Source: a bacterium (GTDB lineage: Bacteria; Vulcanimicrobiota; Xenobia; Xenobiales; Xenobiaceae). From it: DNA of 64,000 bases. The number at the start of each line of letters is the position of its first letter. Position 1 is the stretch's first letter. The stretch covers positions 13,513-77,512 of the forward strand of contig JAUNIO010000004.1 of the NCBI GenBank assembly GCA_030535355.1, written 5' to 3'. The notes below the pieces were generated by a model that saw nothing but the letters and a program-made list of their open reading frames with translations, was not told the origin of the DNA and did not search any database. Made by a program: the position numbers and the translations under genes. Below, one piece after another: positions 1 through 64,000 of the stretch.

Positions 1-39
1 CATTCCCTGCTTGTAGGGAAAATAAGGAGAATTATTGCC

Positions 40-309
40 ATGCCTGCCGGAGTGTTTGTAGATAATGCCAAAGTTATGCCTAAGGGACAGGTGACCATTC
101 CCAAAGATGTGCGTCAAGTCCTCGGGGTCTCGTACGGCGATCGCGTATCTTTCATTGTTGAGGGAAAAAATGTCAGTATTGTTAATTCTGCCCTTTACGC
201 TATGCAGATGCTGCAGGATGTAATGACCGGGGAAGCTGAAAAAGCAGGATTGACTTCGGATGAAGATATATTGGCTTTAGTTAAAGAAGTAAGGGATTCC
301 GAACAGTGA
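40..309 (+). CDS. AbrB/MazE (SpoVT-AbrB) family antitoxin-like DNA-binding protein
   Basis: 89-aa ORF. The N-terminal KVMPKGQVTIPKDVRQVLGV looped-hinge-helix motif is typical of AbrB/MazE antitoxins. It overlaps the downstream PIN-like fragment by 4 nt (306-309). Confidence 0.6.
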   Translation: MPAGVFVDNAKVMPKGQVTIPKDVRQVLGVSYGDRVSFIVEGKNVSIVNSALYAMQMLQDVMTGEAEKAGLTSDEDILALVKEVRDSEQ

Positions 310-470
310 GAGTATTGCCGGATACGAATGTGCTCATATCAGCCCTGTTAAATCCGCGCGGTTCGGCTGCTGAAGCGTATAATAAGGCGGTTTCAGGTGA
401 TAGGGATTTTCTCGAATCGGGAATATCGCATCCCAAAATTATGGCGCCTGATGAATTCGTCCGCAAATAG
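306..470 (+). pseudogene. Truncated PIN-domain (VapC-like) toxin remnant
   Basis: GTG-initiated 54-codon frame (VRVLPDTNVLISALLNPRG...) matches only the first third of a PIN domain. It is translationally coupled to the upstream antitoxin and ends prematurely. Confidence 0.4.
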
Positions 471-487
471 TTTTACTGACTTCGGAT

Positions 488-787
488 TTGTCCGCAGGCG
501 AGAAGAAGCGGATTTTGCAGAACGAATTTAATATTGCGATGACGCACGAGTTGGAAAGCGAGGTCGATTTAATGGGTGGTTTTATTGATTCTTTAGCAGA
601 GCGCTGTGTTGAAAAGGGCCGCCGTGAGGGGCGTAGCGAGGGGCTTAGCGAGGGCAAACTGTCAGGCATTTTAGAGGCCATCCGCAGCCTGATGGCCAGC
701 ATGAGCTGGGAAGCCGATAAGGCTATGGACGCTTTGCGCATTCCCGAAAACGAACGTGACTATTATCTTCGCGAGCTGGCCAAATAA
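488..787 (+). pseudogene. C-terminal fragment of an Rpn-family (YhgA-like) PD-(D/E)XK nuclease/putative transposase
   Basis: The 99-aa ORF is clearly homologous to the C-terminus of the intact 339-aa protein at 32231-33250 (EKKRIL..EF.I, KGRREGRSEG repeats, ..AMDAL.IP). The N-terminal nuclease domain is absent. Confidence 0.5.
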
Positions 788-837
788 CGCGGCAGGCTGT
801 ATTTGTAACGCGGAAACACCGCAGGGATGATGGTTAA

Positions 838-1647
838 GTGAGGGTTGATATGAAGTTTTCTTGTTCTTTATGCGGACAACAAGAAACCGTCAGCACGCGG
901 AAAGCGCACTGCGATTGCGGCGGATTGTGGAAACTGGATTTTCAGCCTCCGAAATTCGATCCGGAAAAGATCGACCGGGATGAGTGGAGCATGTTCCGCT
1001 ATCGGGAATTCATGGCTCTGGACGACGATACGTCATGGCGCGGAGTTACTCTGGGGGAAGGCATGACGCCTATCGTTCGGCTGGATCGGGAGGCGCTCCT
1101 GAAAATGGATTACTTTATGCCCACCATGTCATTTAAAGATCGCGGTGCGGCGGTGCTGATCGCTCACTGCCAAGCGATCGGGGCGGACCGCGTCGTCCAG
1201 GATTCCAGCGGAAATGCGGGAAACGCCGTCGCGGCCTATTGCGCGAAGGCCGGTATAGCCTGTGAGATCTTTGTTCCTGAAGGAACGAGCCCCAAGAAGA
1301 TCGATATGATTCGCGCTCATGGCGCAGTCTGCACCGTAGTCCCCGGAAACCGCGATCACTGCGCGGATGTCTCACCGCTGCCCACTCTCGCGGAGGGGAT
1401 TGCCATAGGCAAGCCTATGCGCGGCAGGGAAATTTTGGAGTATGCCGGCAAACACGGCGTCCGTTTCGTCCACGTCCCGGAAAATAAGATTCTTGCAGCC
1501 CGCGCAGCGCTGGCCCTGAAAGGTATTTATTGCGAGCACACCACGGCCGCGAACTATGCCGGTTACCTGGCGTATTGTGAGCAATACGGCCCGGCTCCTG
1601 ACTGCCTTATCACCATGTGCGGCGCGGGGCTCAAATCCGACCATTGA
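838..1647 (+). CDS. Threonine synthase-like PLP-dependent enzyme (internally shortened, possibly degenerate)
   Basis: N-terminal Cys-rich zinc-ribbon-like segment. SFKDRGA PLP-lysine motif, SSGNAGNAVAAY and PEG motifs, and a ThrC-like C-terminus (TLAEGIAIG..). At only 269 aa, about 100 residues of the central ThrC region are missing. Confidence 0.45.
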   Translation: MRVDMKFSCSLCGQQETVSTRKAHCDCGGLWKLDFQPPKFDPEKIDRDEWSMFRYREFMALDDDTSWRGVTLGEGMTPIVRLDREALLKMDYFMPTMSFKDRGAAVLIAHCQAIGADRVVQDSSGNAGNAVAAYCAKAGIACEIFVPEGTSPKKIDMIRAHGAVCTVVPGNRDHCADVSPLPTLAEGIAIGKPMRGREILEYAGKHGVRFVHVPENKILAARAALALKGIYCEHTTAANYAGYLAYCEQYGPAPDCLITMCGAGLKSDH

Positions 1648-1877
1648 TCCGAATTCCGCTTTAGTGCAGGAGATTTCAGCACCGAACTGCGCCGTTGGAT
1701 TGCCGATTATACATTTTGCGGTTAAAACAGCATTGGAATGCGCTTTTATCGCCAAGCCTTATGACGGCGTGAATTGCGTGGCAGCGGAGCGCTTGGTCAG
1801 CGAGAAACAAAAATGGATTGCCGCGGCTTTTGCACAGAAGCGTTTAGCGGTTCTAAGGAAGCGCTGAGGCCATTATA

Positions 1878-3371
1878 TCAGCGATCGATTACCTTATACG
1901 CCCGAAAACCGCAGTCGGCCGCGAAGCCAGGGAGCAGATAAGCTGCTGTGTCATGCTCGCATAGCTGTTGGCCTGCCCGGCGGATCCGTTCCCTGCCAAT
2001 TTCCGCTATATTGCTGAATCCCGCTTTAAAACCGTCAGACGCTTCATCGCAGGGCTCAGGCTGCTGTACCATGATGAAACGCCGCTGTCCGCCATCCTCG
2101 GTGTTGACCTGCATGACCGCATGAGCGGTGGTAGCCGAGCCGGCAAAGAAATCCAGGACTATATCGCCGGGTGTTGTGGCCTGCTGCACTAAAAAAGCTA
2201 TGAGCGATAGCGGTTTGCTGAAATCAAAAACCTTGCGGCCGCCAAAGAGCTCGATCAGCTCACTGGTCGCCCGCTCGGTGGAATGCCAGCCTAAATTAGT
2301 AGTTATAGCTTTGGTGGTATTTTTGTAAGAATTGATGAACTTCTTTTGCCGCGGCGTGCCCTGAGGATTGCTGGGGAAGATGATCAGCTGGCTGGCAATC
2401 ATCTCGGCTATGCTTTTTTGAGAAAAGGCCCAATTTCCGTAAAATTCGCGGCCGCTTTGAGGATCGCGTATCGAGAAAAAATTGTTTTGCCTGCCGGTAG
2501 CGCGGAGGCTTTCCGAACGCCAGAGGCCGCGGGGATCATTATCGGGATTGGCAAAGTCTGCTTCATCGCGGGGCAGGCCGCTGAAGCGCACTTGAGACAA
2601 ATTGCGGGCATACGCTAAAATGTATTCGCAGCTGCTGGTCACCATGGTGCGCGGCGGCACTCCTCTGGCGGCGCGTTTGGTCTGCCAAACGAACTGAGCT
2701 AAGAAATTGTCTTCACCGAATATTTCATGGCAGATTTGGCGCAGGTTGGCATTTTCCACATCATCAATAGAGATAAATATGACCCCGTCTTCGGTCAGCA
2801 AGTCTTTGGCCAGGAGCAGGCGGGGATAAATCATCGAACACCAGCCGGCATGAAAGCGCCCTGGCTTTGCCGTTTTCTTTTGGATTAAATAGGCGTCGTT
2901 TGGCGCTGCGGCACTGCTATCTGGCCATTTTTTGCTTCTGCTTCGGTAATTGTCGTTGTAAATAAAATCGTGTCCGGTATTGTAAGGCGGATCGATGTAG
3001 ATCATTTTGATCTTGTTTAGATAATTTTCACGCAAAAGCTTGAGCGCGTCCAGATTATCGCCTTCGATAAAGATATTGTCCGTAGTTTCCCAGTTCAGGC
3101 TGGCTTCGGGACAGGGGTGCAGAAGCTTGTCTATAGGACGTTCGGCTTCTGCTTGGGCTGCTTTTTTGCCTGGCCAAGTGAATCCGTAGGTTTCTGGTTC
3201 GCTGGTTTTGAGCGTGGGTTCGAGCAGCTGTCTAAGCCTCTCAAAGTTAATCGCTCGTTTTATCAGGCCGCTGCCGTCTTGAATTTCGGTTAGGCAGCTG
3301 GGAAAGAGAGCGGCGATTTTTTCGGTATTGTCGGCCATAAAGTCCTGAGGAATAGGGCGGGTGCTGTCCAT
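1878..3371 (-). CDS. Site-specific DNA methyltransferase, N6-adenine/N4-cytosine beta class (motif IV DPPY before motif I)
   Basis: 497-aa ORF with DPPYNTG (motif IV) upstream of FFAGSATTAHAV (motif I, FxGxG). No adjacent restriction or Res gene. Confidence 0.7.
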   Translation of the reverse strand: MDSTRPIPQDFMADNTEKIAALFPSCLTEIQDGSGLIKRAINFERLRQLLEPTLKTSEPETYGFTWPGKKAAQAEAERPIDKLLHPCPEASLNWETTDNIFIEGDNLDALKLLRENYLNKIKMIYIDPPYNTGHDFIYNDNYRSRSKKWPDSSAAAPNDAYLIQKKTAKPGRFHAGWCSMIYPRLLLAKDLLTEDGVIFISIDDVENANLRQICHEIFGEDNFLAQFVWQTKRAARGVPPRTMVTSSCEYILAYARNLSQVRFSGLPRDEADFANPDNDPRGLWRSESLRATGRQNNFFSIRDPQSGREFYGNWAFSQKSIAEMIASQLIIFPSNPQGTPRQKKFINSYKNTTKAITTNLGWHSTERATSELIELFGGRKVFDFSKPLSLIAFLVQQATTPGDIVLDFFAGSATTAHAVMQVNTEDGGQRRFIMVQQPEPCDEASDGFKAGFSNIAEIGRERIRRAGQQLCEHDTAAYLLPGFAADCGFRAYKVIDR

Positions 3372-3423
3372 AAGTATTTTGCGGCTGGGTGTCTAGATAC
3401 AGTGCTGTAAGGCAAATGGGAAG

Positions 3424-3798
3424 TTAGGCAGGCAATTCCTGCACCACAGTAAACAGCACTAAATCTTCAGTACCTGTGTTGACTATGCTGTGCTCACTGC
3501 CTTTGGGGCAGTAATGGCAAACCCCTGGAGATAAAGTTTCTTCAGATTCTCCGCATATAGCCAGGCCTTGTCCGCTGATTACAAAGTTTATATCGTTACT
3601 GGTTCGGTGGAGATGTTTTCCTATAGATGATTTTGGGCGTATTTTACTGACGATGACTTTGCCATCGCTGTTAACGATCATTTTAGCAGCCACTTGCCCG
3701 CTTCCGCCGTTCATGTTTTCTAAGGTGAATTCTGTTAGGCTAGTAAAATCAATCAGCATTTTTTTATTATCAGGCCGCCGTGCGCCTGCCTTTCTCAT
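3424..3798 (-). CDS. Cupin-domain protein
   Basis: 124 aa. Conserved His/Glu positions (HLH.., CPKGSEHSIVN) are typical of a small cupin barrel. Confidence 0.45.
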   Translation of the reverse strand: MRKAGARRPDNKKMLIDFTSLTEFTLENMNGGSGQVAAKMIVNSDGKVIVSKIRPKSSIGKHLHRTSNDINFVISGQGLAICGESEETLSPGVCHYCPKGSEHSIVNTGTEDLVLFTVVQELPA

Positions 3799-4152
3799 GC
3801 AGCTATTTGGTGTGCTTGTGGAGAAGTTTATTTGAAAACTGGCCGCTCTCTTCCTGCGCTTTTTAATTATGAACTTGGTTTGGCCGCAGCATATTTTTAA
3901 AGATTAAAATTAGCCAGCGTGTTTTGAGAAGGATACCCATTTCTAACAATAAAATTTTATCAATTATTTGATAATGGGGGAGCACCAATGCAATATGAGA
4001 TCAGCGGTGGCAATTTGCCTGTTTTAGAGTGCAGGCTCAAAGAGTATGAAACTATCGTTAACATATTGCTGAGTGACTTGGCGTTATGACCAGGTAGGGA
4101 TAGGCTTTTACCGATGCCGATAGTTACCAGAGCTGAGTTCTAGGGACCGAAT

Positions 4153-5400
4153 ATGAAAATTTTGCATTACGTTAAAAAAATCTTCTGGAATATATACGTT
4201 AAAGCCTTATTTATAACTGTTGCAGTGCTGGCCGCGTTCTTAATAACCTGGGACTATTGGGACTTTGCCCATCGAGAAGGACAGGCGGATAGTAAAGAAG
4301 ATATCGGTGAAAAAGCTTTGTGGAAATTTGTGGCTGACGATATCGACAACTCTAATAAGTTTGCCCCAGCGCACAGCCTTGACAGCCTTGGCTTTAATAA
4401 TAAAAAAGGCGATCTGCAGTCGAAAAAAAAAGAAATAGCCGAACTGAAAAAGTGGGCGGCCGATAGGATGCGGCGGCTTCGCTATCAAGATCAGTGTCTC
4501 AGAGAACGCTTACCGAAGGAGCTGCCTAGCAATAATCACCTTTATCTAGATGATTTATGTTTGCTGCAGGAGCTGGAAGTCCGATTTGCCCATCTTGCTA
4601 TTTTGTTTTCGGAAATAAGCGTTAATTCGGAACTGTATTTTCAGCGTGATTTTGACTCTAAGCTGTGCGATGAGTTTTATAAGGTTTACGATAGAGAGAG
4701 ACATACCCGCCGCTTTGCTATGCCCGGTAAAGTTGTATTAAACAGGGAAATGAGCAATGTTGGTGGGGCTGCAGCTCTGCAGACATACAGATGCGGCGTA
4801 CAGCATGGGTGTTTTAGACTGTATCAAGGGACCTCTCAGGCATCGCTGCGCCATGAATTTGCCGAACTGCCGCAGTCACTGCTGACAATGTGTGCTAAAG
4901 ACGCCGTATACGAAGCTAATTATGCCTGTTTATTTAAGCGCATACATAATGGCTCAAAAATTGCTGGCGTGTACCGTTGGCTAAAAAACCCAAGAATCAT
5001 ATTATTCAATTTATCCCGAAGCCATGAAATATTGGCTTTAGCCATTAATAATCACGATTTTTTAGCTGATCCTGCCAATCCTTATTTGAGGTTTGTGCCC
5101 TTTCCCGAAGATGAAACCTGGAAGGAAGCTCAATATCTGGCGTTAGCTATCGATAATTTTCTGTGGACGGTTAAATACAGCGTTGATCACTGCGGGACGC
5201 AGAGCGCTATCCTAAAATACCGAATCCGGCCTTTATATGCTAAAAACAGTCCGGCGATGCAACATTATACAACATATTTTGCTATATATCCTCAGTATCA
5301 TTATGTCTTAACCCGCGGGACTTTGGATATTTTGGGCAAAGAACGCGGGGAACTCAAGATTGCCGAAGAGTACGACACGGATATGAAAAAACTCTTATAG
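4153..5400 (+). CDS. Membrane-anchored protein, paralog A of an unrecognised family (N-terminal part; gene appears frameshifted)
   Basis: N-terminal TM helix followed by a WDYWDF motif. Shares EKLW, RLYQG.SQASL, A(I)DNFLWT(V)KY..DH and KNS..M..Y motifs with the ORFs at 5909 and 7481. AT-rich. Confidence 0.6.
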   Translation: MKILHYVKKIFWNIYVKALFITVAVLAAFLITWDYWDFAHREGQADSKEDIGEKALWKFVADDIDNSNKFAPAHSLDSLGFNNKKGDLQSKKKEIAELKKWAADRMRRLRYQDQCLRERLPKELPSNNHLYLDDLCLLQELEVRFAHLAILFSEISVNSELYFQRDFDSKLCDEFYKVYDRERHTRRFAMPGKVVLNREMSNVGGAAALQTYRCGVQHGCFRLYQGTSQASLRHEFAELPQSLLTMCAKDAVYEANYACLFKRIHNGSKIAGVYRWLKNPRIILFNLSRSHEILALAINNHDFLADPANPYLRFVPFPEDETWKEAQYLALAIDNFLWTVKYSVDHCGTQSAILKYRIRPLYAKNSPAMQHYTTYFAIYPQYHYVLTRGTLDILGKERGELKIAEEYDTDMKKLL

Positions 5401-5411
5401 ACCTTTCCCGT

Positions 5412-5705
5412 GTGGCCAAAGACATATGCGACACTTGGAAGCGTTATTGTACAGATAAAAGCGATTTTAAAACGTTTGCAGCTGAATTGAGGAAAAACGA
5501 AACTGATTTTGAAAAGGCGCGCCAAAAGGTTTTAAGGCTGCGCTGGCGTTATATTCACGAGTGGGCCCGGCGCAGCGGTGACGCTAACGCGGAGAGTTTC
5601 GCTGACGGTTATGCTGTCAGCTCCATGGCTTATGACGGCGTAAGCTTTACGGCGCTGGAACGGTTAGTCAATGATGAACAAAAGCATAATGCTCCCAATG
5701 ATTAG
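5412..5705 (+). CDS. C-terminal portion of paralog A (separate reading frame)
   Basis: TWKRYCTDKSDFKTF..EKARQKVLRLRWRY aligns with the C-termini of paralogs B and C (TWERYRQDKIDYKTF..., IWDSYCAGNITYASF...). It lies in a different frame from 4153-5400. Confidence 0.5.
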   Translation: MAKDICDTWKRYCTDKSDFKTFAAELRKNETDFEKARQKVLRLRWRYIHEWARRSGDANAESFADGYAVSSMAYDGVSFTALERLVNDEQKHNAPND

Positions 5706-5908
5706 GATCAGAGGCGGACTATCAAAGACGACTATGAGTTTGGGTCAACAGTTCCAAGGTCATCAAGCCTTAACTAAATGACATTGCCCATAATTAAAAG
5801 CGAATAATGTTTTGCGGGTTTTGCAAGGCGAAAAAGAGTCGGGGCACTAGCCAATGAATACAGCATCCTACTAAGTATTTAGCTAACAAACGTAACTGCG
5901 GGGGAAAC

Positions 5909-7441
5909 ATGAAGTTTTGGCGGTTAATAGGAAAAATATTCTGGAATAAATACACCAAATGGCCGCTTATTATTGTTATTGCAATAATACTTGTGTTCAA
6001 AATCTGGGATTATTGGGATTTTCGCGGCAGCCGCGGATCGGCCGAGCCGCAGGAACTGGCCCGTGAAGAGAAACTATGGCATTTTATGGGTGTTATTGAC
6101 AAACTGGATAACGACTATTATCAAACGAAACAAAAATCAGCTAGTCAACGCGATGAAAAAATAGATAAATATTTAACTGCGTATGACGTAAATTATTTCA
6201 CCTTTCACCCTTTAGATTTTACTAAAATAAGAGAAAGTGCCGCTCAGTGTTTGGGAAAATATAATCATTGCAGGGAACAGCTGCAGCATATACCAGATGC
6301 CGACCAATTTGGATACCGCGATGAAATGCTCGTTATGCTGGCATTAAATTTACGGATTTTTAATTATTCTCTTATGGGTGATGAGTTGCTGTTCAATACG
6401 CAGCATTATTTTGATAATAAAATTGCTTACGATGATTTAAAAGAAAAATATTATAAATTGTACAGCAGAGAAAATAAAAATAGTGAATTTATATGTCTCC
6501 CTGACCGTAGTTATTTTGCTGTGGAAAATACTACACTAAAACTTTCTTCAGTGAATAGTGCGATGTTTTGCATCAAAGAACATAGCGGTTATAGACTATG
6601 GCAGGGGCAGTCGCTCGCTTCTTTACAGGAAGAGATCGATCCTTTCGTAGTTAGTGATGCAGATTATTCGATTGGATATTCGGTTTTAGATCCACGTGGG
6701 CCTGCGTGGATAAGATATTTAGAATGCCGTCAGCAGAACGGGTCTAAATGTGCTTCGCTGCAGCTTCCGATTGTCAGAATGTTTTCGCTTCCGCTGCTGT
6801 ATAATAAATATATGATTTTTATGACCAGTTTAGGCGGCAACCGTAATCCAGAAGTTGTTCAGCAGTATGCGGCGGGTAAGAAAGATGGTATAATAATAAA
6901 CTTTGCCACAGCGCAAACAGATGAGGAACGGCTGTGGCGTTTAACTAATTATCTTGCTGTTACTGCCGATAATTATTTATGGACGATAAAATTTAACGCC
7001 GATCATAAACTAAAACCAAGTAAATTACTAGCAATTCAGCTTGTGCCTAGGTTTGGCAAAAATAGTTCCGAGATGAAGCGATATAACCGAATTCTAACTG
7101 CGGATTTGCAATATTGCCGCCGTCAAGTTCAATCTAAAGAATTTCAAAGTTTTCCGGGAAACAAAAAATCTGCCTTGGAGTTCTTTTCTGCCGTTGAAGC
7201 GATCCAGCAGACTTGGGAGCGCTATCGCCAAGATAAAATTGACTATAAAACGTTTTATAGGACATTGCAGAAAACTGAAGAGCTGTATGAGAAAAAACGC
7301 CAAGAGGTTTTGAGCCAACGCTGGGATTATTTGTATTCGCAAGCACCAAATAGCTATGTTTATATTGTTACATCGCTGCGCACCGATGGAGTACCTCATC
7401 CGGCACTGAAACGCTTGACAGAAGCAAAACTGCAGCTTTAG
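5909..7441 (+). CDS. Membrane-anchored protein, paralog B of the same unrecognised family
   Basis: 510 aa. TM anchor followed by WDYWDF, and the shared internal and C-terminal motifs. Very AT-rich. Confidence 0.65.
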   Translation: MKFWRLIGKIFWNKYTKWPLIIVIAIILVFKIWDYWDFRGSRGSAEPQELAREEKLWHFMGVIDKLDNDYYQTKQKSASQRDEKIDKYLTAYDVNYFTFHPLDFTKIRESAAQCLGKYNHCREQLQHIPDADQFGYRDEMLVMLALNLRIFNYSLMGDELLFNTQHYFDNKIAYDDLKEKYYKLYSRENKNSEFICLPDRSYFAVENTTLKLSSVNSAMFCIKEHSGYRLWQGQSLASLQEEIDPFVVSDADYSIGYSVLDPRGPAWIRYLECRQQNGSKCASLQLPIVRMFSLPLLYNKYMIFMTSLGGNRNPEVVQQYAAGKKDGIIINFATAQTDEERLWRLTNYLAVTADNYLWTIKFNADHKLKPSKLLAIQLVPRFGKNSSEMKRYNRILTADLQYCRRQVQSKEFQSFPGNKKSALEFFSAVEAIQQTWERYRQDKIDYKTFYRTLQKTEELYEKKRQEVLSQRWDYLYSQAPNSYVYIVTSLRTDGVPHPALKRLTEAKLQL

Positions 7442-7480
7442 TAATTTAATGTATAGTTAGTTTATAGGATAAGATAGCGT

Positions 7481-9139
7481 ATGAGCTGGATTAAAAACAA
7501 ATTATTTCCTGTTTTAAAATACTTAAAATATTTGGGCATTATTATTATCTTAATAATTATGATCGAAGCTTGGGAACGCCATATCACAGCTTCTATCCAC
7601 AAAGCTATACCGCCAGAGGCTATCAAAAACGAGCAGGAGCTTTGGTCAGCACTGTGCGCTTTGGCTCAAGACAGCCAAGAATATTATGAGCAGAGCGAGG
7701 AAATCTATAAAGAAGGCGATAAAAAACGGCCCAAGGCAGATGCTGAGCACAGCGTTTCTGAGGATGAAATATACGATGAAAAACATACCCCTAGAGTGCT
7801 CACTCCGCCGCGCCGTTTTGATTTAGGAAAGCTGCGCCAAAACGTCAAGAAATACGCTGGCAAATTGCGGCAGCGCCGCAAACAGATGGAAAAAGTCCCC
7901 GATGATCCCAATATTGGCTACCGCCAAGACGCCCTGCTGTATTGGGTGCTGTGTGAACGGTCGCTGGCTTTGCAGCAGCTGGCCTGGGAATTTATGCTGA
8001 ATGCTGAAGCCAACTATGCCAAGCATCCTTTGCCTGCTGCTCTCTTAGATAAAGAGAAATACCTGCGCATGAGCTATTATTTCGATCCCGCTTTGTCCGG
8101 CTATTATAATCTATATTATAATAATCCCCGCAAGAAGGGTTTTAAATACCCCTATTTTGCCTTCCTAATGCTGGAAAAGGACGCTTTGCGCTATGCGCTG
8201 TACCGGGCGGAGTACCGCTGCAATCAAGGCCATGGAGGCTTTGGCTATTGGCAGGGAGATTTTGCTGAAACCATCTGGGTCGATTTCAACTGGGAATCAT
8301 ATTTGGGGCTGTATTTCCGCGATGATTCCAATGAACTTTATGATCTAACAGGCAGCAGATTTAACAGCTATCACGCCCGCCATTACCGTCACGATTCTCG
8401 CGCTATGGGAAAATCAGGCTGGGCGCGGGGCTTTGAGCTTAGAAGTAAATCTCACTCGGTATATGCCTCCATATTGATATCCTTGATAAAGTGTTCTGAA
8501 TATTGCCGCAGCTTAAATCGTATTTACAAAGAAAAGTGGTGGGACAAGCCGGATGACAGCGATATTCGCGGATATATATCTCTGTCATGGATACCTCAGT
8601 CATTTCGCAGCCCTGATGATAAATTATGGGATACGGCGCGTTTTCTATATTTATGCACTGACAACTTTCTCTGGAAGATCAAATTTGCAGAAAGCCATGG
8701 CGTGGAAGATAAAAAAATCTATCCCTGCGTCATAAGGGAAAAGTACGGCAAAAAAAGTGCAGAACTGCGTTTTTACCGCGATGCTTTAGCCTCAGACTTG
8801 AAATCCTGCCGCCAAAAGATAAACGATGCTGATGGTTTAGAGGATCCTGAGCTGCAGGAAGCGGCCCGCAAAGTCTGCGCTAATACTGAAGCGATTTTAA
8901 AAATCTGGGACAGTTACTGCGCTGGTAATATCACTTACGCGTCTTTTGTCAAGACTGTGCAGAACCAAGAAAAGTCTTATTATAATTGGCGCTATAAAGC
9001 CATTACCGCCCGCTGGAATTATTTGCTGAAGCGCAACAAAAATGCGCTGCTTTATACAAAGCAGAACCTCTCGCTTGACGGAGTCCCCTATTTCTTAATC
9101 GATCCTTTGGTCTCAAAAGCTTTGGAAAAAAAGGATTAA
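7481..9139 (+). CDS. Membrane-anchored protein, paralog C of the same unrecognised family
   Basis: 552 aa. N-terminal TM helix. Shared motifs: GYRQDALL, GGFGYWQG, TDNFLWKIKFAESH, KYGKKSAELRFY, and the C-terminal W..Y....Y..F and RW.YL signature. Confidence 0.65.
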   Translation: MSWIKNKLFPVLKYLKYLGIIIILIIMIEAWERHITASIHKAIPPEAIKNEQELWSALCALAQDSQEYYEQSEEIYKEGDKKRPKADAEHSVSEDEIYDEKHTPRVLTPPRRFDLGKLRQNVKKYAGKLRQRRKQMEKVPDDPNIGYRQDALLYWVLCERSLALQQLAWEFMLNAEANYAKHPLPAALLDKEKYLRMSYYFDPALSGYYNLYYNNPRKKGFKYPYFAFLMLEKDALRYALYRAEYRCNQGHGGFGYWQGDFAETIWVDFNWESYLGLYFRDDSNELYDLTGSRFNSYHARHYRHDSRAMGKSGWARGFELRSKSHSVYASILISLIKCSEYCRSLNRIYKEKWWDKPDDSDIRGYISLSWIPQSFRSPDDKLWDTARFLYLCTDNFLWKIKFAESHGVEDKKIYPCVIREKYGKKSAELRFYRDALASDLKSCRQKINDADGLEDPELQEAARKVCANTEAILKIWDSYCAGNITYASFVKTVQNQEKSYYNWRYKAITARWNYLLKRNKNALLYTKQNLSLDGVPYFLIDPLVSKALEKKD

Positions 9140-9489
9140 AGTATAGGGCTTTGCTTTGGGCGAGAATCGTTGGCCCGGGAAAATCAATTATCGGGAATCA
9201 GCAGGACTCACCAGCAGGGCTGAAAGCGTATCCGCTGAGCGGTTTATTATGGCTTGAGCGATTATTGGCGGCAGCAGGTGTCTGACGCAGATGAATCAGG
9301 TAGATAGCCGACAGCTCTCTTGCATAAAGAAAAAATAAAGGGGAAATAATTGTATCTTCGCTGAATATATCTCCCCGTAAGCTAATGCCGTTACTGTGTG
9401 CGAACACAGCGCGGAGACAATGGTATATGTGCAGCATTTGCCATATCCTTGAGATTGGCCTAAACGATATTGCACCCTAAATAAACGGC

Positions 9490-11355
9490 TTGGCAATGCA
9501 GTACGGTTCATCTTTTCTGCGGGGAGGTTATCAGCGTATGGCCGATTCAACTAGAAATCCTCATCAGGCTCTAACCGAACAGGAGCAGCGCGATATAGTG
9601 GCCCAGTGGGCTTTCGACGTTCGCCCTTTGCTGCTTCGCTTCCACCTGTATTTAGAAAACGTGCAGACTACTTGGATTAGGGGAGGGCGCACTTCAGAGA
9701 CTTTGCTGGAAATGTCCTTCTTAAATGGGCGTATCGAGCGCCTAATGGCTCTTACCGCTGCAGTTACAGCCTTAGGCACTAAGCTGTACGGGCGATTTGG
9801 TGACGGTAAAAATTTAGATAAGGTGCGCATCAATGCTGTCAAAAAAGATTCCGACGCCATATCGGCCTACGCTATGAGCGAAAGCCTGTGGCACCTCTCC
9901 CGCAGCTTGCCCGAGAACCACGCGATCATGGTGTGCCTGGGCGAAGGCTTGATGCCCAAAGGCGGAGAGACGCCGGAAATGGGTTCTAATCCCCAGCTGG
10001 GTTTTGGGCGCGTTTACGCCCGTCCCGAGGTGGCTCAAATTTTAGATAAGCTGATTGTGCGCCTGCTCAACGACGCAGATTTTACCTGGGAACAGTTTTA
10101 CGCCGAAGTAAAACGGCGCGGCATAACTATTTGGGGCACGGCTATAGATACTTTGGAAAATACCACCCGTTTTGCCCGAGGCGAAAACGTAGGCCCCATG
10201 ACCATTCTGCACATCTTTGATCAGCCCATGAGCATTACCCGGCCTTACGAGGGCTATATGGGGACGCTGATTGTCCCGCAGGCCGTAATCGATACGGCGG
10301 AAAAAGATTCTATTCTGATCAATTATCGCACCGATAGGCGTTTGGTCATGGAGGCTATCCGCCGCACCTATCCTGGGCTAAAGCCCGAGAAACTGCATGT
10401 TTGGACCTTAGGCGGAACTAGCCGGGAGCCGAGGTTAGCTTCACTGTGGAAACAGTGGGAAGATTTGGGTGCCCATGTCATCGAAGACGGCTGGATTACC
10501 TCAGAAGGTATACCTTCCTTTAACGATTCCGGCACCTATGCGCCTACCTATCATGTTAAAACTTGGAGGGATGCGAGCGGTGACTTAAACCTTATGGTAA
10601 TAGACGGCTATGCCGCTTCCGCTGAAGCTTCTCAGGCGGCTACCGTGGCCAGAAGCCTGGGATTGGCTGCTTCGCTTTGCGTATTGACCTCCAAGTGCGC
10701 CTTTGACTGGCAGATCGAGCGCGAGATTATGCGTCTCAATGCTGATGCAGACGATTTCGCCTCTCAGCTGCAGGCTTTAACTGGCTGCGCGGTAGATGAT
10801 GAAATGGCAGCCTCATATCGGCGCATGATCCACGAATGCGTACAGGCCAATATTCCTTTAAAACGCAGCGTTATGGAAGCCGGGGACCTTTTCCCAGAAA
10901 AAGAATGGCGGAGCCTGGCGGTATGCGGTTATATGTGCGCTGATCCTTATACTGGAGCTTCTGGCGTGCGCCAACTGGAGGAGAATGTGTACGAGGTGAC
11001 GGTGCGCCTAGTTTCAGAAGAGGCCGATAAGCTGGTGACTTTTGCTCTGAGGCTCAATGAGACCCCTGGACAGGAACGTTTGGTCTTCAATCCTTTGCTG
11101 AACCGCTTTATGGCGGGTGAAGATTATCGCAGCCGCCCCGTGCGCATCTCCGACTCAGGACGTATTCGCAATGAGCTGCAGACTCTGTGCGCCGAAGCCT
11201 TGGAATTCCCCAGCAGCCAGGAGATAGTCGTGCATTTTAACAAAATTTCTCCGGCGCTGATCAGCGCGGAAAACCAAGGGAAATTGCGCGAGATTTTGTC
11301 CTGGTACAAACAGCGCCACCCCTATTGGTTTAAATGGCTTTCCGTCCAGGACTAA
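9490..11355 (+). CDS. Fructose-1,6-bisphosphatase class II (GlpX)-like domain protein with N- and C-terminal extensions
   Basis: The central region shows GlpX-like patterns (VCLGEG...E, GTAIDTLENT, LGGTSREP..L...GAHVIEDG, LMVIDGYAASAEA). The 621-aa length is about twice that of GlpX, and the identification rests on pattern similarity alone. Confidence 0.35.
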   Translation: MAMQYGSSFLRGGYQRMADSTRNPHQALTEQEQRDIVAQWAFDVRPLLLRFHLYLENVQTTWIRGGRTSETLLEMSFLNGRIERLMALTAAVTALGTKLYGRFGDGKNLDKVRINAVKKDSDAISAYAMSESLWHLSRSLPENHAIMVCLGEGLMPKGGETPEMGSNPQLGFGRVYARPEVAQILDKLIVRLLNDADFTWEQFYAEVKRRGITIWGTAIDTLENTTRFARGENVGPMTILHIFDQPMSITRPYEGYMGTLIVPQAVIDTAEKDSILINYRTDRRLVMEAIRRTYPGLKPEKLHVWTLGGTSREPRLASLWKQWEDLGAHVIEDGWITSEGIPSFNDSGTYAPTYHVKTWRDASGDLNLMVIDGYAASAEASQAATVARSLGLAASLCVLTSKCAFDWQIEREIMRLNADADDFASQLQALTGCAVDDEMAASYRRMIHECVQANIPLKRSVMEAGDLFPEKEWRSLAVCGYMCADPYTGASGVRQLEENVYEVTVRLVSEEADKLVTFALRLNETPGQERLVFNPLLNRFMAGEDYRSRPVRISDSGRIRNELQTLCAEALEFPSSQEIVVHFNKISPALISAENQGKLREILSWYKQRHPYWFKWLSVQD

Positions 11356-11505
11356 AGCGGCCGCTTTACCAGAAGCGTGCGGATAAGGCAAATACTAGTC
11401 AGCCTGTTAAATGTTAGTTAAGCAGGAATAAATTAAAAAATCTGGAATTTCTATATACTAATTTGATATTTAACTATATCGCCATGATATACGGAGGATA
11501 CAGTA

Positions 11506-11745
11506 ATGCCCCATGTGATCGCTGAGCCTTGTGTAGGTGTAAAAGATAAAGCTTGCGCGAGTGTTTGCCCTGTACAGGCTATCAACGGCAGCGACGATAC
11601 CCCTCAGTTCTATATTAATCCCGACGAGTGCCTAGACTGCGGCGCTTGCATGTCAGCTTGCCCGGTGGAAGCGATCTATCCCGATACTGACCTCCCCGAG
11701 CAGTGGCAGAAATACATCGAGATTAATGCTGAATTCTACAAATAA
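11506..11745 (+). CDS. Ferredoxin (two Cys clusters, 4Fe-4S/3Fe-4S type)
   Basis: 79 aa with CVGVKDKACASVCP and CLDCGACMSACP motifs. RBS GGAGGA upstream. Confidence 0.7.
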   Translation: MPHVIAEPCVGVKDKACASVCPVQAINGSDDTPQFYINPDECLDCGACMSACPVEAIYPDTDLPEQWQKYIEINAEFYK

Positions 11746-11780
11746 TTTTATTTAGGCTTTAGCCTTCTGAAAATTATTCT

Positions 11781-11810
11781 GGCATCCCAATATAAAGGAT
11801 GCCTTTTTTG
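11781..11810 (+). terminator. Rho-independent terminator after the ferredoxin gene
   Basis: GGCATCC-9 nt-GGATGCC stem followed by a TTTTTT tract. Confidence 0.55.
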
Positions 11811-12003
11811 TTTGTTGGATAATCTTTTCAGCCAGTCTGTATGGCTTAAATTATCAATGACAAGCTCCATAAAATTAAAGGCCCCGCTAGCCGCAGAAGA
11901 AGCAGAGCAGGGCAAAATATATAGCTGGGCAGGACTGTTGTAAATCCTAACCGCGCTCTGCCGCCCGGCAAGACAAGCGGCAGAGACGGAAATTCCAGCA
12001 GGA

Positions 12004-13461
12004 TTAGCTGATGACGTGATTTCTCTCGATGACCAGATCGCCGTCAACCCAGCGGGCTACACCCATGTAAGGCATACCGTTCTTATCGAAGAGGTCTTTA
12101 GGCTCGATCTTCTGGTTGGGTTCGGTGTAGAGGATGCGCCCAGCGTCGATGAGGCGCTTCATGTTGGTCTTTAAGTCCTGAGCTGGTTTGCTGTTGGTGG
12201 AAGACGTAAAGATAGAATTGGCATCTACGGGAGTCTCAACTTTAGCGCCGGAGAACATACCGAAACCGTCGCCGTCCAAGGTCACAGTCATCATGCGGCT
12301 TTCCCGGGGACCGATATCCATATCTTCAGTGCCGATTTCACCTTCGGGCAGGATCAGACGGTTAGTCATGGAGTTGCGAATCAATTCACTGTTTTTGCCG
12401 CCCATGTGCTCAGCATCGGCTTTTAACATGCAGTTGGCCATCTGTTTATACGTGAAATCACCGCGGGGGGCTTCGTGCATCAAGTGACCGTAGAGCTCGA
12501 TCATCTCAGCTCCGCCTGCTTTGATGGCGTCTTTAGGCTCCATGCCATTGCTGACGTTGCGGCTGACGATGCCTGCGTAAATATCATAAACCGCTCCGGT
12601 CCAAACGCGCGACCAGTTGTGCATTTCCGTACCCAATTTATCAGAACCGGGGTTCTCGGGCAGGGTGCTGGGGTCTTGCCATTTCCAGGTGTTATTGGCG
12701 TTGCGGATGAAGTCGCCGCCGGTCTTGTTTTTACCCACAGCGCGGTTGATGGCCGTCCCCAGTTCTTCGGCGGTGCGGGCGATGCAGTTCTCTTTTTTCA
12801 TGTCGCCGCCGGTTTCGCGGGCTGCTATCTCACAGGTCTTATCGTCCTGCGTGGCCATGAATAACCCCATCATGTCGGCGAAGGATTCGTGGAAGCCCAG
12901 AGGATCGGGACTCCAGGAATTGAGATAGCCGGGGCGGATGCCGTCGAGCATGGCATGACCGACTTCGTGGGAGACAGCTTCACCGGACTGGCCGGAATAG
13001 ACCATTTCGCCTAACTGTTTATCGAAGCTGTGGAAGAAGTTTACCGAGCAGTCGGAGCGGGAATAATAGGCGTTGAGCATTTCGCCGCGGTCGGGGCGCA
13101 CAGTAATGGTGTCGCCGGAGGAACGCCAAGGCACTTTTTCGCCAAAGGCGGATTCGAACATTTCCAGCGTTTTGGCCACGGTAGCAAAGGTATGAGCGCT
13201 GGTGTAATTCTTGGAATCTTTCTGATCAAAGACGAAATTGCCATCTTCGTTGGGTTTTAGATCGGCATCTAATTTAACCCGGCTGGTTTGGGGACCGTGT
13301 TTGCCCATGGTGACGTCGCCCACATGAGTGGTGACGGGGCTCATGACCACGTTGTCTTGAGGATTGTAAGAAAATTCAATTTCTTTGGCGGCAGGCGCGG
13401 CTGCTGACGAAACAGAGTTTACATTGTAGTTGACATTGGAAACGCCTATAGAATTGATCAT
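12004..13461 (-). CDS. Thermolysin-like (gluzincin) zinc metalloprotease-domain protein
   Basis: HEVGHAML (HEXXH) followed 23 residues later by GFHESFADMMG. This parallels thermolysin HELTH...GAINEAISDIFG (third-ligand Glu). No obvious N-terminal signal peptide. Confidence 0.5.
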   Translation of the reverse strand: MINSIGVSNVNYNVNSVSSAAAPAAKEIEFSYNPQDNVVMSPVTTHVGDVTMGKHGPQTSRVKLDADLKPNEDGNFVFDQKDSKNYTSAHTFATVAKTLEMFESAFGEKVPWRSSGDTITVRPDRGEMLNAYYSRSDCSVNFFHSFDKQLGEMVYSGQSGEAVSHEVGHAMLDGIRPGYLNSWSPDPLGFHESFADMMGLFMATQDDKTCEIAARETGGDMKKENCIARTAEELGTAINRAVGKNKTGGDFIRNANNTWKWQDPSTLPENPGSDKLGTEMHNWSRVWTGAVYDIYAGIVSRNVSNGMEPKDAIKAGGAEMIELYGHLMHEAPRGDFTYKQMANCMLKADAEHMGGKNSELIRNSMTNRLILPEGEIGTEDMDIGPRESRMMTVTLDGDGFGMFSGAKVETPVDANSIFTSSTNSKPAQDLKTNMKRLIDAGRILYTEPNQKIEPKDLFDKNGMPYMGVARWVDGDLVIERNHVIS

Positions 13462-13621
13462 CCAAGTTCCTCCGATTATTTGTTAAGCTTAACGTATTAT
13501 CCATTTTGAATTTTATTACATGATTACTAATCATTTCTTGAACTAAATGTTAAAAGATATGCTGAAGCGGCAATGTCGCTAACGAGCTGTCAGCATTACC
13601 AGGCCTTAGCTGCTTACCGGA

Positions 13622-14650
13622 TTAATTCTGGGTGGGCTCAAAGCTCTCCCAGGAAAAATCGGCATAACTCGCTTTGCGGATTAGCCTTTGAGGATCTTTG
13701 GGATAGCTGGGGCCAGGATATTCGACGATGAAAGCGCCGCGTTTGGCATCGTAATAATTAGCTGACGCCATATTGCCCCAGTGGCTCCATCCGGTCAGCC
13801 CCAGCTTGTCGTAATCCAGCTGCCCGCGCTCGATCTCGCTGCCATTTCTGCGAAATATGTAAACGCGCTGGGTTCCAGAACCGCCATAGGTGCAGCTGCA
13901 GACGAGTTCTTTGCTGCCGTCACCATCTAGATCGATGGCGTGATCGTCTATGACAAAATTGAAGCTTTCGCCGATGATCTTCTCCTGGCCATTCACTATG
14001 GCGTAATATCTGCGGATATAGTGGTCGCTAATTTTTGGTGGTTCTCCGCTGCCGGGATTTATTGCCTTAGCGCCGCCATTGGGCTCGGAATAATCAGCTC
14101 CTGGCTGGGGCGGCATCATCCCGCATTCCTCATACCAGCCATCATAGCCCATGATGCCGGCGAACGGCCTGGCGTGCTGGGCACGCGCATTTTTGATGCA
14201 GCTGCGCAGCCAGGCAGCGCGTTCCGGGGAAAAGGATTTCAGCGCTTTATTAAGCTCATCTTTACAGAGGGGATGATCGATGTAAATGTGCCAGGTCCAA
14301 TAGAGTTTTTCGTCTGCCGATCTGGCATAGGCTCCTTCGGCTCCCAGACGGTACAGCAGGAGCTTGGGCAGGGGATAGCTGTATTCGCATATTTGCTTTA
14401 AAGAGGCTTCATTGTACGTTATGCCGCTGGCGGCCAATTCTTGTGCCGTAGGGCGGATGGAGGCGGGTGCCAGCAAAGGGGAAGCATCTGCCGCGAGCAC
14501 GGCTTCGGCAGCGGGAGGTGAGGAGGGATGAGCCTCCAGCCGGGCAGCGGGGGCGGTCAGAACCATGCCGGCTACTCCAGCTGCCGCGAGGCTGCGTTTG
14601 GCCAGGGCGGTGCATTTCCAATTCAGAATATGATACAGAGAAACACTCAT
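13622..14650 (-). CDS. Secreted hypothetical protein (signal peptide, DxDGDG FG-GAP/VCBS-like motif)
   Basis: 342 aa. N-terminal hydrophobic signal with Ala-rich cleavage region. Contains DLDGDGSKELV. Confidence 0.45.
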   Translation of the reverse strand: MSVSLYHILNWKCTALAKRSLAAAGVAGMVLTAPAARLEAHPSSPPAAEAVLAADASPLLAPASIRPTAQELAASGITYNEASLKQICEYSYPLPKLLLYRLGAEGAYARSADEKLYWTWHIYIDHPLCKDELNKALKSFSPERAAWLRSCIKNARAQHARPFAGIMGYDGWYEECGMMPPQPGADYSEPNGGAKAINPGSGEPPKISDHYIRRYYAIVNGQEKIIGESFNFVIDDHAIDLDGDGSKELVCSCTYGGSGTQRVYIFRRNGSEIERGQLDYDKLGLTGWSHWGNMASANYYDAKRGAFIVEYPGPSYPKDPQRLIRKASYADFSWESFEPTQN

Positions 14651-14685
14651 TGTTCAGACCTCCCGCTTGCAACATTTCTTCCTTC

Positions 14686-14925
14686 ACCAATGTCATTTAG
14701 TTAAGGCTCAATGTCGTTAACTAAATGACATTGGAAATGTTAACTTATATACAATTATCGCCACGTTCAGGCCTGCGTATAAGCTAGAGCAAAACACAAG
14801 CTAAACCTCGATTCCCCAACAGTCTTGGGCACCCCCTCTGTCGCATTCGCGACTTCTCCCCCTCCCATCCTTTAGGGGGAGTCAGATAGTTCGCAAGTTA
14901 GCTGATCGCTAACTAAATGATATTA
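14686..14925. repeat. MITE-like repetitive element, copy 1 (terminal inverted repeats TGTCATTTAGTTAA / TTAACTAAATGA)
   Basis: A near-identical roughly 230-bp sequence occurs in reverse-complement orientation at 63096-63320. The left end is a perfect hairpin (caatgtcatttagttaa..ttaactaaatgacattg) and there is an internal CCCCCT...AGGGGG stem. Confidence 0.7.
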
Positions 14926-15031
14926 CTTTATTCACCAGGACGAACATTTTTGGCATTTTCGGTATGTTGGCATTTTCGGTATGGCCTCCGCTTCTCATTC
15001 TGCTGGAGTGTTCCTCGTTAAGCTTTTTCCC

Positions 15032-15532
15032 TTAAGCTTCTGCCCATTTATGCCGGTGCAGCTCTCCCTGAAGTTCCAAGCCGGCAAATGCTCTCTGCCG
15101 GGCGGCTTCGTAGGCCACGATGGCTACGGCATTGGACAGATTGAGTGATCTTATATCCGGCAGCATGGGAATTCTCACTGCCGTATCCGCATATTGCAAA
15201 AGGATTTCTTCTGGGATTCCGGCGCTTTCCTTGCCGAACATTAAATAGCAGTCCTCCTCATAGCGCGGGGTGTCGTAGGTCTGGCGCGCTTTGGTGGAAA
15301 CCATATAAATTTTGGCATCGGGATGGCGGCGGCGGAAATCGTCAAAGTCGTCATAAACAGCAACGCTGAGCTTAGGCCAATAATCCAAACCGGCCCGCTT
15401 AATGGATTTAGCGTCCAAAAAGAACCCCAAGGGCCTGATTAAATGCAGTTTGGCGCCTAAAGCTACGCAGGTGCGCCCGATGTTGCCGGTATTGGCCGGC
15501 ATCTCCGGTTCATGCAGAATAATGTTGATCAT
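15032..15532 (-). CDS. trmL: tRNA (cytidine/uridine-2'-O)-methyltransferase TrmL (SpoU/TrmH family)
   Basis: 166 aa. ILHEPEMPANTGNIGRTC and GKESAGIPEE motifs are characteristic of YibK/TrmL. Confidence 0.8.
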   Translation of the reverse strand: MINIILHEPEMPANTGNIGRTCVALGAKLHLIRPLGFFLDAKSIKRAGLDYWPKLSVAVYDDFDDFRRRHPDAKIYMVSTKARQTYDTPRYEEDCYLMFGKESAGIPEEILLQYADTAVRIPMLPDIRSLNLSNAVAIVAYEAARQRAFAGLELQGELHRHKWAEA

Positions 15533-15587
15533 GAAATAATTAATGTACGTGAAAGTTGCTGAAAAATTGTATATAAAATTCTCGAAT

Positions 15588-16598
15588 TTATAAAAACTCT
15601 TCGTGCACTACTAACCCTAAAACCCGGCAGATGGCCCAGGTCAGCTCGTAGCGGTTCATGGTGAAGAAGTGGAATTTGTCAATTCCGGCTTTGCGCAGCA
15701 GCAGGCATTGGCTGGCGGCCACGTGCATGGCCAGCAGATTGCGGATATCGGGATTATTGTCGCTGTATTCAAATAGTTTAACCAGCCAGCTGGGCACGCT
15801 GGCCCCGCAGGTTTTGCTGAAGTTTACTAGGTTGGCCGCTTTGGAAACCGGCAGTATGCCGGGGATGATGGGAATCTCTATATGGGCCTTTTCGGCGCGG
15901 TCCAGCAGGCGGAAATAATCTTCCACGCTGAAGAAATACTGAGTTATAGCTTGGGTGGCTCCAGCGTCTATCTTCATCTTCAGAACGTCCATATCGAACT
16001 CGAAGGAAGGAGATTCGGGATGCTTCTCGGGAAATGCGGCTACGGTAATTTGGAAATCGTGCAGTTTCTTCAGCCCGCGCACCAGATCGCAGGCGTGAGC
16101 ATAGCCGTCGGGATGAGGTATGTAAGACGTGCTGCCTTTGGGAGGATCGCCGCGCATGGCTACGATATGGCGCACTCCGGCCTGCCAGTAATTGTCAGCT
16201 ACTTGGTCGACTTCGCTACGGCTGGCGCCTGCGCAGGTCAGGTGGGCTGCCGGTTTCAGAGCGGTTTCCTGAGCCAGACGGCGCACGGTGCGGTGAGTGA
16301 GGTCGCGCGTGCTTCCCAAAGCTCCGTAGGTGACGCCGACAAAGTCGGGGGCCAAAGGTTCCAGCCGTTTGATGGTATTCCACAGGAGCTCTTCGCCTTC
16401 CGGGTCTTTGGGCGGAAAAAACTCAAAGGAAACTTGGGGCTTACTGGCCCCAAAAAAATCGCTTAATTGACTGAGTTCGATAGTTCTCTGCAAAGCTTGC
16501 TCCAGAATACGACGCTGCAGGGCAGCGATGTAATAAATAAAACTATAGCTGACTATAATCAGATGATGATAAGTAGTGATATCATCTGTGAGTATCAC
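15588..16598 (-). CDS. metF: 5,10-methylenetetrahydrofolate reductase
   Basis: VSFEFFPPK, VTYGA, HLTC and FHFFTMNR motifs align with MetF along its full length. The exact start is uncertain (GTG at 16598 or a downstream alternative). Confidence 0.85.
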   Translation of the reverse strand: MILTDDITTYHHLIIVSYSFIYYIAALQRRILEQALQRTIELSQLSDFFGASKPQVSFEFFPPKDPEGEELLWNTIKRLEPLAPDFVGVTYGALGSTRDLTHRTVRRLAQETALKPAAHLTCAGASRSEVDQVADNYWQAGVRHIVAMRGDPPKGSTSYIPHPDGYAHACDLVRGLKKLHDFQITVAAFPEKHPESPSFEFDMDVLKMKIDAGATQAITQYFFSVEDYFRLLDRAEKAHIEIPIIPGILPVSKAANLVNFSKTCGASVPSWLVKLFEYSDNNPDIRNLLAMHVAASQCLLLRKAGIDKFHFFTMNRYELTWAICRVLGLVVHEEFL

Positions 16599-16778
16599 CA
16601 GCGGTAACTTGCAAGTGATTACCTGCAGGCATGTTTTTGCAATTCTTAAAATATAAGTCTTCTTCCTGTCATAATCATAAAATGCAGATGTCGCTGACGC
16701 CGATACATTGATCCTAATGACTCCTTTTGCTGTTTATGCTAAAATAAAAATCTACGTTATAATATTGGGAGAGACAAC

Positions 16779-17708
16779 ATGAATATCACCTGCACTGCTA
16801 GCTCTGCGTTTAATGCTGTTCCTTTTGATCCTTCGACGCTATCGGCTGCCAAACCTGACACCTGTGAGACCGGCTTTCCGCCAGCGAAAGATGCTTTAGA
16901 ACTCAGCAGCCAGGAAAAAGACGACATCGCTCAGCTGGTGCGTCTGGGTGGTGGTTCCCAGGCGAAAATAGAAGATTTCACCGTGGTTAAGGGTACTAAC
17001 GGAGATGACATAATTAATGTAAGCAATGCCGGCGAAGGCGGGTTAAATATCACCGTCAACGATAAAACTACGTCTTATACAGCAGAACAGGCTGCCAAAC
17101 TCATAATAGCGTCTGGCGACGGTCATGATCGCATTAAAGTAGATAAAGAGGTCACCGCTAATCTGCTGATAAGCGGCGGACGAGGATTCGACAATATCGA
17201 GAGCGGATCGGGTCACGATACTATAGTAGATAATCTCGATCAGAATTATATAGACGGCGGAGCTGGCGATGACACCATTATCGCTAAGGGCGTCAATCTG
17301 CAAGACCCGCCTACGCTGTCCATGGTCTATGGACGCGAGGTCAATGGCAACGTCATTAACGGAGGAGCAGGCAATGACTATATTGAAGGCAGCAATTATA
17401 ACGACGTGCTGGCAGGCCTGCACGATAACGATATGATTTTTGCCCATGACGGAGACGACGTTATTTTGGCAGGGCAGGGGCGCAATTTTGTCGATGCCGG
17501 CGCGGGCAATGACCATATCGAGAACCAAGGAGAGCGTGGAATTTTACTCGGAGGCGCGGGCAATGATTATATAGAAGCCTGGCAGCCAGCTGCGGCTATT
17601 ATCGACCGTCAAGGCGAAAATATCATTGAGGCATCTGTCAGCGTGGATTATTTGCTGGCTTCTCCCGAAAGCAAAGTTACCATTCACAAGACGCCTAAGA
17701 CTCTTTAA
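16779..17708 (+). CDS. RTX-type (hemolysin-type) calcium-binding repeat protein
   Basis: Multiple GGAGNDxIE / GGxGxDxx nonapeptide repeats. No N-terminal signal peptide, consistent with type I secretion substrates. Confidence 0.6.
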   Translation: MNITCTASSAFNAVPFDPSTLSAAKPDTCETGFPPAKDALELSSQEKDDIAQLVRLGGGSQAKIEDFTVVKGTNGDDIINVSNAGEGGLNITVNDKTTSYTAEQAAKLIIASGDGHDRIKVDKEVTANLLISGGRGFDNIESGSGHDTIVDNLDQNYIDGGAGDDTIIAKGVNLQDPPTLSMVYGREVNGNVINGGAGNDYIEGSNYNDVLAGLHDNDMIFAHDGDDVILAGQGRNFVDAGAGNDHIENQGERGILLGGAGNDYIEAWQPAAAIIDRQGENIIEASVSVDYLLASPESKVTIHKTPKTL

Positions 17709-17719
17709 TATAAATTAAT

Positions 17720-19936
17720 ATGCAAATGGATAATAACTTTTATAGTCATAAATTGTTTGCTAAATTAGCCTTTTCTGCTTCGCTGTCTTTTTTGACCCTT
17801 ATGGCGTTTCCAGTCTCCGCTGAACCTTATTTCGAAGTTGATAATATGACAGCCGGATATTCCTGTAATTTCCTTGCCGAACCGCATACTCAGCTGCTGG
17901 CAGTAGGGCAGCTTCCCAGTATGCAGAGTGTCGGCAGCAAAGTATCCGGCATTAAAGTCAGCGATTCGCAGGACACCACGGCGGAAAAGCAGCTGGAACG
18001 GCTGAAGAATTTGTTGGAGCAGGGCAATACCGAAGCCCAAGTGGAGATGGGATACCGCTATTACCGCGGGCAGGGTGTGCCTAAAGATGTCGGCAAAGCC
18101 TTGGAATTGTGGAAACTGGCTGCCGACAAAGGCTCTCGTGTCGCTCAGTTCAATGTGGGCGTGCTCTACAACGAAGGCGAGCATATAGCCAAAGACAAAG
18201 CGAAAGCCGCTGAATATTTCACTAAAGCCGCCGAACAGAACCACATCGATGCTCAGCTGAACTTGGGGCTGATGTACCTGCTTGACCCCGAAGTGACCAC
18301 TGACATATCCAAGTCCGAAGGCTGGTTTTCGAAGGCTGCTGAGCGCGGTTCGGCTGTCGGTATGCTGTATATGGGGCTGCTCAGCGAAAACGAGCATAAA
18401 GATTACGCCAAGGCGGCGGATTGGTACAATAAAGCTGCCATTCAAGGCAACCGGGCCGCCAAAAACAACTTAGGCCTGCTCTATTTTCATGGGCGTGGCG
18501 TAGAAAAAGATGAAAAACGCGCCCGTCAGCTCTTTTCTGAAGCGGCTGAGGCTCATATGCCGGAGGCTCAGTACAATCTGGCCTGCATGATGTTTGAGGG
18601 CTTGGGCGGACCGGAAAATAAGCCGGAGGCCTATAAGCTTACTTTGGCTGCCGCTGAGGGTGGTTACGGCAAAGCCCAGTTTCAGGTGGGCAGCGCTTAC
18701 GATCGCGGCGCAGGCGTAGAGCAGAACGATGTCAAAGCTGTTGAATGGTATGAGAAAGCCGCTAAAAACGGCGTTTCCGAAGCCCAGTATAACCTAGGCA
18801 ATATGTATCTCTGCGGGCGCGGGGTGAAGGCCAATCCCAAAGAAGCGCTGAGATGGTTTAATAAAGCCGCTGAACAGGGCGATGTGGAAGCTATAAGCAA
18901 CATCGGGGTGATGTTTGAAAAGGGCATGGTTGTGCCCCAGGATTTCGCTCAGGCGCGCAAGCTCTATACTTTGGCGGCGGAGAATGGCAATCCTCAGGCG
19001 ATGGTCAATTTGGGCAATCTTTACTATAAAGGCGCCGGAGTCCCCAAAGATATGGCAAAAGTGGCGGAGTGGTGGTCTAAAGCCGCAGAAATGGGCCATA
19101 TAGACGCTATGTATAAAATGGGAGTGCTCTATTCCGAAGGCTTAGGAGTGGAAAAGAATGCCCAAGAAGCTTTCAAATGGTACAAAAAAGCTGCCGAGCT
19201 TGGCCATGCCTCAGCCCAATGCTATGTGGGCAGCGCTTATCTCTTAGGTGAGAATGTGCCTGCGGACCTAAACGAGGCCTTAAAGTGGCTGGAGAAATCT
19301 GCGGCCCAGCGAGACCCCAGAGCGGAGCTGCTGGCGGCGACCATTTTGCTGGAAGACAAGAAACACCAGCATGAACCGGCAAAAATCCTGAATTTGCTGC
19401 AAGACGCCGCCAGTCAGGGACTTCCTGAGGCACAGTTTAATTTGGGTCTCCTTTACGATCGCGGCCAGCTGGTAGAAGCCGATCATGCCAAAGCCTTTCA
19501 GTGCTTTTTAAAAGCGGCGGAAAGCGGCTATGCCAAAGCTCAGTACAACGTAGCTGTAAGCTATCTTAGAGGTGAGGGCGTTGCCAAAGATAACGATGTC
19601 GCTGTCAGCTGGCTGCAGAAGGCTGCCAACGGCGGAGTGTCCGACGCTCAGTTTGCGGTAGGATTGCTTTATTACGCAGGCGATGTTTTGCCTAAAGATC
19701 ATAAAGAAGCCCGCCGTTATTTTACTATGGCGGCTTTGCAGCAGGATATGCGGGCTCTGTTTAACCTAGCGCTGATGCTAGCCCGAGGCGAGGGGGGCGA
19801 AAAAGATGTCAAACAGGCCATAGCTCTTTTTGAAAAGGCAGAAGCCCAAGGCTATAAACCGGCCGCTGAGCTTTTGCAAAAGTGCCGCGAGCAGCTCAGG
19901 CAGGGCGACACTCAGAACTTGGACGCCGTCAAATAA
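17720..19936 (+). CDS. Sel1-repeat (TPR-like) secreted protein
   Basis: 738 aa. Signal peptide followed by about 18 Sel1-like repeats (A..W..KAA.QG...AQ..LG..Y..G.GV.KD). Confidence 0.8.
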   Translation: MQMDNNFYSHKLFAKLAFSASLSFLTLMAFPVSAEPYFEVDNMTAGYSCNFLAEPHTQLLAVGQLPSMQSVGSKVSGIKVSDSQDTTAEKQLERLKNLLEQGNTEAQVEMGYRYYRGQGVPKDVGKALELWKLAADKGSRVAQFNVGVLYNEGEHIAKDKAKAAEYFTKAAEQNHIDAQLNLGLMYLLDPEVTTDISKSEGWFSKAAERGSAVGMLYMGLLSENEHKDYAKAADWYNKAAIQGNRAAKNNLGLLYFHGRGVEKDEKRARQLFSEAAEAHMPEAQYNLACMMFEGLGGPENKPEAYKLTLAAAEGGYGKAQFQVGSAYDRGAGVEQNDVKAVEWYEKAAKNGVSEAQYNLGNMYLCGRGVKANPKEALRWFNKAAEQGDVEAISNIGVMFEKGMVVPQDFAQARKLYTLAAENGNPQAMVNLGNLYYKGAGVPKDMAKVAEWWSKAAEMGHIDAMYKMGVLYSEGLGVEKNAQEAFKWYKKAAELGHASAQCYVGSAYLLGENVPADLNEALKWLEKSAAQRDPRAELLAATILLEDKKHQHEPAKILNLLQDAASQGLPEAQFNLGLLYDRGQLVEADHAKAFQCFLKAAESGYAKAQYNVAVSYLRGEGVAKDNDVAVSWLQKAANGGVSDAQFAVGLLYYAGDVLPKDHKEARRYFTMAALQQDMRALFNLALMLARGEGGEKDVKQAIALFEKAEAQGYKPAAELLQKCREQLRQGDTQNLDAVK

Positions 19937-20074
19937 TTAGTTTTCGATAAAGATTCATTTTTTCCGCAAGATCTCAGTAGGATAGGATGCGGGAAATGAA
20001 AAAGACTGGCTAAGGATGGCAAAAAGCAGATTTTATGCAGGTTTTACAGGCTCGGGCCTGAGGTTTGGAGGCCG

Positions 20075-21211
20075 ATGATTATGAAAATGAAACTTAGTTT
20101 AGCGCTTTTAGGCGCAGTGGTGGGGACATTGTGGGTCCTGCCGGTTTGGGCGGAGTCCGATTTGAATTACGAGGATCAGACGCAGTCCAATTTAGTGGTT
20201 TCGCGCAGCGCGGAAAAATCCAAAAATTCTAGCTCCGCCAGTTCTGGCGAATCGAAAAAACGCAGTATCATTAGCAGCCTTCAGGCTGGCAAAGAGAAAT
20301 CTGAAGCGAAAGCCAGACGCAGCAGCCGCAATCAAAGGGATTCTGTTAGGAACAGCAGCAACACTTCAGGCCGCAGTAGCCGCAATAGCAGCGATTATGA
20401 AAGCCGCCGCGATCAGCGCTATCGCAGCAGCGATTATGACTATCAGCGGGATGGACGCTATCGCAGCGGCAATTACGGCAGCACGTATAGTTCATCGGGC
20501 AGCAATGACAGAGAACGCCGTCTAAATAGCGCTAACCTTGAATCGCAGGATGACGGCGCGGGCAACGGCGGCGGATTAATTAATCCCAACATGCACGTCG
20601 ACAATAAAGGCGAGCGCAGACAGATATTAAAGCGCAACGGCAAAGATTACCGCATCGATAGCTCGGGCAATACTGTTGAGAATAGCACCAATAACCGCAG
20701 CAGCCGCAGCACTTATTACGATGGTTACGATTCCCGCTGGGACCGCAGCCGCAGTGAGCGCGATTCTTACAGAGATAGATATTCATCGGACCGCGAGGGA
20801 AACTATAGAGATGGCGGGCGGCAGCACCGCCGTCATCACCGCCACAGTTCGGTAGATGATAATAGCCGCAGCTCCCGCGATTCTCAGCGCGAGCACCGTC
20901 ATCACCGCCACAGTTCGGTAGATGATAATAACCGCAGTGAGCGCGATTCTCAGCGCGAACACCATCGTCACCATAGCAATTTAGTTGACGATAAGCAGCA
21001 GACTTCGCGGGACAAGCAGCGCGAGGAGCACCGTTCTGTAAGAGAAAATCAATCCAAGAGCAGCTCTTCTTCCTCAGCGCGGGAGAAAAAGCCTGAGAAC
21101 CGTCCCTCTTCCTCAGCGCAGGAGAGAAAGCCTGAAGAACGTTCTGATTCTGCAGAATCCAGAGGAGAGCGGAAAGAGCGTGTTCGTCAAGAGCGTTCCC
21201 ACGAGGAATAA
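20075..21211 (+). CDS. Secreted low-complexity Arg/Ser/Asp/His-rich protein with internal tandem repeats
   Basis: Signal peptide MKLSLALLGAVVGTLWVLPVWAES. The remainder is RS/RD/RE/HRHH-rich and predicted disordered. A 69-nt tandem repeat encodes EHRHHRHSSVDDNNRSERDSQR twice. Confidence 0.5.
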   Translation: MIMKMKLSLALLGAVVGTLWVLPVWAESDLNYEDQTQSNLVVSRSAEKSKNSSSASSGESKKRSIISSLQAGKEKSEAKARRSSRNQRDSVRNSSNTSGRSSRNSSDYESRRDQRYRSSDYDYQRDGRYRSGNYGSTYSSSGSNDRERRLNSANLESQDDGAGNGGGLINPNMHVDNKGERRQILKRNGKDYRIDSSGNTVENSTNNRSSRSTYYDGYDSRWDRSRSERDSYRDRYSSDREGNYRDGGRQHRRHHRHSSVDDNSRSSRDSQREHRHHRHSSVDDNNRSERDSQREHHRHHSNLVDDKQQTSRDKQREEHRSVRENQSKSSSSSSAREKKPENRPSSSAQERKPEERSDSAESRGERKERVRQERSHEE

Positions 21212-21564
21212 TCAGCTCAGGAATAGACTTTAGCTGCAGCTATTGGACAATATCTTGAAGCCTTATGACCTGAAGTTGCCCTTGCGCAGAGGTGTCAAGC
21301 CAGCACTGCTGCCGCAATAGCTTCACTATCACTGGTTGAAACTTCCCTCTATGGTCTACCGTTCAGTAAAACGCTGACAGTATCGATAAGTAAAAGCTGG
21401 GACAGTGATACACTCGGAGTGGGACGGGGTAGGATAGAAGCGGCTTATGCAACTGTAGGAATTGCCCCTACTGAGTTGAAGATCATATACTTAGCTGTCT
21501 TTTAGGCAGCTGAGTATTTTTTTATTCACTTTGAATTATTTTTCTTTGAGGGGGAGATAGTAAC

Positions 21565-22956
21565 ATGAAGCTCCGCCAAACCTTTTGCGGGTTGGCTTTG
21601 GCCGCACTTTTAGCTGCGCCGCCTGCCTGGGCTGACGGTGACTCTTTAGACGTGAAAGTCACCGAATTCGATTTGCCCAACGGTCTGCACGTAATTTTAA
21701 GCGAAGATCACACCGTACCCATGGTGGCTACCAATATTTGGTACAAGGTTGGTTCGGCCAATGAGACCAAGGGGCATACCGGTTTTGCCCATCTGTTCGA
21801 ACATCTGATGTTCTGCGGCTCCGGCCACGTCGGCAAGGGCCAGTTTGACGGTTTGCTGGAGCGGGTTGGCGGCAATAACAATGCCAGCACCAGCGAAGAC
21901 CGCACCGATTATTATATTACTGTGCCTTCGAACGCTCTGCCTTTGGCGCTGTTTTTAGAATCTGACCGCATGGGCTATCTGCTGGACAACATGCGCCTCA
22001 ACATCGTGGACGAGCAGCGCGATGTGGTCAAAAACGAAATGCGCGAGCGTTACCTCAATACACCTTACAATAAAGTGTATATGGATATTCCCTCCATTAT
22101 GTATCCTGCTGATCATCCATACAGCTGGCCGGTTATCGGCTCCATGGAAGATTTGACGGCGGCCAAATATGAAGATGTGGTGAATTTCTTCAAAGAGCAC
22201 TACGTGCCGGGCAACGCCTCTCTATCTATTGTAGGTGATTTTGATACCGCTGAAGCCAAGAAGATGGTGGAATATTGGTTCTCCGATGTGCCCAAGGGCA
22301 AAGTTCCCCAGATGGCTCGTTACAATGGTCCTGTAGAATTGCAGGGTGTAATCAAGAAGACCGTCACCGATAAAGTCGATCTGCCCCGGCGCATGATTTT
22401 GTGGCACTCCCCGGCGGAGTTCCAGCAGGGAGACGCCACTTTGGATATTTTATCGGCGATCCTTACCGGTTCCAAGAACTCGCGGCTTTACAAGCGCCTG
22501 ATGTACGATCAGCAGATCGCCAATTCCGTCGAGGCCTCGCAGATGAGTCAAAAATTGGGCTCTATCTACTGCGTAGATTTTATGGCCCGCCCCGGTCACA
22601 GCCTTGATGAAATTCAGGCTATCGTCGATGAAGAAATCGAGCGCATCAGCAAAGAACCGCCTACGCAGAAAGAGATGGATTTAGCCGTCAACGGCCTCGA
22701 AACCGCTTTTTATCATCTCGTCGAGAGAAACAGCGGTTTGGCGCTTTATCTCAACCGCTATTACTGCACGGTTGGCGATGCCAACTACTTCAAAAAAGAT
22801 GTGGAGCGTTACCGCAGCGTGACCCCTCAGCAGGTCAGCGACTGCGCCAAGCGCTATCTGCTGCGCGATAAACGCGCGGAGATCACTATTATTCCCGAAC
22901 CTAAAGCGTCGGCTCAGACTGGGGCTGAAAAGAAAAATGCTGAGGAGGCTAAATAA
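21565..22956 (+). CDS. M16 family (pitrilysin/insulinase-like) zinc peptidase, catalytic subunit, secreted
   Basis: Signal peptide. The inverted zincin motif HLFEHLMF (HxxEH) is intact. The stop overlaps the start of the next gene (ATGA). Confidence 0.8.
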   Translation: MKLRQTFCGLALAALLAAPPAWADGDSLDVKVTEFDLPNGLHVILSEDHTVPMVATNIWYKVGSANETKGHTGFAHLFEHLMFCGSGHVGKGQFDGLLERVGGNNNASTSEDRTDYYITVPSNALPLALFLESDRMGYLLDNMRLNIVDEQRDVVKNEMRERYLNTPYNKVYMDIPSIMYPADHPYSWPVIGSMEDLTAAKYEDVVNFFKEHYVPGNASLSIVGDFDTAEAKKMVEYWFSDVPKGKVPQMARYNGPVELQGVIKKTVTDKVDLPRRMILWHSPAEFQQGDATLDILSAILTGSKNSRLYKRLMYDQQIANSVEASQMSQKLGSIYCVDFMARPGHSLDEIQAIVDEEIERISKEPPTQKEMDLAVNGLETAFYHLVERNSGLALYLNRYYCTVGDANYFKKDVERYRSVTPQQVSDCAKRYLLRDKRAEITIIPEPKASAQTGAEKKNAEEAK

Positions 22957-24506
22957 TGAGATTATTTACTACTAGTATTTTGCTGGCCAGTCTGCTGCTG
23001 CCCTGTGCCGCGTCCGCTGCTCCGGCTGTGAACACTGCTGCCGCGCAGAAGACGGCCGTGGTGCGCACCGCTCCTCCTCAGGTCACGGGAAAGGCTCCGA
23101 ATCAGACCATGCCCAAGATCGTCGAGCGCAAGCTGGACAATGGCATTCCCGTCTATATAGCCGTGCGCAAAAAAGTGCCCTTGGCGCATGTTATTTTGGT
23201 ATTCCCTGGCGCGGGTTCCAAAAACGATCCCGCCGGAAAGTACGGCTTGGCGGACTTTGCTGTCAGCTGTCTCGATGAAGGCGCAGGAGACCGCGATTCT
23301 TTGGCTTTTGCCGAAGCTGTCGATTTGCTGGGCGCTAGCATCAGTGCCGAAGCGGGCTGGGATAATGCCGCGGTCAGCGCGTCCTGCATGTCCGAACGCT
23401 TGCCGGAAACGCTGGACCTCTTCACAGATATGGTCACGCAACCCACATTTCCTCAGAAGGAATTGGATCGTCTGAAAAAAGAGGCCTTGGACGGTTTTGT
23501 CAACGCCAGAATCAGCCCTGGCTCCTTGGCTTCCGTAGCTTTTAACCGTTTTATCTTCGGAGAAGATTCCCGCTATGGTACGCTAAGGGTGGGCACGCCG
23601 CAGCAAGTGGCCTCCTTCAGCCGTGACGACGTAGTAGGTTATTATAGCGATAATTTCCGTCCCGACCAAGCTTTTATCTGCATTGGCGGCGATGTCGATC
23701 CCGAAAAGACCATCCAGCTGCTCAACAAACGTCTGGGCAAGTGGTCGCCCTGCTGCTGCGGTGAAGGCGAAGAAGAGGCGGCGCAGGCAGCTAAGCCGCT
23801 TCCCGCTCCCAAGTATGAACAGCGCTATATTCCCGCTGACATGCCTGGGCGTACGCCTATGGCGGATCGCATTTTTATTGTGGACCGTCCCGGAGCGCAG
23901 CAGGCCGTCATCCGCGTGGGCTGCTTGGGCGTAACTGTTAAGGACCCCGACCGTATAGCCATTCAGGCCATGAATACGCTGCTGGGCGGTTCTTTTGCCT
24001 CGCGTCTGAACGATAATCTGCGCGAGCGCAATGGCTACACCTACGGTGCCCGTTCCGGCTTTGACTTCCGCTTGGACCGCGGTGCTTTTGCGGCTTCTAC
24101 CAATGTGCAGACCGACAAGACCATTCCCGCCGTGCGCGAGATGCTCAAAGAAATCGATCGCATGCATCAGCCTGTTCCTGAGGATGAACTGCAGCGGACG
24201 CTCAATTACATGGCTTATACGTTCCCCTCCAATTTTGAGACTGGCAGCTATGTCACTTCCCTGATGACGCGCTTGATCGCTTACGATTATCCCAAGGATT
24301 ACGTGGATACTTACGTCTCCAACGTGCTGAATCTGACCCCTAAGCAGATCAAAAAAGCGGCTGACCGCACTTTAGACGTGAATCAAATGCAGGTGATCAT
24401 CGTTGGCGATGCCAAAGCGCTGGAACCGCAGCTAAAGGAAGCCGGCTGGCGGGCCCAGGTGCTGACGGTTGACGAGATCATGGGACCGAAAATTACCGCC
24501 AAATAA
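22956..24506 (+). CDS. M16 family peptidase, non-catalytic partner subunit, secreted
   Basis: 516 aa with signal peptide and M16 C-terminal-type domains but no HxxEH. Translationally coupled to the upstream gene. Confidence 0.7.
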   Translation: MRLFTTSILLASLLLPCAASAAPAVNTAAAQKTAVVRTAPPQVTGKAPNQTMPKIVERKLDNGIPVYIAVRKKVPLAHVILVFPGAGSKNDPAGKYGLADFAVSCLDEGAGDRDSLAFAEAVDLLGASISAEAGWDNAAVSASCMSERLPETLDLFTDMVTQPTFPQKELDRLKKEALDGFVNARISPGSLASVAFNRFIFGEDSRYGTLRVGTPQQVASFSRDDVVGYYSDNFRPDQAFICIGGDVDPEKTIQLLNKRLGKWSPCCCGEGEEEAAQAAKPLPAPKYEQRYIPADMPGRTPMADRIFIVDRPGAQQAVIRVGCLGVTVKDPDRIAIQAMNTLLGGSFASRLNDNLRERNGYTYGARSGFDFRLDRGAFAASTNVQTDKTIPAVREMLKEIDRMHQPVPEDELQRTLNYMAYTFPSNFETGSYVTSLMTRLIAYDYPKDYVDTYVSNVLNLTPKQIKKAADRTLDVNQMQVIIVGDAKALEPQLKEAGWRAQVLTVDEIMGPKITAK

Positions 24507-24564
24507 TTTCCGGCATTTATTCCGAGAATTGTTGGTGTTCAAACAAAAAACAATAGTGTTGTGT

Positions 24565-24597
24565 AAATAATCCTGCATGTTTTTGCAGGATTATTTA
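24565..24597 (+). terminator. Stem-loop / putative terminator after the first M16 pair
   Basis: Perfect 13-bp stem AAATAATCCTGCA..TGCAGGATTATTT with a T-rich loop. The downstream U-tract is weak. Confidence 0.4.
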
Positions 24598-24718
24598 TGT
24601 TTAGCTTTAGTGTGCTTTAAGGATGTTGTGTTAGGGTTAATATGTTAAGGAATATTTAACATAATTGTCTGCGTCGGCTTTCAGGCCGGCGCTGTTTCAT
24701 TTTGAGGAGGATGAGGAG

Positions 24719-26075
24719 ATGAAGGTACGCAGATTGTTCTGCGGTTTGGGTTTAGCCGTTTGTTTGGCGGCTGCGCCGGCTTGGGCCGGCAACGGCGGCG
24801 GTTCGGTCAACGTTACCGAATTCGATTTGCCCAACGGTTTGCACGTGATTTTAAAAGAAGATCATACATTGCCCTTAATTACAACCGATGTTATGTATAA
24901 AGTAGGCTCTGCAGCGGAAACTAAGGGACACACGGGGTTTGCGCATCTCTTTGAGCACTTGATGTTCTGTGGTTCCGCTCATGTGGGCAAAGGGCAGTTC
25001 GAAGAGTTAGTGCATAGCGTATATGGCGACTGCAATGCGTCTACTCATGAGGACTATACCAATTATCACATAACTGTGCCTTCTAACAGCCTGCCTATGG
25101 CGCTGTTTTTAGAATCAGACCGCATGGGCTATTTCATAGACAATATGCGTCTTGGCATTGTAGATGAACAGCGCGATGTGGTGAAAAACGAACATCGGCA
25201 AAAACACCATAAAGCGGCTGACGAAATCCTGTCTGCTCTGTATCCCGATGGCCATCCCTATAGCCGGTCTGTTATGGGTTCTATGGATGATTTAACCGCT
25301 GCTGAATACGCCGATGTAGTGAATTTTTTTAAAGAAAGAGCATTACAGTCCCAGCAACGCTTCTCTGACTGTAGTGGGCGATTTCGATAGCGCCGAAGCT
25401 AAGACACAGGTAGAATACTGGTTTTCAGATATACCTAAAAGACATGTCTGCAATAAAATACATAGTACCGCTTCCCCAGAGTTTTCCAGCATCGTCAAAA
25501 AGACGATTTACGATCCGGACGACAAGCCCCACCGCACTCTTTATTGGCATACGCCGGCCATCGCGCAGGAAGGAGATGACGCGCTGCACATACTTTCTAA
25601 TCTGTTTAATCTCAATAGTGCGCGCATACAGCAGCGTGTGACGCGGAATAAACGGATGGTCAGTGAAATTGTTGTTTGTCAGGACAGTAAAGAGCTGGGA
25701 TCGGTTTTTGCCATAGAATTTTATCCTCTGCCCGGTTATTCCATGGATGAAATTCAGAAAATAGTCGATGAGGAAATTGAACGCATCGCGGTGGAGCCGC
25801 CGTCGCAGCAGGAAGTGGATATGGCTGTGGCTGCTTTGGAATTTCAGTCTGTTGTGCATTCTGGCCGTTTGGAGAATTATGCTGAAGAATTGAACCATTC
25901 TTACTTGTTTAGGGGCAAAGCCATAGAACCAGCAGCTGCCCTGGAACGCTATCGCCGCCTAACTCCTGAGGATATCAGCGCCTGTGCCAAGCGTTATCTG
26001 TGTCCCGGTAAGCGCTTGGAGATTACCGTTCTGCCCGAACCTGTGCCTGCGGGCCATAACGCTGTTCGGCATTAA
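24719..26075 (+). pseudogene. M16 catalytic-subunit paralog disrupted by a +1 frameshift
   Basis: Two overlapping ORFs (24665-25390 and 25374-26075) together align colinearly with 21565-22956. HLFEHLMF is retained. An extra A at about 25335 (aaagaaAgagcattac) shifts the frame, and removing it restores ..EHYSPSNASLTVVGDFDS.. RBS GAGGAGG before ATG 24719. Confidence 0.6.
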
Positions 26076-26105
26076 CGCTGTCCGATATGTAAGGGAGGAA
26101 AAACC

Positions 26106-27692
26106 ATGAAACTGTTCGCCGCGTCCATTATGCTTTTATGTATGCTGCTTCCTCAAGCGGCCGGGGCCGTCCCTGCTGTATCTTCTAATCCTGGGGCTGT
26201 GGAGCGCAGCGTTCCCCCTCGGGTCACCGGTCCGCTGCCTGATTTCAAGCTGCCGGAACTTCGTGAATTCCACTTAGACAACGGTATTCCAGTTTATACT
26301 GCTGTTCAGCCTGAACTGCCTTACGAGTCTATATGTATTTTATTCCCTCAAGCTGGGGCTAAAAACGATCCGGTGGGAAAATACGGTTTGTACTGCTATG
26401 TTAATAACCTATTGGCGAAGGGAACAAAAACGCGCGGATGTGATGAACTGGAGAAAGAGTTTCTTTCTTTGGGGGCTCAATTCAGTTCTTATGGCGGGTC
26501 GTGGAACGATATTGATTGGGATGTAAGCGGGGGTAGAGTCGATGTCGTTCGTTTGGAGCATTTGCCTGAAATTATCAGGTTATTTGCTGACGCGGTATTG
26601 CAGCCTGCGTTTTCCCAGCAGGAACTGGAGCGTTTAAAATCGTCGCGTTGGGGCATATTGACCGGGCTGCGCACTTCTCCTCTGTTTTTGGGTGAGGCAG
26701 CTTTCAACCGTTTTGTATTCGGCGAAGATTCCCGGTATGGCACTTCGCTTAGAGCGGATACTTCTGCGCAGGAGGCAACGATTACCCGCGAAGATATTTT
26801 AGCTTTCTATAAGAAACATTACACACCGAAGCAGGCTTTCTTTTTGTGCCGTGGCCCCTTGGAATTAGATGAGCTGGCTAAACATTTAAATAAGCATTTT
26901 GGCGGCTGGCAGGACAGTATAGACTCAGAAAGCGTCCAGAAGGAGATTCCTTCGGAATCACTTAAAAAGTGCGCTACTGCCGCTTTTAACACAGAACCGC
27001 GTTATATTCCAGTCATGGCACCGGGCGCAAGCACGCTGATGGATGGCCGGATTCTCATAGTTGATCGCCCGGAGGCAAAGTCGGCGAGAATCTGGGTGGG
27101 ATGCCGGGGAATCAGTGCGGCTGATCCAGATCTGCTCGCTATACAGGCCATGAATACCATTTTGGGCGATTGCGGGGTCGGTGATCATCTCAATGCCAAT
27201 CTACGCGAAAGCAAGGGATACTCCTATGGAGTAAGAAGCACATTTGACTGTCACCTGGACCGCGGAGCCTTCAAGGTGACAGGAGCTATTCAGATCGACA
27301 AGGCCATCCCGGCGGTACAGGAAATCTTCAAGGAAATGGCTGTAATGCGTCAGCCGCTCCCCGAAGCTGAGCTGCGTAAATATCTCACTTATATGGCATA
27401 TAGCTATCCCAGAAAGTTCGACGGTTCCCACCTTTATCTAGATTCCCTAGTGAAGATGCTCTTGGGGTACTATACCAAAGAGTATGTGGACACTTATGTA
27501 TCCAAAGTGCTGAAGCTCGCGCCTGAGGATATTCAGAAAGCAGCGGAGCGCACCTTGGATACCGATAAGATGATCGTGGTCATCGTCGGCGATGCCAAGG
27601 CGCTGGAACCGCAGCTAAAGGAAGCCGGCTGGCGGGCCCAGGTAGTGACGGTTGACGAGGTTTTGGGGCCTGAGGTTCAGCCTGAACGATGA
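26106..27692 (+). CDS. M16 family peptidase, non-catalytic partner subunit (second copy), secreted
   Basis: 528 aa with signal peptide. Paralogous along its full length to 22956-24506 (identical C-terminal IVGDAKALEPQLKEAGWRAQV). Confidence 0.7.
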   Translation: MKLFAASIMLLCMLLPQAAGAVPAVSSNPGAVERSVPPRVTGPLPDFKLPELREFHLDNGIPVYTAVQPELPYESICILFPQAGAKNDPVGKYGLYCYVNNLLAKGTKTRGCDELEKEFLSLGAQFSSYGGSWNDIDWDVSGGRVDVVRLEHLPEIIRLFADAVLQPAFSQQELERLKSSRWGILTGLRTSPLFLGEAAFNRFVFGEDSRYGTSLRADTSAQEATITREDILAFYKKHYTPKQAFFLCRGPLELDELAKHLNKHFGGWQDSIDSESVQKEIPSESLKKCATAAFNTEPRYIPVMAPGASTLMDGRILIVDRPEAKSARIWVGCRGISAADPDLLAIQAMNTILGDCGVGDHLNANLRESKGYSYGVRSTFDCHLDRGAFKVTGAIQIDKAIPAVQEIFKEMAVMRQPLPEAELRKYLTYMAYSYPRKFDGSHLYLDSLVKMLLGYYTKEYVDTYVSKVLKLAPEDIQKAAERTLDTDKMIVVIVGDAKALEPQLKEAGWRAQVVTVDEVLGPEVQPER

Positions 27693-27747
27693 TAAGCGCT
27701 GAGCTTTCTTGAAAAACGCTGGGTTTTATAATATTCTGTAACCTATT

Positions 27748-29928
27748 ATGAGCATATTTAATTTACACGCCCCATTTCCGCCCCAGGGCGATCAGCCCCA
27801 GGCCATCGAGCAGCTGGTGGCCAGCGTGGAAGCGGGCCATAAGTTTACCACGCTGCTGGGAGCCACTGGCACGGGCAAGACCTTTACCATGGCCTCAGCC
27901 ATTGCCCGCATCGGCCGGCCGGCCCTGGTGCTCAGCCCCAACAAAACCCTGGCGGCCCAGCTGGCCTCGGAGTTCCGCGACTTCTTTGCCGACAACGCCG
28001 TGGAATATTTCGTTTCCTACTTCGATTACTATCAGCCCGAAGCCTATATTCCCCAGAGCGATACTTATATTGCTAAAGATTCCTCGCTCAACGAAGAAGT
28101 AGATCGCCTGCGCCACGCCGCCACCCAGGCCGTGCTGGAGCGGCGCGACGCGCTGGTGGTGGCTTCGGTTTCCTGTATCTACGGCTTGGGCAACCCCGAA
28201 GATTACCGCAACGCGCTTTTAGTCTTCCGTCCCGGTGATACCATCGAGCGCGATTTCATGCTGCGCCGTCTAGTGGACATGTTCTTCACGCGCACTACGA
28301 TGAGCCTGGACTACGGTACATTCCGCCTGCAGGGCGACGTGCTGGAGATTCAGCCCATCGACCGGGCCATTATCTACCGCATCGAGTTTTTCGACGAAGA
28401 AGTGGAGCGCATGAGCGAGATCGATCCTGTGAGCGGCGAAGTCTTGGGATTCCCTACCCGCATCGTGATCTATCCGGCCAAGCACTATGTCACCCCGCCT
28501 GATAAAATGCGCCGCGCTCTCGAGAGCATTAACGCCGAGCTGGAGGAGCAGCTGCGCTTTTTCAATGACCACGGCAAACTGCTGGAAGCGGAGCGTTTGG
28601 AAATGCGCACCAAGCAAGATGTGGACATGCTGGAAAACCTGGGGTACTGCAACGGCATCGAGAACTATTCCCGCCACCTAACCGGTCGCGAGAAGGGGCA
28701 GCCGCCCTATACGCTGATCGATTATTTCCCTAAGGATTTGATCGTCTTTATCGACGAATCACACGTGGCGGTACCGCAGCTGCACGGGATGCTGGCCGGA
28801 GACAAAGCCCGCAAAAATGTGCTGATCGAGTTCGGCTTCCGCCTGCCTTCGGCTCTGGACAACCGGCCGCTGTCCTTCGACGAGTTTATAGAACGCGCTC
28901 CCCAGATCGTCTTCATCTCGGCTACTCCCGGGCCATTTGAGCTGGAACATTCGCCGGTAGTAGTGGAGCAGATCATCCGCCCCACCGGACTGCTCGATCC
29001 CGCCGTGGAAGTGCGCCCCGTAGATGGGCAGATCGACGATCTCCTGCATGAGGTGCGGATACGCGCCGAGCGCCAGGAGCGCGTGCTGGTGACCACGCTG
29101 ACCAAGCGCATGGCTGAGGATTTGACCGACTATTTCAAAGAAATGGGCGTGCGCGTGCGCTATCTGCACTCCGACATCGACACCCTGGGGCGCATTCAGA
29201 TTCTGCGCGATCTGCGCCTGGGCGAATTTGACGTGCTGGTGGGCATCAACCTTTTGCGCGAGGGCCTGGACCTGCCGGAAGTCTCCCTGGTGGCCATTTT
29301 GGACGCCTCGAAGGAGGGCTTCCTGCGCTCGCGCACCAGTCTGGTGCAGACCATCGGCCGCGCCGCCAGAAACGTCGACGGTACGGTAATTCTTTATGCA
29401 GATACAATAACAGACGCCATGCGGGAGGCCATGGAGGAAACCGAGCGCCGGCGTTCCATTCAAAAGGCGTACAACGAGAAGCACGGCATCGTGCCGCGCA
29501 CCGTGCGCAAGGCCGTCAATGATATTTTAGACATGGTGGGCGGCGGCAACAATGAGCTGAATTCGGCGCGTCCCTCCGAGGTGCAGGACAGCCTGACTTT
29601 GGAGGAACTGCGGGCTTCTATAGATCGGGTGCAGGGCGCTATGCTGGAAGCGGCCAAGACCATGCAGTTCGAGCTGGCAGCGGCTTTGCGCGATGAGATG
29701 TACGGCCTGGAGAAGGAACTTAACCGCCGTTTAGAGGGCATTCCCGTGGCGGCGCGTCTGGAAATGGCGGAAACTGCGGGAATGCCTCTGCCGGGACAGC
29801 GCGGGCGCAGGATGCCTAAACTGCCGGAGGGCGATGAGATCACCTTGAAGGATACGGGATTGGCGCCCAAAAAGGCTTCGGCGCCGAAAAAAAGAATTAC
29901 GCCGCGCAATATGCGCAAGAGAAGATAA
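27748..29928 (+). CDS. uvrB: Excinuclease ABC subunit B
   Basis: Walker A GATGTGKT, helicase motifs, and a C-terminal UVR domain. There is an extra roughly 60-aa Lys/Arg-rich tail. Confidence 0.95.
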
Positions 29929-30081
29929 AGGCGTATGGTTGTTTAAACCTTAACTTTGAACTTTAACTTTGGACCTTAACAGTAGTAGTTGGCTGCCTGT
30001 TGGCGAAAGTACATATTGTGCATGGCCTAATGGGGCGAGGAAGCAATACTGCGGGAAGTGTTATTGAGGCGGCAGGCTGAG

Positions 30082-30888
30082 ATGGAATTGTGGAAAAAAG
30101 CGTGTGTATTAGGAATAGCTCTTCTCTGTGGGGCGGCGGACCCAGTCTGGGCCGAGCCGCAGACTCCGCCGATCTTTGTCAACGATAACGACGTTTTAGC
30201 CGAAGCGCCTAAGCGCGGGGCGGTGGTGCTCACCTATGATGTGCGCCGGGTGGGCGGGCAGCAAATAAAAGTTTTCATCGATCAGCTGCCCTTGGACCCC
30301 AAAGCCAAAGAACCCCAAAAGACGCTGTATTTGGAAAAATCAGCGGGAAAGCTCCCTTTGGATTATTTCTACGATTGCGAGGCGGGCATTTACGCGGTGA
30401 GTGCCCAGGCCTGCGACGGGAAGGGACAGCCGGTGGCGGATCGTTCCCGCGTGGTTTATCTGCGTTACGGTGGCGACAGAGCGTTAAAAAACTATGATAA
30501 GCGGCGGGCAGAGTGGTATGGGCCTGCCGGCAGGCCCAAGGCGTTTGCCGAGGTAATCTCCGCTGACCAGATGCCCAAGGTGGCTGGAACCCTGAAACCG
30601 GTCACTACGGTGATTAAGCCCGGGGAAACGGCGCGCCTTTCCTACAAGATCGTCAGCGAGGGCCAGTCCGATTTTGCCAAGCTGCGCGAACTGATGAAGG
30701 ATTATGACACCAACGTGTATTGGCGTCTGCAGGGGGAGGGGGTTCTGCGCAATATCTCGCCGACGGAAGCCGTCTATGAATCGCCTGAACAAGGCGAGCA
30801 CACGGTCAAAGTCTTGGTGCGTTTTTTGGGTAACGTTGAAGAGTCAACTATTTATGTGACCAATATGAAGCCGGGACAGGAGTTATAG
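30082..30888 (+). CDS. Secreted hypothetical protein
   Basis: Signal peptide MELWKKACVLGIALLCGAADPVWAEP. No recognisable domain. Confidence 0.4.
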   Translation: MELWKKACVLGIALLCGAADPVWAEPQTPPIFVNDNDVLAEAPKRGAVVLTYDVRRVGGQQIKVFIDQLPLDPKAKEPQKTLYLEKSAGKLPLDYFYDCEAGIYAVSAQACDGKGQPVADRSRVVYLRYGGDRALKNYDKRRAEWYGPAGRPKAFAEVISADQMPKVAGTLKPVTTVIKPGETARLSYKIVSEGQSDFAKLRELMKDYDTNVYWRLQGEGVLRNISPTEAVYESPEQGEHTVKVLVRFLGNVEESTIYVTNMKPGQEL

Positions 30889-30979
30889 TCGGCTGTACTG
30901 TTGGTAGAGTATACTCAGCATCAGCGCTGCCGCGCAGTCCTGACGTTCATAATTACGGCGTCACAGCATCATGCGGGTC

Positions 30980-31918
30980 TTATTTCTGATCTTGCAGTTC
31001 CACGAGCTCTTTGGGCAGCATGAAGCTGACGTTTTGCCCGGCGTTGCCGATTTCTTCGATCTCAAAGCTGCCGTAGCGCTCTTTCAGCCAGGCCAGTATG
31101 CTCTGCAAAAGCAGTTCAGGAGCCGAGGCGCCGGCGGTAAGCCCTAAGTTTTCTACTCCCTGCAGCATCTCTGCGGTGATCTGGGTTTCATCGTCGATGA
31201 GAAAGGAGCGCACTCCGCAGCTTTTGGCCACTTCCATGAGGCGGTTGGAATTGGACGATGTCGCTGAACCTACAACTAAAATGGTATCGCAGCACTTGGC
31301 CATCAGCTTCACCGTGTCCTGGCGGTTGGTGGTGGCATAGCATATATCGTTGGCCCGCGGCTGACGGATGTTGGGGAAACGCTTCTTGAGAGCGGCGATC
31401 ATCTGCTCGGTGTCGTCCAAAGACAGGGTCGTCTGGGTGAGCACGGCTACGCGGTCGGGATCGGGGACGTGGGCCTTTTCTATATCTGCCAGAGTTTCCA
31501 CTACGGTAATCGATTCCGGGGCTTCTCCCCAGGTACCTACGACTTCTACATGCTGTTTGTGGCCGATGAGGAAAATGTGCAGGCCCTCTTTGGCGTATTT
31601 GATGGCCTCTAAATGCACTTTGGTAACCAGCGGGCAAGTGGCGTCGATGACTTTGAAGCCTTGGGCTATAGCTTTTTGTTTGACTTCGCTGGAAACGCCG
31701 TGGGCGGAGAAGATGATGATGGACCCTGGAGGCACTTCGTCCAGGTCTTCTACGAAGATGGCTCCGCGTTTGACAAGATCGCTGACGACGTGGTGATTGT
31801 GTACGATCTCGTGGCGGACGTAAACGCGGTTAAAGCGTTTGAGGGCTAGTTTGACGATGTCGATGGCGCGGTCTACGCCGGCGCAGAAACCGCGGGGATT
31901 GGCTAAAAAAACTTTCAC
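30980..31918 (-). CDS. ispH: 4-hydroxy-3-methylbut-2-enyl diphosphate reductase
   Basis: MKVFLANPRGFCAGVDRAI N-terminus and conserved Cys ligands. Full-length LytB/IspH. Confidence 0.9.
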   Translation of the reverse strand: MKVFLANPRGFCAGVDRAIDIVKLALKRFNRVYVRHEIVHNHHVVSDLVKRGAIFVEDLDEVPPGSIIIFSAHGVSSEVKQKAIAQGFKVIDATCPLVTKVHLEAIKYAKEGLHIFLIGHKQHVEVVGTWGEAPESITVVETLADIEKAHVPDPDRVAVLTQTTLSLDDTEQMIAALKKRFPNIRQPRANDICYATTNRQDTVKLMAKCCDTILVVGSATSSNSNRLMEVAKSCGVRSFLIDDETQITAEMLQGVENLGLTAGASAPELLLQSILAWLKERYGSFEIEEIGNAGQNVSFMLPKELVELQDQK

Positions 31919-32230
31919 GCCTGTGCAGTTCCAAGCGGACGTCTAAAAACCTGCAATAATAGTTGTGTGTCAGCAATGCCTGAATCTCGCTTCGAGCCCG
32001 ACCGCGTCGATCGGTGCTGCGGTGCTGTTTTTATGCCGTTTTTATGCACGTCTGCTGCTTTTGTGCGATAATTGAAAATAATTACACAGGTATTGCTTTA
32101 TTTCTGTACCAAATAGTATGAAATGTCGGCAGCGTGGCGGTCCTGCCTGCGGCAAAGCTGTTCCGTGCGCGTTAAACGGCTGTGTAAGGTGTTTTAAAGT
32201 GTAAACAGATGTGTATAAGGAGAGATTACG

Positions 32231-33250
32231 ATGAATTCGGCAACGAAGAGAAGGCGAAAACGCTCTTTATTTTCGGGCCTGAAGGTGACGGCGGACGGCG
32301 CGGCTTACGACGCCGCCTGCAAGCGTCTGCTGGCGCAGCGCGATATCCTGGCCCGGCTGTTAAAAAGCTGCGTAAATGAGTTTAGGAATTATGATATAAA
32401 GACCATCGCGGAAAAGTGCATAGAGGGCAGTCCGATTATTTCAGAAGTTCCGGTGAATCCAGATGAAGCTGGGGCTTTTATCCGGGGCCGGGGACAGGAG
32501 CGGGCCTCGCCGGCCGAGGGCAGCGTATTTTTCGATATCTGTTTTGATGCTGTAGTGCCCGATACGCATAAGACCGTGCAGCTGATCGTCAACGTGGAAG
32601 CTCAGGCCGATTATCACCCCGGCTATCCTTTGCTGAAGCGGAGCATTTACTACTGTGCCCGGCTGCTGTCGGCGCAGAAGGAAACTGTATTCCGGAAATC
32701 GCACTATGAGAAACTGCGCAAAGTGTATTCAATCTGGGTCTGCACCAGAGTGCCGAAAAATCGTCAAAACACTATCACCAGTTATCAGATAAGCGAACGC
32801 AATCGTGTGGGCAAGGTCTGTGAAAAGACGGCGAATTATGATTTAATATCGGTAGTGATGATTTGCTTGGGCGACGAAGGCGGCGATAATTACCAAGGTA
32901 TATTGAAGCTTTTGGGGACGCTGCTGACCTCGAAAGCCGACATCGACGAGAAAAAACGCATTTTGCGTGATGAGTTTGGAATAGAGTCTGATCGGAACAT
33001 AGACGGGGAGGTAATGAATATGTGCAATCTGAGCCGGGGTATTGAGGTGCGCGGAATTAAAAAAGGCCGCCGTGAAGGACGCAGTGAAGGACGCCGAGAA
33101 GGCCGCCGTGAAGGACGCAGTGAAGGCGTGTTGCATTCGCTGCGCAATTTGATGGCTAATATGCATCTGAATGTCGATGAGGCCATGAATGCTTTGGGTA
33201 TTCCGGCCGAGGAACAGCAGCAGTATATCGACGCGCTTGCCAGAGCATAA
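32231..33250 (+). CDS. Rpn-family (YhgA-like) recombination-promoting PD-(D/E)XK nuclease / putative transposase
   Basis: Central D..(E)AQ PD-(D/E)XK-like core (FDICFDA...VNVEAQ). The C-terminal repeat region KGRREGRSEGRREGRREGRSEG is encoded by tandem 27-36-nt DNA repeats. Confidence 0.55.
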   Translation: MNSATKRRRKRSLFSGLKVTADGAAYDAACKRLLAQRDILARLLKSCVNEFRNYDIKTIAEKCIEGSPIISEVPVNPDEAGAFIRGRGQERASPAEGSVFFDICFDAVVPDTHKTVQLIVNVEAQADYHPGYPLLKRSIYYCARLLSAQKETVFRKSHYEKLRKVYSIWVCTRVPKNRQNTITSYQISERNRVGKVCEKTANYDLISVVMICLGDEGGDNYQGILKLLGTLLTSKADIDEKKRILRDEFGIESDRNIDGEVMNMCNLSRGIEVRGIKKGRREGRSEGRREGRREGRSEGVLHSLRNLMANMHLNVDEAMNALGIPAEEQQQYIDALARA

Positions 33251-33714
33251 CGGTTGGACTTTGCGCCGGGTCAAGCATCCGGTGCTTTTTGTATTCGGCA
33301 TTTTTAAGCGGATAGTCTGCGGAATGTCCCCTCGGGCCTGAGCGGACAGCCCCGGGTAAGGCCGCGCCGGGATGGTACGGGCGGATCCGCTGCGTTCGTG
33401 CTCCCGGACGTTCTGCAGAATCTTCTCGCCCGTCTTTTTGTTCTTGACCGTGCGCGTGTGGGCTTTGACCTTGAACTTCCCTTTGGGCTTGCCGCTGTAA
33501 TAGATATGCGGTACATCACTAAGCGTCAACCAATGTTAGTTGGTATAAGCCGGACTTGGGCTCCGCAGCCCTGAGCGCATTTTTTAGAAATAAGCAGGGA
33601 ATATAACAAATATCTGGCGAATTTTAAACTTTTGATCATTATAAAGCGTTGGCTCGTCCTTATTACCTGCGGGTCAAAGCTTTGTTTTATACGCATTTTT
33701 TAGGAGATACCGAT

Positions 33715-36700
33715 ATGAATACCAGGTTTGTGCGCGTCGCTCCCAACACGCCGCTTCCTAAACTCGAAGAGGAAGTTTTGGCGTTTTGGAAGGAAAACGA
33801 CATCTTTGCCAAGTCGCTGCAGCTTCACGCTGATGGGCCAGAGTTCAGCATTTTTGAAGGTCCGCCCACTGCCAACGGCAACCCCGGTATTCACCACGTC
33901 CAGGCCCGCTCTTACAAAGACCTCTTCCCGCGTTACAAGACCATGCGCGGCTATCACGTGCGCCGTCAGGCCGGCTGGGACTGCCACGGCCTGCCCGTGG
34001 AAATCGAAGTGGAAAAGCGCTTGGGCTTCTCCGGCAAACAGGCTATCGAAGCTTACGGCATCGAGCCTTTCAACAAACAGTGCCGGGAATCGGTCATGAC
34101 CTACGAGAACAAATGGCGCGAGCTGACCGAGCGCATCGCTTACTGGACCGATCTCGATCATCCCTACATGACCATGACTAACGACTTCGTGGAAAGCGTG
34201 TGGTGGTCGCTGAAAGAGCTGTGGAAGAAGGACCTGATTTACCTCGGCTACAAAGTCGTGCCTTACTGCGCCCGCTGCGGCACGCCGCTCTCCAGCGCCG
34301 AAGCCGGTTCCGCTTACAAAGATGTGGAAGACCCGTCTCTCTATGTGCGCTTCCCTCTGCAGCACCCCGAAGAGCTGGGAGTGCCGGCGGGAACATCTCT
34401 TTTGGTCTGGACCACGACGCCCTGGACTCTGCCCGGCAACACCGGCGTAGCCGTCAATCCCAAGATGGAATACGTGGCCGTAGAGCATGAAGGCGGAGCG
34501 CTGATCATGGCCCGCAGCCTGCTGAAAGACGTGCTGGGCAGTGACGCTGAGCCTGTAATTCTGCGCACCTTTACGGGCAGCGATCTGGTGGGCGCTACTT
34601 ATCAGGCCCCGTATCCCTGGTACGATTTCGGCGAGAAAAAGGGCCACCGCGTGGTCACCGGTTCTTTCGTCACCTCTGAAGACGGCTCCGGTTTGGTGCA
34701 CATCGCTCCCGCCTTCGGTGCCGATGACATGGAAGTGGGCCGCCAGTTCGACCTGCCCATGGTGCAGACCCTGCTGCCCGATGGGCATTTCCGCGAGGAC
34801 GCGCACTTCATCGCTGGTTTAGGATTTAAAGAGGCCGATCCTAAAGTCATTGCGGACCTCAAAGAGCGCGGCCTGCTCTTCCGCATTAAAAAGTATAAAC
34901 ACTCCTATCCGCACTGCTGGCGTTGCCGCAATCCCTTGCTCTATTACGCCACAGATTCTTGGTATATCAATAACAGCAAGCTCAAAGAGCGCCTGATCGA
35001 GAAAAATCAGACCATCAGCTGGCATCCCGCCCACATCAAAAATGGGCGTTACGGCGACTGGCTCAACAACCTCATCGACTGGGCCATCTCGCGCACCCGC
35101 TATTGGGGAACGCCGCTGCCGATCTGGACCTGTGCGCAGTGCGATCACAAAGAGATGATCGGCTCTTTTGCCGAGCTGGCCGAGCGTTCTAATAAGCCCC
35201 TGGATGTCAAAGATGCCAGCTTCGATCCGCATCGTCCCTATGTCGATGATATAGAATTTGACTGCCCGCACTGCGGCGGCAAGATGCACCGTGTGCCCGA
35301 CGTTATCGACTGCTGGTACGATTCCGGCTCCATGCCTTACGCCCAGTTCCACTATCCCTTCGAAAATAAAGAGCTGTTCGAGAAGCATTTCCCGGCCGAC
35401 TTCATCTGTGAAGGCCTGGACCAGACCCGCGGCTGGTTCAACTCCCTGCATCAGCTGGGGGTGATGCTCTTCGATTCTATCGCATTTAAAGATGTGATCT
35501 GCCATGGCTTAGTTTTGGACGGCAATGGGGAAAAGATGTCCAAGAGCCGCGGCAACGTGGTCAATCCTTGGGATGTGCTCAACGTGCACGGCGCCGACGC
35601 CCTGCGCTGGTACGTCTATACCTCGGCTCCGCCGGAAGCCAACCGCCGCATCTCCGTAGATTTGGTGGGCGAGTCGGCCAAGCATTTGGGAACCTGGTGG
35701 AACACCTGGCAGTTCTTCATCCTCAACGCCAACGCGGCCAATATCGACCTGTCTCAGCCTTTGGCTATGGAAAAACTGACCGACATCGACCGCTGGGTCT
35801 TGGGTAAGCTGAATCAGACCGTCAAAGTGGTAACCGAAGCTTTAGACGTCTTCGATCCCACCAAAGCTGCCCGCGTTTTGGAAGAGTTTATCGACAAGCT
35901 TTCCAACTGGTACGTGCGCCGCAACCGCCGCCGCTTCTGGCAGAACGATGCCGTAGCTTACGGGACTCTGTACCGCTGCCTGGTCACTTTGGCTAAGCTG
36001 CAGGCCCCGTTTACTCCCTTCTTATCCGAGACCATGTACCGCAATTTGGTGCTGGCCGTCGATCCTCAGGCCCCCATCAGCGTGCACCTGTGCCGCTGGC
36101 CGGAATGCGACGAATCGCTGATCGACGAACAGCTGCTGCGCGACGGCGATTTGGTAGTAGAGCTGGTTTCCGTGGGGCGAGCGGCCCGCAACGCTTCGAA
36201 ACAAAAAATCCGTCAGCCCTTGGCGGAGATGCTGATCGGCCTGCGCGATGAAAGAGACCGCGCCGGAGTGGAGCGCTTCCAGGCCCACATTTTGGACGAA
36301 CTCAATGTTAAAGAGCTGCGCTTCCTGCATACCGGCGAGCAGTTCCTCGATTACCAGGTCAAGCCCAATCTGCCGGTGTTAGGCCCGCGCTACGGCAAAC
36401 TGCTGGGCCGCATCCGCCAGCTGCTCCAGGGGCCGGACGCTAAGAGCATCGCCGTGCGCGCCTTGGCCGGGGAGACGATTACCGCTGATTTCGACGGCAA
36501 TCCTGTAGAACTCAAGCGCGACGATCTGCTCATCGAAGTGCGCTCTCCCGAAGGCTATGCCGCTCAGGAGGACAACGGCCTGGTGGTAGCCTTCTCGACA
36601 GTGATAACCGAAGAGCTGCACCTGGAGGGCATCAGCCGTGACGTGATCCGCCACATCCAGGAGCTGCGCAAGAAAGCCGATTTCGACATTACCGACCGCA

Positions 36701-36888
36701 TCAAAGTCTGGATTAGCGACAGCTATGAAGAACTGGACAAGGCTATCGCTCAGCATCGGGAAACCATCATGAGCGAAACTCTGTGCCTGGAGCTGAACAG
36801 CGGTGCGCCCGCTGCCGAAGCTACGGCGGAGCAGATCGAATTGGTAAAAAATGGGCCTAAATTTACCATTGCGGTTGCCAAGGCTTAG
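33715..36888 (+). CDS. ileS: Isoleucine--tRNA ligase (type 2, long form)
   Basis: HIGH-type motif PTANGNPGIHH, KMSKS, and the editing domain. RBS AGGAGA 7 nt before ATG 33715. About 1058 aa. Confidence 0.95.
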   Translation: MNTRFVRVAPNTPLPKLEEEVLAFWKENDIFAKSLQLHADGPEFSIFEGPPTANGNPGIHHVQARSYKDLFPRYKTMRGYHVRRQAGWDCHGLPVEIEVEKRLGFSGKQAIEAYGIEPFNKQCRESVMTYENKWRELTERIAYWTDLDHPYMTMTNDFVESVWWSLKELWKKDLIYLGYKVVPYCARCGTPLSSAEAGSAYKDVEDPSLYVRFPLQHPEELGVPAGTSLLVWTTTPWTLPGNTGVAVNPKMEYVAVEHEGGALIMARSLLKDVLGSDAEPVILRTFTGSDLVGATYQAPYPWYDFGEKKGHRVVTGSFVTSEDGSGLVHIAPAFGADDMEVGRQFDLPMVQTLLPDGHFREDAHFIAGLGFKEADPKVIADLKERGLLFRIKKYKHSYPHCWRCRNPLLYYATDSWYINNSKLKERLIEKNQTISWHPAHIKNGRYGDWLNNLIDWAISRTRYWGTPLPIWTCAQCDHKEMIGSFAELAERSNKPLDVKDASFDPHRPYVDDIEFDCPHCGGKMHRVPDVIDCWYDSGSMPYAQFHYPFENKELFEKHFPADFICEGLDQTRGWFNSLHQLGVMLFDSIAFKDVICHGLVLDGNGEKMSKSRGNVVNPWDVLNVHGADALRWYVYTSAPPEANRRISVDLVGESAKHLGTWWNTWQFFILNANAANIDLSQPLAMEKLTDIDRWVLGKLNQTVKVVTEALDVFDPTKAARVLEEFIDKLSNWYVRRNRRRFWQNDAVAYGTLYRCLVTLAKLQAPFTPFLSETMYRNLVLAVDPQAPISVHLCRWPECDESLIDEQLLRDGDLVVELVSVGRAARNASKQKIRQPLAEMLIGLRDERDRAGVERFQAHILDELNVKELRFLHTGEQFLDYQVKPNLPVLGPRYGKLLGRIRQLLQGPDAKSIAVRALAGETITADFDGNPVELKRDDLLIEVRSPEGYAAQEDNGLVVAFSTVITEELHLEGISRDVIRHIQELRKKADFDITDRIKVWISDSYEELDKAIAQHRETIMSETLCLELNSGAPAAEATAEQIELVKNGPKFTIAVAKA

Positions 36889-37041
36889 CTCTTGTATTTT
36901 GTAGGGTTATGTGTTAAAATACTGCCCGTGTAATTTTACATATTGTGGCCTTCGGGGCCGATTAGCGGTTTCGAAGGCCCTTCCTGCCCGCAGTTTAATA
37001 AGCTGGCGGGCCGTAAAAGACCAGAGGAAGGAGTTTCTGTG

Positions 37042-37326
37042 ATGCGTAACTACGAAGTTATGTACATTCTGCGTCCCGAATTGGAAGACAGCGCCGTCAC
37101 CGAGATGGTCGAAAAATTCCAGAACCAGGTAACCGAGCAGGGTGGTACTGTAGCCGACGTCGACAACTGGGGCAAACGCGAATTCGCCTATGAATTAGAA
37201 GGCAAACGCGAAGGAACCTATGTCGTAATGCACTTTGAATCTACCAGTGCTGTAGCCGAAGAGCTTCGCCGCGTGATGAAGCTGAACGAAGATGTGCTTC
37301 GCTGCTTAGTTCTGAACCGCGACTAA
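37042..37326 (+). CDS. rpsF: 30S ribosomal protein S6
   Basis: MRNYEVMYILRPEL is a canonical S6 N-terminus. RBS GGAAGGAG upstream. Confidence 0.9.
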   Translation: MRNYEVMYILRPELEDSAVTEMVEKFQNQVTEQGGTVADVDNWGKREFAYELEGKREGTYVVMHFESTSAVAEELRRVMKLNEDVLRCLVLNRD

Positions 37327-37361
37327 TTATTGAGTTGTCTGGCTAATAAGAGGGGGGACAG

Positions 37362-37805
37362 ATGTCTAGTCTGAATAGAGTTATCCTGATCGGCCGTTTG
37401 GCTTGCGATGTCGAACAGAAAGCCACTCCCAACGGTGTAGCTTATGCCCGTTTCCGCTTAGCTGTAGATCGCCGGGCCCGCAAGGGCAGCGGTGAGCAGA
37501 CTGCCGATTTTATTCCCATCGTGGCTTGGGATCGGTTAGCGGAAATCTGCGGCCAGTATCTGACCAAAGGCAAACTGGTAGCCATAGAAGGCCGTTTGCA
37601 GACGCGCACTTATGAGACAGCCGACGGACAGAAGCGTTCCGCTTTTGATGTTGTCGCCGATGATATGCGGATGCTGTCCACCAAAGACAGCAGTGCGCCC
37701 CGCGCTAATGACGGATATGCGGGCGGTTTTGGCGCTCCCGCGCCTCAGGACCCGTATGCCAATGCCGGTGACGATAATTTAGACGAAGACAATATCCCGT
37801 TCTGA
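37362..37805 (+). CDS. ssb: Single-stranded DNA-binding protein
   Basis: OB-fold N-terminus (VILIGRLACD...), Gly/Pro-rich linker, and the acidic C-terminal tail DEDNIPF. Confidence 0.9.
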   Translation: MSSLNRVILIGRLACDVEQKATPNGVAYARFRLAVDRRARKGSGEQTADFIPIVAWDRLAEICGQYLTKGKLVAIEGRLQTRTYETADGQKRSAFDVVADDMRMLSTKDSSAPRANDGYAGGFGAPAPQDPYANAGDDNLDEDNIPF

Positions 37806-37835
37806 TAAGTTTTTCGAATATTTTTGGAGGTATCC

Positions 37836-38084
37836 ATGGCTCGTGGAGAACGCCGGGGTCGCAGACCTCGCAGAAAAGTTTGCCATTTCTGTGCGCCTCA
37901 TCAGGGTGATGCTCACGGTGGCGAGATCGATTACAAAGACGTTGAACTGTTGAAAAAATACGTGAGTGAGCGCGGCAAGATTTTGCCCAGACGCATTTCC
38001 GGCACCTGCGCCCGTCACCAGAGAAAGGTGACCATTGCCGTGAAGAGAGCTCGCTACATGGCGCTGTTGGCTTACGTAGTCTAA
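37836..38084 (+). CDS. rpsR: 30S ribosomal protein S18
   Basis: [18 protein letters not shown]...[12 protein letters not shown] is canonical S18. RBS GGAGGT upstream. Confidence 0.9.
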
Positions 38085-38111
38085 TACGGTAATACGGTTC
38101 GTGTATTTCGC

Positions 38112-38157
38112 AACCCGACCGGGCGTTCCCAGAGAATCCGGCGGGTTATTTTTTTTT
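38112..38157 (+). terminator. Stem-loop with U-tract between rpsR and rplI (terminator/attenuator)
   Basis: AACCCGACCGG...CCGGCGGGTT stem followed by T9. Confidence 0.5.
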
Positions 38158-38173
38158 CAGGAGGGTAGTAAAT

Positions 38174-38620
38174 ATGCAGTTAGTTCTTATTAAAGATTGC
38201 CCTAAAGTCGGGAAAAAAGGCGATACCGTCAATGTCTCCGACGGTTATGGCCGCAACTTTTTATTGGCCCGCGGCTATGCGGTTTCAGCTACTGACGGCC
38301 GTCTGCGCACCATCGCCAAAGAAAATGCCGACAAGGAAGACGTGGCCCGCCGCGCAAAAGCCAATGCTGAAGAATTGGCCGCCAAATTGCAGTCTGCTCC
38401 CCTTAATATGAAGGCCCGTTTCGGCGAAGGCGGGAAAATTTTCGGTTCCATCACGGCTCAGGATATTGCGGCTGTAATTAAAGAGCAGATGGGCCTGGAA
38501 ATTGACAAGAAAACCATCAAAATTGATACCCCTTTGAAAACCGTGGGGGAATATAAAGTCAGCATTAAACTGCATTCGCAAGTTAAAGCTATCGTAACTG
38601 TCAAATTAACGGAGATCTAG
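38174..38620 (+). CDS. rplI: 50S ribosomal protein L9
   Basis: MQLVLIKDCPKVGKKGDTVNVSDGYGRNFL is a canonical L9 N-terminus. Confidence 0.9.
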   Translation: MQLVLIKDCPKVGKKGDTVNVSDGYGRNFLLARGYAVSATDGRLRTIAKENADKEDVARRAKANAEELAAKLQSAPLNMKARFGEGGKIFGSITAQDIAAVIKEQMGLEIDKKTIKIDTPLKTVGEYKVSIKLHSQVKAIVTVKLTEI

Positions 38621-38621
38621 T

Positions 38622-40499
38622 TTGAACTCGCTGGACGATTATCTTTTAGGTGTAGTAAACGATCACAACCGCCGCTTAGATGTGCTGTTTCATATCTTGG
38701 CCAGTCTGTACGGCCCTGATAAATTAGTTCTGAAGGCCCGCAAAGCCGGGGTAGTGCGCCAGGTTAAATCTGGGCGCATCGGGGATCGTTTGCTCGCCTT
38801 GGAACGGCTGATTTTTGACGAAGCCACGCTGCAGAGCGCTCCCGCTAAAGAGGACTTTGAAAAAGTATTCGCCCGCTGTGAAGAAGAGCTGGCCAATATC
38901 GTAGCCCGGCGCACCGTAGAGATGGAGCTCGACCAAAAGGTTGCGGTTAAAATGCGCGACCGCCAAAACGAGTTTACCGAGGAAATGCGCCGCGAGATAC
39001 TCAAGGAGAGCCGGGGCCCGGAAACTTCCAGCACCATGAAAAAACTGGCTGAGCTGGAAGCTTTGGAAACTAAAGGCCTGCGCGCCTCAGCTTTGGGATT
39101 GGTGCGCCCTTCTCAGCTGTCTGAAGTTGTCGGCCAGGATCGGGCCATAAGTTCGCTGATGGCTAAAATAGGCACGCGCTATCCCCAGCACGTGATCCTG
39201 TACGGCCCTCCGGGAGTGGGCAAGACTACAGTGGCCCGCTTGGTCTTGGAGCATATCAAAAGTCTGGGCGGAGACGCCTTTGCCGAAGACGCCCCTTTTA
39301 TCGAAGTAGATGCGACCACCCTGCGCTGGGATCCGCGCGAGGTGACCAATCCCCTGCTGGGATCGGTACACGATCCCATCTATCAGGGCGCTCACCGAGA
39401 ATACGCCGACGATGCCGTGCCCGAGCCCAAGATCGGTATGGTGACGAAAGCCCACGGCGGTGTGCTGTTTCTCGATGAGATCGGCGAGCTGGACACCATG
39501 CTGCTCAATAAGCTGCTCAAAGTTTTGGAAGACAAGCGGATCTTTTTCGAATCCTCTTATTACGACGAAGACGATCCCCGCGTGCCCAGATACGTGAAAA
39601 AACTGTTCAGCGAAGGCGCTCCGGCAGATTTTATTTTAATCGGCGCGACTACGCGGCAGCCCGAAGATATACCGCTGGCCATCAGATCGCGCTGCTCTGA
39701 GGTCTATTTTGAACCGCTCAGCGCCGGGCAGATCGCTGATATCGTCAGCCAGGCAGCGGAGCGATTAAGCGTCGGGCTGGAAAAAGATGTGGCTCAGACC
39801 ATCAGCGATTACACCATAGAAGCCCGCAAAGCCGTGCAGCTGCTGCTGGACTGTTACGGTTTAGCTATGCAGGCCCGGCCCCAAGAGGAAATCGTGCGCA
39901 TTACTTTAGAAGATTTTCGCCAATGCGCCCGCCTCAACCGCCTTAGCAAAGCGGTGCGGGTCAAAGCGGGGAAGGAAGCGGAAATCGGCCGGGTCTTTGG
40001 CCTGGGAGTTTCTGGATTTTTGGGGTCCTGCCTGGAAATTGAAGCGACCGTCTATGAGGCGGCGGAAAAGGGCAAAGGCCATTGGCGCTTTAACGAAGCG
40101 GCAGGCGAGATGGCCCGGGATTCGGTGTTTAATGCCGGCAGCGTTATCCGCGGCCTGCTGGGGCGCGATCTTAACGACTGCGATGTGCACGTCAACGTCG
40201 TGGGCGGCGGTAAAATCGACGGCCCGTCAGCTGGTTTGGCTATCACTTTGGCGCTGTACAGCGCTTTGGAAAAACGGCCTTTGCGCTCCGACACGGCGAT
40301 CACCGGGGAAATTTCTATTCGCGGGCGGATCAAGCCCGTGGGCGGCATACCCGAAAAACTCTACGGGGCTTTGCGAGCTGATATGAAGCGGGTGCTGATA
40401 CCCTGCGAGAATGCCGTAGATGTGCCTGTGGAGCTGCGCGACAAACTAGAAATAGTAGAAGTTGCCAGTATAGCTGAAGCTTTAGATTATGTATTATAA
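38622..40499 (+). CDS. Lon-like ATP-dependent protease (LonB/LonC-type: AAA+ module plus S16 protease domain, no Lon N-domain)
   Basis: Walker A GPPGVGKTT. C-terminal Lon protease domain with GPSAGLAITLALYSAL (catalytic Ser) and a downstream Lys. Confidence 0.7.
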   Translation: MNSLDDYLLGVVNDHNRRLDVLFHILASLYGPDKLVLKARKAGVVRQVKSGRIGDRLLALERLIFDEATLQSAPAKEDFEKVFARCEEELANIVARRTVEMELDQKVAVKMRDRQNEFTEEMRREILKESRGPETSSTMKKLAELEALETKGLRASALGLVRPSQLSEVVGQDRAISSLMAKIGTRYPQHVILYGPPGVGKTTVARLVLEHIKSLGGDAFAEDAPFIEVDATTLRWDPREVTNPLLGSVHDPIYQGAHREYADDAVPEPKIGMVTKAHGGVLFLDEIGELDTMLLNKLLKVLEDKRIFFESSYYDEDDPRVPRYVKKLFSEGAPADFILIGATTRQPEDIPLAIRSRCSEVYFEPLSAGQIADIVSQAAERLSVGLEKDVAQTISDYTIEARKAVQLLLDCYGLAMQARPQEEIVRITLEDFRQCARLNRLSKAVRVKAGKEAEIGRVFGLGVSGFLGSCLEIEATVYEAAEKGKGHWRFNEAAGEMARDSVFNAGSVIRGLLGRDLNDCDVHVNVVGGGKIDGPSAGLAITLALYSALEKRPLRSDTAITGEISIRGRIKPVGGIPEKLYGALRADMKRVLIPCENAVDVPVELRDKLEIVEVASIAEALDYVL

Positions 40500-40585
40500 T
40501 ATTTGACACTACTGTATAAATTATGTTATATTTATGCAGTAGTGTTCTTGTCTCTGCCTATTCACTTAAAAGTTGAGAAGCAATC

Positions 40586-42034
40586 ATGTCCGATCCCGCT
40601 AGTTCTGTTATAACGCCTCCTTTCAGTCTGCTGGCTGAACAGGCTTGTTTAGGCAGCTGTCTTATCGATCCGCAGGCTTTTGACCGGATAAGTGAGATTA
40701 TTTCCGGCCCTGACGATTTTTACCGCGAAGCTCACAAAGAGATTTTCGGGGCCATGCTGAGTTTGGCCACGAATAACGAGAACATCGACTTCGTTACCCT
40801 TACTCAGTATCTGCGCGATCATAAGAAACTGGAACTCTGCGGGGGAGGCAGCTACATAGACGAGCTGACCAATATGGTGGGGTCGTCAGCGCATGTCAGC
40901 GAATATGCGCGCATTGTAGCGGACAAGGCCACGGAGCGCCGTTTGCAGGAGGCGGGCAACGCTATCGTGCGCCTGGCTTTTGACAGCGAGGAAGAATCGG
41001 CTTATAAAGTCGATAAAGCCGAAGAGCTGATTTTTGCTGTGGGCGATCTGCGCCAAAAGGTGGATTTGGTGCCGCTGCGCGACAGTCTCAAATCTACCTT
41101 TGATTTGATGTACGAGCGTTTCTTAAACAAACAGACCATCACCGGCATCCCTACGGGATTCACGGAGATCGACAATCTTACCAGCGGTTTTCAGCCCTCG
41201 AACTTAATCGTTATCGGAGCCCGTCCCAGTATGGGCAAAACGGCTTTTGCGCTCTCTCTGGCTCTCAACGTTGCCTTAAATCCCGACTGCGGGGCAGTGG
41301 CCATCTTTTCCTTAGAGATGTCCCGCGAGGAGATCTGCCAGCGTTTGCTGTGCGCTATTGCTCAGGTCAACAATATGGATTTGCGTCAGGGCAAAATGGG
41401 AGACGGCGACTGGCAGCGGGTCGCCCGGGCGGTCAATAACCTCAACTCAGCGCCTATTTATATAGACGAGCAGTCCAGCACTACGGTTTTAGAGATTAAA
41501 TCCAAACTGCGCCGCATGAAGAAAAAAGAGGAAAGCGATGGGGGCTTATCTGGCAAAAAAGGTCTGTCGATGGTCATCATTGACTATTTGCAGCTCATTC
41601 GCGGCAGTTCTGCCAATGCCAACAGCGTAGCTAACCGCGTGCAGGAGATTTCGGAAATTACCCGTCAGCTCAAAGGCCTGGCCAAAGAGCTGAAAGTCCC
41701 TGTCGTGGCTCTTTCGCAGCTTTCGCGCAACCTGGAAAACCGCCAGGACAAGCGGCCCATTATGGCGGATTTGCGCGAATCCGGCGCTATCGAGCAGGAC
41801 GCCGACTTAATTGCCTTTCTGTACCGCGACAAGTACTACAATCCGCAGTCGGAGATGGGCGATGTCACAGAGATCATCATCGCCAAACAGCGCAACGGCC
41901 CTGTAGATACCGTTAAACTGGCTTTTATGCAGCGCTATGGCAGTTTCCACAATTTAGTCAGCGAACGCCCCGAAAACAGCTATCCCGGAGGCGGACAGTA
42001 CTACGAGTCCGGCTTAGCTCCGGGAATGATTTAA
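40586..42034 (+). CDS. dnaB: Replicative DNA helicase
   Basis: RecA-like core GARPSMGKTAFAL, IIDYLQL and SQLSR motifs. Full-length DnaB. Confidence 0.9.
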   Translation: MSDPASSVITPPFSLLAEQACLGSCLIDPQAFDRISEIISGPDDFYREAHKEIFGAMLSLATNNENIDFVTLTQYLRDHKKLELCGGGSYIDELTNMVGSSAHVSEYARIVADKATERRLQEAGNAIVRLAFDSEEESAYKVDKAEELIFAVGDLRQKVDLVPLRDSLKSTFDLMYERFLNKQTITGIPTGFTEIDNLTSGFQPSNLIVIGARPSMGKTAFALSLALNVALNPDCGAVAIFSLEMSREEICQRLLCAIAQVNNMDLRQGKMGDGDWQRVARAVNNLNSAPIYIDEQSSTTVLEIKSKLRRMKKKEESDGGLSGKKGLSMVIIDYLQLIRGSSANANSVANRVQEISEITRQLKGLAKELKVPVVALSQLSRNLENRQDKRPIMADLRESGAIEQDADLIAFLYRDKYYNPQSEMGDVTEIIIAKQRNGPVDTVKLAFMQRYGSFHNLVSERPENSYPGGGQYYESGLAPGMI

Positions 42035-42080
42035 GATTGTGGGGCGCTGCTCGCGGCACCGGGCTAAAGGCAGCCGCCCG

Positions 42081-42851
42081 TTAATTCTTGGTATAGCGCT
42101 GCAGAGCGGCTAAAGCGCTGCCGCTTTCGTGAACTTGGCGCATGGCCTCCAGGGGGCCGGTTTGAAACCGGTTGGCAATCAGCGAAGCCCCTACCAGCTC
42201 GCGCACGCTCAGATCGCCTAAATCGCGAAATTCCGGCTCTTCGCGCCAGCTCATGTATTGAATAATGCTCATGCAGTTGCGCGTATTTTCTTTGGGAATG
42301 GGGCCAACCTGCAGGTTTTGGAAGAGATACTTGGTGTTGAGCTGCAAAGAGCCGATAACGTTCTTCCAAGAATTGCCTTGGCGCAGGGCGATGATGCGAT
42401 CGAGATCGGAATTAGAGGCGTTGGCCATAAAAAGAGCTACTAAAGCGTCGTCGCTGAGGCCGAAATGGGCCATAGCTTTATCTACATCTTTGGTCTTAAT
42501 ACCGTAATAGCTCGACAGCACTTTGGCGACAGTGGGTTTTTCGGGATAAAGCGGGCTGACTGCGCTGATGGGTTCCGCTTCGGCTGCTTTCGCAGGCTTA
42601 AGTTTAACTTTGGGCGGGGCGGGATGCAGCAGCTTAACGCCGCTTTGGCGCACAGCGCTGACAGGATTGTTAGGCTCTAGCAGCTCAGGCGCTTTGAGGG
42701 TGGGAGAAGCCACCTTGATCTCCTGACTGGGCTTTACCCAAGTGATCTTTTGTATGCGCACTTCATTGTCTTCTGCCCATGCAGGTACCGCCAAAGCGAA
42801 TAATACGCTTGCAGAAGCGCAGATTAAGGAGCAGTTTTTAAATAAAGCCAT
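42081..42851 (-). CDS. Secreted hypothetical protein
   Basis: Probable start MALFKNCSLICASASVLFALAVPAWA (signal peptide). No recognisable domain. Confidence 0.35.
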   Translation of the reverse strand: MALFKNCSLICASASVLFALAVPAWAEDNEVRIQKITWVKPSQEIKVASPTLKAPELLEPNNPVSAVRQSGVKLLHPAPPKVKLKPAKAAEAEPISAVSPLYPEKPTVAKVLSSYYGIKTKDVDKAMAHFGLSDDALVALFMANASNSDLDRIIALRQGNSWKNVIGSLQLNTKYLFQNLQVGPIPKENTRNCMSIIQYMSWREEPEFRDLGDLSVRELVGASLIANRFQTGPLEAMRQVHESGSALAALQRYTKN

Positions 42852-42937
42852 ACAAATATCCTCACTATTTATGTTTATTAATTTAAGCCGACAAGAGATT
42901 CTTGAACAGCAGCCGCTGTCCTTTGCCAAAAGCGGCC

Positions 42938-44329
42938 TTAAGGATTTTCGCCGCCAATAGCTTCCAAAAGCAATTGGGTCACCCGCTGCAGCAAAGCCTG
43001 GCCGGCGCGGGTCTCCGCGTTGAGGCGCACTAAGGGCTCGGTGTTGGAGGCCCGCACATTGAAGCGGAACTGCTCATATTCCCAGGATAATCCGTCCAGG
43101 GTGTCTTCTTTTAAGGGCGGTCCGTACACAGCGCTGACGCTCTGGCGCAGGCGCTCGAGAATCTGTGGCAAAGGCTCAGCAGTGCGGCGGTTGATCTCGC
43201 CGCTGATGGGATGTTTTTCGATCATATCGTCGACTAGGGCGGAAAGCGGCTGGTTCAGGCGGCCCATGAGTTCCATGACGAACAGCCAGGGCAGAATACC
43301 GCTGTCGCAGAAGAAGAAATCGCGGAAATAATGGTGGGCCGACATCTCTCCGCCATAGACGGCTTGGTGATCGCGCATAGCCTGTTTTATGAAGGCGTGC
43401 CCCGTGGCCGACATAACCGCTTGGCCCTGCGCCGCTTCAGCGATCTCCAAGGTGTTCCAAGTCAGGCGGGGATCGTAGATCACCGTAGCTCCCGGGGTGC
43501 TCTCTAAGAAGCGTTTGGCCAGCAAGCCCACCACGTAGTAGCCTTCGACAAATCTGCCGCGTTCGTCGAAAAAGAAGCAGCGGTCAAAATCTCCGTCCCA
43601 GGCCACGCCGAGATCGGCGTGGTGCTCTCTCACCGCCCGGGCTGTATCGGCCCGGCATTCCGGCAGCAGGGGATTGGGCACACCGTTGGGAAAATGCCCG
43701 TCTGCCTCACCGTTTATAACGATCATTTCCAGGGGCAGCCTTGCCCGCAGCTGTTCCAAAACCACACCTGCGCCGCCATTTCCGGCATTGCAGACCACTT
43801 TTAAGCGCGGCAGCAGCGGCAATTCGATTAAGCTGAGTACATAATCTATAAAACTGCCGTGTATATCTAATTTTTTCAGAGCACCGCGCTGTTTTCGCTG
43901 AACCGACGAATCGGCAGCGAGCGCCAGATCCCGAATCTTAGTGTTCTGCTGTTTAGTGAGCGGACGGGCACCGGCCTGTACCATTTTTAAACCGTTGTAA
44001 TCGGCAGGATTGTGGCTGGCCGTGACCATCAGACCGCCATCCAGCCCCTGATGGCCTACAGCGTAATAAATCTCTTCGGTACCGCATAAGCCCAAATCCG
44101 TTACGTTTACGCCCTGATCGCGCAGAGCTTCGGCCAAGGCACTGGCCAGCTGGGGCGAAGATAAACGAATATCGTGCCCAATGGCCACATTTTTAGGCTG
44201 TACGGTTTGCGTATAAGCGGTGCCGACGCTGTAAAACAGTTCGGCATTGACTTCCTGGGGAACGCGTCCCCGAATATCGTAGGCTTTGAAAGCGCTGAAG
44301 GCTGGATGGTTGCTGAGATGGTTAGGCAT
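42938..44329 (-). CDS. Phosphomannomutase/phosphoglucomutase (alpha-D-phosphohexomutase)
   Basis: Active-site TASHNPADYNG, metal-binding DGDFDR, and the sugar-binding GEMSAHH motif. Confidence 0.8.
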   Translation of the reverse strand: MPNHLSNHPAFSAFKAYDIRGRVPQEVNAELFYSVGTAYTQTVQPKNVAIGHDIRLSSPQLASALAEALRDQGVNVTDLGLCGTEEIYYAVGHQGLDGGLMVTASHNPADYNGLKMVQAGARPLTKQQNTKIRDLALAADSSVQRKQRGALKKLDIHGSFIDYVLSLIELPLLPRLKVVCNAGNGGAGVVLEQLRARLPLEMIVINGEADGHFPNGVPNPLLPECRADTARAVREHHADLGVAWDGDFDRCFFFDERGRFVEGYYVVGLLAKRFLESTPGATVIYDPRLTWNTLEIAEAAQGQAVMSATGHAFIKQAMRDHQAVYGGEMSAHHYFRDFFFCDSGILPWLFVMELMGRLNQPLSALVDDMIEKHPISGEINRRTAEPLPQILERLRQSVSAVYGPPLKEDTLDGLSWEYEQFRFNVRASNTEPLVRLNAETRAGQALLQRVTQLLLEAIGGENP

Positions 44330-44377
44330 TGGTCTTTCCTGATTGGTAACGTGTATGATTGGTAACGTGCAGATAAT

Positions 44378-45475
44378 TTATTGCTCATCTGCGGGCAAAT
44401 TAGCGACTAATTTTTTGACGTCTTCTAAATGCCGGCGCGAGACCACTAAGGTATGCTGCCCAGACTGAACGACGACTAAATCTTCGACTCCCACCAGAGC
44501 TATTTTGCGCTGGGGATCATCGCTGTAAACGATATTATGGCGGGAATCCCAGCTCAGACAGGTTCCGCGGCAGCGGTTGCCCTGTCCGTCGTCATTGAGG
44601 AACGGTTCTAAAGCCTGCCAGCTGCCCACATCGTACCAAGAGAATTGGGCTTCTACCGTGCGCACATCTTTAGCTTTTTCCATGACTGCATAGTCGATGG
44701 AAATCCGGGGCAGCTGAGCGAACGCCTGGGCTAAGGCGCTGGGCCAGCGCTCAGTGCCGTAGGCGGACATAATCGGTTCCAAAATAGCGAGGTGCTGGGG
44801 CAGATGGCGCCGCAGCTCGGCTAAAATAGCTTTGGTCTGCCAGATGAACATACCGCTGTTCCAATAATACTCCCCGCTGGCCAGATATTGTTCAGCTGTT
44901 TGCAAATCGGGTTTTTCCCGAAAGCCCTGAAGGCGGTAGTGGGGAATATCGTCAAAACCGGACAGGCGTTCGCCGCGGTGCAGATAGCCATAAGATACTG
45001 ACGGGAAGTCAGGAGCTATTCCCATGGTGTATAAAGCGGTATCTGCCTGCTGCGCTCCCGCAACAGCTGAGCGCAGCGTGGCCTGAAATAGCTCGGTGGG
45101 ATGAATGCAGGGATCGCTGGTTAAGGTTACCAGAGTACAGTCGCCGTAAATGCGCTGAGCTAAAAGCGCTCCTAAGGCCACAGCTCCGGCGGTATCGCGG
45201 CGGCAGGGTTCGCCGATAATGCGGAGGGGATCGATCTCGGGAAGCTGTTCCTTGACCAAATCGAGGAAATCTACACTGGTCAGAACCATGATGCGTTCGG
45301 GCGGAATGAAACCCTGCAAGCGGTCAAAACATTCCTGAATAAGCGTGCGTTCACTGCAGAGGCTGAGGAACTGTTTGGGGCGCTGGCGCTTGCTGACCGG
45401 CCAGAAGCGGGTGCCGGCGCCGCCGGCCATGATGAGAGCTACGGGCTGGGGAAGTGGGGGGCTGGTGTGGGGCAT
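44378..45475 (-). CDS. Mannose-1-phosphate guanylyltransferase (GDP-mannose pyrophosphorylase)
   Basis: LIMAGGAGTRFWPVS nucleotidyltransferase motif. About 365 aa with no C-terminal isomerase domain. Confidence 0.75.
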   Translation of the reverse strand: MPHTSPPLPQPVALIMAGGAGTRFWPVSKRQRPKQFLSLCSERTLIQECFDRLQGFIPPERIMVLTSVDFLDLVKEQLPEIDPLRIIGEPCRRDTAGAVALGALLAQRIYGDCTLVTLTSDPCIHPTELFQATLRSAVAGAQQADTALYTMGIAPDFPSVSYGYLHRGERLSGFDDIPHYRLQGFREKPDLQTAEQYLASGEYYWNSGMFIWQTKAILAELRRHLPQHLAILEPIMSAYGTERWPSALAQAFAQLPRISIDYAVMEKAKDVRTVEAQFSWYDVGSWQALEPFLNDDGQGNRCRGTCLSWDSRHNIVYSDDPQRKIALVGVEDLVVVQSGQHTLVVSRRHLEDVKKLVANLPADEQ

Positions 45476-45887
45476 GGCATCTCCTAAAGATATTGCAAAT
45501 AATTTTTATTCGCGACAGATGAATATAATCTTTTTTGTTGTTCTGCTTCTGCCCGCTGTTCGCTTCGTAACTATGCGGCGCTAAGATGATGCGCTTGCCA
45601 GAACTGCCGCAGCGCCGGACACAAACATATTCTCAGGACTTGAATATTTTTCAATCGTTGCCTATTAGGAATCAGTCTGCTATACTGAATCTAGTGCTGC
45701 CAGATATATGGTAGGCGGTTAAAGCCCTCAGCTGATGGTATTTCTTCCAGCGCTGGCAGCGCTTTCACCAGCTTTACAGATTAGAACCCGGGGGGCATTT
45801 TCGTTTTTTCCCGAATCTCAGTTGAAATGTATCTGCACCTCATAGGAACCTCATGGGAGACTGATCAGGAGACATAATCTGCGCCTT

Positions 45888-47264
45888 ATGATTAACGCTG
45901 AGAAATTGGATAAGTATTTCCATCTTACCGAACGCGGGACCAATGTGCGCACCGAGACGGTGGCTGGTTTCACCACGTTTATCACCATGGCCTACATCCT
46001 AGCTGTCAACCCCGCCATTCTCTCGGCCTGCGGTATGGACCCCCAGGCAGTGCTCATGGCTACCGCCTTATCGGCGTTTATAGGTACGCTGTGCATGGCT
46101 CTGCTGGCCAACTATCCATTTGCTTTAGCCCCCGGATTAGGCCTTAACGCTTTTTTTGCCTTCACTATCTGCGGACAGATGGGCCATTCCTGGCAGTTCG
46201 CTCTGCTGGCGGTTTTGGTCGAAGGTTTGATTTTCATTGTGCTGTCGCTGACCCGCGTGAGAGAAGCTATCTTCAATGCTTTTCCAGCTCCTCTGCGCAA
46301 AGGCATTACCGTGGGCATTGGCCTGTTCGTGGCCTTTATCGGCCTGCAGGGCTCGCATTTGGTCGTAGATTCTTCTAGTACCCTGGTACAGCTCATCGAT
46401 TTTAATGATAATTTCGGCGATCAGCACCTGGCTTCTATACTGGCGCTGATCGGATTGCTCATCATTGCAGTTTTGTATATTAAAGGCTGGAAAGGTTCTA
46501 TCCTCATCGGTACTTTTGTGACCTGGCTGCTGGGTGTACTCTGCCAGCTGGGCGGCCTATACGAGATCGATCCCGCCAAAGGTTTCTATTCTCTGCTGCC
46601 CGTATGGTCTGACTTCAGCTTAACTTCCATCAGCAAAACCTTTGGCCAGTGCTTCAATATAGCGGCCATCGGCCCGTTTAACTGGCTCAATTTCGGTGTG
46701 ATCATGTTCTCCTTTTTGATGGTCGATATGTTCGATACTATCGGCACGCTGGTCGGTGTGGCGGGGAGGGCTAATATGCTGGACAGCGAAGGCAAGCTGC
46801 CCCGGGTCAACCAAGCCCTTTTAGCCGATGCCGTAGCTACCACCACAGGCGCTGTTTTGGGAACCTCTACGGTGTCCACCTTTGTGGAAAGCTCAGCGGG
46901 AGTTTTGGAAGGAGGGCGCACCGGTCTGGCTTCCATCGTCACCGCTTTGCTGTTCTTGCTCTCGCTCTTCCTGGCCCCGATTTTTACAGTGATTCCCAGT
47001 TTTGCTACCGCTCCGGCTTTGGTTTTTGTGGGCTTTATGATGATGTCAGCTATCGTAGAGATCGACTTCAAGGAGATGACCAGCGCTATCCCCGCTTATT
47101 TATGCCTGCTGTGTATGCCGCTGATGTATAGCATCTCGGAGGGTATCTGCATCGGCACTATCTCGTATGTGGCGATTGGCGTCTGCTGCGGCAAGCACAA
47201 AGAAATATCTAAGATATTATATTTATTAGCGGTGCTGTTTGTGCTGAAATACGCGTTCCTATAA
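45888..47264 (+). CDS. NCS2 family purine permease (AzgA/PbuG-like guanine/hypoxanthine permease)
   Basis: N-terminal LDKYFHLTERGTNVRTE..AGFTTFITMAYI matches AzgA/PbuG. 12-14 TM helices. Confidence 0.7.
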   Translation: MINAEKLDKYFHLTERGTNVRTETVAGFTTFITMAYILAVNPAILSACGMDPQAVLMATALSAFIGTLCMALLANYPFALAPGLGLNAFFAFTICGQMGHSWQFALLAVLVEGLIFIVLSLTRVREAIFNAFPAPLRKGITVGIGLFVAFIGLQGSHLVVDSSSTLVQLIDFNDNFGDQHLASILALIGLLIIAVLYIKGWKGSILIGTFVTWLLGVLCQLGGLYEIDPAKGFYSLLPVWSDFSLTSISKTFGQCFNIAAIGPFNWLNFGVIMFSFLMVDMFDTIGTLVGVAGRANMLDSEGKLPRVNQALLADAVATTTGAVLGTSTVSTFVESSAGVLEGGRTGLASIVTALLFLLSLFLAPIFTVIPSFATAPALVFVGFMMMSAIVEIDFKEMTSAIPAYLCLLCMPLMYSISEGICIGTISYVAIGVCCGKHKEISKILYLLAVLFVLKYAFL

Positions 47265-47290
47265 GTTTGGCGTTGTTTAGCTCAATGAGA

Positions 47291-47941
47291 TTAGCTTCTA
47301 AGTTCTCCGTATAAACTGTGCTTATGGATATACTCGGCTACGGCGTCCGGCAGCAAATAGCGCAGGCTGCGCCGTTCCCGCACCAGGCTGCGGATTAGCG
47401 TAGAGGACACGGTCAGGCCCTCAGTCTGCACCCAATGATATTTGGCAAACAGCCGCTCATCACCGCCGGCATGGCGGCGCACCGCAGCCGCCATCCCTTC
47501 AGCGTCGTCGCCGGGGCGATAAACCACGTAAAGCGCTTCCAGCATTTCCAAGATAGCATCGAAACGGTACCATTTCTGCGACTGCACATCACTTCCGCAA
47601 ATTAGCGAAAACTGCACTTCGGGATGCCTTTGCTTCAGAGCGCTCAGGGTGTCGAAGGTGTAATTGCACTGATGCTCACGGTCATCTACCTCGATGGAAC
47701 TGAGCGTAAAGCGCGGATTGTCAGCGATGGCCAGGCGCACCATCTCCAAACGCTGCTGGGCGCTGACCTGCGGCTTGTCCCGGTGAGGAGGTGTGCCGCT
47801 GGGCACAAACATGATTTCATCCAGCCCGGCTATATCGCCGACTTCTTCGGCTATGCGCAGATGGGCATAGTGAATGGGATTGAAGGTCCCTCCGAAAAAG
47901 CCCACGCGCCTGGGGGCGGAAGCAGCAGGGGAAGCGCTCAT
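47291..47941 (-). CDS. nadD: Nicotinate-nucleotide adenylyltransferase
   Basis: GGTFNPIHYAHL (H/T-x-G-H) motif and the SST/ISSTxIR-like C-terminus. Confidence 0.85.
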   Translation of the reverse strand: MSASPAASAPRRVGFFGGTFNPIHYAHLRIAEEVGDIAGLDEIMFVPSGTPPHRDKPQVSAQQRLEMVRLAIADNPRFTLSSIEVDDREHQCNYTFDTLSALKQRHPEVQFSLICGSDVQSQKWYRFDAILEMLEALYVVYRPGDDAEGMAAAVRRHAGGDERLFAKYHWVQTEGLTVSSTLIRSLVRERRSLRYLLPDAVAEYIHKHSLYGELRS

Positions 47942-50058
47942 TTTTCCGTCTCCGTAGCTGTTTTTCCCGCCGCTTTAACGGTGCGCGTGATCGCCGGGCC
48001 TATATCCTTAACGGTTGGAGTCCATTTATCCACGGTTTCCTGTATGGCTTTGCCGGGATCTTTAAAGAAACTGGTTTTATTCTTTTTCTGGGCTTCCTCT
48101 TCTTTTTTCTGAGTGGGGTCGCCGCCCCTGAATAGATTGCCCACCGCTTCGCCTATGCTCTGGTCGCGGTCTTTGGGTTTGTTGGGCTGGGCGCTGCGGG
48201 CTTTAGCGGCCTCTTTAAACCCCTGATCTTTCTGCAGGCGGCTGGCATCTCGCTGCGATTTATACGCTTCAGCAGCTTTTTTGGCCCGAGCAGCAGCCTG
48301 CTGCTCGGATTGAGTCTGAGTGTTGAGCAGATGCTGCTGCTCGCGATAGGCGCGGTTCTCTGCCGCGTTCAGAGGGCGCAGGCGCAGATCGAGGCGGGCT
48401 TCGATTTCGAAGACCCGCGGCCAGGGCAGGACGGCTTCCAATTTATAGCTTTCCAAAAACAGCGGTGTGCCGAAATTGGGATGGGTATAGCAGCGTCCTT
48501 TGAGTTTTTTCTGCCAGACGCTGGCGGCCCAGTCGATAGCCTTTTGCCGGGCGCTCATACCCGCGCCGCCGTATTTGTTCAGCAGCGGATCGGGGTCGCG
48601 GGGGAGGCCTTTGACCATATCGCTCAGGGTGGGGCGAATCAAGGCCTGGTAAGCGTAATCGTCCAGCAGCCGGGCCCAGGTAAAAGCCAATTGGGTCTTT
48701 TCGCTCTCCAAACGGTGGGTCTGATCCCAGGTGTGGCCGCAGGTGCGGGCAATCTCGTGGGCTGTCATTTGAGGTATAACCGTGCCTATAGTGTTGGCCG
48801 CCGTGTTCCAGGCCGCATAGCCTTCCAGGTCCCATAGTTCGATATCGTCGAGAATCGTTTCCGCCAAAATGGGATCGGCGCGATTAATTAAGCGCACATC
48901 GGCTACGCCTATGCGGCGCTTGTTGGCTTTGGCCCAGCGCAGACTCGTTCCCAGCTTGGCCGAGCGGGCTCTGTCTTCTTCGGTAATCTTAGCGGTATCC
49001 GGAGCTTCATAGGGCTTTTCCGACTGGGTCTCAATCCAGAGAATGGCCGCGCTGCTGATGACTTCAGAGCTCATGCCCGCCACGTCCCAGGCTCCGCAGA
49101 GATCGATGTGCTGTCTGACCGTGGTGTGGAGCGGTTTGCTTTCCAGCTTGGGAATTTGCCCTAAATCGGCGAGATCGGAATAGCACACCTGCAGGGCTGG
49201 GTGGCAATTCCAATACTTGCTCAGCCAGCCGGCGACCAGGCACATGCCAATTTCATCGGTCCCGTTGAGGATTTTCACTTTATCTGCCAGCTTTTTGTCT
49301 TTAATGGCCGCGCTGATTTTTTGTTGCTCTTCGGCACTGAGACCTTCTTTATTGCTATCGTCAGCGCAGAGAATCAGCGTCTTGATAGTGCCTTCCTGAG
49401 TTAATTCCAGCAAATGCTCGATAACTTTTACATTGCGCTGGCGCACTGCCATATATTCCTGAGAAATCTTTTCGGGAACGGTTTTGCTGAACTGCAGATT
49501 GGCATAGCTGGCTTTTCTAGCCCAGTTGAGTAAAGCGGTCTCGTGAGCGGCCTGGGCTTCGGAAGTGCGCAGAGACAGGCGGGGAAAACAGGCAAAGACG
49601 CACAGCTGCGAGGTTTGGGGAGCGACTTGGCGCAGGACTGCTAAATTCTTAATCGCCTGTTCGGGGCTGAGACCAGCTGTGCGCGAAGCGAGCAACCCCC
49701 CGTAAGCCAGCATATCGGCCGAAGCGATTGCGGTCCGTTTTGGCCCTTGGGCCGCTTGTTCTAAAAGCCACTGAGCGCAGGCGGCGGTATCGCCGGCTTT
49801 ATAGGCATGCCCGATGGCGTTATCTGGCGGCTGAAGTAGGCTGCCTCCGCCGATGCGGGCGATTTGGGCGGGAAATAAATGATTGGCGGGGCGGTCATCT
49901 AAGGGTATAAAAATGGCTTGCGGATACGCTTGATTACCTGCCGAGGCTCTGACCTGGACCGTGGCGCTCAGGCAAAGAGCGCCTAAAAAAAATATCGACA
50001 AAATTACTCTAATACTATAAAATTCAAAAGCGTACCTAGAGGTGCTTTTATTGGTCAT
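47938..50058 (-). CDS. Large secreted/membrane-anchored hypothetical protein with a Gln/Ala/Lys-rich C-terminal tail
   Basis: 706 aa. N-terminal hydrophobic anchor. The stop overlaps the nadD start by 4 nt. No family confidently recognised. Confidence 0.4.
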   Translation of the reverse strand: MTNKSTSRYAFEFYSIRVILSIFFLGALCLSATVQVRASAGNQAYPQAIFIPLDDRPANHLFPAQIARIGGGSLLQPPDNAIGHAYKAGDTAACAQWLLEQAAQGPKRTAIASADMLAYGGLLASRTAGLSPEQAIKNLAVLRQVAPQTSQLCVFACFPRLSLRTSEAQAAHETALLNWARKASYANLQFSKTVPEKISQEYMAVRQRNVKVIEHLLELTQEGTIKTLILCADDSNKEGLSAEEQQKISAAIKDKKLADKVKILNGTDEIGMCLVAGWLSKYWNCHPALQVCYSDLADLGQIPKLESKPLHTTVRQHIDLCGAWDVAGMSSEVISSAAILWIETQSEKPYEAPDTAKITEEDRARSAKLGTSLRWAKANKRRIGVADVRLINRADPILAETILDDIELWDLEGYAAWNTAANTIGTVIPQMTAHEIARTCGHTWDQTHRLESEKTQLAFTWARLLDDYAYQALIRPTLSDMVKGLPRDPDPLLNKYGGAGMSARQKAIDWAASVWQKKLKGRCYTHPNFGTPLFLESYKLEAVLPWPRVFEIEARLDLRLRPLNAAENRAYREQQHLLNTQTQSEQQAAARAKKAAEAYKSQRDASRLQKDQGFKEAAKARSAQPNKPKDRDQSIGEAVGNLFRGGDPTQKKEEEAQKKNKTSFFKDPGKAIQETVDKWTPTVKDIGPAITRTVKAAGKTATETEK

Positions 50059-50076
50059 TGGCGATTTTACCTCGGC

Positions 50077-51060
50077 GTGAAAGTGATGGGCATGAAAAAG
50101 TTAAAAATTCTACTTGCCTTGCTTATTATCCTATTTGGCGTTTGGGCGCTTCCCGCCAGCAGCCAGCTGCCTTCGTCGCACATTGTGGTCTCCTGCTTTC
50201 TCGACGAAGTGTTAGCGGTTATAGATGCCCGTGCCATCAGGCTTGTCAATAAAATTCCTATTTCTCAGATCAACGAACTGGCAGTCTCTCCCGACGGCAA
50301 GCTGCTGGTGGCCAGCATTTTTAACCGCAATTACATGCCGGTCTATTCCGGGCCAGGCCCCAATCTCCATCCCGGCACGATTGTGCGCGGCGATCATTTG
50401 GTGTCCACCAAGGCTATGGCGTTTTCCAAAGACGGGGCCCGCCTGTATCTGCTCAGCGAAAAAGAGGGGACCCTGTACGAGCTGCACGTACCCAGCTACA
50501 ACCTCATCAGATCGCTGAAGCTGCAGTACTACCGCCCTGAATCCATGATCCTCAGCAAAGACGGCACCAAAATGTATATCGCCCATCCCGAAGTGGGGGC
50601 GGTGTCCGTCATTGATCTGCTGCAGTGGGAATACGCGGGCAATCTGCAGTTCCAGGGCCATATCAGCGGCATCGCTTTGAGCCCCGATGAGAAAAAACTC
50701 TGCGTGCTCTATCCCAACGAAAGCCTGCTGAACATTTACGATGCCGAATCGATTAAGCCTATAGCTACCGCCCCGGTAGAGCGCGGGGCCTGTCAGGTCA
50801 AAGTCAACGACAGCAATGTGGCCGTCGTGCTCAACAGCGTTTCCAACAGCATTTCCATTATCAATATCAACAATACCCTGGACCGCCGCGTTCTAGCGGT
50901 CGGCAACGGCCCGCGCGATATCCTGCTCATGCCGGGGGGACAGGGCTGTTACGTAGCCAATTATACTTCGGGAGATGTTTCCGTTATCGATTTGAACACT
51001 ATCCGCCAGCTAGGGCGCCTGTACGTAGGCCGCGGGGCCTGCAGCCTGCGCTGGATGTAA
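50077..51060 (+). CDS. YVTN-family beta-propeller repeat protein, secreted
   Basis: Signal peptide. Repeated ..LYVAN..SG.VSVIDL.. and ..MYIAH.. blades are typical of 40-residue YVTN repeats. Confidence 0.6.
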   Translation: MKVMGMKKLKILLALLIILFGVWALPASSQLPSSHIVVSCFLDEVLAVIDARAIRLVNKIPISQINELAVSPDGKLLVASIFNRNYMPVYSGPGPNLHPGTIVRGDHLVSTKAMAFSKDGARLYLLSEKEGTLYELHVPSYNLIRSLKLQYYRPESMILSKDGTKMYIAHPEVGAVSVIDLLQWEYAGNLQFQGHISGIALSPDEKKLCVLYPNESLLNIYDAESIKPIATAPVERGACQVKVNDSNVAVVLNSVSNSISIININNTLDRRVLAVGNGPRDILLMPGGQGCYVANYTSGDVSVIDLNTIRQLGRLYVGRGACSLRWM

Positions 51061-51149
51061 TAGACGGATGTAACAGACCTTTATGTAACAGACCTTGATA
51101 GTTATGCGCTGCTTTATAGCTATGCGACGTTAAGCAAAGGAACGGGCAG

Positions 51150-52808
51150 ATGAAAACTCAGTGTAAATCTTCAACTGACAAACAACATGTTAAATGGCAT
51201 TTTAGGAATTTGCTGCTTTTAATAGGAGCAATATCCGTGCTGATCACCGGTGCTGTCTGCACTGCCTGCAGCGACGGGGGTGGATCGGCGGCAGCATACG
51301 GCGGCCAAGGCTCGCTGGTGCTGAGATTATCCCGCGAAACCGCTGCTGACAGCGCTTCTGCGGCGAGCAAAGGGTATATCAATAAGCTGGTGCTGCGCTT
51401 CTATGAAGGGCTGGAGGATCGCACGGCTGGCGCTTTGCTCTTTACCCGCAATATCGAAGTCGCTTCCGGTCAGTCCAGTGTGCAGATCGATAACGTTCCC
51501 GCCCCGCAGGATTATCTGTTTGTCGCCGATATTTACCTGAGCGATTCCACATCAGTTTACCGTTCTACGCGCTTTTGGGTCAGCACTAAAGTCGCTCAGA
51601 CTGTAAACGCTGAAGCGCTGGATTTAGACGTGGACAGCCTAGAACTTTCGCAGGATACAGCTGCTCTCACCGTCGGTGATACGGTTCAGCTCGCGCTGAC
51701 GGCGACTTATTTAGACGGCTTTAGCGAAGACGTTACCGAGTACGCTGTCTGGAGCGTTTCCGATGACGCTGTGGCCAGCATTGATGCGGGGTTAATCACC
51801 GCCTTGGGTTCTGGCTCCTGCACCGTGATAGCCGCTTACGGCGGTCAAGAAAAAGCCGCGATAATCTCCGTCTCCGGCAGCCCGGAACCCACTCCGTCTC
51901 CTTCGCCTTCGGTATCACCGTCTCCGTCTCCGTCGCCTTCACCGTCGCCTGAGCCTAAGGTGCTGAGTCATCTGGCTATAGATGTGACTTCTAAGACTAT
52001 CGGCGTAGATGAAACTGTTAACCTGAAAGTCACAGCCACCTATGAGGACGGTTCGGAAGAGGACGCCACCGAAAAAGTAACCTGGGAATCCGATGCTGAA
52101 GATATCGCTTCCGTGGACAGCAGAGGCAAGGTCACTGGGGTGAGCGCAGGCATTGCTCATATTACGGTATCTCTGGATAATGTGGTCTCCGATCCCGCGG
52201 TGATTACGGTGACTGATGGCCGAGCCGATCCCAATTTCTTTATCACCCCCGATGACACGGTCATACTGTGCGGGGGCCATCAAGCCCGTTTAGGGGCGAT
52301 ATTCCTCGACGCAAAAGGCACCAGAAACGATGTTACGCAGGAATGTGAATGGACCAGCAGCGACCCGGATTTGCTCGAGATTTCTGAAGAAATCAAAGGA
52401 GAACTGTTCAATACCAATACTCCGGGCACGGTGACCGTAACCGCTGTTTACACCGACGAGGCCGGGACGACGCATACGGCCACGGCTAAGGTGAAAATTA
52501 CCGACGCTGCTTTTAGTGGCACAATTGAACGGCCAGTAGTCTGTGACCCTGAAACCGCTACGATCAAAGTCGGGGAAGGCGTGCAGATCAATGTAATCGG
52601 CACCTTCGACGACGGCACCGAAGGCAACATCAACGCTCTGTTTACCGGAATGTGGCAGCTGAATGAAGGCGATTCGGCCTACGGGACAGTCGATGATTAC
52701 GGCTATGTCACCGGCACGGCATCGTCCGGAGAAAATTACATGACCGTCTGGTTCCACGATGAAGAGAGCGGCTACTCCGATGAGTCGCACATCACCGTGA
52801 CCGAGTAG
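51150..52808 (+). CDS. Big_2 (bacterial Ig-like) domain surface protein with Ser/Pro linker
   Basis: N-terminal anchor. Several Big_2-like modules (TVGDTVQL..TATY.DG..EDVT....W.S.D..VASID..G.ITA...G) and an (SP)n linker. Confidence 0.6.
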   Translation: MKTQCKSSTDKQHVKWHFRNLLLLIGAISVLITGAVCTACSDGGGSAAAYGGQGSLVLRLSRETAADSASAASKGYINKLVLRFYEGLEDRTAGALLFTRNIEVASGQSSVQIDNVPAPQDYLFVADIYLSDSTSVYRSTRFWVSTKVAQTVNAEALDLDVDSLELSQDTAALTVGDTVQLALTATYLDGFSEDVTEYAVWSVSDDAVASIDAGLITALGSGSCTVIAAYGGQEKAAIISVSGSPEPTPSPSPSVSPSPSPSPSPSPEPKVLSHLAIDVTSKTIGVDETVNLKVTATYEDGSEEDATEKVTWESDAEDIASVDSRGKVTGVSAGIAHITVSLDNVVSDPAVITVTDGRADPNFFITPDDTVILCGGHQARLGAIFLDAKGTRNDVTQECEWTSSDPDLLEISEEIKGELFNTNTPGTVTVTAVYTDEAGTTHTATAKVKITDAAFSGTIERPVVCDPETATIKVGEGVQINVIGTFDDGTEGNINALFTGMWQLNEGDSAYGTVDDYGYVTGTASSGENYMTVWFHDEESGYSDESHITVTE

Positions 52809-52928
52809 CTGAATTACTGGCGCTCCGTGCGAAAAATGCCGAGAATAGGTTTGCTCTTTATTCTCAGCTCTATTCTTTAGCACTTATAATTGAGCCGCCA
52901 TTAGACACTGTTGAACGGCGTTTAACAC

Positions 52929-52970
52929 AAAATCCGCTTCTTAGAACAGCATCTAGGAGGCGGATTTTAT
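52929..52970 (+). terminator. Hairpin terminator downstream of the Big_2 gene
   Basis: AAAATCCGC...GCGGATTTT (9-bp stem) followed by a T-run. Confidence 0.45.
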
Positions 52971-53010
52971 GTTAGGAGATTAGGCTAGGCAATATGTATG
53001 GGATTAGCCT

Positions 53011-53041
53011 GTTATCTATTGAATCTTATTTAATAGATAAC
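53011..53041. promoter_or_regulatory. Perfect 10-bp inverted repeat (GTTATCTATT-N11-AATAGATAAC), candidate operator of the downstream toxin-antitoxin operon
   Basis: Palindrome about 60 bp upstream of the Panacea antitoxin start, in an AT-rich promoter region. Confidence 0.4.
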
Positions 53042-53103
53042 AGTTATATAATCTATTATAATAATGCCGAGTATTACAAGTTTCGGAGAAGGAGACCATA
53101 AAA

Positions 53104-53535
53104 ATGGTAACAGTATTTGATGTTGCAAAGTATATACTAGAACAACTTGGCACGTTATCGACTATGAAACTTCAAAAACTCTGTTACTACGCTCAGGCTT
53201 GGTCGTTAGTCTGGAATGAAGAGCCTCTTTTTCCTAATGAGTTTGAAGCCTGGGTGAATGGCCCTGTATGCAGAGAACTATTTGTCGCCACCAAAGGCGA
53301 GGTATGCGTTGGGGCCAGCTATATAGAAGGAGATTCTTCGGTTTTATCTGAAGATCAAAAAAAGACAGTTAATTCTGTTTTAAAGTATTACGGCGATAAA
53401 GAAGCTAATTGGCTGAGTCAATTAACACACATGGAAGAGCCTTGGATAAAAGCACGAGAAGGTTTCCCTTCTGGTGTTAAATGTCATAATATAGTTACTA
53501 AAGAAAGTATGGCTAAGTATTATGGCAACCTCTAA
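53104..53535 (+). CDS. Panacea-domain (DUF4065, SocA/GepA-like) antitoxin
   Basis: VFDVAKYILEQ...TMKLQKLCYYAQAWSLVWNEEPLFPNEFEAWVNGPV is a close match to the Panacea/DUF4065 core. RBS GGAGAAGGAG upstream. AT-rich. Confidence 0.7.
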   Translation: MVTVFDVAKYILEQLGTLSTMKLQKLCYYAQAWSLVWNEEPLFPNEFEAWVNGPVCRELFVATKGEVCVGASYIEGDSSVLSEDQKKTVNSVLKYYGDKEANWLSQLTHMEEPWIKAREGFPSGVKCHNIVTKESMAKYYGNL

Positions 53536-53974
53536 GAAATCACGAAAAGACGATGGCCCTAATAAAAAGCACGATCCAGACAGCTATTTGTCTAAACCAC
53601 CAAGCTGGTGCTTTTTAAGCTGCGATACCGATACTAAGTGCAGATGGTCATTTTCTCAACATAGATTAAAAGAAGAATTTTGGACGCGCATATTTCTAAA
53701 GCTACAAAAGTTTGAGCAGATGACCTGGAGTGAGATTCAAATAAAGAGTAAAAAGCAAAATCATAGTAATATTGTTGAAACAATGAATAAATGCGCCAAA
53801 GATAGGCTTGATGAATTAGAAATTGAATATAATGCTTTATTTTCTCTGCGTTTAAATAGTACTGTCAGATTATATGGCTATCGTGAAGGAGCGGTATTCA
53901 ATATTTTATGGTATGATAATGATCATGGCGATAATGATACCTGCGTTGTCCGAAGCAGACTAAAACATACTTAG
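53522..53974 (+). CDS. Putative cognate toxin (PanT candidate) of the Panacea antitoxin, unknown fold
   Basis: 150-aa ORF overlapping the antitoxin gene by 14 nt. Lys-rich N-terminus. The C-terminal LRLNSTVRLYGYREGAVFNILWYDNDH resembles RelE/ParE-like beta-strand patterns only weakly. Confidence 0.35.
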   Translation: MATSKKSRKDDGPNKKHDPDSYLSKPPSWCFLSCDTDTKCRWSFSQHRLKEEFWTRIFLKLQKFEQMTWSEIQIKSKKQNHSNIVETMNKCAKDRLDELEIEYNALFSLRLNSTVRLYGYREGAVFNILWYDNDHGDNDTCVVRSRLKHT

Positions 53975-54044
53975 CTTGTTCTCATATATTGTAAAGCCTG
54001 CCGCCAGAACTATTGTTTGGCAAAGATGAGTTAAGGACTATAAT

Positions 54045-54926
54045 ATGGAATTGAGCGACCTAAAGCGAGCGTTGCTGTCACTTTTACAGACAGACGAAGA
54101 ACTGCGCAGTCTAATTAGCAGTATTTCCCGCAGCAGCGAACTTAGGGACAACGAGAAAAAGAATTCCCTGTCCGATTCCCGGGAAAATGCCGGGGCAGAC
54201 GGCCGGACGGATTATAGGCGCAGCGGGTACAATGAGGAGCTGCCAGAACCTAGAGATCGGCGCAGCATCGCTTTAGAAGCGGAAGTTAGGAGCCTGCGCG
54301 AGCAGCTGCGGCAGAAAGAGAATTCTTTGGTGAGTCTGAAAGAGGAATACCTGCGCCAAAAGCAGGAACTGGCGGATTCTGTTAGCGCCGCGCAACGCCT
54401 GCAGGTCAGCCTTGACGCGCTGCGCGGCGAAGCTGACTCTTTGCGGACCACCAACCAGCAGCAGTCTCAGGAACTGGAACGGCTGCGGCAGGAGCTGGCG
54501 CAGAGATTTCCCGAGGGATGGAAGCTGTTCCAAGCTTATCACAGCGTTTCTCAGCCGACCCGCGAGCTACTGCGCGGGGTGTTCGTGCGCGGGAACGATT
54601 TTACGTCGTTCATCTGCGGCGCGGCGCAGAGCGCTTCCCTGGAAAAGATTTGGAAGACCGTCAAGGGCTGCATCTCTCAGGGCAACACCCGGGACGCGGA
54701 TATTTTATGGGATATTTTCGCGTATGCTGTGAAGCTGGTCAATGCTTCCAAACCCGAGAAAGTTTACGAAATTCTGCAGGCGGAGCCGGGCATGCCCTTC
54801 GATTTGGAAGTGCACGCTTTGGCCCCGGGCAGCCGGGCCCAGGGCAATATCCGGGAGATCTACTTGCAGGGGTATAAAAACGTCTATGTGGGGCGCGTGG
54901 AACAAAAGAGCATCGTCAGCTTATGA
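54045..54926 (+). CDS. Divergent GrpE-like protein (coiled-coil N-terminal region plus GrpE-type C-terminal domain)
   Basis: Central heptad-rich segment. The C-terminus EPGMPFDLEVHALAPG....NIREIYLQGYKNVYVGRVEQKSIVSL parallels the GrpE signature G.PFDP..H.A......V..GY...R..R.A.V.V. Confidence 0.5.
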   Translation: MELSDLKRALLSLLQTDEELRSLISSISRSSELRDNEKKNSLSDSRENAGADGRTDYRRSGYNEELPEPRDRRSIALEAEVRSLREQLRQKENSLVSLKEEYLRQKQELADSVSAAQRLQVSLDALRGEADSLRTTNQQQSQELERLRQELAQRFPEGWKLFQAYHSVSQPTRELLRGVFVRGNDFTSFICGAAQSASLEKIWKTVKGCISQGNTRDADILWDIFAYAVKLVNASKPEKVYEILQAEPGMPFDLEVHALAPGSRAQGNIREIYLQGYKNVYVGRVEQKSIVSL

Positions 54927-55088
54927 TCATTGCGCCAAAGCGCTGCGCCGCAGTGACATATTTTGTCATTGTCAAAGATTATAATACGATATAACATAAA
55001 GCGGCCATTCTGGGCAGGTTTGGAACGGGGTGGCCGTATTTTAAATTATGCTTTTAGAGTAACAGAGCTTTTACAGGAGTGCAAACCG

Positions 55089-58000
55089 ATGTCCTTACCT
55101 ACCGATCATACCGCCCTCAAAACCGCTGTTAAGATTCCGGCTTTCCAGGTACCCGCTTTAGTCGCAAGCTGTATCGAAGCCGATATCGCCGCCCTGGCTA
55201 AAGATATTGCCGCTTTGTTTGAGGAGCTGGTTCCTATAGCCGAGCAGCGCTTCGTGATGATGCAGAATAAGGAGGTCTGGTATGATCGGGAAAACGCGGC
55301 TCTGTTTCCCAAGTTTGAAGCGTTAAAGCTGCCTACAAGCAATACGTCGTGCGACCCTGTCAAGACTTGGCCTGGCCTATCCTTTGAGGGTTTTGAATTT
55401 GTAATGATGACCAGAAATGAATTCAATACAAGTTTTCTAAATGGTTCTGGCAATCCGTACTTAAATGATGGAAATTATCAGTATTTTCCAATAGCAAGCA
55501 GCATTGTTCTAATAGCTGAAAAAAGTGGCAGCAAGACTGTATTTTGCTATGCTAACGGTAGCACTGGAGCCTGGTGTGACAGTGATCGTGTAACTATCGT
55601 TCCCATCTGCCGTCTCAACGGCAAAAACAGCTCAGCCGTGCCGCTGCTCCAGAGAATCGCGAGCTGGCTGGAGAACGACTTAATACCCCAGGGATTAAGC
55701 GCCCCGCAAATTGAAAAATACCAAGAACTATCCACAAGCTTCCAAAAGTATCTGCAGATTGAAAAATATCTACAGATTGAGAACAATGATAGCTCCATAA
55801 TATTTAAGGAAGCGGAATTTAAATCCGACGTTTTCTCCGGCTCCTTCACCCAAACCATCTTCGGCTACGACTTCGATTTGGCTGCCAAAACCGAGCGCGT
55901 CCTGCACCATGACGAAAAGCTCGCGTCCTCTGCCACCATCTCTGACTTTTTCCTCGGCTGCGATAAGCTGCGCGCCGATCTCGAACCCTACAAGGAAAAC
56001 CGCCTCACGGATCCCAATCTGGGGCACTGGGAACTGGCTGAGCCTGCTGACCAAGGGGATATCGAAATCGATCTTCCCCAGGATAAACCTTGGTACGCCC
56101 GCCCTCCCCAAATGGACGTGGCGGAAACCGGCACCTGCGCTATCGACTTCGGCACCAAAAGCACCGTGGTGGTCTGCCGCGATCGGGATGCCCGGTTGCT
56201 GCGCGTAGGCCGGGGCGACCTGTCCAAAGCTCCGACGGCGGCGGATTACGAAAATCCCACGGTCATAGAGCTGCGCGACTTAGAGGGCTTTATGCAGGCC
56301 TACCAAGCCCGAGAAGGGCGTCCGTACACAGAGTGGGAACAGCTGACCGTTTCCCATCAGGCCGCCGAGGCCATATTCCAGAACGACGACGACAGTTCCG
56401 TTTACTATTCGGTCTTCCGGGAACTCAAACAGTGGGCCAATGACAAAGACCGCCGGCTCATGCTGCGGGACCGTCAGGGTAAAGTTATCGAATTAAAGCC
56501 CTACGCAGAACTGACGGAAGGCGACTTCGATCCCATCGAGGTTTACGCTTATTATCTGGGGCTGTACATCAACAATATGCACAGACGCATTTATCTCGAC
56601 TATCTGCTGTCTTTCCCGGTCACCTATGAGAAAAAGGTACGGGAGCGCATCCGCCAGAGCTTCGAGCGCGGCCTCAGGAAGTCCCTGCCTCCGGCGATTC
56701 TGCGCGATGAAGAGATGATGGACATGTTTAGGGTGGCGGCAGGTGCCAGCGAACCGGCGGCTTATGCCATCAGCGCTTTGGAAGAGTACGGCCTGCAGCC
56801 CAAGAAAAACGGCTCTATTATCGGCAAGCCGGTGGCTTATGCGGTCTTCGACTTCGGCGGGGGCACCACGGATTTCGATTTCGGTATTGAGGAGATTCCC
56901 GCCGATGGACGGCGCAAATTCGTCATTCATCGCTTCGGGGCCGGCGGCGACGCTTATCTGGGCGGAGAAAATATTCTCGACCTCATGGCCTACGAGGTTT
57001 ATCAGGACAACCTGGAAAAAATGCGGGCGGAGGACATTCCCTTCGTTCTGCCGCCCGACTGCAAAAAGTTTGCCGGCGCGGAAACGCTCGTCAAGGAACA
57101 GGCGGAGGCTTCGCAGCAGGCCTACATGAACAGCAAGCGGCTGGCTCGGGAAATGCGCTGTATTTGGGAGCGGGAGAAGGATTACCGCGCCAAATTTGAA
57201 CAGGGCGACGTTTCGCTGATCCTGTTTTCCAATAAGCTGAAGAACGGTTCGGACAAGAGAGAAGTCAGCCTGAAGATCGACGTCGCTAAGCTGGAAAAAT
57301 GTATTAAAGAACGCATCCGCCGCGGCGTGGAGAATTTCTTTACCGCCATGATGCACGCGTTTGCGGACCGGGATGTTTTCCCCATTCATATTTTCCTGGC
57401 GGGAAACTCCTGCAAATCGGTGTTCGTGCGCCCTCTGTTCGACGAGTATATCCGGCATTACGAAAAAGAAATAGCCGCGGGAATGTCTGAAAGCAGCGCG
57501 CTGGAAAATGATTCCAGCGATATCTTTGTCCTGCATCCGCCTTTAGGGGCGGAGTGGCCCCCAGAACCCGTGCCCGAAAGAGATTATGAAGAAGAGGAGT
57601 GGCAGGAAAGCTATTGTGAACAAGATGTGCAGTGGGGCGAAATCAATTTTGAAGTCGCTGTATCTCCTGGAGCAGGGCACGGGCCGGAATATAAAGCAGA
57701 GGACAAACATCTGGCCAAGAATTTCGATCAGCTGCGCACCGGCAAAACCGGCGTAGCCTTCGGTCTGCTGCGCACCCGCATTAGCGCTCAGGATGTCAAG
57801 CTCATCGACGATGATGCCGTGAAAGGTGAGATTCCCTTCCCTTATTATCTGGGCGATATCGACCGGGAGGAGCATTTCCGCGTGCGCATCGGCCTAGAAA
57901 TCCCCTATGGACGCTGGATTCAGTTTACTTATGCCGACGAACCGGAATTCGAACTGTACTACACCAAAGAAGCCAGCTGCTTAAAAGGCGGTTACGGGCA

Positions 58001-58172
58001 GTATGACGTCGGGCGCGTGCGCTGCCGCCTGACCAGCAGCGATATACGTGAGGATGCCCATGTGTTTGTCCGCAAAGCCACGCCGTCCAGCATCGAGTAC
58101 GCCGTCGGTCTGGAAAGCGATTTTAATGCCGGAGAGTTTAAGGGCAAGGTTTATAAAAAAGAGCTGAAATAA
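55089..58172 (+). CDS. Giant Hsp70-superfamily (DnaK-like actin-fold) ATPase with roughly 350-aa N-terminal extension
   Basis: Phosphate-1 AIDFGTKSTVVV, phosphate-2 YAVFDFGGGTTDFD, and adenosine-motif IFLAGNSCKS in canonical Hsp70 NBD order. About 1028 aa from ATG 55089 (RBS CAGGAG); the ORF is open from 54963. Confidence 0.6.
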   Translation: MSLPTDHTALKTAVKIPAFQVPALVASCIEADIAALAKDIAALFEELVPIAEQRFVMMQNKEVWYDRENAALFPKFEALKLPTSNTSCDPVKTWPGLSFEGFEFVMMTRNEFNTSFLNGSGNPYLNDGNYQYFPIASSIVLIAEKSGSKTVFCYANGSTGAWCDSDRVTIVPICRLNGKNSSAVPLLQRIASWLENDLIPQGLSAPQIEKYQELSTSFQKYLQIEKYLQIENNDSSIIFKEAEFKSDVFSGSFTQTIFGYDFDLAAKTERVLHHDEKLASSATISDFFLGCDKLRADLEPYKENRLTDPNLGHWELAEPADQGDIEIDLPQDKPWYARPPQMDVAETGTCAIDFGTKSTVVVCRDRDARLLRVGRGDLSKAPTAADYENPTVIELRDLEGFMQAYQAREGRPYTEWEQLTVSHQAAEAIFQNDDDSSVYYSVFRELKQWANDKDRRLMLRDRQGKVIELKPYAELTEGDFDPIEVYAYYLGLYINNMHRRIYLDYLLSFPVTYEKKVRERIRQSFERGLRKSLPPAILRDEEMMDMFRVAAGASEPAAYAISALEEYGLQPKKNGSIIGKPVAYAVFDFGGGTTDFDFGIEEIPADGRRKFVIHRFGAGGDAYLGGENILDLMAYEVYQDNLEKMRAEDIPFVLPPDCKKFAGAETLVKEQAEASQQAYMNSKRLAREMRCIWEREKDYRAKFEQGDVSLILFSNKLKNGSDKREVSLKIDVAKLEKCIKERIRRGVENFFTAMMHAFADRDVFPIHIFLAGNSCKSVFVRPLFDEYIRHYEKEIAAGMSESSALENDSSDIFVLHPPLGAEWPPEPVPERDYEEEEWQESYCEQDVQWGEINFEVAVSPGAGHGPEYKAEDKHLAKNFDQLRTGKTGVAFGLLRTRISAQDVKLIDDDAVKGEIPFPYYLGDIDREEHFRVRIGLEIPYGRWIQFTYADEPEFELYYTKEASCLKGGYGQYDVGRVRCRLTSSDIREDAHVFVRKATPSSIEYAVGLESDFNAGEFKGKVYKKELK

Positions 58173-58402
58173 AGCGACTGTACAAACCGCTGGGCCGCAG
58201 CCTCCGTCTTCCGCAGTGCGATGCATACACGGCTGACGGCGCTTAAATAAATTACATTGGCCGAAAAACAAGGCCGAATTGACTGCTGCCTCAAAGGGAT
58301 TACAGCACTCGTTGCGAAGTGAAAGGTTTCTCATTTCAGTTTTACTAGTTACGGCGCCGCACTGCGGCCGCAGCCGATCCCCAGGCGCCGGGAGGATTTA
58401 CT

Positions 58403-60907
58403 ATGCAATACGAACCCAACAAGATCGAGCGCAAATGGAGAGCCATCTGGGAAGAGCGCAAGCTCCATCACGCCGTCAAGGACGAAACAAGGCCTAAATA
58501 TTACTGTCTGGACATGTTCCCTTATCCTTCGGGTGAGGGGTTGCACGTCGGCCACTGGCGCGGCTATGTGCTTTCCGACGTTTGGTCGCGCTACATGACG
58601 CTGTTAGGCTATAACGTATTGCACCCCATGGGCTGGGACGCCTTCGGCCTGCCCGCGGAAAACGCGGCCATTAAAAAGGGCGTGCATCCCGAAACCCAGA
58701 CCAAAGCCGCCGTTTCCAACATGAAACGCCAGCTGACCGATATGGGGTCTATGTACGACTGGGAGCGCGAAGTCAATTCCTCCACCCCCGAGTATTACCG
58801 CTGGACCCAGTGGGTCTTCCTCAAAGCTTACGAGCTGGGTTTGGCTTACAAGAAGGGCGCTCCCATCAACTGGTGCCCCGGCTGCCGTTGCGGCCTGGCC
58901 GATGAAGAGGTTAAGGAAGGCCGCTGCGACCGCTGCGGCTCCGAAGTTACCAAAAAGAACCTCAACCAGTGGTTCTTCGGCATCAGCAAATACGCCCAGC
59001 GCCTGATCGATGACATTAAACCTTTGGACTGGCCGGAAAAAGTCAAAAAGATGCAGATCGACTGGATCGGCCGCAGTGAAGGCGCGGAAGTCTGCTTCCA
59101 GCTTGAAGGCCTAGAGGATAAGCTGTGGATTTACACCACCCGTCCCGACACTCTCTTCGGCGCTACCTATATGGTCATGGCCCCCGAGCATCCCTTGGTG
59201 GACAAGATCACGACAGATGAACAGCGCGAAGCCGTGGAAGCCTATCGCACCCGCACCAGCACCCGCAGCGAGGTGGAGCGCCAGGAACAGCGCGAGAAGA
59301 CCGGCGTCTTCACGGGCGGCTACGCCATCAACCCGGTCAACGGCAAGCGCACCCCGATTTGGATCTCCGACTACGTGCTCATGGGCTACGGCACCGGAGC
59401 TATCATGGCCGTGCCTTCCCACGACACCCGCGACTGGGATTTTGCTAAAGCCTTCGATATTCCCATTATCCAGGTGGTGCTGACCCCCGAGCAGGAAAAA
59501 GAATTGGCTGGCTGTAAGGGTGCCGAAGAACTCAATAAAGCTTATGCGGAAAAATATCCCCAGATGCCCCTGACCGAAGCTTACTGCGAAGTGGGCACGA
59601 TGATAAATTCCGGCGAATTCTCCGGCCTGAAATCCGATGTTGGCCGCAAGCGCATCGTGGAGTCCCTGGAAGCCAAAGGCCTGGGTCGCACCAAGATCAA
59701 CTACCGCCTGCGCGACTGGCTAGTTTCCCGCCAGCGCTACTGGGGTGCTCCCATTCCCATGGTTTATTGCGACGACTGCGGCATTGTGCCCGTTCCCGAA
59801 GAACAGCTGCCCGTGCTGCTGCCTCACGTGGATAAATATGAACCCTCTGGCACCGGGGAATCGCCGCTGGCGGCCATCGATGAGTTTGTCAACACCACCT
59901 GCCCTAAGTGCGGCAAACCGGCGCGCCGCGACACCGATACCATTTCCCAGTGGATCTGCTCTTCCTGGTATTTCCTGCGCTATTCGTCTTACGACTGCCA
60001 GGATCAGGCCTGGCGCAAGGAAGACGTCGATTATTGGAACCCCGTAGATATGTACGTGGGCGGCATCGAGCACGCCGTGCTGCATCTGCTCTATTCGCGC
60101 TTCTGCACTAAGATGTTCTACGATCTGGGCCTGGTGAAGTTCACCGAACCCTTCCAGCGCCTCTTCAACCAGGGCATGATCTGCAAAGTCGGCCATTCCG
60201 GCCGCCTGGAGAAGATGAGCAAATCCAAGGGCAACGTGGTCAATCCCGACGAGCTGGTAGAAAAATACGGCACCGACTCCCTGCGCGCCTACGAGCTGTT
60301 CATCGGCCCTCCGGAACTGGACGCCGAGTGGAACGACAGCGGCATCGACGGCGTCTATCGCTGGATTAAACGCGTCTGGAATTTCGCTCAGGAAACCGAA
60401 TTTGCCAAAGATAAAGAGAGCGACATTGAAGTGTTGCGCCTCTCGCACCGCTTTATCAAAAAGATCAACGATGACTTGCAGCGCCTGCACCTGAATACGG
60501 TAGTGGCCGCGCTGATGGAATGGATGAACGGTTTATATACTCTGCGCTCGCAGGGCAAAACCATCTCCGAAGAGACGCTGCGCCAGTATATCGTCATCGC
60601 TTCTCCCATTATTCCGCACACCGCCGAAGAGATGTGGCACAATTTGGGCGAAGAAAAATCCCTCTTTGAAGGTAAGCCGGCCTGGCCTACCCATAAAGAG
60701 GAATACACCGTGGAGAACACCTTTAAACTGGCCGTGCAGGTCAACGGCAAAGTGCGCGCCACTTTGGAGATTCCTATGGGCACGGAACAGGCCGCTATTG
60801 AAGAGCTGGCCCGAGCCAATGAGCGCGTAGCTGCCCAGCTGGAAGGCAAGACCGTGCGCCGGGTAATCTATGTGCCCAACAAGCTGCTCAACATCGTCGT
60901 AGGTTAA
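58403..60907 (+). CDS. leuS: Leucine--tRNA ligase
   Basis: HVGHWRGY (HIGH class) motif, KMSKS, and the CP1 editing domain. 834 aa. Confidence 0.95.
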   Translation: MQYEPNKIERKWRAIWEERKLHHAVKDETRPKYYCLDMFPYPSGEGLHVGHWRGYVLSDVWSRYMTLLGYNVLHPMGWDAFGLPAENAAIKKGVHPETQTKAAVSNMKRQLTDMGSMYDWEREVNSSTPEYYRWTQWVFLKAYELGLAYKKGAPINWCPGCRCGLADEEVKEGRCDRCGSEVTKKNLNQWFFGISKYAQRLIDDIKPLDWPEKVKKMQIDWIGRSEGAEVCFQLEGLEDKLWIYTTRPDTLFGATYMVMAPEHPLVDKITTDEQREAVEAYRTRTSTRSEVERQEQREKTGVFTGGYAINPVNGKRTPIWISDYVLMGYGTGAIMAVPSHDTRDWDFAKAFDIPIIQVVLTPEQEKELAGCKGAEELNKAYAEKYPQMPLTEAYCEVGTMINSGEFSGLKSDVGRKRIVESLEAKGLGRTKINYRLRDWLVSRQRYWGAPIPMVYCDDCGIVPVPEEQLPVLLPHVDKYEPSGTGESPLAAIDEFVNTTCPKCGKPARRDTDTISQWICSSWYFLRYSSYDCQDQAWRKEDVDYWNPVDMYVGGIEHAVLHLLYSRFCTKMFYDLGLVKFTEPFQRLFNQGMICKVGHSGRLEKMSKSKGNVVNPDELVEKYGTDSLRAYELFIGPPELDAEWNDSGIDGVYRWIKRVWNFAQETEFAKDKESDIEVLRLSHRFIKKINDDLQRLHLNTVVAALMEWMNGLYTLRSQGKTISEETLRQYIVIASPIIPHTAEEMWHNLGEEKSLFEGKPAWPTHKEEYTVENTFKLAVQVNGKVRATLEIPMGTEQAAIEELARANERVAAQLEGKTVRRVIYVPNKLLNIVVG

Positions 60908-60917
60908 GCGATTATCT

Positions 60918-60968
60918 TGAATGTATATTCAGTATTATTACATATAATACTGAATATACATTTTTTAT
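60918..60968 (+). terminator. Rho-independent terminator after leuS
   Basis: Roughly 19-bp stem TGAATGTATATTCAGTATTAT / ATAATACTGAATATACATT followed by TTTTTTATT. Confidence 0.7.
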
Positions 60969-60998
60969 TATGGCACTTTTGAGGAAGTTAGTAATTTA

Positions 60999-62510
60999 AT
61001 GAAGCTTTCGTATAAACTCATAACTTTGGCCTTAGCGTTCGGCGCAGCCTGCGGCTGGTCGCTCGCTGAAGAGCGTTTATCGACCGATCAGCTGCGCGAT
61101 TTGGTCGAACAGGGTGAGACCGGCTATATGGCTACGTATGCCACGCGTTTGCTGTTTGGCGACGGAACCGAGGCCGATATTAAGCTGGGGCGCGAGCTGA
61201 TGGAAAAGGCTGCGGCGGCCAATAAGCCCGACGGCAAATACGGTTTAGGGCTGTGCTATTATTATGGCTTTGGCGCTTTTGATCTCAGCCAAACCTATAA
61301 TTACATGTTAGGGGCTTCAGAGGCCGGCTATAAACCAGCCTTTAACTCTCTGGGGCACTGTTATGAGGAAGGTCTGGGAGTAGCTTCCAATTACCACCAG
61401 GCCCGGCGCTGTTTCTTTCAGTCCAGCGGCGATTTAGATTCGCAGTGCATGGCCGTAAAGCTTTTGGACTATCGGCGCACGCCGTTTGCCGTCAATCCCC
61501 GCGAAGTAGGGCAAAATATCAATCAGGCTTTAGCTATGTTCGGCAATGCGGAACAGGTGGCGATGACGCCGACGGTGTATGAGTTTCTGTATAATGCCCA
61601 GGAACAGAGCCGTTCCGCTATCGCCAAAAAACTGGCCCACAAGAGCGGGAATAAAAAGCGCCTAAGCGCAGCGGAACTGTACAACTGGGGACGGCTATAC
61701 GAGCTGGCTTTGGCCACAAACGCCGTTTCCGAAAAAGACGGGACCCGGCAGATGTGGGAGTACTACAAGGATTCCGCGCAGCGCAAGTTCGTGCCCGCAC
61801 AGATAGCCATAGCCCGCCTGCAGGCCCGCAGCCGGGACGAGCAAGGCTTAGCCTCGCTGAAAGCTTATTCCGAGACGGGATATTGGCAGGCTAAACAGGC
61901 TTTGTTAGAGTTATATGAGACTCAGGAAGCTCCCAAAATGCTGAGCGGTGACGATTACACAGCGCTGCTGCAGGAACTGCGCCAGAAGGGCTATCATGGA
62001 GCCAGCACTAAATTGGCCGAATACTATGCTTCCACAGCTAAAGACTCCGCCAAAGCTTGGCAATATACTTTAGCGGCAGCTGACGACGGAGAAGCTATCG
62101 GCTGCTATAAGGCTGCTGAATTTTACCGCACCGGCAAAGACGCAGGCGCAGGCGTTACGGTGAAGCCCGATCCCGAAAAGGCTTACGCGTATCTGCATAC
62201 CCTGTGCCGCGATCTGCCCCGCGCCGATTATCAGCGCTTAGATATGTGCCGCGCTTTCACCAATCTCGGCAATATGTATTATTACGGCAAGGGCTGCCCG
62301 CAAGATACGAATCAGGCAGAAGAATGGTATAATGTGGCTCTAAACACTAGGGGAGGCGAGAAGCTTGAAGCGAATTACCGCTTGGGCAGCCTGTATATAG
62401 AAAAAACGGACAAGCGCCAGCTCGGAGCAGAAATGCTGCGCGGAGTTGCCGCTTCTTCCAGCGAATACGCCAAGAGCGCGCGGTATCTGCTGACTAAACA
62501 CAAATTATAG
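60999..62510 (+). CDS. Sel1-repeat protein, secreted
   Basis: Signal peptide followed by multiple Sel1/TPR-like repeats (KYGLGLCYYYGFG..., AFNSLGHCYEEGLGV...). Confidence 0.65.
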   Translation: MKLSYKLITLALAFGAACGWSLAEERLSTDQLRDLVEQGETGYMATYATRLLFGDGTEADIKLGRELMEKAAAANKPDGKYGLGLCYYYGFGAFDLSQTYNYMLGASEAGYKPAFNSLGHCYEEGLGVASNYHQARRCFFQSSGDLDSQCMAVKLLDYRRTPFAVNPREVGQNINQALAMFGNAEQVAMTPTVYEFLYNAQEQSRSAIAKKLAHKSGNKKRLSAAELYNWGRLYELALATNAVSEKDGTRQMWEYYKDSAQRKFVPAQIAIARLQARSRDEQGLASLKAYSETGYWQAKQALLELYETQEAPKMLSGDDYTALLQELRQKGYHGASTKLAEYYASTAKDSAKAWQYTLAAADDGEAIGCYKAAEFYRTGKDAGAGVTVKPDPEKAYAYLHTLCRDLPRADYQRLDMCRAFTNLGNMYYYGKGCPQDTNQAEEWYNVALNTRGGEKLEANYRLGSLYIEKTDKRQLGAEMLRGVAASSSEYAKSARYLLTKHKL

Positions 62511-62579
62511 GTAAATATCATTTAAAATGATATTGGTGTTGGTTTTATTGGCAAAAAGGAGTAAGTCAAGGAGTATGTC

Positions 62580-63077
62580 ATGAATAAATTTTTCACTCTG
62601 GCCGTAGCGTCAGCGCTTCTGCTCTCTTTGAACGCCTGCACTGAGAATACGCAGGACCAGGAACCCACGACGCTTGAGCAGGCCTTGCCAGCTGCTGCTC
62701 CTGCCGAGCCCGCCAGTTCCTCGGGGGCCAGCGGTTCCGCGTCCGAATATGAAAAGGCTCACGCCCAAGGCCAGCTGACAGCCTGCAAGAGCAACTTAAA
62801 AAATATAGGCACAGCCTTGGAAATGTGGCAGTCCGATCATGATGGTAAATTGCCGGAAAAGCTCTCCGAAGTAACCACGGGTGGCCCATACGGGGGATAT
62901 TTAAAGGTTATTCCTTCTTGCCCGGCAGCTAGAGGAGACAGCTATTCCAGCTCCTATAAACGCTCTGCCGACGGCAAAAACTACGAAGTTTACTGCAGCG
63001 GGCATAACCATGCCTTACTGGGCATTCCTAAAAATAGGCCTGGCTTTACCTCTGAGATGGGGCTTATAGAGAAGTAA
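62580..63077 (+). CDS. Lipoprotein with pseudopilin/type IV pilin-like (GspG-like) domain
   Basis: Lipobox LSLNAC. Downstream AQGQLTACKSNLKNIGTALEMW...GGYLKVIPSCPAA matches the conserved post-helix region of pseudopilins (..A....C.SNLK.IG.A...Y). Confidence 0.5.
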   Translation: MNKFFTLAVASALLLSLNACTENTQDQEPTTLEQALPAAAPAEPASSSGASGSASEYEKAHAQGQLTACKSNLKNIGTALEMWQSDHDGKLPEKLSEVTTGGPYGGYLKVIPSCPAARGDSYSSSYKRSADGKNYEVYCSGHNHALLGIPKNRPGFTSEMGLIEK

Positions 63078-63095
63078 TTTAGTTTACTAATAGGG

Positions 63096-63320
63096 TAATA
63101 TCATTTAGTTAGCGATCAGCTAACTTGCGAAACTATCTAACTCCCCCTAAAGGATGGGAGGGGGAGAAGTCGCGAATGCGACAGAGGGGTGCCCACGACT
63201 GTTGGGGAATCGAGGTTTAGCTTGTGTTATGCTCTAGCTTATACGCAGGCATGAACGTGGCGATAATTGTATATGAGTCAACATTTCCAATGTCATCGAG
63301 TCTTAACTAAATGACATTGA
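63096..63320. repeat. MITE-like repetitive element, copy 2 (reverse-complement of 14686-14925)
   Basis: Near-identical (a few mismatches) to copy 1 in inverted orientation. Ends with the hairpin caatgtcat..ttaactaaatgacattg. Confidence 0.7.
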
Positions 63321-63922
63321 CTAATAGGGAAGGGGCGCATATGTCAGCAAAAAATCAAATTCCTCAGGAAAATGTCAAAGCCGGAACTACAGGAATTATA
63401 GTTGGTCTCTTGATGGGGTGGATTATGCCGCCCATTACCTGGATAGCAGCGTTTTTTCTGTATAAAAGCTTTCTCAAAGATGGCAATCTCAGCGACGCCA
63501 AAGGTATAAAAATAGGGGCGCTGATCACTGGAGGCCTGTGCTGTGTTGTCGGTTTGCTTGTCATTCCCTTGCTGGCCGCTATACTCGTGCCGAATTTTGT
63601 CAGAGCCAAAGCTCAAGGCCAGCTGACAGCCTGCAAAAGCAATCTGAAAAATATAGGCACAGCCTGTGAGATGTATTCCACCGATCATTACGGCCGTTAT
63701 CCCAAAAAGCTTTCGGAACTGTGCGAAGGGCCCAATGGTGGCTATCTCAAAACAATCCCTACCTGTCCGGCAGCCGGAACTGACAATTATGTTTATACCA
63801 TGCATGCTGATCCCGATATATTTACGATCTATTGCCGTGGCGAAAACCATACGGTTCTCGATATTCCTAAAGATAAACCGGCCTTTAGCTCTATCTATGG
63901 CCTGATAGAGCAGAATGATTAG
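63311..63922 (+). CDS. Membrane protein with pseudopilin/type IV pilin-like domain (paralog of 62580-63077)
   Basis: Two N-terminal hydrophobic segments (..LLAAILVPNFVRAKAQGQLTACKSNLKNIGTACEMY..GGYLKTIPTCPAAG). The C-terminal 110 aa are colinear with the lipoprotein paralog. No canonical G-FTLIE prepilin cleavage motif. Confidence 0.5.
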   Translation: MTLTNREGAHMSAKNQIPQENVKAGTTGIIVGLLMGWIMPPITWIAAFFLYKSFLKDGNLSDAKGIKIGALITGGLCCVVGLLVIPLLAAILVPNFVRAKAQGQLTACKSNLKNIGTACEMYSTDHYGRYPKKLSELCEGPNGGYLKTIPTCPAAGTDNYVYTMHADPDIFTIYCRGENHTVLDIPKDKPAFSSIYGLIEQND

Positions 63923-64000
63923 TCTTGTAAATGTAATGCTGACCTGCGCCAAACGTCCGTTTGGCGCAGTTTTTTTAAGCAAGATTAAGCCTCAGCTTAG

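Follow-up and report, generated by a model that had tools for sequence, protein, structure and literature searches.

Several lines of evidence suggest that three tandem genes in the 64,000-nucleotide stretch of DNA analyzed here (the window) encode non-enzymatic extracytoplasmic binding or scaffold proteins from a multigene family that is resident and restricted to its lineage, a reading to which we give a probability of roughly 45% and whose mechanism we infer. We propose that one N-terminal signal-anchor would hold each protein in the cytoplasmic membrane with a short K/R-rich tail inside, so that an all-alpha ectodomain of ~470 aa, built of long helical bundles, would be exposed on the outer face. 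The C-terminal third would form a conserved scaffold and the N-terminal two thirds would swap allelic segments through recombination. These proteins may bind or organize an external or envelope partner, with paralogs providing different specificities, and members of one paralog group, group C, probably work with the product of the gene immediately upstream. We treat binding as a presumptive role, and a surface, effector or phage-resistance function, or another tie to phages, hosts or competitors, as presumptive too.

As the initial annotation reported, the array comprises three ORFs of 415 + 97, 510 and 552 aa, all on the plus strand. W1, a group-A paralog, lies at 4153–5705 and is supported by the ORF list, BLASTP, comparison with contig L006 and the family HMM, which hits both of its pieces; W2, a group-B paralog of 510 aa (MDO5295326, hypothetical in NCBI), lies at 5909–7441; and W3, a group-C paralog of 552 aa (MDO5295327), lies at 7481–9139 and starts 39 bp downstream of W2. 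The paralogy proposed for them is borne out by BLASTP (W1a/W2, E = 9e-30; W2/W3, E = 3e-35) at 22–26% identity. The motifs described as common to all three are so in part: the C-terminal block occurs in 3/3, whereas W(D/E)YWDF, GYR.D.L and RL(Y/W)QG each occur in two of the three, the exceptions being WERHIT and GYWQG in W3 and LYLDD in W1. The ORFs of the island are these family genes alone, and no further or degenerate copies were found elsewhere in the window. Promoter and terminator consensus scans were uninformative because they gave no more matches than expected from shuffled sequence, and tRNA and Rfam scans returned no match.

W1 is read as two ORFs, at 4153–5400 (415 aa) and 5412–5705 (97 aa), because of a one-base deletion in an A-run. 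Its orthologue in L006, a contig that is 97% identical, is an unbroken 517-aa protein, and the two pieces are 98% and 100% identical to the matching parts of L006:56–1609. The sole indel of the alignment is at 5386–5391 on the plus strand, where the frame of W1 is lost in an A6 homopolymer that is A7 in L006; with tract lengths taken from these two sequences only, W1 could be a pseudogene, or the difference could stem from slipped-strand variation or a fault in the assembly.

The family is exceedingly rare and is organized in arrays wherever it was first encountered. An exhaustive HMM search identified 26 representatives among ~15 billion proteins, and in a word-indexed set of 5.8 billion proteins the profile and single-sequence searches gave the same 7 proteins. 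GTDB species representatives, JGI metagenome contigs and IMG/VR yielded no members, nor did 50,697 phage records or 72,556 plasmids. Its carriers are a few uncultured bacteria that seem to be host- or gut-associated, one sample name hinting at a rumen data set. For the bacterium studied here, UvrB points tentatively to MAGs labeled Vulcanimicrobiota/Eremiobacterota (including Xenobia) and Armatimonadetes: its identity reaches no more than 59% among GTDB genomes, and in the protein database it is 83–87% to the closest relatives and only 65–72% to named MAGs (labeled Burkholderiales, Armatimonadetes, Vulcanimicrobiota or Xenobia). The view that these proteins can be assigned to no known family stands, in that HMM libraries and solved structures gave no match over the conserved blocks. 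Searches of Pfam, NCBIfam, PADLOC and PHROGs with the three window proteins produced nothing near a curated cut-off, the best sub-threshold matches being BenE (E = 0.069) and DUF7121 (E = 0.027), far below gathering scores, and in a Pfam scan of 23 members at E ≤ 10 no family was hit by two or more of them. Each of the six contigs in which homologs were first retrieved has at least two family genes in tandem, as does L088, where there are at least four, and the head-to-tail arrays range from two to at least five genes, their content differing between related organisms. Old paralog groups A, B, C, D and X and a short form of ~400 aa can be distinguished, and in an NJ tree every paralog group draws members from several contigs. 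Group-C genes follow an upstream family gene by 33–55 bp in every case seen.

The single N-terminal transmembrane helix claimed for the three proteins corresponds to an N-terminal hydrophobic segment, and all full-length members of the family whose start was called correctly have this one segment only. Kyte-Doolittle hydropathy and flank charges place this segment at aa 18–32 of W1, after a K-rich N-flank (4204–4248), at aa 18–30 of W2 (5960–5998) and at aa 17–28 of W3 (7529–7564), all on the plus strand. In 22 of 23 members an N-flank with 2–7 K/R and hardly any D/E precedes the N-terminal hydrophobic segment, and a second segment is lacking; a distant member, P0026, has a signal-peptide- or lipobox-like start. 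The flank charges of W2 (N-terminal +5/0, C-terminal +3/−3) indicate an N-in/C-out orientation. From the positive-inside rule and hydropathy alone, we infer that the ectodomain would be extracytoplasmic, and the N-terminal segment may be removed as a signal peptide instead of serving as an anchor.

The AF2 model of W2 (pLDDT 79.5, pTM 0.81) is all-alpha, and that of W3 (pLDDT 69, pTM 0.72) has the same all-alpha layout; in both models a short beta-bridge element lies between two long helices (364–382 in W2, 404–422 in W3). No solved structure resembled the ectodomain over its extent in sequence profile or in fold, viral structure predictions contained no relative of the family, and hhalign comparison of sub-alignments gave no signal of an internal duplication. 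Alignments and the AF2 model single out the (T/A)DN(Y/F)LW..K(F/Y) block of W2 (aa 353–362; 6965–6994, plus strand), in which N355, L357 and K361 are nearly invariant and which opens the best-conserved, highest-confidence C-terminal third. The conserved blocks of this third are DN[FY]LW..K, KNS.EM, W..Y, RW.Y and DGV, and the N-terminal two thirds are more variable.

Some of this conservation counts against a binding or scaffold role, namely a nearly invariant Cys-x3-His and the polar residues N355, K361, R471 and D493. In W2 the former is Cys221-x3-His225, part of an RC...HGGY.LWQG block (6569–6583, plus strand); alignments show both residues kept in at least 90% of the 23 members. Their spacing of four residues within a predicted helix (H200–231) puts them on the same face. 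Additionally, 14 residues are invariant in the long subfamily (E53, E159, N163, Q232, R274, S279, N355, K361, K384, S386, E457, R464, R471 and D493). Judged from the alignments, the Cys-x3-His and the invariant polar residues could constitute a catalytic or metal site, in which case the proteins would be extracytoplasmic enzymes or binders of a metal or redox cofactor whose paralogs differ in substrate. We consider this somewhat unlikely, while granting it a real chance.

The region is compositionally unusual, as the initial annotation stated. Low GC extends over 3600–9500, a stretch that takes in the 5' part of the neighboring cupin gene, the array and the intergenic regions and in which most 300-bp bins have ~0.32–0.48 GC. 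Measured against the rest of the window in 5.6-kb windows, the island has a GC of 0.425 compared with 0.528 ± 0.018 (z = −5.8) and a tetranucleotide distance of 0.33 compared with 0.14 ± 0.011, double that of any other such window. The family genes have a GC3 of 0.36–0.49 compared with 0.56–0.74 in the other genes measured, and A/T runs of at least 7 are ~5 times denser in the island.

Several of the genes that surround the array are shared with relatives. On its left are a cupin gene (3424–3798, minus strand, GC 0.445), whose assignment is upheld by a Cupin_2 match (E = 1.5e-12), and a solitary Type III Mod methyltransferase gene (1878–3371, minus strand), an orthologue of which (83% identity) adjoins the array of L001 as well, together with a PALP gene that is 94% identical to its counterpart in the window. 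On its right is a conserved gene for a 621-aa protein (9490–11355, plus strand), whose orthologue (88% identity) follows a group-C gene in L005. The label "GlpX-like" given to this right neighbor is without sequence evidence, there being no Pfam, NCBIfam or PDB match at E ≤ 1, and we reject it. The Mod gene and the 621-aa gene have synonymous divergences of ~0.9–1.4 from their relatives. The right flank consists of conserved core-like genes, and gene remnants abound in the left flank, with those of a toxin-antitoxin type at 40–470; L001 carries a Type I R-subunit fragment. A 33-aa ORF upstream of W1 (3988–4089) has no Pfam match.

These neighbors bear on the earlier view that the array entered the genome recently as a foreign island with effector or surface genes. 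The GC deviation, the doubled tetranucleotide distance and the low GC3 are all in keeping with import, as are the gene remnants crowding the left flank. However, the same flanking genes stand beside the arrays of L001 and L005, synteny having been kept at a flank dS of 0.9–1.4, and at every locus with flanks, L001, L005 and L088 included, the family genes exceed those flanks in AT content. Furthermore, no integrase, tRNA, att-like repeat or terminal inverted repeat was found at the locus, no tRNA anywhere in the window, and no donor in any collection searched; no repeats bound the island, and its sole repeated DNA consists of homologous coding segments. Among the features that characterize genomic islands, deviant composition is therefore present, whereas mobility signatures and a patchy presence against conserved flanks are not. 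The shared flanks, the AT-rich family genes of relatives and the lack of mobile signs together suggest that low GC is a long-standing trait and not a sign of recent import. Recent acquisition is thus weakened to the point that we think it quite improbable, and the sequences favor a family resident at this locus.

Gene-wide ω (NG86) is 0.17–0.47 in six ortholog pairs, compared with 0.05–0.16 in the flanks. On this evidence from coding sequence, the family genes are functional, under purifying selection and evolving faster than their flanks; ω well below 1 and conservation across organisms lead us to reject the reading of these genes as junk ORFs. Their description as "diversifying" is not supported, as a gene-wide dN/dS of 0.17–0.47 denotes purifying selection, albeit at 2–9 times the value of the flanks, and positive selection is not demonstrated. 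dN/dS does not exceed 1 gene-wide, nor does it in three patches of W2 (0.45) that diverge from the L006 allele. These allelic mosaic patches, all on the plus strand, cover aa 46–80 (6044–6148), aa 151–226 (6359–6586), where nucleotide identity to L006 is 79% compared with ~97% overall, and aa 266–300 (6704–6808). dS over the three patches is 0.39, compared with 0.05 in the remainder of the gene, and such an 8-fold rise in dS at an ω of 0.45 points to recombination. No donor paralog for the patches was found among the available arrays. A point against the binding or scaffold reading is that the patches do not match the positions that vary most among paralogs (mean pair identity 0.287 vs. 0.311).

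We also weighed whether the array constitutes an anti-phage system, in which outward-facing anchored proteins would block adsorption or DNA entry in the manner of superinfection exclusion, with paralogs covering different phages. Restriction-modification genes adjoin the array in two organisms (the Type III Mod of the window and its L001 orthologue, plus the Type I R-subunit fragment of L001), toxin-antitoxin remnants lie on the left flank, and the family evolves fast, in arrays of differing content, with mosaic alleles and an AT-rich composition. The predicted single-pass topology, the proximity of restriction-modification genes and the odd composition of the region also recall the membrane-anchored exclusion and defence proteins represented in PADLOC and PHROGs. 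However, none of 5027 PADLOC models and no PHROG matches the family, and it is absent from the phage, plasmid and IMG/VR collections. Prophages are the usual carriers of exclusion genes, and horizontal transfer spreads defence genes widely. The extremely narrow distribution (26 representatives), the conserved chromosomal neighborhood and the core-like genes on the right flank sit poorly with either pattern, and we regard an anti-phage role as rather unlikely.

Three tandem all-alpha paralogs with ~22–26% mutual identity, modeled with long helices that a small beta element separates, also resemble the tripartite alpha-pore-forming toxins (Hbl, Nhe, AhlABC and SmhABC), and the paralogs could in principle be components of a ClyA/Hbl/Nhe-type multi-component toxin. 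Unlike ClyA-family toxins, to which they have no detectable structural or sequence similarity, the family members lack a hydrophobic head or tongue, have an N-terminal anchor and vary in copy number; this already disfavored possibility is very improbable. A resemblance to sensor domains of the 4HB_MCP, TorS, HBM and McpZ type is limited to a partial match over about a quarter of the ectodomain at 5–9% identity, as any long four-helix bundle would give. Moreover, no family member matches Pfam 4HB_MCP or HBM, and the family has neither a second transmembrane helix nor a cytoplasmic signaling module, its tail being ~17 aa.

The Vsp/Vlp-type helical lipoproteins of Borrelia and the Sel1-like Hcp proteins of Helicobacter are lineage-specific, clustered surface-protein paralogs. 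By analogy with these, the binding or scaffold proteins proposed here may be clustered, outward-facing helical paralogs of a narrow lineage that evolve faster than their neighbors and recombine between alleles. They share no homology with those proteins, however, and differ in that no expression-site or silent-cassette architecture, no signal-peptide/lipobox pattern (except perhaps in P0026) and no positive selection is demonstrated here, gene-wide ω being below 0.5. A bolder version, which we consider rather unlikely, is that the family represents a new fold-level class of outward-facing, membrane-tethered helical proteins, maintained by an uncultured Eremiobacterota-like lineage as a variable, recombining and possibly phase-variable array that handles phages, hosts or competitors and in which group C pairs with an upstream partner; if true, it would constitute a variable-surface or exclusion system of a kind new to bacteria.

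For genome scans, the locus teaches that strongly deviant composition can be a stable trait of a resident family and does not necessarily denote recent transfer. The practical weight of the family is limited by its extreme rarity. If confirmed, it would be a well-delimited piece of protein "dark matter", selected and expanded, with a confident all-alpha model and no relative among curated families or in the PDB, and it would provide an entry point to the biology of the cell envelope in a lineage of phylum rank from which hardly any members have been cultured.

The paralogs in the AT-rich stretch (the island) belong to a selected, ancient and lineage-restricted multigene family with single-anchor topology signals and all-alpha bundle models, in which a conserved C-terminal scaffold is combined with more variable N-terminal two thirds, and whose arrays differ in content, have undergone allelic recombination and keep a stable AT-rich composition. 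The ORF list and BLASTP agree with the initial annotation of three same-strand paralogs of 415+97, 510 and 552 aa, namely W1 in two parts (415 aa at 4153-5400 and 97 aa at 5412-5705), W2 (510 aa, 5909-7441) and W3 (552 aa, 7481-9139). At 22-26% identity, the first part of W1 matches W2 with an E value of 9e-30 and W2 matches W3 with 3e-35; judged by sequence comparison, these are true paralogs. The motif blocks originally described are present, with the exceptions that W3 has WERHIT for WDYWDF and W1 has LYLDD for GYRDD. In alignment, the 97-aa part of W1 matches the C-terminal end of the other paralogs, and the split is due to one base absent from the A-run at 5386-5391, which is A6 here and A7 in L006, a 97%-identical contig whose W1 counterpart is intact (517 aa). 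This frame break could reflect switching by strand slippage, a gene fixed as a pseudogene or an error in assembly. A/T runs of at least 7 are approximately five times denser in the island (e.g., A9 at 4423).

The single N-terminal transmembrane helix proposed at the outset fits the family as a whole: 22 of 23 full-length members carry a hydrophobic segment close to the N-terminus and no second one; the remaining member, L005:1810-3411, was probably assigned a wrong start. Because the N-flank of this segment carries 2-7 Lys/Arg and almost no acidic residues and the C-flank is neutral or acidic, the positive-inside rule predicts an N-in/C-out signal anchor, which would leave approximately 470 aa facing outward. 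The signal-peptide- or lipoprotein-like N-terminus of one distant member, P0026, is consistent with an outward location of the family ectodomains. AlphaFold2 models of W2 (pLDDT 79.5, pTM 0.81) and W3 (pLDDT 69, pTM 0.72) are all-alpha with the same layout, which comprises about 20 helices in W2, and the only departure from helix in either is a short beta bridge that follows the DN[FY]LW..K helix; low confidence in W3 is confined to the group-specific middle part. The C-terminal third is both the most conserved (mean pair identity 0.38 vs. 0.26) and the most confidently modelled. In an alignment of 14 sequences, invariant residues (W2 numbering) include E53, L56, W57, Y136, E159, N163, C221, H225, Q232, R274, S279, W343, N355, K361, K384, S386, W436, Y439, E457, R464, R471, W472, D493 and G494. 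When the distant short subfamily is included, W57, Y136, W343, R471 and G494 are still invariant, and C221, H225, N355, K361, Y439 and D493 are conserved at 90% or more. Foldseek found nothing below E 0.08 in PDB and BFVD, a profile search of PDB sequences found nothing below E 0.9, and hhalign did not find an internal repeat.

In keeping with the initial inability to assign these paralogs to a family, W1, W2 and W3 have zero matches in Pfam, NCBIfam, PADLOC and PHROGs, and comparison of 23 aligned members with Pfam (E ≤ 10) yielded no family matching more than one of them. Against 5.8 billion clusters, a word-indexed search returned seven proteins, one of them the query itself (NCBI annotation, "MAG: hypothetical protein [bacterium]"). 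Searched exhaustively with an HMM, 1.84 billion representatives (approximately 15 billion proteins) yielded 26 matches, 17 of them below 1e-30. No member turned up in 185,579 GTDB species genomes or in JGI metagenome contigs, IMG/VR, phage records and plasmid records.

Each of the first six contigs recovered with a homolog has at least two head-to-tail family genes. L002, L004 and L003, which come from different samples, overlap one another at 97-100% protein identity and, if joined as we infer, would make up an array of eight or more genes. L088 carries no fewer than four, with long (~500 aa) and short (~400 aa) forms mixed, and L087 has two. The short subfamily (L088 1-6783 and L087; 400-421 aa) is missing both the KNS hairpin segment and an insert at ~165-215. 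It shares arrays with P0015, a long member, and a TehB-like SAM methyltransferase comes after it; P0026, with its signal-peptide- or lipobox-like start, is one of the short forms. A neighbor-joining tree resolves old paralog groups, each drawing members from several contigs, and places W1, W2 and W3 in groups A, B and C, respectively. Array content varies among close relatives, and a group-D gene is 93% identical between L001 and L002 with different neighbours. Group-C genes invariably start 33-55 bp past the preceding family gene in the window (gap 7442-7480), L003 (1102-1156 and 4537-4569), L005 (1775-1809) and L006 (3343-3381), and other gaps are 17-554 bp; this spacing suggests that group C is co-transcribed with its upstream partner, with which it perhaps works.

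Nei-Gojobori estimates of omega against L006 are 0.20 for W1, 0.47 for W2 and 0.25 for W3, and 0.17-0.43 for more distant orthologs, well under 1, indicating that the genes are functional. These values exceed those of the flanking 621-aa gene (0.05), Mod (0.11) and PALP (0.16), so the family evolves faster than its neighbours. Diversification of the paralogs, as first suggested, is not supported in the form of positive selection, which is absent gene-wide at omega 0.17-0.47. Compared with its L006 counterpart, W2 is mosaic, with patches at aa 46-80, 151-226 and 266-300 in which dS is 0.39 (0.05 elsewhere) and omega 0.45 (0.35 elsewhere). Such a pattern marks the import of divergent allelic segments and not diversification through point mutations; the known paralogs did not yield a donor.

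The other content of the window is ordinary chromosomal (UvrB, IleRS, LeuRS, DnaB, IspH, MTHFR, GlmM-like, M16 peptidases, Sel1 and RTX proteins). The closest relatives of its UvrB are 83-87% identical, the best GTDB species genome reaches 59%, and matches at 65-72% come from MAGs labelled Burkholderiales, Armatimonadetes, Vulcanimicrobiota/Eremiobacteraeota, Candidatus Xenobia and Candidatus Bruticola. On these matches the source is tentatively taken to be an uncultured lineage with few representatives, perhaps the class Xenobia (Eremiobacterota), members of which are reported to occur both in human faeces and in the built environment (PMC11484240). Several sizeable ORFs of 276-485 aa without a Pfam domain in the core part of the window (12004-14650, 20075-21211, 30058-30888, 32231-33250 and 42081-42929) are consistent with a poorly characterised lineage. 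In the M16 (insulinase-type) peptidase cluster (21565-27692), one copy is apparently split into overlapping N-domain (24665-25390) and M16_C (25374-26075) ORFs in different frames. An RTX-repeat protein adjoins a 738-aa protein with 11 Sel1 repeats (16779-19936), and a second Sel1 protein lies at 60999-62510; such repeat proteins are frequently linked to host association. A second AT-rich patch (52800-54000; GC 0.32-0.43 in 200-bp bins) contains a 150-aa ORF (53522-53974), followed by 293-aa and 1069-aa ORFs, none with a Pfam match.

The array is flanked on the left by a cupin gene, as initially annotated. Its right neighbour (9490-11355), first called GlpX-like, gives no GlpX or other signal in Pfam, NCBIfam or PDB; this 621-aa product, syntenic with the array and strongly constrained (88% amino acid identity and omega 0.05 vs. 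L005), is itself a conserved protein not recognised so far. Degradation is apparent in the left flank (1-3800), where what seem to be remnants of genes lie together: an AbrB-type antitoxin ORF (40-309) beside a 54-aa PIN-like stub (306-470), a 99-aa fragment (488-787), a PALP gene (838-1647) with ~97 fewer internal residues than its L001 ortholog, and a lone type III Mod methyltransferase on the minus strand (1878-3371) that no res gene adjoins.

The sharp drop in GC first noted is real, at 0.425 in the island versus 0.528 ± 0.018 in other 5.6-kb windows (z = -5.8), with a tetranucleotide distance of 0.33 versus 0.14 ± 0.011 and GC3 of 0.36-0.49 versus 0.56-0.74 in other genes measured. Recent acquisition of the island, initially described as foreign in composition, is nevertheless improbable. 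In L001 a PALP gene 94% identical to the one at window 841-1644 lies upstream of the array and Mod (83%) downstream, and in L005 the 621-aa gene (88%) immediately follows a group-C gene, as in the window. At synonymous sites, Mod and the 621-aa gene have diverged by 0.9-1.4, so the neighbourhood is older than these lineage splits; gene order around Mod is rearranged. Wherever a locus includes flanks, the family genes are lower in GC than these (L001, 0.46 vs. 0.55-0.58; L005, 0.46-0.48 vs. 0.55; L088, 0.50-0.54 vs. 0.62). Scans for tRNA and Rfam elements found none in the window, and the island is not bounded by direct or inverted repeats and holds no ORFs outside the family. The array thus appears to be a resident locus, not a fresh import.

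We favor, with a probability of roughly 0.45, the hypothesis that the ectodomains lie outside the membrane as modules that would bind or organise an external or envelope partner, the paralogs having different specificities. Four-helix-bundle periplasmic sensor domains are the nearest structural analogues, but their second transmembrane helix and cytoplasmic transmitter, both looked for, are missing from the family. An envelope enzyme or metal site, based on the Cys-x3-His, is a less likely reading. Phage exclusion or defence is somewhat less likely again: restriction-modification and toxin-antitoxin genes are nearby, yet no model, mobility or distribution supports such a role. A ClyA-type multicomponent toxin is very unlikely, given that both the hydrophobic head and structural similarity are absent. 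It is similarly doubtful, about as much so as phage defence, that this is a new variable outward-facing array, possibly phase-variable at A-runs, acting against phages or in host contact. The proteins fall within no known family by its membership criteria and are new at the level of family and fold, a claim that does not extend to a new mechanism. Uncultured lineages commonly harbour orphan families, and the present one is extremely rare.

Follow-up and report, generated by a model that had tools for sequence, protein, structure and literature searches.

Positions 53011-58172 of the window (the whole 64,000-nucleotide stretch analysed) hold two independent elements: a toxin-antitoxin cassette, genes A and B, and a conserved pair, genes C and D, whose products resemble GrpE and Hsp70. 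In the closest relatives this pair heads an operon containing a HerA-like ATPase, and a complete copy of that operon is found elsewhere in the same MAG. An earlier note on this DNA had treated the interval as one accessory module with a conflict or specialised chaperone function; as a whole, that interpretation is partly supported.

The four ORFs lie on the plus strand where the earlier note had placed them: A at 53104-53535 (143 aa), B at 53522-53974 (150 aa), C at 54045-54926 (293 aa) and D at 55089-58172 (1027 aa), with an overlap of exactly 14 nt between A and B. The reading frame of gene D is open from a TTG at 54963, corresponding to 1069 aa. Since homologues span just 96% of this longer ORF and an AGGAG precedes the ATG at 55089 by 9 nt, we assign the 1027-aa product to the gene. 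Homologues exist elsewhere for all four genes and comparison of gene D with a relative gave a dN/dS of 0.26; thus, these are real genes and chance ORFs are excluded. Neighbouring genes in the window encode a permease, a CTP_transf_like protein, a DUF4127 protein, a beta-propeller protein, LeuS (58403-60907, downstream of gene D), a Sel1 protein and pseudopilin-like proteins. The flanks include genes for surface-type proteins and pseudopilins.

Gene A contains a SocA_Panacea (DUF4065) domain (PF13274, E 8.2e-18), scoring 65.8 bits against a Pfam gathering cut-off of 25.7. Its match to the NCBIfam SocA equivalog NF047745 covered residues 17 to 66 only and, at 45.5 bits, fell far short of the cut-off of 190, so gene A is no orthologue of SocA. 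The first recognition, from the sequence, of a Panacea antitoxin overlapped by its partner gene was upheld. In both its domain and its position 5' of a small overlapping partner, gene A resembles PanA-PanT/SocAB (Kurata et al. 2022, PNAS; PMC8832971), where antitoxin-first is the usual layout. The cassette differs from these systems in that gene B falls outside the characterised toxin families. A Pfam scan of gene B returned no match, and its remaining similarities were a weak one to the C-terminus of PADLOC NsnC (7.6e-8) and one below cut-off to NCBIfam MAG6450_fam (5.5e-7). A homologue of gene B on the Rhizobium plasmid pTH2b nevertheless lies directly 3' of, and overlaps, a gene for a SocA-domain antitoxin. 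The pairing with an adjacent, co-directional partner is therefore conserved in an unrelated genome, and gene B is a candidate cognate toxin of gene A. A palindrome with 16-nt arms and a 3-nt loop (53009-53043, from a repeat search) overlaps a promoter-like site 5' of gene A (53034-53062, from a promoter scan) and may be the operator of the cassette. The antitoxin would neutralise its partner through direct binding, and the palindrome across the promoter would probably confer autoregulation.

Genes A and B probably form a type II-like toxin-antitoxin cassette that was gained by horizontal transfer, a recent insertion unrelated to genes C and D. Low GC (0.35-0.41; about 0.37 in gene A itself) is confined to approximately 52750-54000, spanning A and B, while C, D and the flanks stand at 0.50-0.59. 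Homology to a related contig (L091) starts at 54008, just 3' of gene B, and the cassette is confined to the window lineage: the roughly 45 further loci that have homologues of C-D all lack it. It is scarcely credible, then, that all four genes make up one functional module in which the Hsp70-like pair regulates the toxin or the reverse. All four genes do follow one another on one strand with little space between them, and gene B has its weak likeness to the defence protein NsnC, but the 15-20 point GC difference, the L091 boundary, the absence from the other loci and the occurrence of an A-B pair alone on the Rhizobium plasmid largely refute a single module. The earlier grouping of three units into one module fails on these grounds. 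Because the cassette is independent of C-D, its adjacency tells nothing of C-D function.

Gene D encodes a multidomain protein comprising a variable N-terminal domain (residues 1-280), a conserved segment preceding the nucleotide-binding domain (NBD; residues 281-344), the NBD itself (residues 345-827, at about 56121-57569), a disordered insert (residues 828-876) and a last NBD helix with a beta-rich C-terminal domain (residues 877-1027). The extension ahead of the NBD thus amounts to about 335-345 aa. Direct searches found little: gene D had no Pfam match, missing the threshold for Hsp70 (PF00012), and scored 11-17 bits against NCBIfam HscA/DnaK models with cut-offs above 600, while phmmer against PDB DnaK gave E 7e-4 over about 50 residues. 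By hhalign, however, the gene D family aligned to DnaK at 97.7%, with homology specific to lobe II, subdomain IIB included. A structure search returned Hsp70/Hsp110 NBDs as all six best matches, identity to Hsp70 NBDs is 13-16%, and the catalytic and nucleotide motifs (IDFGTKST, SEPAA, DFGGGTTD, GDxxLGGE and LAGNS) are conserved. Gene D therefore has an Hsp70-type actin-fold NBD, in agreement with the earlier description of an Hsp70-superfamily protein of some 1000 aa with an unexplained N-terminal domain. No Hsp70 substrate-binding domain or lid (DnaK residues 390-640) was detected by hhalign using the whole D family or the C-terminal domain alone (probability 0.7%), and no fold could be assigned to the N- and C-terminal domains. 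Gene D thus appears to be a relative of Hsp70 that is not of the chaperone type and whose actin-fold NBD is intact.

For the NBD and the C-terminal domain of gene D, dN/dS lies at 0.14-0.18 (0.14 in the NBD). The two D paralogues of the MAG are 58% identical in the NBD versus 24% in the N-terminal domain, and about 60% of the best 150 D-family representatives match solely from residue 265-295 or thereabouts onwards. The fast-evolving N-terminal domain is probably a specificity or sensor module, and the conserved beta-rich C-terminal domain a docking or output module.

The predicted fold of gene C follows the layout of GrpE: residues 70-154 form one long coiled-coil helix, residues 156-235 a helical bundle and residues 241-292 a small beta domain. 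The conserved GrpE-like C-terminal domain maps to about 54492-54923 on the plus strand. A direct Pfam scan gave no match to GrpE (PF01025) at E<0.1, so that of the three family assignments for which Pfam had been proposed, Panacea in gene A exceeded its gathering score while those of C and D yielded none. Weak GrpE matches did occur in 5 of 17 relatives (best E 0.017), and reciprocal HMM searches gave weak near-matches both ways. Profile-profile comparison aligned gene C with GrpE at 88.8% (hhalign, E 2.5e-6) across 61 columns, equivalent to residues 129-193 of E. coli GrpE, against 0.1% for the reversed-sequence and DnaK controls. Furthermore, the motif FDxxxH / GY / beta-domain of GrpE is kept (FDPxxH...GY...V.V), and the best nine Foldseek matches of the predicted fold were all GrpE. 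Homology of gene C to GrpE is thus supported by profile and predicted fold, as the earlier note had surmised from the C-terminus of this coiled-coil protein.

GrpE releases ADP from DnaK, resetting its cycle. By analogy, gene C would be a dimeric coiled-coil GrpE homologue whose C-terminal beta domain most likely enters the nucleotide cleft of the D protein, exchanging nucleotide and resetting it, and the two genes would constitute a conserved ATPase switch. A different proposal takes D for a cytomotive ATPase that forms actin-like filaments in the manner of MreB or ParM, and C for its coiled-coil scaffold, together a cytoskeletal or segregation device in which the GrpE resemblance is structural only. 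Gene C is indeed mostly coiled coil, and multimeric assemblies have been proposed for Hsp70 and tubulin conflict components (Kaur et al., PMC7159879). We assign this proposal a low probability: the structural matches and the IIB homology of D are those of Hsp70, and the full GrpE architecture and motif of C fit nucleotide exchange on an Hsp70-type NBD.

The exchange-factor/ATPase switch also accords with the distribution of the two genes. The GrpE-like gene adjoins the Hsp70-like gene in L001-L007 and L009, as well as in 16 or more of the 35 genome loci (from Bacillota, Campylobacterota, Pseudomonadota and Bacteroidota) and in every untruncated metagenome locus examined. This co-location supports the dedicated pair deduced previously. 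D-family members with neither a GrpE-like nor a HerA-like neighbour also occur (L010, L021, L023, L024 and L027), and the pair is often duplicated in tandem in the closest relatives. The family is uncommon and unevenly scattered over phyla, with 549 clusters at E<=1e-30 among 1.84 billion representatives, and just one true relative was present among IMG/VR viral contigs. No J-domain partner gene was seen in any C-D locus. The spacer between C and D contains a GC-rich hairpin followed by a U-tract (54997-55043, plus strand; RNA fold -22.1 kcal/mol, z -4.1), retained with a changed stem sequence in relatives, as aligning it with L090 and L091 shows; it resembles an intrinsic terminator or attenuator. 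Gene order and spacer are preserved in a relative at 80% nucleotide identity.

The wider operon had not been described in the earlier note. In the closest relatives, C and D are followed by a HerA-like ATPase of the hexameric motor type, a glycine-zipper protein (S1) and two further small proteins; the HerA-like gene and S1-S3 lie 3' of the pair in L001, L004, L007, L009, L011, L012, L014, L038 and others, and in all closest relatives of known context the HerA-like gene is directly 3' of the D orthologue. Among the matches listed, 20 D homologues lie on contigs whose lengths are identical to those of contigs with HerA-like homologues. The ATPase was identified by Pfam DUF87, PADLOC mad8/HerA and PDB HerA; it is about 1100 aa long, its N-terminal 550 aa or so match no assigned domain, and no transmembrane segment is predicted. 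S1 has a glycine-rich, hydrophobic N-terminus suggestive of a membrane-associated glycine-zipper protein. A dynamin-family GTPase replaces the HerA-like partner in L025 and L032. No nuclease or other classical effector could be recognised in the system.

Genes C and D are orthologous to the first two families of this operon, the family HMMs matching them at E 1e-81 and 1e-254; gene D shares 62% identity with L007 g4 from end to end, and gene C 47% with L007 g1. A tblastn search of the 64-kb window with L007 g5-g8 found neither the HerA-like gene nor S1-S3. The MAG does contain a complete operon, on another contig of 93 kb (Q4F00_02970, 02965, the HerA-like gene, 02955, 02950 and 02945), the window genes being Q4F00_01805 and Q4F00_01810. 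The window pair is thus a second, unlinked paralogue and, given the operon on the other contig, would most likely act in trans on behalf of the HerA-centred machine as a second, differently tuned module. That it is instead a decaying, functionless remnant of a rearranged operon whose HerA module was lost or translocated seems very improbable. The missing HerA-like and S1-S3 genes, of which the HerA-like one adjoins D in all closest relatives of known context, would suit a remnant, but both ORFs are intact, all nucleotide-binding motifs of D are kept, the arrangement and spacer persist in a relative diverged to dS ~0.6, and the dN/dS values place the pair under purifying selection.

The pair shares with DnaK/GrpE the phosphate-1, phosphate-2 and adenosine motifs of the D NBD, the architecture and motif of C, and an adjacency often seen for grpE and dnaK. 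It differs in the 340-aa N-terminal and 125-aa beta C-terminal domains of D, in lacking a detectable substrate-binding domain, lid or J-protein partner, in falling under every Pfam/NCBIfam threshold, and in its rare, often duplicated, HerA-linked occurrence. The nearest description is of Hsp70 and GrpE modules in GAP1-N2 DO-GTPase conflict systems (Kaur, Burroughs, Iyer, Aravind 2020, eLife; PMC7159879), likewise dedicated, non-housekeeping pairs in NTPase-centred multi-gene systems; some of those Hsp70 proteins lack the peptide-binding domain and an association with DGRs was noted, a DGR also adjoining the complete operon of the window MAG. The defining components there are DO-GTPase, GAP1, FNIII and sometimes DnaJ fusions (PMC7159879), whereas judged from neighbour gene identities DO-GTPase, GAP1, FNIII and DnaJ fusions are absent beside the window pair, GTPase genes are missing from the complete operons of relatives, and the partner NTPase is HerA-like (the dynamin-family GTPase occurring in two distant loci), with none linked in the window. 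CnuD and Hsp70-like NBD-SBD units of type II/III CoCoNuT McrBC systems (Bell et al. 2024, eLife; PMC11090510) are likewise divergent Hsp70-like ATPases that belong to predicted, coiled-coil-rich defence operons; HerA/FtsK-family ATPases and glycine-zipper proteins occur in certain extended forms. The C-D system, however, has no McrB/McrC homologues, HEPN domains or vWA genes, and the D motifs are conserved where those of CnuD are degenerate and no GrpE-like partner is described (PMC11090510). Finally, as a link to the HerA-containing defence systems (SIR2-HerA, DUF4297-HerA and MADS mad8), the ATPase of the relatives and of the second MAG locus matches HerA profiles and structures, but this protein of about 1100 aa has no SIR2 or nuclease partner and lies outside the window. 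The claim that the architecture was undescribed holds for nomenclature, RefSeq giving "hypothetical protein" and Pfam and PADLOC having no model; since Hsp70 and GrpE conflict modules are already known computationally (PMC7159879), the theme is not wholly undescribed.

Genomic context bears on function from both sides. A conflict role is favoured by NERD/UvrD-like and IS genes beside L007, by a DGR and a Schlafen/AlbA_2 gene that neighbour L100, by AHH toxin, Imm11 and VgrG-like genes following the pair in L018, by the dynamin-family GTPase in place of the HerA-like partner in L025 and L032, and by the rare, patchy distribution. Against it stand the complete operons of L001, L004 and L009, which lie among housekeeping genes outside defence islands, the single relative among viral contigs, the lack of a recognisable effector and the family members devoid of GrpE-like and HerA-like neighbours. 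PADLOC-DB v2 has no specific model for C or D (coiled-coil noise for C; one marginal match, PDC-M29A, E 0.002, for D), and relatives' g1-g4 and g6-g8 had no match there, the only hits being to generic HerA domains. A possible but unlikely alternative is that C and D are an autonomous, non-immune chaperone pair remodelling particular clients, such as large assemblies, surface proteins or effectors destined for secretion, the HerA-like operon being machinery for secretion or assembly. Roles in secretion and translocation are also known for HerA/FtsK-family ATPases (PMC11090510), S1 may be membrane-associated, and the window pair persists under purifying selection without a linked HerA gene, in a window whose flanks encode surface-type proteins and pseudopilins. 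Moreover, the L018 pair lies 5' of genes for an AHH toxin, Imm11 and a VgrG-like spike protein, and a FliK-like gene is 3' of the pair in a Helicobacter MAG. These effector-like neighbours differ between loci, however, and neither the missing substrate-binding domain and J-domain partner nor a HerA-like protein devoid of predicted transmembrane segments suits this alternative. The patchy spread and variable N-terminal domain are likewise unlike a housekeeping assembly factor.

We give about an even chance to the full two-element reading, in which the A-B cassette has inserted beside a C-D switch that serves a HerA machine in conflict. The GrpE-like/Hsp70-like pairs make up an unnamed family, HerA-linked in the closest relatives and present as a second, unlinked copy in the window MAG; the whole system would most likely be an NTP-dependent conflict system directed against mobile elements.

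Open reading frames of the interval between 53 and 58 kb resolved into four genes, all in the same direction, as the earlier note had described. The first (53104-53535) encodes an antitoxin of 143 amino acids and overlaps by 14 nt the gene of a candidate toxin of 150 residues (53522-53974; Q4F00_01805). A GrpE-like gene follows (54045-54926; 293 residues; Q4F00_01810), and then an Hsp70-like gene, with leuS beginning 3' of it at 58403. The Hsp70-like frame is open from a TTG at 54963. Since homologues span only 96% of that frame and an AGGAG precedes the ATG at 55089, the start was placed at this ATG (55089-58172; 1027 residues). The locus was also recovered in two Logan assemblies, and an Rfam scan of 52600-58500 returned no match. 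An antisense ORF of 347 residues (56493-57536, minus strand) lies wholly within the Hsp70-like gene; no separate evidence supports it, and GC-rich coding sequence probably accounts for it. Elsewhere in the window, 3' of a Sel1-repeat gene, two small paralogous proteins (62580-63077 and 63311-63922) share a AQGQLTACKSNLKNIGTA...W/Y motif typical of prepilin/pseudopilin N-termini.

The product of the first gene matched the Panacea/SocA domain well over the Pfam threshold (E 8e-18), bearing out its description as a Panacea antitoxin with an overlapping small partner; its score lay far under the NCBIfam SocA equivalog cut-off. The partner matched no family in a Pfam scan, and weakly resembled the C-terminus of PADLOC NsnC (7.6e-8) and, below cut-off, NCBIfam MAG6450_fam. 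A distant homologue (29% identity) is encoded on the conjugative plasmid pTH2b of Rhizobium sp. TH2 (L102 1935-2893), directly 3' of a gene annotated "SocA domain-containing antitoxin" with which it overlaps by 4 nt. This shared arrangement indicates that the two-gene unit is conserved across phyla, and the usual layout of Panacea systems likewise places the antitoxin first (PMC8832971). Together, the two partner proteins define a conserved family of candidate toxins associated with Panacea genes and lacking a Pfam model. A near-perfect palindrome with 16-nt arms (53009-53043) overlaps a promoter-like site 5' of the Panacea gene, and is a plausible candidate for an autoregulatory operator.

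The cassette had been proposed to form a single accessory module with the two genes downstream. A GC content of 0.35 to 0.41 is restricted to approximately 52750-54000, corresponding to the cassette, while the GrpE-like and Hsp70-like genes and both flanks lie at 0.50 to 0.59. Furthermore, the cassette was found in none of the other loci carrying homologues of the GrpE-like/Hsp70-like pair, and DNA homology with a related contig (L091) begins at 54008, right after the candidate toxin gene. Thus, the cassette is an independent, recently acquired insert outside any three-unit module, and the proposed module separates into two unrelated elements.

The Hsp70-like protein had no Pfam match, only sub-threshold NCBIfam matches to DnaK/HscA and no specific PADLOC model, and phmmer matched it to DnaK solely over the stretch DFGGGTxD...GDxxLGGE. 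Alignment of its family (n=55) with true DnaK proteins (n=37) using hhalign gave a probability of 97.7% (E 1.8e-12), with residues 553-792 corresponding to DnaK 167-354. Within the family, the phosphate-1 (IDFGTKST), SEPAA, phosphate-2 (DFGGGTTD), GDxxLGGE and LAGNS motifs show at least 90% conservation where they are not invariant, which argues for a working ATPase. A substrate-binding domain was not detectable by hhalign against DnaK. The protein comprises a variable N-terminal domain (residues 1-280), a conserved segment (281-344) preceding the nucleotide-binding domain (NBD; 345-827), a disordered insert (828-876), and the last NBD helix with a beta-rich C-terminal domain (877-1027); its designation as an Hsp70-like ATPase with an N-terminal extension is therefore upheld. 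A profile of the N-terminal domain (14 sequences) found no match in PDB sequences or Pfam. Resemblance of this domain to C-type-lectin-like/DUF6273 targets of diversity-generating retroelements was rejected, comparison with a DUF6273 protein from another contig of the same MAG (L100) yielding only 0.6%. Similarity of the C-terminal domain to the Hsp70 interdomain linker and first substrate-binding-domain strands (GGKDVKI...FPYYLGD versus GDVKDVLLLDVTPLSLGIE) was also unsupported (hhalign, 0.7%).

Direct scans of the GrpE-like protein with Pfam, NCBIfam and PADLOC returned coiled-coil noise and no GrpE call. Against PDB sequences, the matches of a full-length profile were dominated by the coiled coils of myosin and tropomyosin, and a profile of the C-terminal domain did not find GrpE. 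As these searches were unsuccessful, profile-profile and fold comparison was needed. The Pfam GrpE model weakly matched 5 of 17 family members. Alignment of the C-terminal 143 residues with a true GrpE set (n=16; 15 ORFs from genuine dnaK loci and E. coli GrpE as the seed) gave an hhalign probability of 88.8% (E 2.5e-6) over 61 columns, equivalent to E. coli GrpE 129-193; reversed GrpE and DnaK, used as controls, gave 0.1% each. When un-iterated HMMs of the two families were run against 5,621 ORFs, the first outside match of each was the other family. These comparisons support the C-terminal GrpE signature noted earlier, and the protein is GrpE-like. Of the HMM searches proposed in the earlier note, that of the antitoxin thus gave a direct Pfam match, whereas homology of the GrpE-like and Hsp70-like proteins was recovered by profile-profile comparison.

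The 162-nt spacer between the two genes (54927-55088) is approximately 80% conserved in relatives. It contains a conserved TATAAT at approximately 54980 and a GC-rich hairpin followed by a U-tract (54997-55043; z -4.1), the stem of which differs in sequence yet is maintained in the related contigs L090 and L091. By terminating or attenuating transcription, the hairpin may set the expression of the Hsp70-like gene. A promoter-like site at 54017-54044 abuts the start codon of the GrpE-like gene and was rejected as its promoter, being probably coincidental.

The Hsp70-like family is small: a search of 1.84 billion representatives identified 549 clusters (50% identity) at E<=1e-30, rising to 891 at E<=1e-3. 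RefSeq labels its members "hypothetical protein" and neither Pfam nor PADLOC names them; the pair is thus unrecognised by annotation pipelines. The family is patchily distributed over at least four phyla and occurs in oral Selenomonas, Veillonellaceae, Clostridia, Paenibacillus, Victivallaceae, Bacteroidales, Helicobacter including H. pylori, Campylobacteraceae, Pseudomonas, Oceanisphaera, Acidithiobacillus and others. IMG/VR viral contigs contained a single true relative, so the family is not phage-typical. A GrpE-like gene adjoins the Hsp70-like gene in 16 of 35 genome loci (and in L001-L007 and L009), but some family members stand alone, so the constant adjacency considered in the earlier note holds only in part. 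The H. pylori member is intact in strain KH0141 (L031 774-2975; 733 residues) and split into 277 and 529 residues in PZ5056 (L034 4746-7165), suggesting phase variation or decay.

The closest relatives carry the pair at the head of an operon, either singly (L001, L004, L014, L038) or with two tandem Hsp70-like genes (L007, L009, L011, L012). Downstream lie a HerA-like ATPase of ~1080 residues (Pfam DUF87, PADLOC mad8/HerA and HerA structures in the PDB), a protein of ~285 residues with a glycine-zipper-like hydrophobic N-terminus (S1), and two small proteins (S2 and S3). Among the matches listed, 20 Hsp70-like homologues lie on contigs of exactly the same size as those of listed HerA-like homologues. 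Between the tandem paralogues of L007 (4345-5415) and L009 (3683-4345) is a gene of 220-356 codons whose product does not resemble GrpE and could be assigned to no family. In a Bacteroidales MAG (L025 7032-12909) and Acidithiobacillus ferrivorans (L032 5571-12726), a dynamin-family GTPase of ~850 residues replaces the HerA-like neighbour. In two Selenomonadaceae loci (L018 9201-23011 and L019 1351-15432), genes for an AHH-nuclease-like toxin, Imm11 immunity and a VgrG-like spike lie downstream of the pair, as does that of a second, Pfam HSP70-positive Hsp70; in L019 another GrpE-like gene comes after the latter.

No HerA-like or S1-S3 gene was found within the 64-kb window. Both window proteins have orthologues in the doubled operons: for the Hsp70-like protein this is the HerA-adjacent paralogue (62% identity to gene 4 of L007), and for the GrpE-like protein the first GrpE-like gene (47% identity to gene 1 of L007). 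A complete operon resides on another contig of the same MAG (L100 4756-15395, or 4756-18587 with a 3' retroelement region; Q4F00_02940-02970) and was present in the same two sequencing runs as the window locus. It encodes a GrpE-like protein (Q4F00_02970; 426 residues), an Hsp70-like protein (Q4F00_02965; 1021 residues; 43% identical to that of the window), a HerA-like protein (1131 residues), and S1, S2 and S3 (Q4F00_02955, 02950 and 02945). Directly 3' is a diversity-generating retroelement (DUF6273 target gene, bAvd and reverse transcriptase), and a Schlafen/AlbA_2-Fic-like gene is also found on this side. Identity between the two Hsp70-like paralogues falls from 58% (NBD) through 42% (C-terminal domain) to just 24% (N-terminal domain). 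Both genes of the window pair are intact, and a relative at ~80% nucleotide identity retains both gene order and spacer. Against this relative, dN/dS of the Hsp70-like gene is 0.26 overall (NBD 0.14, C-terminal domain 0.18, N-terminal domain 0.32); the pair is under purifying selection. We conclude that it is a second, unlinked copy of a family usually found within a HerA-linked operon. Tandem duplication is common beside the HerA-like gene, and of the two pairs in this MAG one is linked to that gene and the other is not; the pair in the window therefore most plausibly acts in trans with the HerA-centred machinery.

Textbooks present Hsp70 and GrpE as housekeeping partners. Most likely, the GrpE-like protein would, as a coiled-coil dimer, reset the ADP-bound NBD of its neighbour as GrpE does for DnaK, thereby giving the Hsp70-like protein a private ATPase cycle. 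Its variable N-terminal domain would be a natural candidate for target recognition and its conserved core a candidate signal transmitter.

Several features point to service in a conflict system: the family is rare and patchy, its paralogues turn over and its N-terminal domain varies, the partner NTPase is exchanged between loci, and the neighbours include NERD/UvrD-like genes, IS elements, the retroelement, a Schlafen-like gene and polymorphic-toxin genes. Against this, several operons lie among housekeeping genes and not in the defence islands considered earlier, no classical effector domain was found in the operon system, and no PADLOC model beyond generic HerA matches the pair or operon genes. 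Dedicated Hsp70/GrpE modules are known from NTPase-centred conflict systems, namely the NTP-dependent GAP1-N2 DO-GTPase systems described by Kaur et al. (PMC7159879), and CoCoNuTs contain the Hsp70-like CnuD (PMC11090510); a conflict role for the present pair would be in keeping with both. The claim that the architecture is undescribed must be narrowed to this extent, although the searchable literature on Hsp70-like or GrpE-like proteins with HerA or dynamin yielded no description of this family. A more specific proposal, which we consider rather doubtful, places the pair in a class of multi-gene conflict system that is so far undescribed. In such a system, access to a HerA-type hexameric motor and to a glycine-zipper membrane effector would be gated by Hsp70-like 'sensor' ATPases, one or several in number and exchangeable for one another. 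Each sensor would have a variable N-terminal domain for recognition and its own GrpE-like exchange factor for resetting. Additional sensor pairs, among them that of the window, could be encoded apart from the core operon, plug into it in trans and so widen the range of invaders recognised.

The pair is a deeply diverged, private Hsp70-NBD/GrpE couple, modularly coupled to large NTPases, mostly a HerA-like ATPase but at some loci a dynamin-like GTPase. If the conflict reading is true, a nucleotide-exchange-controlled Hsp70 switch would join the known means of thresholding bacterial immune effectors, and this MAG would offer a concrete, clonable example of a natural "core operon plus unlinked extra pair" for tests in trans. 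Should it prove wrong, the family would still be a well-defined, tractable case of re-use of the Hsp70 fold without a substrate-binding domain.

Follow-up and report, generated by a model that had tools for sequence, protein, structure and literature searches.

GrpE (PF01025; structures 1DKG, 4ANI, 3A6M and 9BLS), the nucleotide-exchange factor of DnaK, has a long N-terminal helix that pairs into a homodimeric coiled coil and enters a four-helix bundle directly, and is typically encoded in an hrcA-grpE-dnaK-dnaJ context; canonical Hsp70 cycles also require a J-domain protein. Related components have been described in conflict systems centred on GAP1-N2 GTPases, in which an HSP70 and its exchange factor GrpE are joined by a component fused to DnaJ (Kaur, Burroughs, Iyer, Aravind 2020, eLife, PMC7159879). 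The McrBC-related Type III CoCoNuT systems encode CnuD or CnuCD proteins with Hsp70-like NBD/SBD regions (Bell et al. 2024, eLife, PMC11090510), and a further set of anti-phage systems is based on HerA (SIR2-HerA, HerA-DUF4297 and MADS with mad8).

Here we describe a locus in a 64-kb window (the whole stretch of DNA that was analysed, 64,000 nucleotides) in which a gene for a GrpE-like protein is followed by one for a giant Hsp70-like ATPase (Table 1). No description of such a GrpE-like/Hsp70-like module was found in the literature. The open reading frame of the GrpE-like protein exists exactly as a previous sequence-only reading had placed it, with its ribosome-binding site at 54034–54038, 7 nt upstream of the ATG. 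The neighbours of the pair in the window are a Panacea toxin–antitoxin pair and leuS. The former is a two-gene cassette with a GC content of 0.44, against approximately 0.53 in its flanks, and is genomic context lying outside the module. No tRNA genes were found within the 64-kb window, the direct repeats detected in 52000–59000 are short, probably fortuitous and do not flank the module, and neither hrcA nor dnaJ is present beside the pair in the window.

Table 1. Features of the GrpE-like/Hsp70-like locus and of the adjoining cassette, in window coordinates.
Feature	Position	Strand	Basis
SocA/Panacea-domain antitoxin gene	53104–53535	+	Pfam SocA_Panacea 8e-18
150-aa MAG6450/NsnC-like protein gene	53522–53974	+	PADLOC NsnC 7.6e-8; NCBIfam MAG6450 5.5e-7, under its cut-off
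GrpE-like protein gene, 293 aa	54045–54926	+	ORF, AAGGA ribosome-binding site, homologues
Residues 1–30: Leu-rich N-terminal segment, conserved	54045–54134	+	Family alignments, composition
Residues 31–75: low-complexity linker, R/S/E/D/N-rich	54135–54269	+	Composition
Residues 76–152: coiled coil, ~11 heptads	54270–54500	+	Hydrophobic periodicity, coiled-coil matches
Residues 153–195: family-specific helical insert	54501–54629	+	Alignment columns, hhalign coverage, model
Residues 196–235: predicted helical hairpin	54630–54749	+	AlphaFold helices 49–64 and 68–87 of domain model
Residues 236–293: GrpE-type C-terminal beta-domain	54750–54923	+	hhalign, Pfam hits in relatives, Foldseek
162-nt structured spacer between GrpE-like and Hsp70-like genes	54927–55088	+	Terminator-like hairpin, promoter-like sites
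Giant Hsp70-like ATPase gene, 1027 aa	55089–58172	+	ATG with AGGAG ribosome-binding site, gene call

The GrpE-like protein resembles GrpE in its C-terminal beta-domain, in the predicted fold of this domain, in the long heptad helix and helical region that precede it, and in the position of its gene next to one for an Hsp70-type ATPase. It differs from GrpE in its Leu-rich conserved N-terminal segment and low-complexity linker; in a 43-residue conserved insert that separates the coiled coil from the hairpin; in the missing hrcA/dnaK/dnaJ context; in its failure to reach the Pfam threshold; and in its partner, which at 1027 aa has an extra 340-aa N-terminal domain and no Pfam-detectable HSP70 domain. 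The N-terminal 80 residues had been characterised as Ser/Arg/Asp-rich, a description that fits the linker, which differs in length among homologues and collects many insertions and deletions in the family alignment, but not residues 1–30, which are 27% Leu and follow a family-wide pattern, M..DLK..L..LL..D.DL...I..I. If it behaves like the N-terminal tail of GrpE, this first segment might touch the partner protein. The heptad-like helices that had been proposed upstream of the C-terminus are real: the 3.5-residue hydrophobic periodicity of residues 76–152 was reached by none of 2000 shuffles, and the same region produces matches to myosin, SMC and tropomyosin in Pfam, NCBIfam and PADLOC scans and in the PDB profile search. 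The length of this coiled coil varies widely among homologues. The most conserved part of the protein is the insert at residues 153–195, modelled by AlphaFold as short helices, with the motif (D)F(T)SFICG..Q and invariant columns F155, G158, Y165, V168, L176, V179, F180, F186, S188, F189, I190, C191, G192 and Q195; it has no GrpE counterpart and lies outside all hhalign matches to GrpE, deep profiles included.

Homology to the GrpE beta-domain covers the last ~55 residues. The family pattern over residues 236–293, G.PFD...H ... QG.I..(I/V)Y(L/V).GY ... GR..(R/Q)KS.V.(L/V), which includes the C-terminal stretch EPGMPFDLEVHALAPG...GYKNVYVGRVEQKSIVSL (residues 247–293), shares with GrpE the arrangement G.PFD..H / GY / R..R...V.V, and the FD..H, GY and R..R...V.V positions of the GrpE beta-domain are present. 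Residues G267, G276, Y277, R284 and V291 are the counterparts of E. coli GrpE G168, G177, Y178, R183 and V190; E. coli R186 corresponds to an R in the consensus of the family, whereas the window protein has Q287 there. When a 129-member family profile was compared with 11 diverse GrpEs by hhalign, the score was 62.6 (probability 95.8%, E 8.2e-9), by comparison with 20.1 for a reversed GrpE alignment and at most 13.5 for 30 column shuffles, all of these controls having a probability of 1.3% or less. The likeness of the C-terminus to GrpE claimed in the sequence-only reading is therefore well above chance. This deep-profile match pairs window residues 240–293 with E. coli GrpE 138–194, a span of only ~53 columns, and an alignment of the C-terminal domain by itself gave a probability of 91.7% against the same 11 GrpEs. 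A shallower comparison with a three-sequence GrpE alignment reached only 54–80% probability, aligning residues 208–293 with E. coli GrpE 107–193; the homologue search for that set had added only Enterobacteriaceae and Geobacillus, and because of this narrowness the diverse GrpEs were taken from plasmid records.

Direct searches were far less informative. Scanned against Pfam, NCBIfam, PADLOC and PHROGs, the window protein gave coiled-coil noise only, with no GrpE match at E ≤ 1 in the Pfam and NCBIfam scans. When the full-length family was used for a PDB profile search, myosin and SMC coiled coils dominated the output and GrpE was missing; the same search with the C-terminal domain alone gave one spurious WD-repeat match and again no GrpE. 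Nevertheless, PF01025 was the sole non-coiled-coil family to recur among family members (7 of 129 and 4 of 16), at 13.8–20.8 bits against a cut-off of 25.8 and hence sub-threshold, and these hits always placed the protein C-terminus on model positions ~112–164 of 165. The expectation of a GrpE-family match was thus borne out by profile–profile comparison and by weak, in-register hits in relatives, but not by the window protein itself in Pfam.

The predicted structure points in the same direction. An AlphaFold model of the C-terminal domain had a pLDDT of 93, and in a Foldseek comparison with the PDB its nine best matches were all GrpE, from four organisms, with a probability of up to 0.99. The E-values were modest (6e-3 to 0.2), with TM-scores of 0.27–0.39 over alignments of 102–157 columns; the same model had no match in the viral structure library BFVD, which serves as a negative control. 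On this model the fold of the hairpin plus beta-domain unit matches GrpE, as the sequence-only reading had anticipated, and the search returned no indication of a clearly different fold. The hairpin may correspond to helices of the GrpE four-helix bundle, with weaker support than for the beta-domain, and homology to GrpE can be demonstrated for no more than the beta-domain and, possibly, this hairpin.

The downstream protein, which had been assumed to contain a nucleotide-binding domain (NBD), is an Hsp70-superfamily ATPase by PDB profile search, hhalign and Foldseek. It comprises an N-terminal region without assignment (residues 1–340), an Hsp70-type NBD (~345–820), a disordered acidic insert (827–876) and a beta-rich C-terminal domain (~880–1027). 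DnaK NBDs were the only matches in the PDB profile search; hhalign aligned residues 553–792 with DnaK 169–361 (probability 92%); and for an AlphaFold model with a pLDDT of 82, the top 50 Foldseek matches were all Hsp70s (best E 4.5e-17, to DnaK). The phosphate-1, connect-1, phosphate-2 and adenosine motifs of the actin-fold NBD are all present, as the invariant sequences IDFGTKST, GASEPAAYA, FDFGGGTTDFD...GGD.YLGGE and LAGNSCKS, the first of which was paired with its DnaK motif by eye and the other three through hhalign. The phosphate-2, connect-1 and adenosine motifs align with those of DnaK, and there is no variation at E555, at D588 or in the GGGTT loop. As with its GrpE-like neighbour, standard models do not recognise this protein: a Pfam scan returned nothing, HSP70 (PF00012) included, and NCBIfam HscA/DnaK models scored 11–17 bits against cut-offs above 600. 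Foldseek alignments of the model to full-length DnaK extend over ~720 columns, which suggests an SBD-like C-terminal beta-domain, while hhalign against the DnaK SBD was not significant (P 0.26).

The spacer between the two genes contains a terminator-like hairpin at 54941–54955 and promoter-like sites, with a fold z-score of -2.6, and there is no Rfam match in 53900–55200. At 162 nt it is unusually long, since the genes in related loci overlap by 4 nt at one extreme and lie 25 nt apart at the other, except for a single locus with 70 nt.

The pair is widespread. The GrpE-like protein has 24 close homologues and belongs to a family of at least 824 clusters at 50% identity, in which all members with a source name are called hypothetical and to which Pfam, NCBIfam and PADLOC assign no family; the Hsp70-like partner has at least 481 homologues. 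Wherever the sequence of a related locus extends far enough to include the downstream gene (25 loci, from Selenomonadaceae to Bacillaceae), a GrpE-like gene is followed by an Hsp70-like gene, and this order is kept both in close relatives (Selenomonadaceae, Quinella) and in members that are only 27–29% identical, including Evansella tamaricis. In about half of the genomes the operon also encodes a HerA-like ATPase, a small variable protein and a protein whose N-terminus is hydrophobic and rich in Gly/Ser/Ala, and some operons combine one GrpE-like gene with two tandem Hsp70-like paralogues. The HerA-like protein, of 1020–1100 aa, is recognised by the PADLOC HerA and mad8 models (1e-17 to 2.5e-23) and occurs in 10 of 19 distinct informative related loci, but is absent from the 64-kb window by tblastn; PADLOC models gave no match to the other operon components. 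None of the operons examined yielded a J-domain protein. What stays constant throughout is the pair itself, the core of a wider operon whose minimal, two-gene form is the one in the window. At one locus (L033) three dynamin-like GTPases lie upstream.

Set against the described conflict systems, this operon is similar to those of GAP1-N2 in combining a non-housekeeping Hsp70 with GrpE in a multi-gene NTPase operon of Firmicutes, and the tandem Hsp70-like paralogues recall the second Hsp70-only protein that some GAP1-N2 systems have (PMC7159879). However, GAP1, GTPase, FNIII and DnaJ components are absent from the window and from the operons examined, the associated NTPase is HerA-like, and the GrpE-like and Hsp70-like proteins are both cryptic to Pfam. 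CoCoNuT systems likewise place divergent Hsp70-like NBD/SBD proteins in coiled-coil-rich defence operons, and some of these also encode FtsK/HerA-family ATPases and glycine-zipper proteins (PMC11090510). They differ in that Pfam listings and direct scans of the window operon and related loci show no McrB-like GTPase or McrC-like (DUF2357) genes, and HEPN and vWA genes are not present here either; GrpE is not mentioned in the main text of PMC11090510; and the ATPase motifs of CnuD are reported there to be degenerate, whereas the catalytic motifs are invariant here. The HerA-like protein that follows the pair in approximately half of related loci provides a link to HerA-based anti-phage systems, although its partners here are Hsp70-like and GrpE-like rather than SIR2 or a nuclease, and the window has no HerA-like gene.

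The constant position of its gene just upstream of that for the Hsp70-like ATPase is what a chaperone-type switch of dedicated function would show, and the GrpE-like protein is probably a nucleotide-exchange or nucleotide-state regulator specific to this ATPase, exchange as such being inferred. It is best read as a highly diverged member of the GrpE family, and may be a second such factor, as the sequence-only reading proposed; the coiled-coil stalk presumably acts as a dimerisation element and the GrpE-type beta-domain would bind the NBD of the Hsp70-like protein, so controlling its ADP/ATP cycle. Several observations weigh against this reading: the short span and modest scores of the GrpE match, the conserved insert unlike GrpE, the missing J-domain protein, and the long spacer in the window with its terminator-like hairpin.

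A different role, as a GrpE-derived scaffold or adaptor that takes no part in exchange, is the alternative that fares best, and we regard it as possible though distinctly less likely. The beta-domain, the insert or both would dock on the Hsp70-like protein, while the coiled coil would serve only for dimerisation, for positioning or as a connection to the HerA-like ATPase. Another possibility is that the protein keeps the ATPase inactive and free of nucleotide until a trigger is received. The most conserved segment is the non-GrpE insert rather than the GrpE-like domain, and the key interaction may therefore sit there and the mechanism may differ from that of GrpE. The wide variation in coiled-coil length is as expected for a spacer, a single GrpE-like gene serves operons with two Hsp70-like paralogues, and the lack of a detected J-protein in the operons examined also favours this role. 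However, the retained C-terminal motif has counterparts of residues conserved across true GrpEs, which would be needless in a pure spacer, and the partner keeps its ATPase catalytic motifs, so that its nucleotide cycle presumably needs regulation.

That the protein is an ordinary housekeeping GrpE, merely divergent, is very improbable. It does have the GrpE-type beta-domain and a coiled coil, but the Pfam and NCBIfam GrpE models failed to detect it, whereas tblastn readily picked out true GrpEs of Bacteroides, Actinomycetes, Archaea and Cyanobacteria (E 9e-57 to 2e-9), every one of which could be aligned. Both the gene context and the atypical 1027-aa partner depart from the housekeeping arrangement. 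Another family member comes from Evansella tamaricis, and Bacillaceae, to which this species belongs, carry a canonical grpE. Two loci (L011 and L012) gave weak minus-strand matches in a tblastn search with E. coli GrpE, but the matching sequence proved to be S-adenosylhomocysteine hydrolase, so that these matches are due to chance. Equally hard to credit is an unrelated coiled-coil protein with a C-terminus that happens to look like GrpE: this would account for the coiled-coil noise of direct searches and the weak Foldseek E-values, but not for a profile–profile score of 62.6 against at most 20 in the reversed and shuffled controls, for the independent agreement of sequence and structure, or for the Hsp70-type ATPase neighbour in every sufficiently long related locus, an adjacency that chance would not predict.

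We tentatively suggest, as a conjecture that may well prove wrong, that the pair is the invariant sensor or switch core of a widespread undescribed prokaryotic conflict system (anti-phage or abortive-infection), in which a chaperone-type cycle tuned by a cryptic exchange factor would detect a phage- or stress-derived protein. In the five-gene form, the next step would be activation of the HerA-like motor and of a membrane protein resembling glycine-zipper proteins; the window, with two genes only, would have a minimal or degenerate version.

Until now GrpE has counted as one co-chaperone family, linked to DnaK and easy to recognise. The GrpE-like family described here is a large hidden branch, strictly paired with equally hidden giant Hsp70-like ATPases, and co-chaperones of this kind, missed by routine annotation, are recoverable through profile–profile and structure comparison. 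An operon of otherwise unknown proteins (Hsp70-like, HerA-like and glycine-rich) thereby gains a mechanistic handle, that of nucleotide exchange on an Hsp70-type NBD, and this adds to the evidence that chaperone machinery has been recruited repeatedly into specialised, possibly immune, systems.

The open reading frame that had been read from the sequence as a cryptic GrpE homologue is present on the forward strand, with an AAGGA ribosome-binding site 7 nt 5' of its ATG. A near-consensus sigma-70-like site ends 1 base 5' of this ATG and overlaps the spacer of the ribosome-binding site; either it is a coincidence, or the leader is very short or absent. Composition and periodicity analysis split the protein into five parts, and the heptad-like helices noticed upstream of the C-terminus were borne out by a 3.5-residue hydrophobic periodicity exceeding that of all 2000 shuffles. 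When scanned directly against Pfam, NCBIfam, PADLOC and PHROGs, the protein yielded coiled-coil noise only, which accounts for the 'hypothetical protein' label in the sources.

Features of the GrpE-like/Hsp70-like module, its surroundings and related loci (window positions unless a protein or another locus is named)
Feature	Position	Strand	Remarks
552-aa protein	51150-52808
Overlapping two-gene cassette	53104-53974		directly upstream of module; SocA/Panacea-domain antitoxin (Pfam, 8e-18)
Sigma-70-like site	54017-54044		TTGGCA-16-TATAAT (11/12)
GrpE-like gene	54045-54926	+	ORF, 293 aa
GrpE-like, Leu-rich segment	residues 1-30		composition
GrpE-like, low-complexity linker	residues 31-75		R/S/E/D/N-rich; composition
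GrpE-like, ~11 heptads	residues 76-152		periodicity
GrpE-like, helical region	residues 153-235
GrpE-like, beta-rich tail	residues 236-293
Spacer	54927-55088		162 nt
Hsp70-like gene	ATG at 55089	+	directly downstream; AGGAG ribosome-binding site; 1027 aa by gene callers
GrpE-like G267	E. coli GrpE G168		alignments
GrpE-like G276-Y277	E. coli GrpE G177-Y178		alignments
GrpE-like R284	E. coli GrpE R183		alignments
GrpE-like Q287	E. coli GrpE R186		alignments; R in family consensus
GrpE-like V291	E. coli GrpE V190		alignments
Three extra genes	L005 12087-16562; L032 13689-18108; L033 13581-17984; L034 13675-17922
Tandem Hsp70-like paralogues or ~1200-aa forms	L003 9215-15574; L036 4471-11517; L019 11221-14922; L020 5217-9032
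Dynamin-like GTPase and unknown genes	L033 241-9768		metagenomic contig
WYL/WCX-domain regulator genes	L034 4863-5894 and 18239-19225

A word-indexed protein search recovered 24 close homologues (alignment A1), among which the C-terminal 146 residues are strongly conserved (alignment A2). With A2 as the HMMER query, an exhaustive search of 1.84 billion representatives put the family at no fewer than 824 clusters (E<=1e-3), 507 of which pass E<=1e-10, the domain being C-terminal in full-length members among the 150 matches listed. Profile searches of the PDB returned coiled coils only for the full-length family and no relevant match for the C-terminal domain alone. The window protein had no match to the Pfam GrpE family (PF01025), but in member-by-member scans GrpE was the sole recurring non-coiled-coil family (4 of 16 members, and 7 of the 129 in a larger set), with C-terminal matches of 13.8-20.8 bits, under the 25.8-bit cut-off. 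The protein end paired with the model end in all seven members for which coordinates were seen; six matches lay at model positions ~96-164 of 165, and that of member P0167 spanned 7-162.

The proposed alignment of the C-terminus with the GrpE beta-domain was upheld by profile comparison with 11 diverse GrpEs (alignment A7, drawn partly from plasmid records: Ruminococcus, Bacteroides, Rhodococcus, Natrinema, Streptomyces, Sphingomonas, Legionella, Acaryochloris); the E. coli GrpE sequence used was checked against 1DKG. The 129-member family alignment (A6) matched A7 with 95.8% hhalign probability (E 8.2e-9), pairing residues 240-293 with E. coli GrpE 138-194, and the closer family (A2) did so with 91.7%. 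As controls, the reversed GrpE alignment reached 1.3% (score 20.1 versus 62.6 for the true one) and 30 column-shuffled alignments stayed at or below 0.2% (scores up to 13.5); chance resemblance to GrpE is effectively excluded.

Residues 148-293, modelled by AlphaFold2 from A2, gave a confident structure (pLDDT 93, pTM 0.88). When it was compared with the PDB by Foldseek, the nine top-ranking matches were GrpE chains only (Thermus, E. coli, Geobacillus and human mitochondria), with probabilities up to 0.99, yet E-values of only 6e-3 to 0.2 and TM-scores of 0.27-0.39. A search of a library of viral structures with this model gave no match (best E 0.4). The beta-domains of this protein and of GrpE are homologous, and a helical hairpin at residues 196-235 is probably the counterpart of the GrpE bundle helices. 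Residues 153-195, where the protein is most conserved (F155, G158, Y165 and an FxSFICGxxQ motif are invariant), have no GrpE counterpart by A1/A2 conservation or the A6-A7 comparison. A housekeeping GrpE is effectively excluded; the protein is a new, strongly diverged GrpE variant.

The Hsp70-like partner, in which Pfam detected no domain, has at least 481 homologues. Its family profile matched DnaK nucleotide-binding domains (NBDs) only in the PDB, residues 553-792 aligning with DnaK 169-361 (hhalign, 92% probability), and the phosphate-1, connect-1 (E555), phosphate-2 (D588, GGGTT) and adenosine motifs are invariant. The top 50 PDB matches of its AlphaFold2 model (pLDDT 82, pTM 0.73) were all Hsp70s, the best being DnaK (E 4.5e-17). 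Because these alignments run over ~720 columns, the model suggests that an SBD-like C-terminal domain is also present; sequence comparison with the DnaK SBD was not significant. The ~340 N-terminal residues were assigned to no known fold family. An acidic Glu/Trp-containing insert (residues 827-876; window 57567-57716) of differing length among homologues sits between the NBD and the beta-rich C-terminal domain and is predicted to be disordered (pLDDT <50). Between the two genes, related loci usually have anything from an overlap of 4 nt to a gap of 25 nt, and one locus has 70 nt. The longer spacer in the window includes promoter-like hexamers and two hairpins, one terminator-like (54941-54955) and the other also strong; its fold z-score is -2.6, Rfam gave no match, and it could act as an attenuator or internal promoter.

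The order GrpE-like then Hsp70-like was kept wherever a related locus extends far enough to reveal the downstream gene, both in close loci (two contigs identical to the window, metagenomic contigs and 16 rumen/gut MAGs of Selenomonadaceae, Quinella and Selenomonadales) and in members whose GrpE-like domains share only 27-29% identity, Evansella tamaricis (Bacillaceae) among them. Three further genes follow the pair in 10 of 19 distinct informative loci, the other nine, with the window among them, having the two-gene core alone. The first encodes a HerA-like ATPase of 1020-1100 aa (PADLOC HerA and mad8 models, 1e-17 to 2.5e-23) whose ~500 N-terminal residues lack an assignment; the second a conserved 225-309-aa protein with a hydrophobic, Gly/Ser/Ala-rich N-terminus that looks like a glycine zipper (alignment A8); and the third a small variable protein. 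As a set they matched no known defence system. In some loci a single GrpE-like gene precedes two tandem Hsp70-like paralogues (58% identical in L003), and others have Hsp70-like forms of ~1200 aa, apparently with the N-terminal domain partly duplicated. None of the operons examined yielded a J-domain protein.

In many Selenomonadaceae loci (L005-L008, L010, L017-L019, L023) a divergent clpB lies ~600 nt upstream of the GrpE-like gene. As their ClpB proteins are 88-99% identical, this adjacency is not independent evidence and may be lineage synteny without a functional link. The window module is flanked by leuS and a SocA/Panacea plus MAG6450/NsnC-like cassette, whose second protein (150 aa) has sub-threshold matches to MAG6450, PADLOC NsnC and phrog_8366. 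The GC content of this cassette (0.44 versus ~0.53 in the flanks) suggests horizontal acquisition. Further upstream is a 552-aa, probably surface, protein in which a hydrophobic N-terminal segment is accompanied by Ig-like repeats and a (Ser-Pro)n linker (PSPSPSVSPSPSPSPSPSP), and for which no Pfam match is on record. Elsewhere, WYL/WCX-domain regulator genes lie on both sides of one five-gene operon; WYL regulators are often found near defence systems. Directly upstream of another, three dynamin-like GTPase paralogues (Dynamin_N) are encoded together with three unknown genes, an arrangement that recalls the conflict systems with GTPase, HSP70 and GrpE described by Kaur et al. (2020).

The module combines a GrpE-type beta-domain, a coiled coil and an Hsp70-type partner with its catalytic motifs kept, in strict adjacency. 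In structure 1DKG (Harrison et al. 1997) the GrpE dimer reportedly binds one NBD, the beta-domain wedging the IB/IIB cleft open with release of ADP. By analogy, the GrpE-like protein would dimerise via its coiled coil, dock onto the Hsp70-like NBD and set its nucleotide state, while the family-specific insert and conserved N-terminal segment probably make partner-specific contacts or links to other operon products. The sequence-only reading of a GrpE-type nucleotide-exchange factor is supported for homology and partner identity, and from these we infer exchange activity by analogy with GrpE. In the main rival reading, the protein derives from GrpE but works as a scaffold or inhibitor and lacks exchange activity.

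Genes found near the pair, for a HerA-like ATPase, a glycine-zipper-like protein, WYL regulators and, in the window, a toxin-antitoxin cassette, suggest a conflict or defence role for the module; the core pair matched no known defence model in PADLOC. GAP1-N2 GTPase conflict systems encode HSP70, GrpE and DnaJ-fused proteins (PMC7159879), and Type III CoCoNuT systems encode CnuD Hsp70-like NBD/SBD proteins (PMC11090510), but the present module is without the defining GTPase or GAP1 genes of the former and the McrB or McrC genes of the latter, and both its proteins are invisible to Pfam. Literature searches found no description of a GrpE-like/Hsp70-like module of this kind. The GrpE-like protein anchors a widespread, hitherto undescribed operon.

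Follow-up and report, generated by a model that had tools for sequence, protein, structure and literature searches.

The ATPase of Hsp70 chaperones is usually triggered by a J-domain protein, and the specialised Hsp70 paralogues HscC/YegD and HscA, which count 450-620 aa, are recognised by the Pfam HSP70 model; they are not known to possess an N-terminal extension or a dedicated GrpE-like gene. GTPase-centred conflict systems of Firmicutes and Actinobacteria, in which HSP70, GrpE and DnaJ-fused proteins occur, are defined by GAP1-N2/DO-type GTPases and FNIII-repeat proteins, sometimes also by tubulin (Kaur et al. 2020, PMC7159879). In the coiled-coil-rich CoCoNuT/NxD-McrB conflict systems, CnuD is predicted to contain highly divergent Hsp70-like units of a nucleotide-binding domain (NBD) and a substrate-binding domain (SBD), its motifs being described as degenerate; membership of CoCoNuT means an operonic NxD-type McrB GTPase with a DUF2357 McrC homologue and HEAT-like repeats, and some of these operons carry HerA/FtsK-type ATPases (PMC11090510).

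The gene considered here lies in a 64-kb stretch of bacterial DNA, the window of our analysis, and very probably encodes a very divergent relative of Hsp70 that is accompanied by a GrpE-like partner (Table 1). Its frame (54963-58172, plus strand) opens at a TTG in the ORF listing; the true start is likely the ATG at 55089, because AGGAG precedes it by 9 nt and the homologues begin at the same Met, as does a 76%-identical one (P0001). The ORF is real and under purifying selection: measured against the closest homologue, dN/dS is about 0.26 for the whole gene, with 0.12 for the NBD, 0.18 for the C-terminus and 0.33 for the N-terminus, the fast-evolving part. Pfam returns no family for the 1027-aa protein at E<=0.1, and the NCBIfam matches to HscA and DnaK stay below threshold (E 0.002-0.07; 12-17 bits against cut-offs of 600-800) and reach no further than aa 554-644, so the whole-length match to a canonical family such as HscC/YegD, which would have refuted the original reading, did not turn up. 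PADLOC-DB v2 assigns it to no system, the only match being PDC-M29A (15.5 bits, E 0.002). The AF2 model of the full-length protein has a pLDDT of 85.8.

Table 1. Positions, in the window, of the Hsp70-like gene, its upstream partner and their features
Feature	Position	Strand	Details
Putative GrpE-like partner gene	54045..54926	+	293 aa; MDO5295363.1, annotated 'hypothetical protein'
GrpE-like C-terminal beta domain of the partner	54783..54923	+	aa 247-293; PFDLEVHA...QGNIREIYLQGYKN..GRVEQKSIVSL
AGGAG, Shine-Dalgarno-like	55075..55079	+	9 nt 5' of ATG 55089; read from the letters
Atypical Hsp70-like gene	55089..58172	+	1027 aa
Family-specific N-terminal module	55089..56123	+	aa 1-345
KYLQIE-KYLQIE in-frame tandem duplication	55746..55781	+	2 x 18 nt, 15/18 nt identical
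Hsp70-type NBD, expanded lobes	56124..57779	+	aa ~346-897; Foldseek, hhalign, tblastn
Phosphate-1 motif AIDFGTKST	56139..56165	+	aa 351-359; D353, G355, T356, K357 invariant
Antisense ORF, probably non-coding	56493..57536	-	347 aa; ORF listing
Phosphate-2 motif FDFGGGTTDFD	56847..56879	+	aa 587-597; D588, GGGT 590-593, D595 invariant
Adenosine motif IFLAGNSCKS	57390..57419	+	aa 768-777; G772, N773, S774 invariant
Disordered acidic insertion near NBD end	57570..57716	+	aa 828-876; window-specific; pLDDT <50
TGKTGVAFGLL helix	57738..57770	+	T884-G888 and G892 invariant, 121 sequences
Beta domain, SBD-beta-like in the model, no helical lid	57780..58169	+	~125 aa, aa 898-1027; nine model strands

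The core of the protein is an Hsp70-type NBD with intact catalytic motifs, beyond a mere actin-fold ATPase, and the predicted presence of such a domain inside a protein of about 1000 aa is backed by both Foldseek and hhalign. The top 50 Foldseek hits in the PDB are all Hsp70s (DnaK, Hsc70, BiP; E 1e-16 to 5e-13), the TM-score normalised to the target being 0.56-0.63 for NBD-only chains; the family profile matches DnaK and a small Hsp70 profile with hhalign probabilities of 92.8% and 97.1%, and a tblastn search of the 64 kb with DnaK gives E 5e-5. Four motifs align in hhalign to DnaK 6-14, 169-176, 193-201 and 337-346, all ATP-binding motifs are unchanged across 120 homologues, and the EP motif between the phosphate motifs (E555-P556 in the context ASEPAAYA, 553-560) is invariant too in 121 sequences. 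The order of the motifs and their start near residue 350 (in fact 351) are as first described, and their spacing is wider than in DnaK, with 236 residues against 187 from phosphate-1 to phosphate-2 and 181 against 144 from there to the adenosine motif. Since the three motifs are common to the whole ASKHA superfamily and Pfam HSP70 gives no match, the protein might be no chaperone at all, being instead a ParM/MreB-like cytomotive filament or another ASKHA enzyme, such as a sugar kinase or a Ppx/GppA-type one. We consider it extremely unlikely, as the structural hits are exclusively Hsp70s, the sequence matches are specifically to DnaK/HscA, and elements specific to Hsp70s are present, namely EP(A/T)AA, GD-x-LGGE, a beta domain at the C-terminus and a neighbouring gene of GrpE-like type.

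The disordered insertion towards the end of this NBD falls where 57-76% of the homologues have gaps. From the order of secondary-structure elements, the TGKTGVAFGLL helix may be the final one of the NBD, the counterpart of NPDEAVAIGAAVQ in DnaK (its hhalign placement against Hsp70 being unreliable), and in the model it is followed by a DVK-hydrophobic, linker-like strand. The C-terminal region of roughly 250 aa, which had been described as unlike the Hsp70 SBD, did not prove to be one novel domain: residues ~800-897 complete the NBD, insert included, about 70 aa of the region being NBD or disordered insert, and the final ~125 aa, in the AF2 model, align with the SBD-beta of full-length Hsp70s. 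Foldseek alignments extend over ~720 columns with full-length Hsp70s as against ~455 with NBD-only targets, and the model superposes on docked ATP-state structures with an rmsd of 9-12 A but on undocked ADP-state ones with 23-30 A, the beta domain sitting as the SBD-beta does in an ATP-bound docked Hsp70. Profile alignment of this domain with SBD sequences is not significant (hhalign E 0.3-0.8), its best alignment having the expected register and a non-significant score, and PDB sequences yield zero matches. We infer from the model that the domain is probably SBD-like; the alpha-helical lid (SBD-alpha) and the tail are absent from it, the protein ending at residue 1027 straight after the beta domain.

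The N-terminal module has no known family. Neither Pfam nor PDB sequences matched aa 1-345, and the fold searches gave nothing significant (best E 0.42 in the PDB and 0.012 in BFVD), which upholds the novelty claimed originally for this Cys/Asn-rich region preceding the NBD, with relatives found neither by sequence nor by fold. Weak C-type-lectin/DUF1566 matches recur for the module in BFVD. In the AF2 model a beta-hairpin and a helix of 34 residues come before a beta-rich subdomain (aa ~55-175; Cys/Asn-rich and in part window-specific), after which helical elements lead into the NBD; the pLDDT of the module is 86 whether it is modelled alone or within the full-length protein. Among 1.84 billion proteins, no more than 360 representatives have this module. 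It may select the target of the machine.

A poorly conserved helix of this module contains the KYLQIE tandem duplication (TRF: 55744-55780, period 18, 2.1 copies, 89% matches). The duplication is real, is also present in two independent assemblies and is lineage-specific, missing from every aligned homologue; it is not the perfect one that had been stated. The units read AAG TAT CTG CAG ATT GAA and AAA TAT CTA CAG ATT GAG, with identical peptides, and differ at three synonymous third positions; they are no evidence for the recent slippage that had been proposed. The antisense ORF does exist and was rightly suspected to be spurious: family members often have long antisense frames, with a median of 173 aa and a maximum of 770 aa, and the 'conservation' of this one tracks that of the sense gene, of which it is probably a non-coding shadow.

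The upstream protein had been called GrpE-like, and its C-terminal domain lends support to the name. It consists of a short N-terminal helix motif, a coiled coil of ~80 aa (aa ~75-155) and a globular domain (aa 151-293), and the alignment of its family, A4, matches E. coli GrpE in hhalign with E 0.004. Against a profile of three GrpE sequences, two of them validated by BLAST against E. coli GrpE, the probability is 86% (E 4.8e-6), with partner residues 247-293 on GrpE 144-192. Pfam GrpE, the only family matched by more than one of the 28 partner-family members, is hit by five of them, all sub-threshold (best E 0.018). The window partner itself matches in Pfam coiled-coil families only, over aa ~75-165, a coiled coil of variable length being kept in the 28 homologues; it has no match among PDB sequences, and coiled-coil noise only in PADLOC-DB v2. 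This moderate profile evidence suggests that the partner is a GrpE-like exchange factor. The pairing is recurrent: of the 40 full-length loci that could be assessed, at least 33 have a partner homologue directly 5' of the Hsp70-like gene. As to the DnaJ-like partner that had been envisaged, the E. coli DnaJ J-domain found nothing by tblastn at E<=10, a search of limited sensitivity, in the window and ~85 related loci.

When 185,579 species were scanned, each by one genome, the Hsp70-like family turned up in 358 places. Clustered at 90% identity, its sequences fall into more than 2000 groups, annotated only as 'hypothetical', and no description of it was found in the libraries and literature searched. 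According to our analysis the pair recurs in Bacillota, and two plasmids from other phyla carry it too; within Bacillota the same gene set is found in Selenomonadaceae, Veillonella, Megasphaera, Bacillaceae and Clostridia. One can ask whether the same machine simply serves one cellular client or structure as its dedicated chaperone, in housekeeping or assembly, unrelated to any conflict, which we find unlikely though deserving of real weight. The family is chromosomal, occurs in no phages and on hardly any plasmids, and many of its neighbours are housekeeping genes; in oral Selenomonas the gene keeps a conserved position between genes for a Crp-type regulator and ComFB, and the window copy has leuS as a flanking gene and the same GC content as its surroundings, all of which, like the purifying selection, would suit a housekeeping chaperone. 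Such a role agrees poorly with the patchiness of these 358 matches, with a module that reaches distant phyla as well as plasmids, where it lies next to integrase, IS and toxin-antitoxin genes (the Acinetobacter plasmid copy adjoins HEPN, integrase, IS and HipA genes), with variable gene content and paralogue duplications, with the fast evolution of the N-terminal module, and with associations to HerA-type ATPases, HEPN and dynamin-like GTPases, the latter downstream of the module in a few loci only. Across loci the neighbours include LeoA/LeoBC-like dynamins, DRT, GajB-like, Nhi, AbiO and nSTAND3 proteins; the window copy adjoins a Panacea toxin-antitoxin pair.

In ~40% of loci, those of the closest relatives included, an ATPase of the HerA type comes after the pair, together with a small membrane protein. 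In the full module the HerA/DUF87 ATPase counts ~1000-1150 aa, the membrane protein has an N-terminus that is hydrophobic and rich in glycine, and two more proteins, both small, are present. The ATPase matches PADLOC mad8 (2e-21) and HerA models; the Hsp70-like homologue of locus L003 has no PADLOC match. A HerA/DUF87 motor beside a hydrophobic glycine-rich protein could also belong to an apparatus for secretion, toxin delivery or DNA translocation, in which the HerA/FtsK motor and the membrane protein transport, the Hsp70-like protein is the substrate chaperone, the chaperone pair of the window having been orphaned. Single loci would fit it, namely the Helicobacter plasmid, with its HNH endonuclease, SMI1/KNR4 immunity-type protein and FtsK/SpoIIIE protein, and Ureibacillus, where a DUF4280 (PAAR-like) protein and an Hsp70-VWA fusion lie upstream. 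Precisely their being single cases makes this apparatus improbable, together with the absence of any predicted membrane segment in the HerA-like protein, the lack of WXG100/LXG-type substrates among what was seen, and the frequency and conservation of two-gene forms that have no ATPase, e.g. in seven Peribacillus-like genomes.

The window is such a two-gene form, with no trace of the HerA-type ATPase, the membrane protein or the small proteins. The full system is present in all of the closest relatives whose context is known (58-62% identity), which adjoin a NERD helicase, a WYL regulator and IS elements; partner and Hsp70-like gene are separated in the window by an unusual gap of 162 nt with a terminator-like hairpin, and the Hsp70-like protein carries window-specific insertions and the internal duplication. 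These observations might mean that the window copy is a non-functional remnant which lost the other genes. We see it as very improbable, since the ORF is intact and keeps all family-invariant residues, each of the three regions has a dN/dS far below 1, and two-gene forms recur in other lineages.

From the analysis above it would be logical to suggest a cytoplasmic atypical Hsp70 machine, with an ATP-hydrolysing NBD, a short linker and a lidless SBD-beta-like clamp, whose 345-residue N-terminal module would most plausibly pick the target. The coiled-coil protein would be its dedicated nucleotide-exchange factor, the GrpE-like beta domain opening the cleft and resetting the cycle. The pair would form the constant core of a widespread, horizontally spread module, which in its full version would gain a hexameric ATPase of the HerA type along with a small membrane protein rich in glycine and two further small proteins, the window representing the minimal form; the clamp would be a sensing or remodelling part in conflict with phages or mobile DNA. 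As a whole, machine, exchange factor, module core and conflict role together, we hold this explanation to be evenly balanced between right and wrong. The role in conflict with phages or mobile DNA, and so in defence, is proposed as the most likely one, tentatively and with somewhat less than even confidence. For it speak the plasmid, IS and toxin-antitoxin settings, the dynamin, DRT, GajB-like and other neighbours named above, and the mad8/HerA matches of the ATPase; against it count the lack of a PADLOC model for the Hsp70-like and GrpE-like proteins, the scarcity of the family on phages and plasmids, the many housekeeping neighbours and the want of a recognisable effector in the two-gene form. 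We may even suggest, as a possibility that we ourselves find doubtful, that an immune system based on chaperones and not described before is built around the pair, where the clamp with its bespoke N-terminal recognition would sense or capture an invader protein, the GrpE-like factor would drive the cycle, and the full version would hand over to, or activate, the HerA-type motor and a glycine-zipper membrane effector.

The Hsp70/GrpE machine is among the best understood, and yet this whole family stays outside every curated model. As far as its motifs and model tell, it brings together an Hsp70 ATPase that seems active, a clamp that has no lid, an exchange factor of its own and a module of 345 residues without known relatives. 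If the pair cycles without a J-protein, it would test the limits of stripping down and re-targeting the Hsp70 mechanism; if the wider module, HerA-type ATPase and membrane protein included, serves in conflict, bacterial immunity would gain a principle of sensing that is based on a chaperone, and the immune reading, if true, would make it the first defence system built on the Hsp70 cycle. The family is small, soluble and open to direct testing.

Compared with canonical DnaK and GrpE, the window pair shares the NBD fold, the nucleotide motifs and the order of NBD, short linker and beta domain, the latter modelled as in ATP-bound DnaK, while the partner shares the long coiled coil and, probably, the GrpE-like C-terminal beta domain. 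Unlike DnaK, the window protein is only ~13% identical to it and outside the Pfam/NCBIfam models, adds an N-terminal module of 345 aa with a fold matching nothing known, has 49 and 37 more residues between the NBD motifs and misses the helical lid; no J-protein was found near the pair, its partner is unrecognised by Pfam GrpE, and instead of a canonical hrcA-grpE-dnaK-dnaJ operon it belongs to a variable, mobile module. With HscC/YegD and HscA it has in common the character of a specialised Hsp70 paralogue with divergent substrate-binding parts, its NCBIfam matches being HscA and DnaK; it differs from them in matching over aa 554-644 only and in an N-terminal module without counterpart. From CnuD, compared by description only, the family differs in its invariant motifs, and McrB GTPase, McrC/DUF2357, HEPN and HEAT repeats, searched for as the CoCoNuT test, occur neither in the window nor in 75 surveyed loci. 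The ATPase of the full module, which the window itself does not have, resembles mad8/HerA of Sir2-HerA, DUF4297-HerA and MADS; unlike in HerA-based defence, Sir2, DUF4297, NurA and other mad genes are outside this module, and no description of a known HerA system with an Hsp70-like protein was found in the literature searched. The GAP1-N2/DO GTPases, FNIII proteins and tubulin of the systems of Kaur et al. (2020) are never constant neighbours here, unlike in those systems; what is alike is the recruitment of an Hsp70 and GrpE pair to a predicted conflict system, for which they provide the precedent.

We conclude from the sequence and the predicted structure that the core of the Hsp70-like protein (aa ~346-897) is an active-looking Hsp70-type nucleotide-binding domain (NBD) and not a generic actin-fold ATPase. 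Curated family models hardly touch it: Pfam gives no family at E<=0.1, and Pfam, NCBIfam, PADLOC and PHROGs contain nothing above noise, NCBIfam offering only sub-threshold HscA/DnaK matches over aa 554-644. A direct search of PDB sequences matched DnaK only around the phosphate-2 motif (E 7e-4), and tblastn of DnaK against the window matches the Hsp70-like gene (E 5e-5). The alignment of the protein with 53 homologues, compared by hhalign, reached 92.8% probability (E 3.9e-7) against E. coli DnaK and 97.1% (E 4.8e-11) against a three-sequence Hsp70 profile, with DnaK residue 2 placed on query residue 347. The same alignment served as input for an AlphaFold2 model (mean pLDDT 85.8, pTM 0.76), whose top 50 Foldseek matches in PDB are all Hsp70s (DnaK, Hsc70, BiP, Ssb, mortalin; E 1e-16 to 5e-13), and an actin/ParM-like filament protein and a sugar kinase, which were both considered, were rejected. 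Identity with canonical HscC/YegD was rejected as well, and HscA is likewise not what the protein is.

The three motifs quoted in the original prediction are indeed present (aa 351-359, 587-597 and 768-777) and follow each other as in Hsp70, but two lobes of the NBD are expanded, which widens the spacing, also called right before, by 49 and 37 residues. D353, G355-T356-K357, E555-P556, D588, G590-G591-G592-T593, D595 and G772-N773-S774, the counterparts of the residues with which Hsp70 binds and hydrolyses ATP, do not vary in 121/121 sequences; where DnaK has K70, the family has R, K or Q.

The last ~250 aa had been regarded as a novel domain, a view which holds in part at most, as the conservation profile and the model split this region, one part probably finishing the NBD and a beta domain of ~125 aa remaining. 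The adenosine motif is succeeded by a long helix at 780-802 and a short strand at 813-816; the stretch 828-876, acidic and disordered (pLDDT < 50), is missing from most homologues, and an invariant TGKTGVAFGLL helix at 884-894 leads to the strand DVKLI. Hsp70 NBDs end with ...FFGKEPRKDV / NPDEAVAIGAAVQ / VLLLDV, and from the common order of helix, strand, helix and hydrophobic strand we infer that the segment through DVKLI is the end of the NBD; hhalign did not place the TGKTGVAFGLL-DVKLI segment reliably. The final ~125 residues form in the model nine beta strands with no long helix, and the protein has no helical lid. Foldseek alignments cover ~720 columns against full-length Hsp70s and ~455 against NBD-only targets, and the rmsd is 9-12 A for structures with a docked substrate-binding domain, SBD (ATP-bound DnaK 4B9Q and 5NRO, BiP-ATP 5E84 and 6ASY, AMPylated BiP), versus 23-30 A where the SBD is undocked, in ADP or apo structures (2KHO, 2V7Y, 5OBU, 4ANI), which indicates that the final domain is being aligned with SBD-beta. 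Sequence comparison gave no significant support: the C-terminal alignment against the DnaK SBD stayed at E 0.3-0.8 in hhalign, its best single alignment being in the expected register (PYYLGD... on PLSLGIE..., ...FTYADE on ...FSTAED), and a profile of the domain found no match among PDB sequences. Relying on the model, we consider it probable that this is an SBD-beta-like domain.

On the N-terminal side the claim of a novel flanking domain is sustained. The first 345 aa are less conserved than the rest of the protein and fold confidently, with pLDDT 86 both alone and within the full-length model. A profile of 40 homologues found nothing credible in PDB sequences or Pfam; a weak match to OTU1 thioesterase (E 0.019) was rejected because the catalytic His position is not conserved. 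The isolated model has no significant Foldseek match in PDB (best E 0.42) and reaches E 0.012 at best against viral models; C-type-lectin, DUF1566 and DUF6273 proteins recur at a non-significant E 0.1-2, and the beta-rich subdomain (aa ~55-175) of the model could, as a lead only, be a lectin-like binding module. HMMER recovered the module from only 360 of 1.84 billion representative proteins, and its full-length carriers are all of ~950-1250 aa with the module placed ahead of the Hsp70-like core. It is this confinement, together with the missing sequence and fold matches, that makes the claim of novelty hold.

The ORF listing of the window opens the reading frame at a TTG (54963-58172, +); the ATG at 55089, which had been proposed as the start, is to be preferred since AGGAG lies 9 nt upstream and homologues begin at the equivalent methionine, the closest one (76% identical) likewise with MSLPTDHT. 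The product has then 1027 aa. A perfect and recently slipped 18-nt tandem duplication had been reported in its gene. The duplication is real, but not perfect: Tandem Repeats Finder gives period 18, 2.1 copies and 89% matches, and the units in codon register, AAG TAT CTG CAG ATT GAA and AAA TAT CTA CAG ATT GAG, both encode KYLQIE with 15/18 nt identical, and the three synonymous differences speak against a recent slippage. It is absent from all 120 homologues, the closest included, and hence lineage-specific, and since two independent assemblies of this organism both contain it, it is no artefact of assembly; it sits in a poorly conserved helix of the N-terminal region. The antisense ORF of 347 aa was found as described and is most probably spurious, as had been suspected, a real gene on that strand being rejected: antisense open frames are often long across the family (median 173 aa, maximum 770 aa), and the apparent conservation of its product mirrors that of the sense gene.

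Family searches with the 293-aa protein encoded upstream return only coiled-coil matches, and in PDB its full-length profile meets nothing but coiled-coil proteins (myosin and SMC, for example), which are uninformative. Its C-terminal 143 aa, well conserved in 28 homologues, find no match alone among PDB sequences; the family ends with the consensus ...GDxFDxDxHxxxxxSxxQGxISxVxLxGYxNxYNxKIIxKSIVxV. When members were scanned one by one against Pfam, GrpE was the sole family matched by more than one (5/28, best E 0.018, all sub-threshold), and hhalign aligned the family with E. coli GrpE in the expected place at E 0.004, the E. coli sequence used having been confirmed by 99%-identical database matches. 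As a database search with it yielded only sequences >=88% identical, which added no diversity, we used instead a profile of three GrpE sequences, two of them validated by BLAST (1e-34 and 9e-21). Against this profile hhalign gave 86% probability (E 4.8e-6), with residues 247-293 on GrpE 144-192, that is the beta domain contacting the Hsp70 NBD. In at least 33 of the 40 loci that could be assessed, the gene immediately precedes the Hsp70-like gene. The profile match, the long coiled coil and this adjacency support, rather than prove, that the 293-aa protein is a dedicated GrpE-like exchange factor; we rate this assignment, and the SBD-like one too, as moderate in strength. Neither the window nor ~85 related loci yielded a J-domain.

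Features of the window around the gene pair, and genes preceding the pair in the Ureibacillus xyleni locus L056
Feature	Position	Strand	Details
Probable Panacea-type toxin-antitoxin pair	53104-53535 and 53522-53974	+	14-nt overlap
Sigma-70 promoter-like match	54017-54044	+	11/12, TTGGCA-16-TATAAT; ends 1 nt before GrpE-like ATG
GrpE-like gene	54045-54926	+	
Intergenic gap, GrpE-like to Hsp70-like gene	54927-55088		162 nt; terminator-like hairpin 54941-54955, weak promoter-like hexamers
Hsp70-like gene	55089-58172	+	
Tandem repeat	55744-55780		
Antisense ORF	56493-57536	antisense	
Paralogous ORFs	62580-63077 and 63311-63922	+	
L056, canonical-type Hsp70-VWA fusion			699 aa; Pfam HSP70 3e-102, VWA 9e-21
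L056, second gene			1084 aa; no family
L056, third gene			DUF4280 (PAAR-like) protein

The toxin-antitoxin pair stands directly upstream of the two genes, where the GC content of the window is lowest (0.439); its first product is a SocA/Panacea antitoxin (Pfam 8e-18), and the second (150 aa) matches the PADLOC NsnC C-terminus (7.6e-8), NCBIfam MAG6450 (5.5e-7) and PHROG 8366 (1.4e-9). The promoter-like match would imply a leaderless transcript, or may have arisen by chance. The gap between the two genes is only 10-20 nt in homologous loci, and Rfam shows no RNA element over 52500-58600, for instance no T-box before leuS, which begins 230 nt after the Hsp70-like gene. The two paralogous ORFs further on have in common a motif AQGQLTACKSNLKNIGTA.EM and the ending GLIE(K/Q), and look like pseudopilin-type proteins.

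The sequence comes from a metagenome-assembled 'bacterium' of NCBI in which both genes are annotated as hypothetical, and none of the >2000 homologues of the Hsp70-like protein in databases is named or has a Pfam domain. A one-genome-per-species scan gave 358 loci, in Selenomonadaceae, Veillonella, Megasphaera, Phascolarctobacterium, Peribacillus, Ureibacillus, Neobacillus, Clostridia, Heliorestis and Natroniella; no phage genome encodes the family. According to crude ORF calls made for this analysis, the constant pair in 75 loci is the GrpE-like gene and then the Hsp70-like gene, the latter sometimes duplicated. In 22 of 57 assessable loci a HerA/DUF87 ATPase follows (~1000-1150 aa; PADLOC mad8 2e-21, HerA 1e-17), and beyond it a protein of ~230-340 aa, whose hydrophobic N-terminus is rich in glycine and serine, and two small proteins. 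The glycine-rich protein has no Pfam, PADLOC, PHROG or PDB match; in locus L003 (14165-15034, ~290 aa) its N-terminal ~85 aa are Gly/Ser/Ala-rich and hydrophobic, reminiscent of a glycine zipper, and its C-terminal part is helical. Among relatives whose context is known, those closest to the window copy (58-62% identity) all carry the full form, and their neighbours are a NERD helicase, IS elements or a WYL regulator. The window keeps no trace of the HerA-like ATPase or the proteins beyond it.

A complete module, with HerA-like ATPase, a protein resembling the glycine-rich one, GrpE-like protein and two Hsp70-like paralogues, is carried by the mobilizable plasmid pYH12207-1 of the gammaproteobacterium Acinetobacter piscicola (locus L084, 1-12444), where a HEPN-domain protein, a dynamin-family fragment, an integrase, an IS982 element and HipA toxin-antitoxin genes stand downstream. 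An 855-aa dynamin-like protein (Pfam Dynamin_N; PADLOC LeoA/LeoBC), sharing a segment with that fragment, follows the full module in three Selenomonadaceae loci (L019, L020, L025; ~18200-20970). A Helicobacter plasmid carries the gene set beside HNH, SMI1/KNR4 and FtsK genes. In oral Selenomonas/Centipeda (L026-L048) a clade of ~889-aa members lacks the initial ~190 residues of the N-terminal module as well as a GrpE-like neighbour; its position is conserved, with a Crp-type regulator and a 233-aa membrane protein ahead of it and a ComFB-like gene behind. Immediately upstream of the pair in L056 (3418-9147) stand three genes that may form a second chaperone-based system. Over 148 distinct families, the neighbours are a mix of housekeeping and defence-type proteins, the latter including LeoA/LeoBC-like dynamins, a DRT-type reverse transcriptase-helicase, GajB-like helicases, Nhi, AbiO, mad2/mad8, nSTAND3 and WYL.

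The dN/dS against the closest homologue is 0.26 overall, 0.12 for the NBD, 0.18 for the C-terminal domain and 0.33 for the N-terminal module, and all family-invariant residues are kept, so that selection maintains the gene even without the HerA part. As a molecular identity, an Hsp70-type machine with a GrpE-like partner seems to us very probable. The best-supported reading is that of an Hsp70 cycle, in which a lidless beta clamp would respond to ATP binding and hydrolysis in the NBD, and nucleotide exchange by the GrpE-like coiled-coil protein would reset the cycle. The N-terminal module, which is family-specific and evolves fastest, would most plausibly pick the target. A role in conflict, suggested by context alone, we put forward only tentatively. 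The patchy spread across phyla, variable gene content and paralogue duplications point to it, as do the HerA-type ATPase with its glycine-rich membrane protein and the neighbourhoods in which toxin-antitoxin, IS, integrase and defence genes occur; housekeeping neighbours and a chromosomal location, syntenic in some cases, point away.

By analogy, we propose that the pair may work similarly to DnaK/GrpE, from which it differs in failing curated family models, in having no lid and no J-protein found, and in possessing the extra N-terminal module. Predicted Hsp70-like units occur in CoCoNuT/McrBC systems (PMC11090510), whose defining partners McrB/McrC are absent from the module here, and GTPase-centred systems with HSP70 and GrpE have been described (PMC7159879), whose defining GAP1-type GTPases and tubulin are absent too. 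A full-text literature search returned no description of this Hsp70-like family or of an Hsp70-GrpE-HerA module, and, taken as a whole, the module might turn out to be a system of a new kind.
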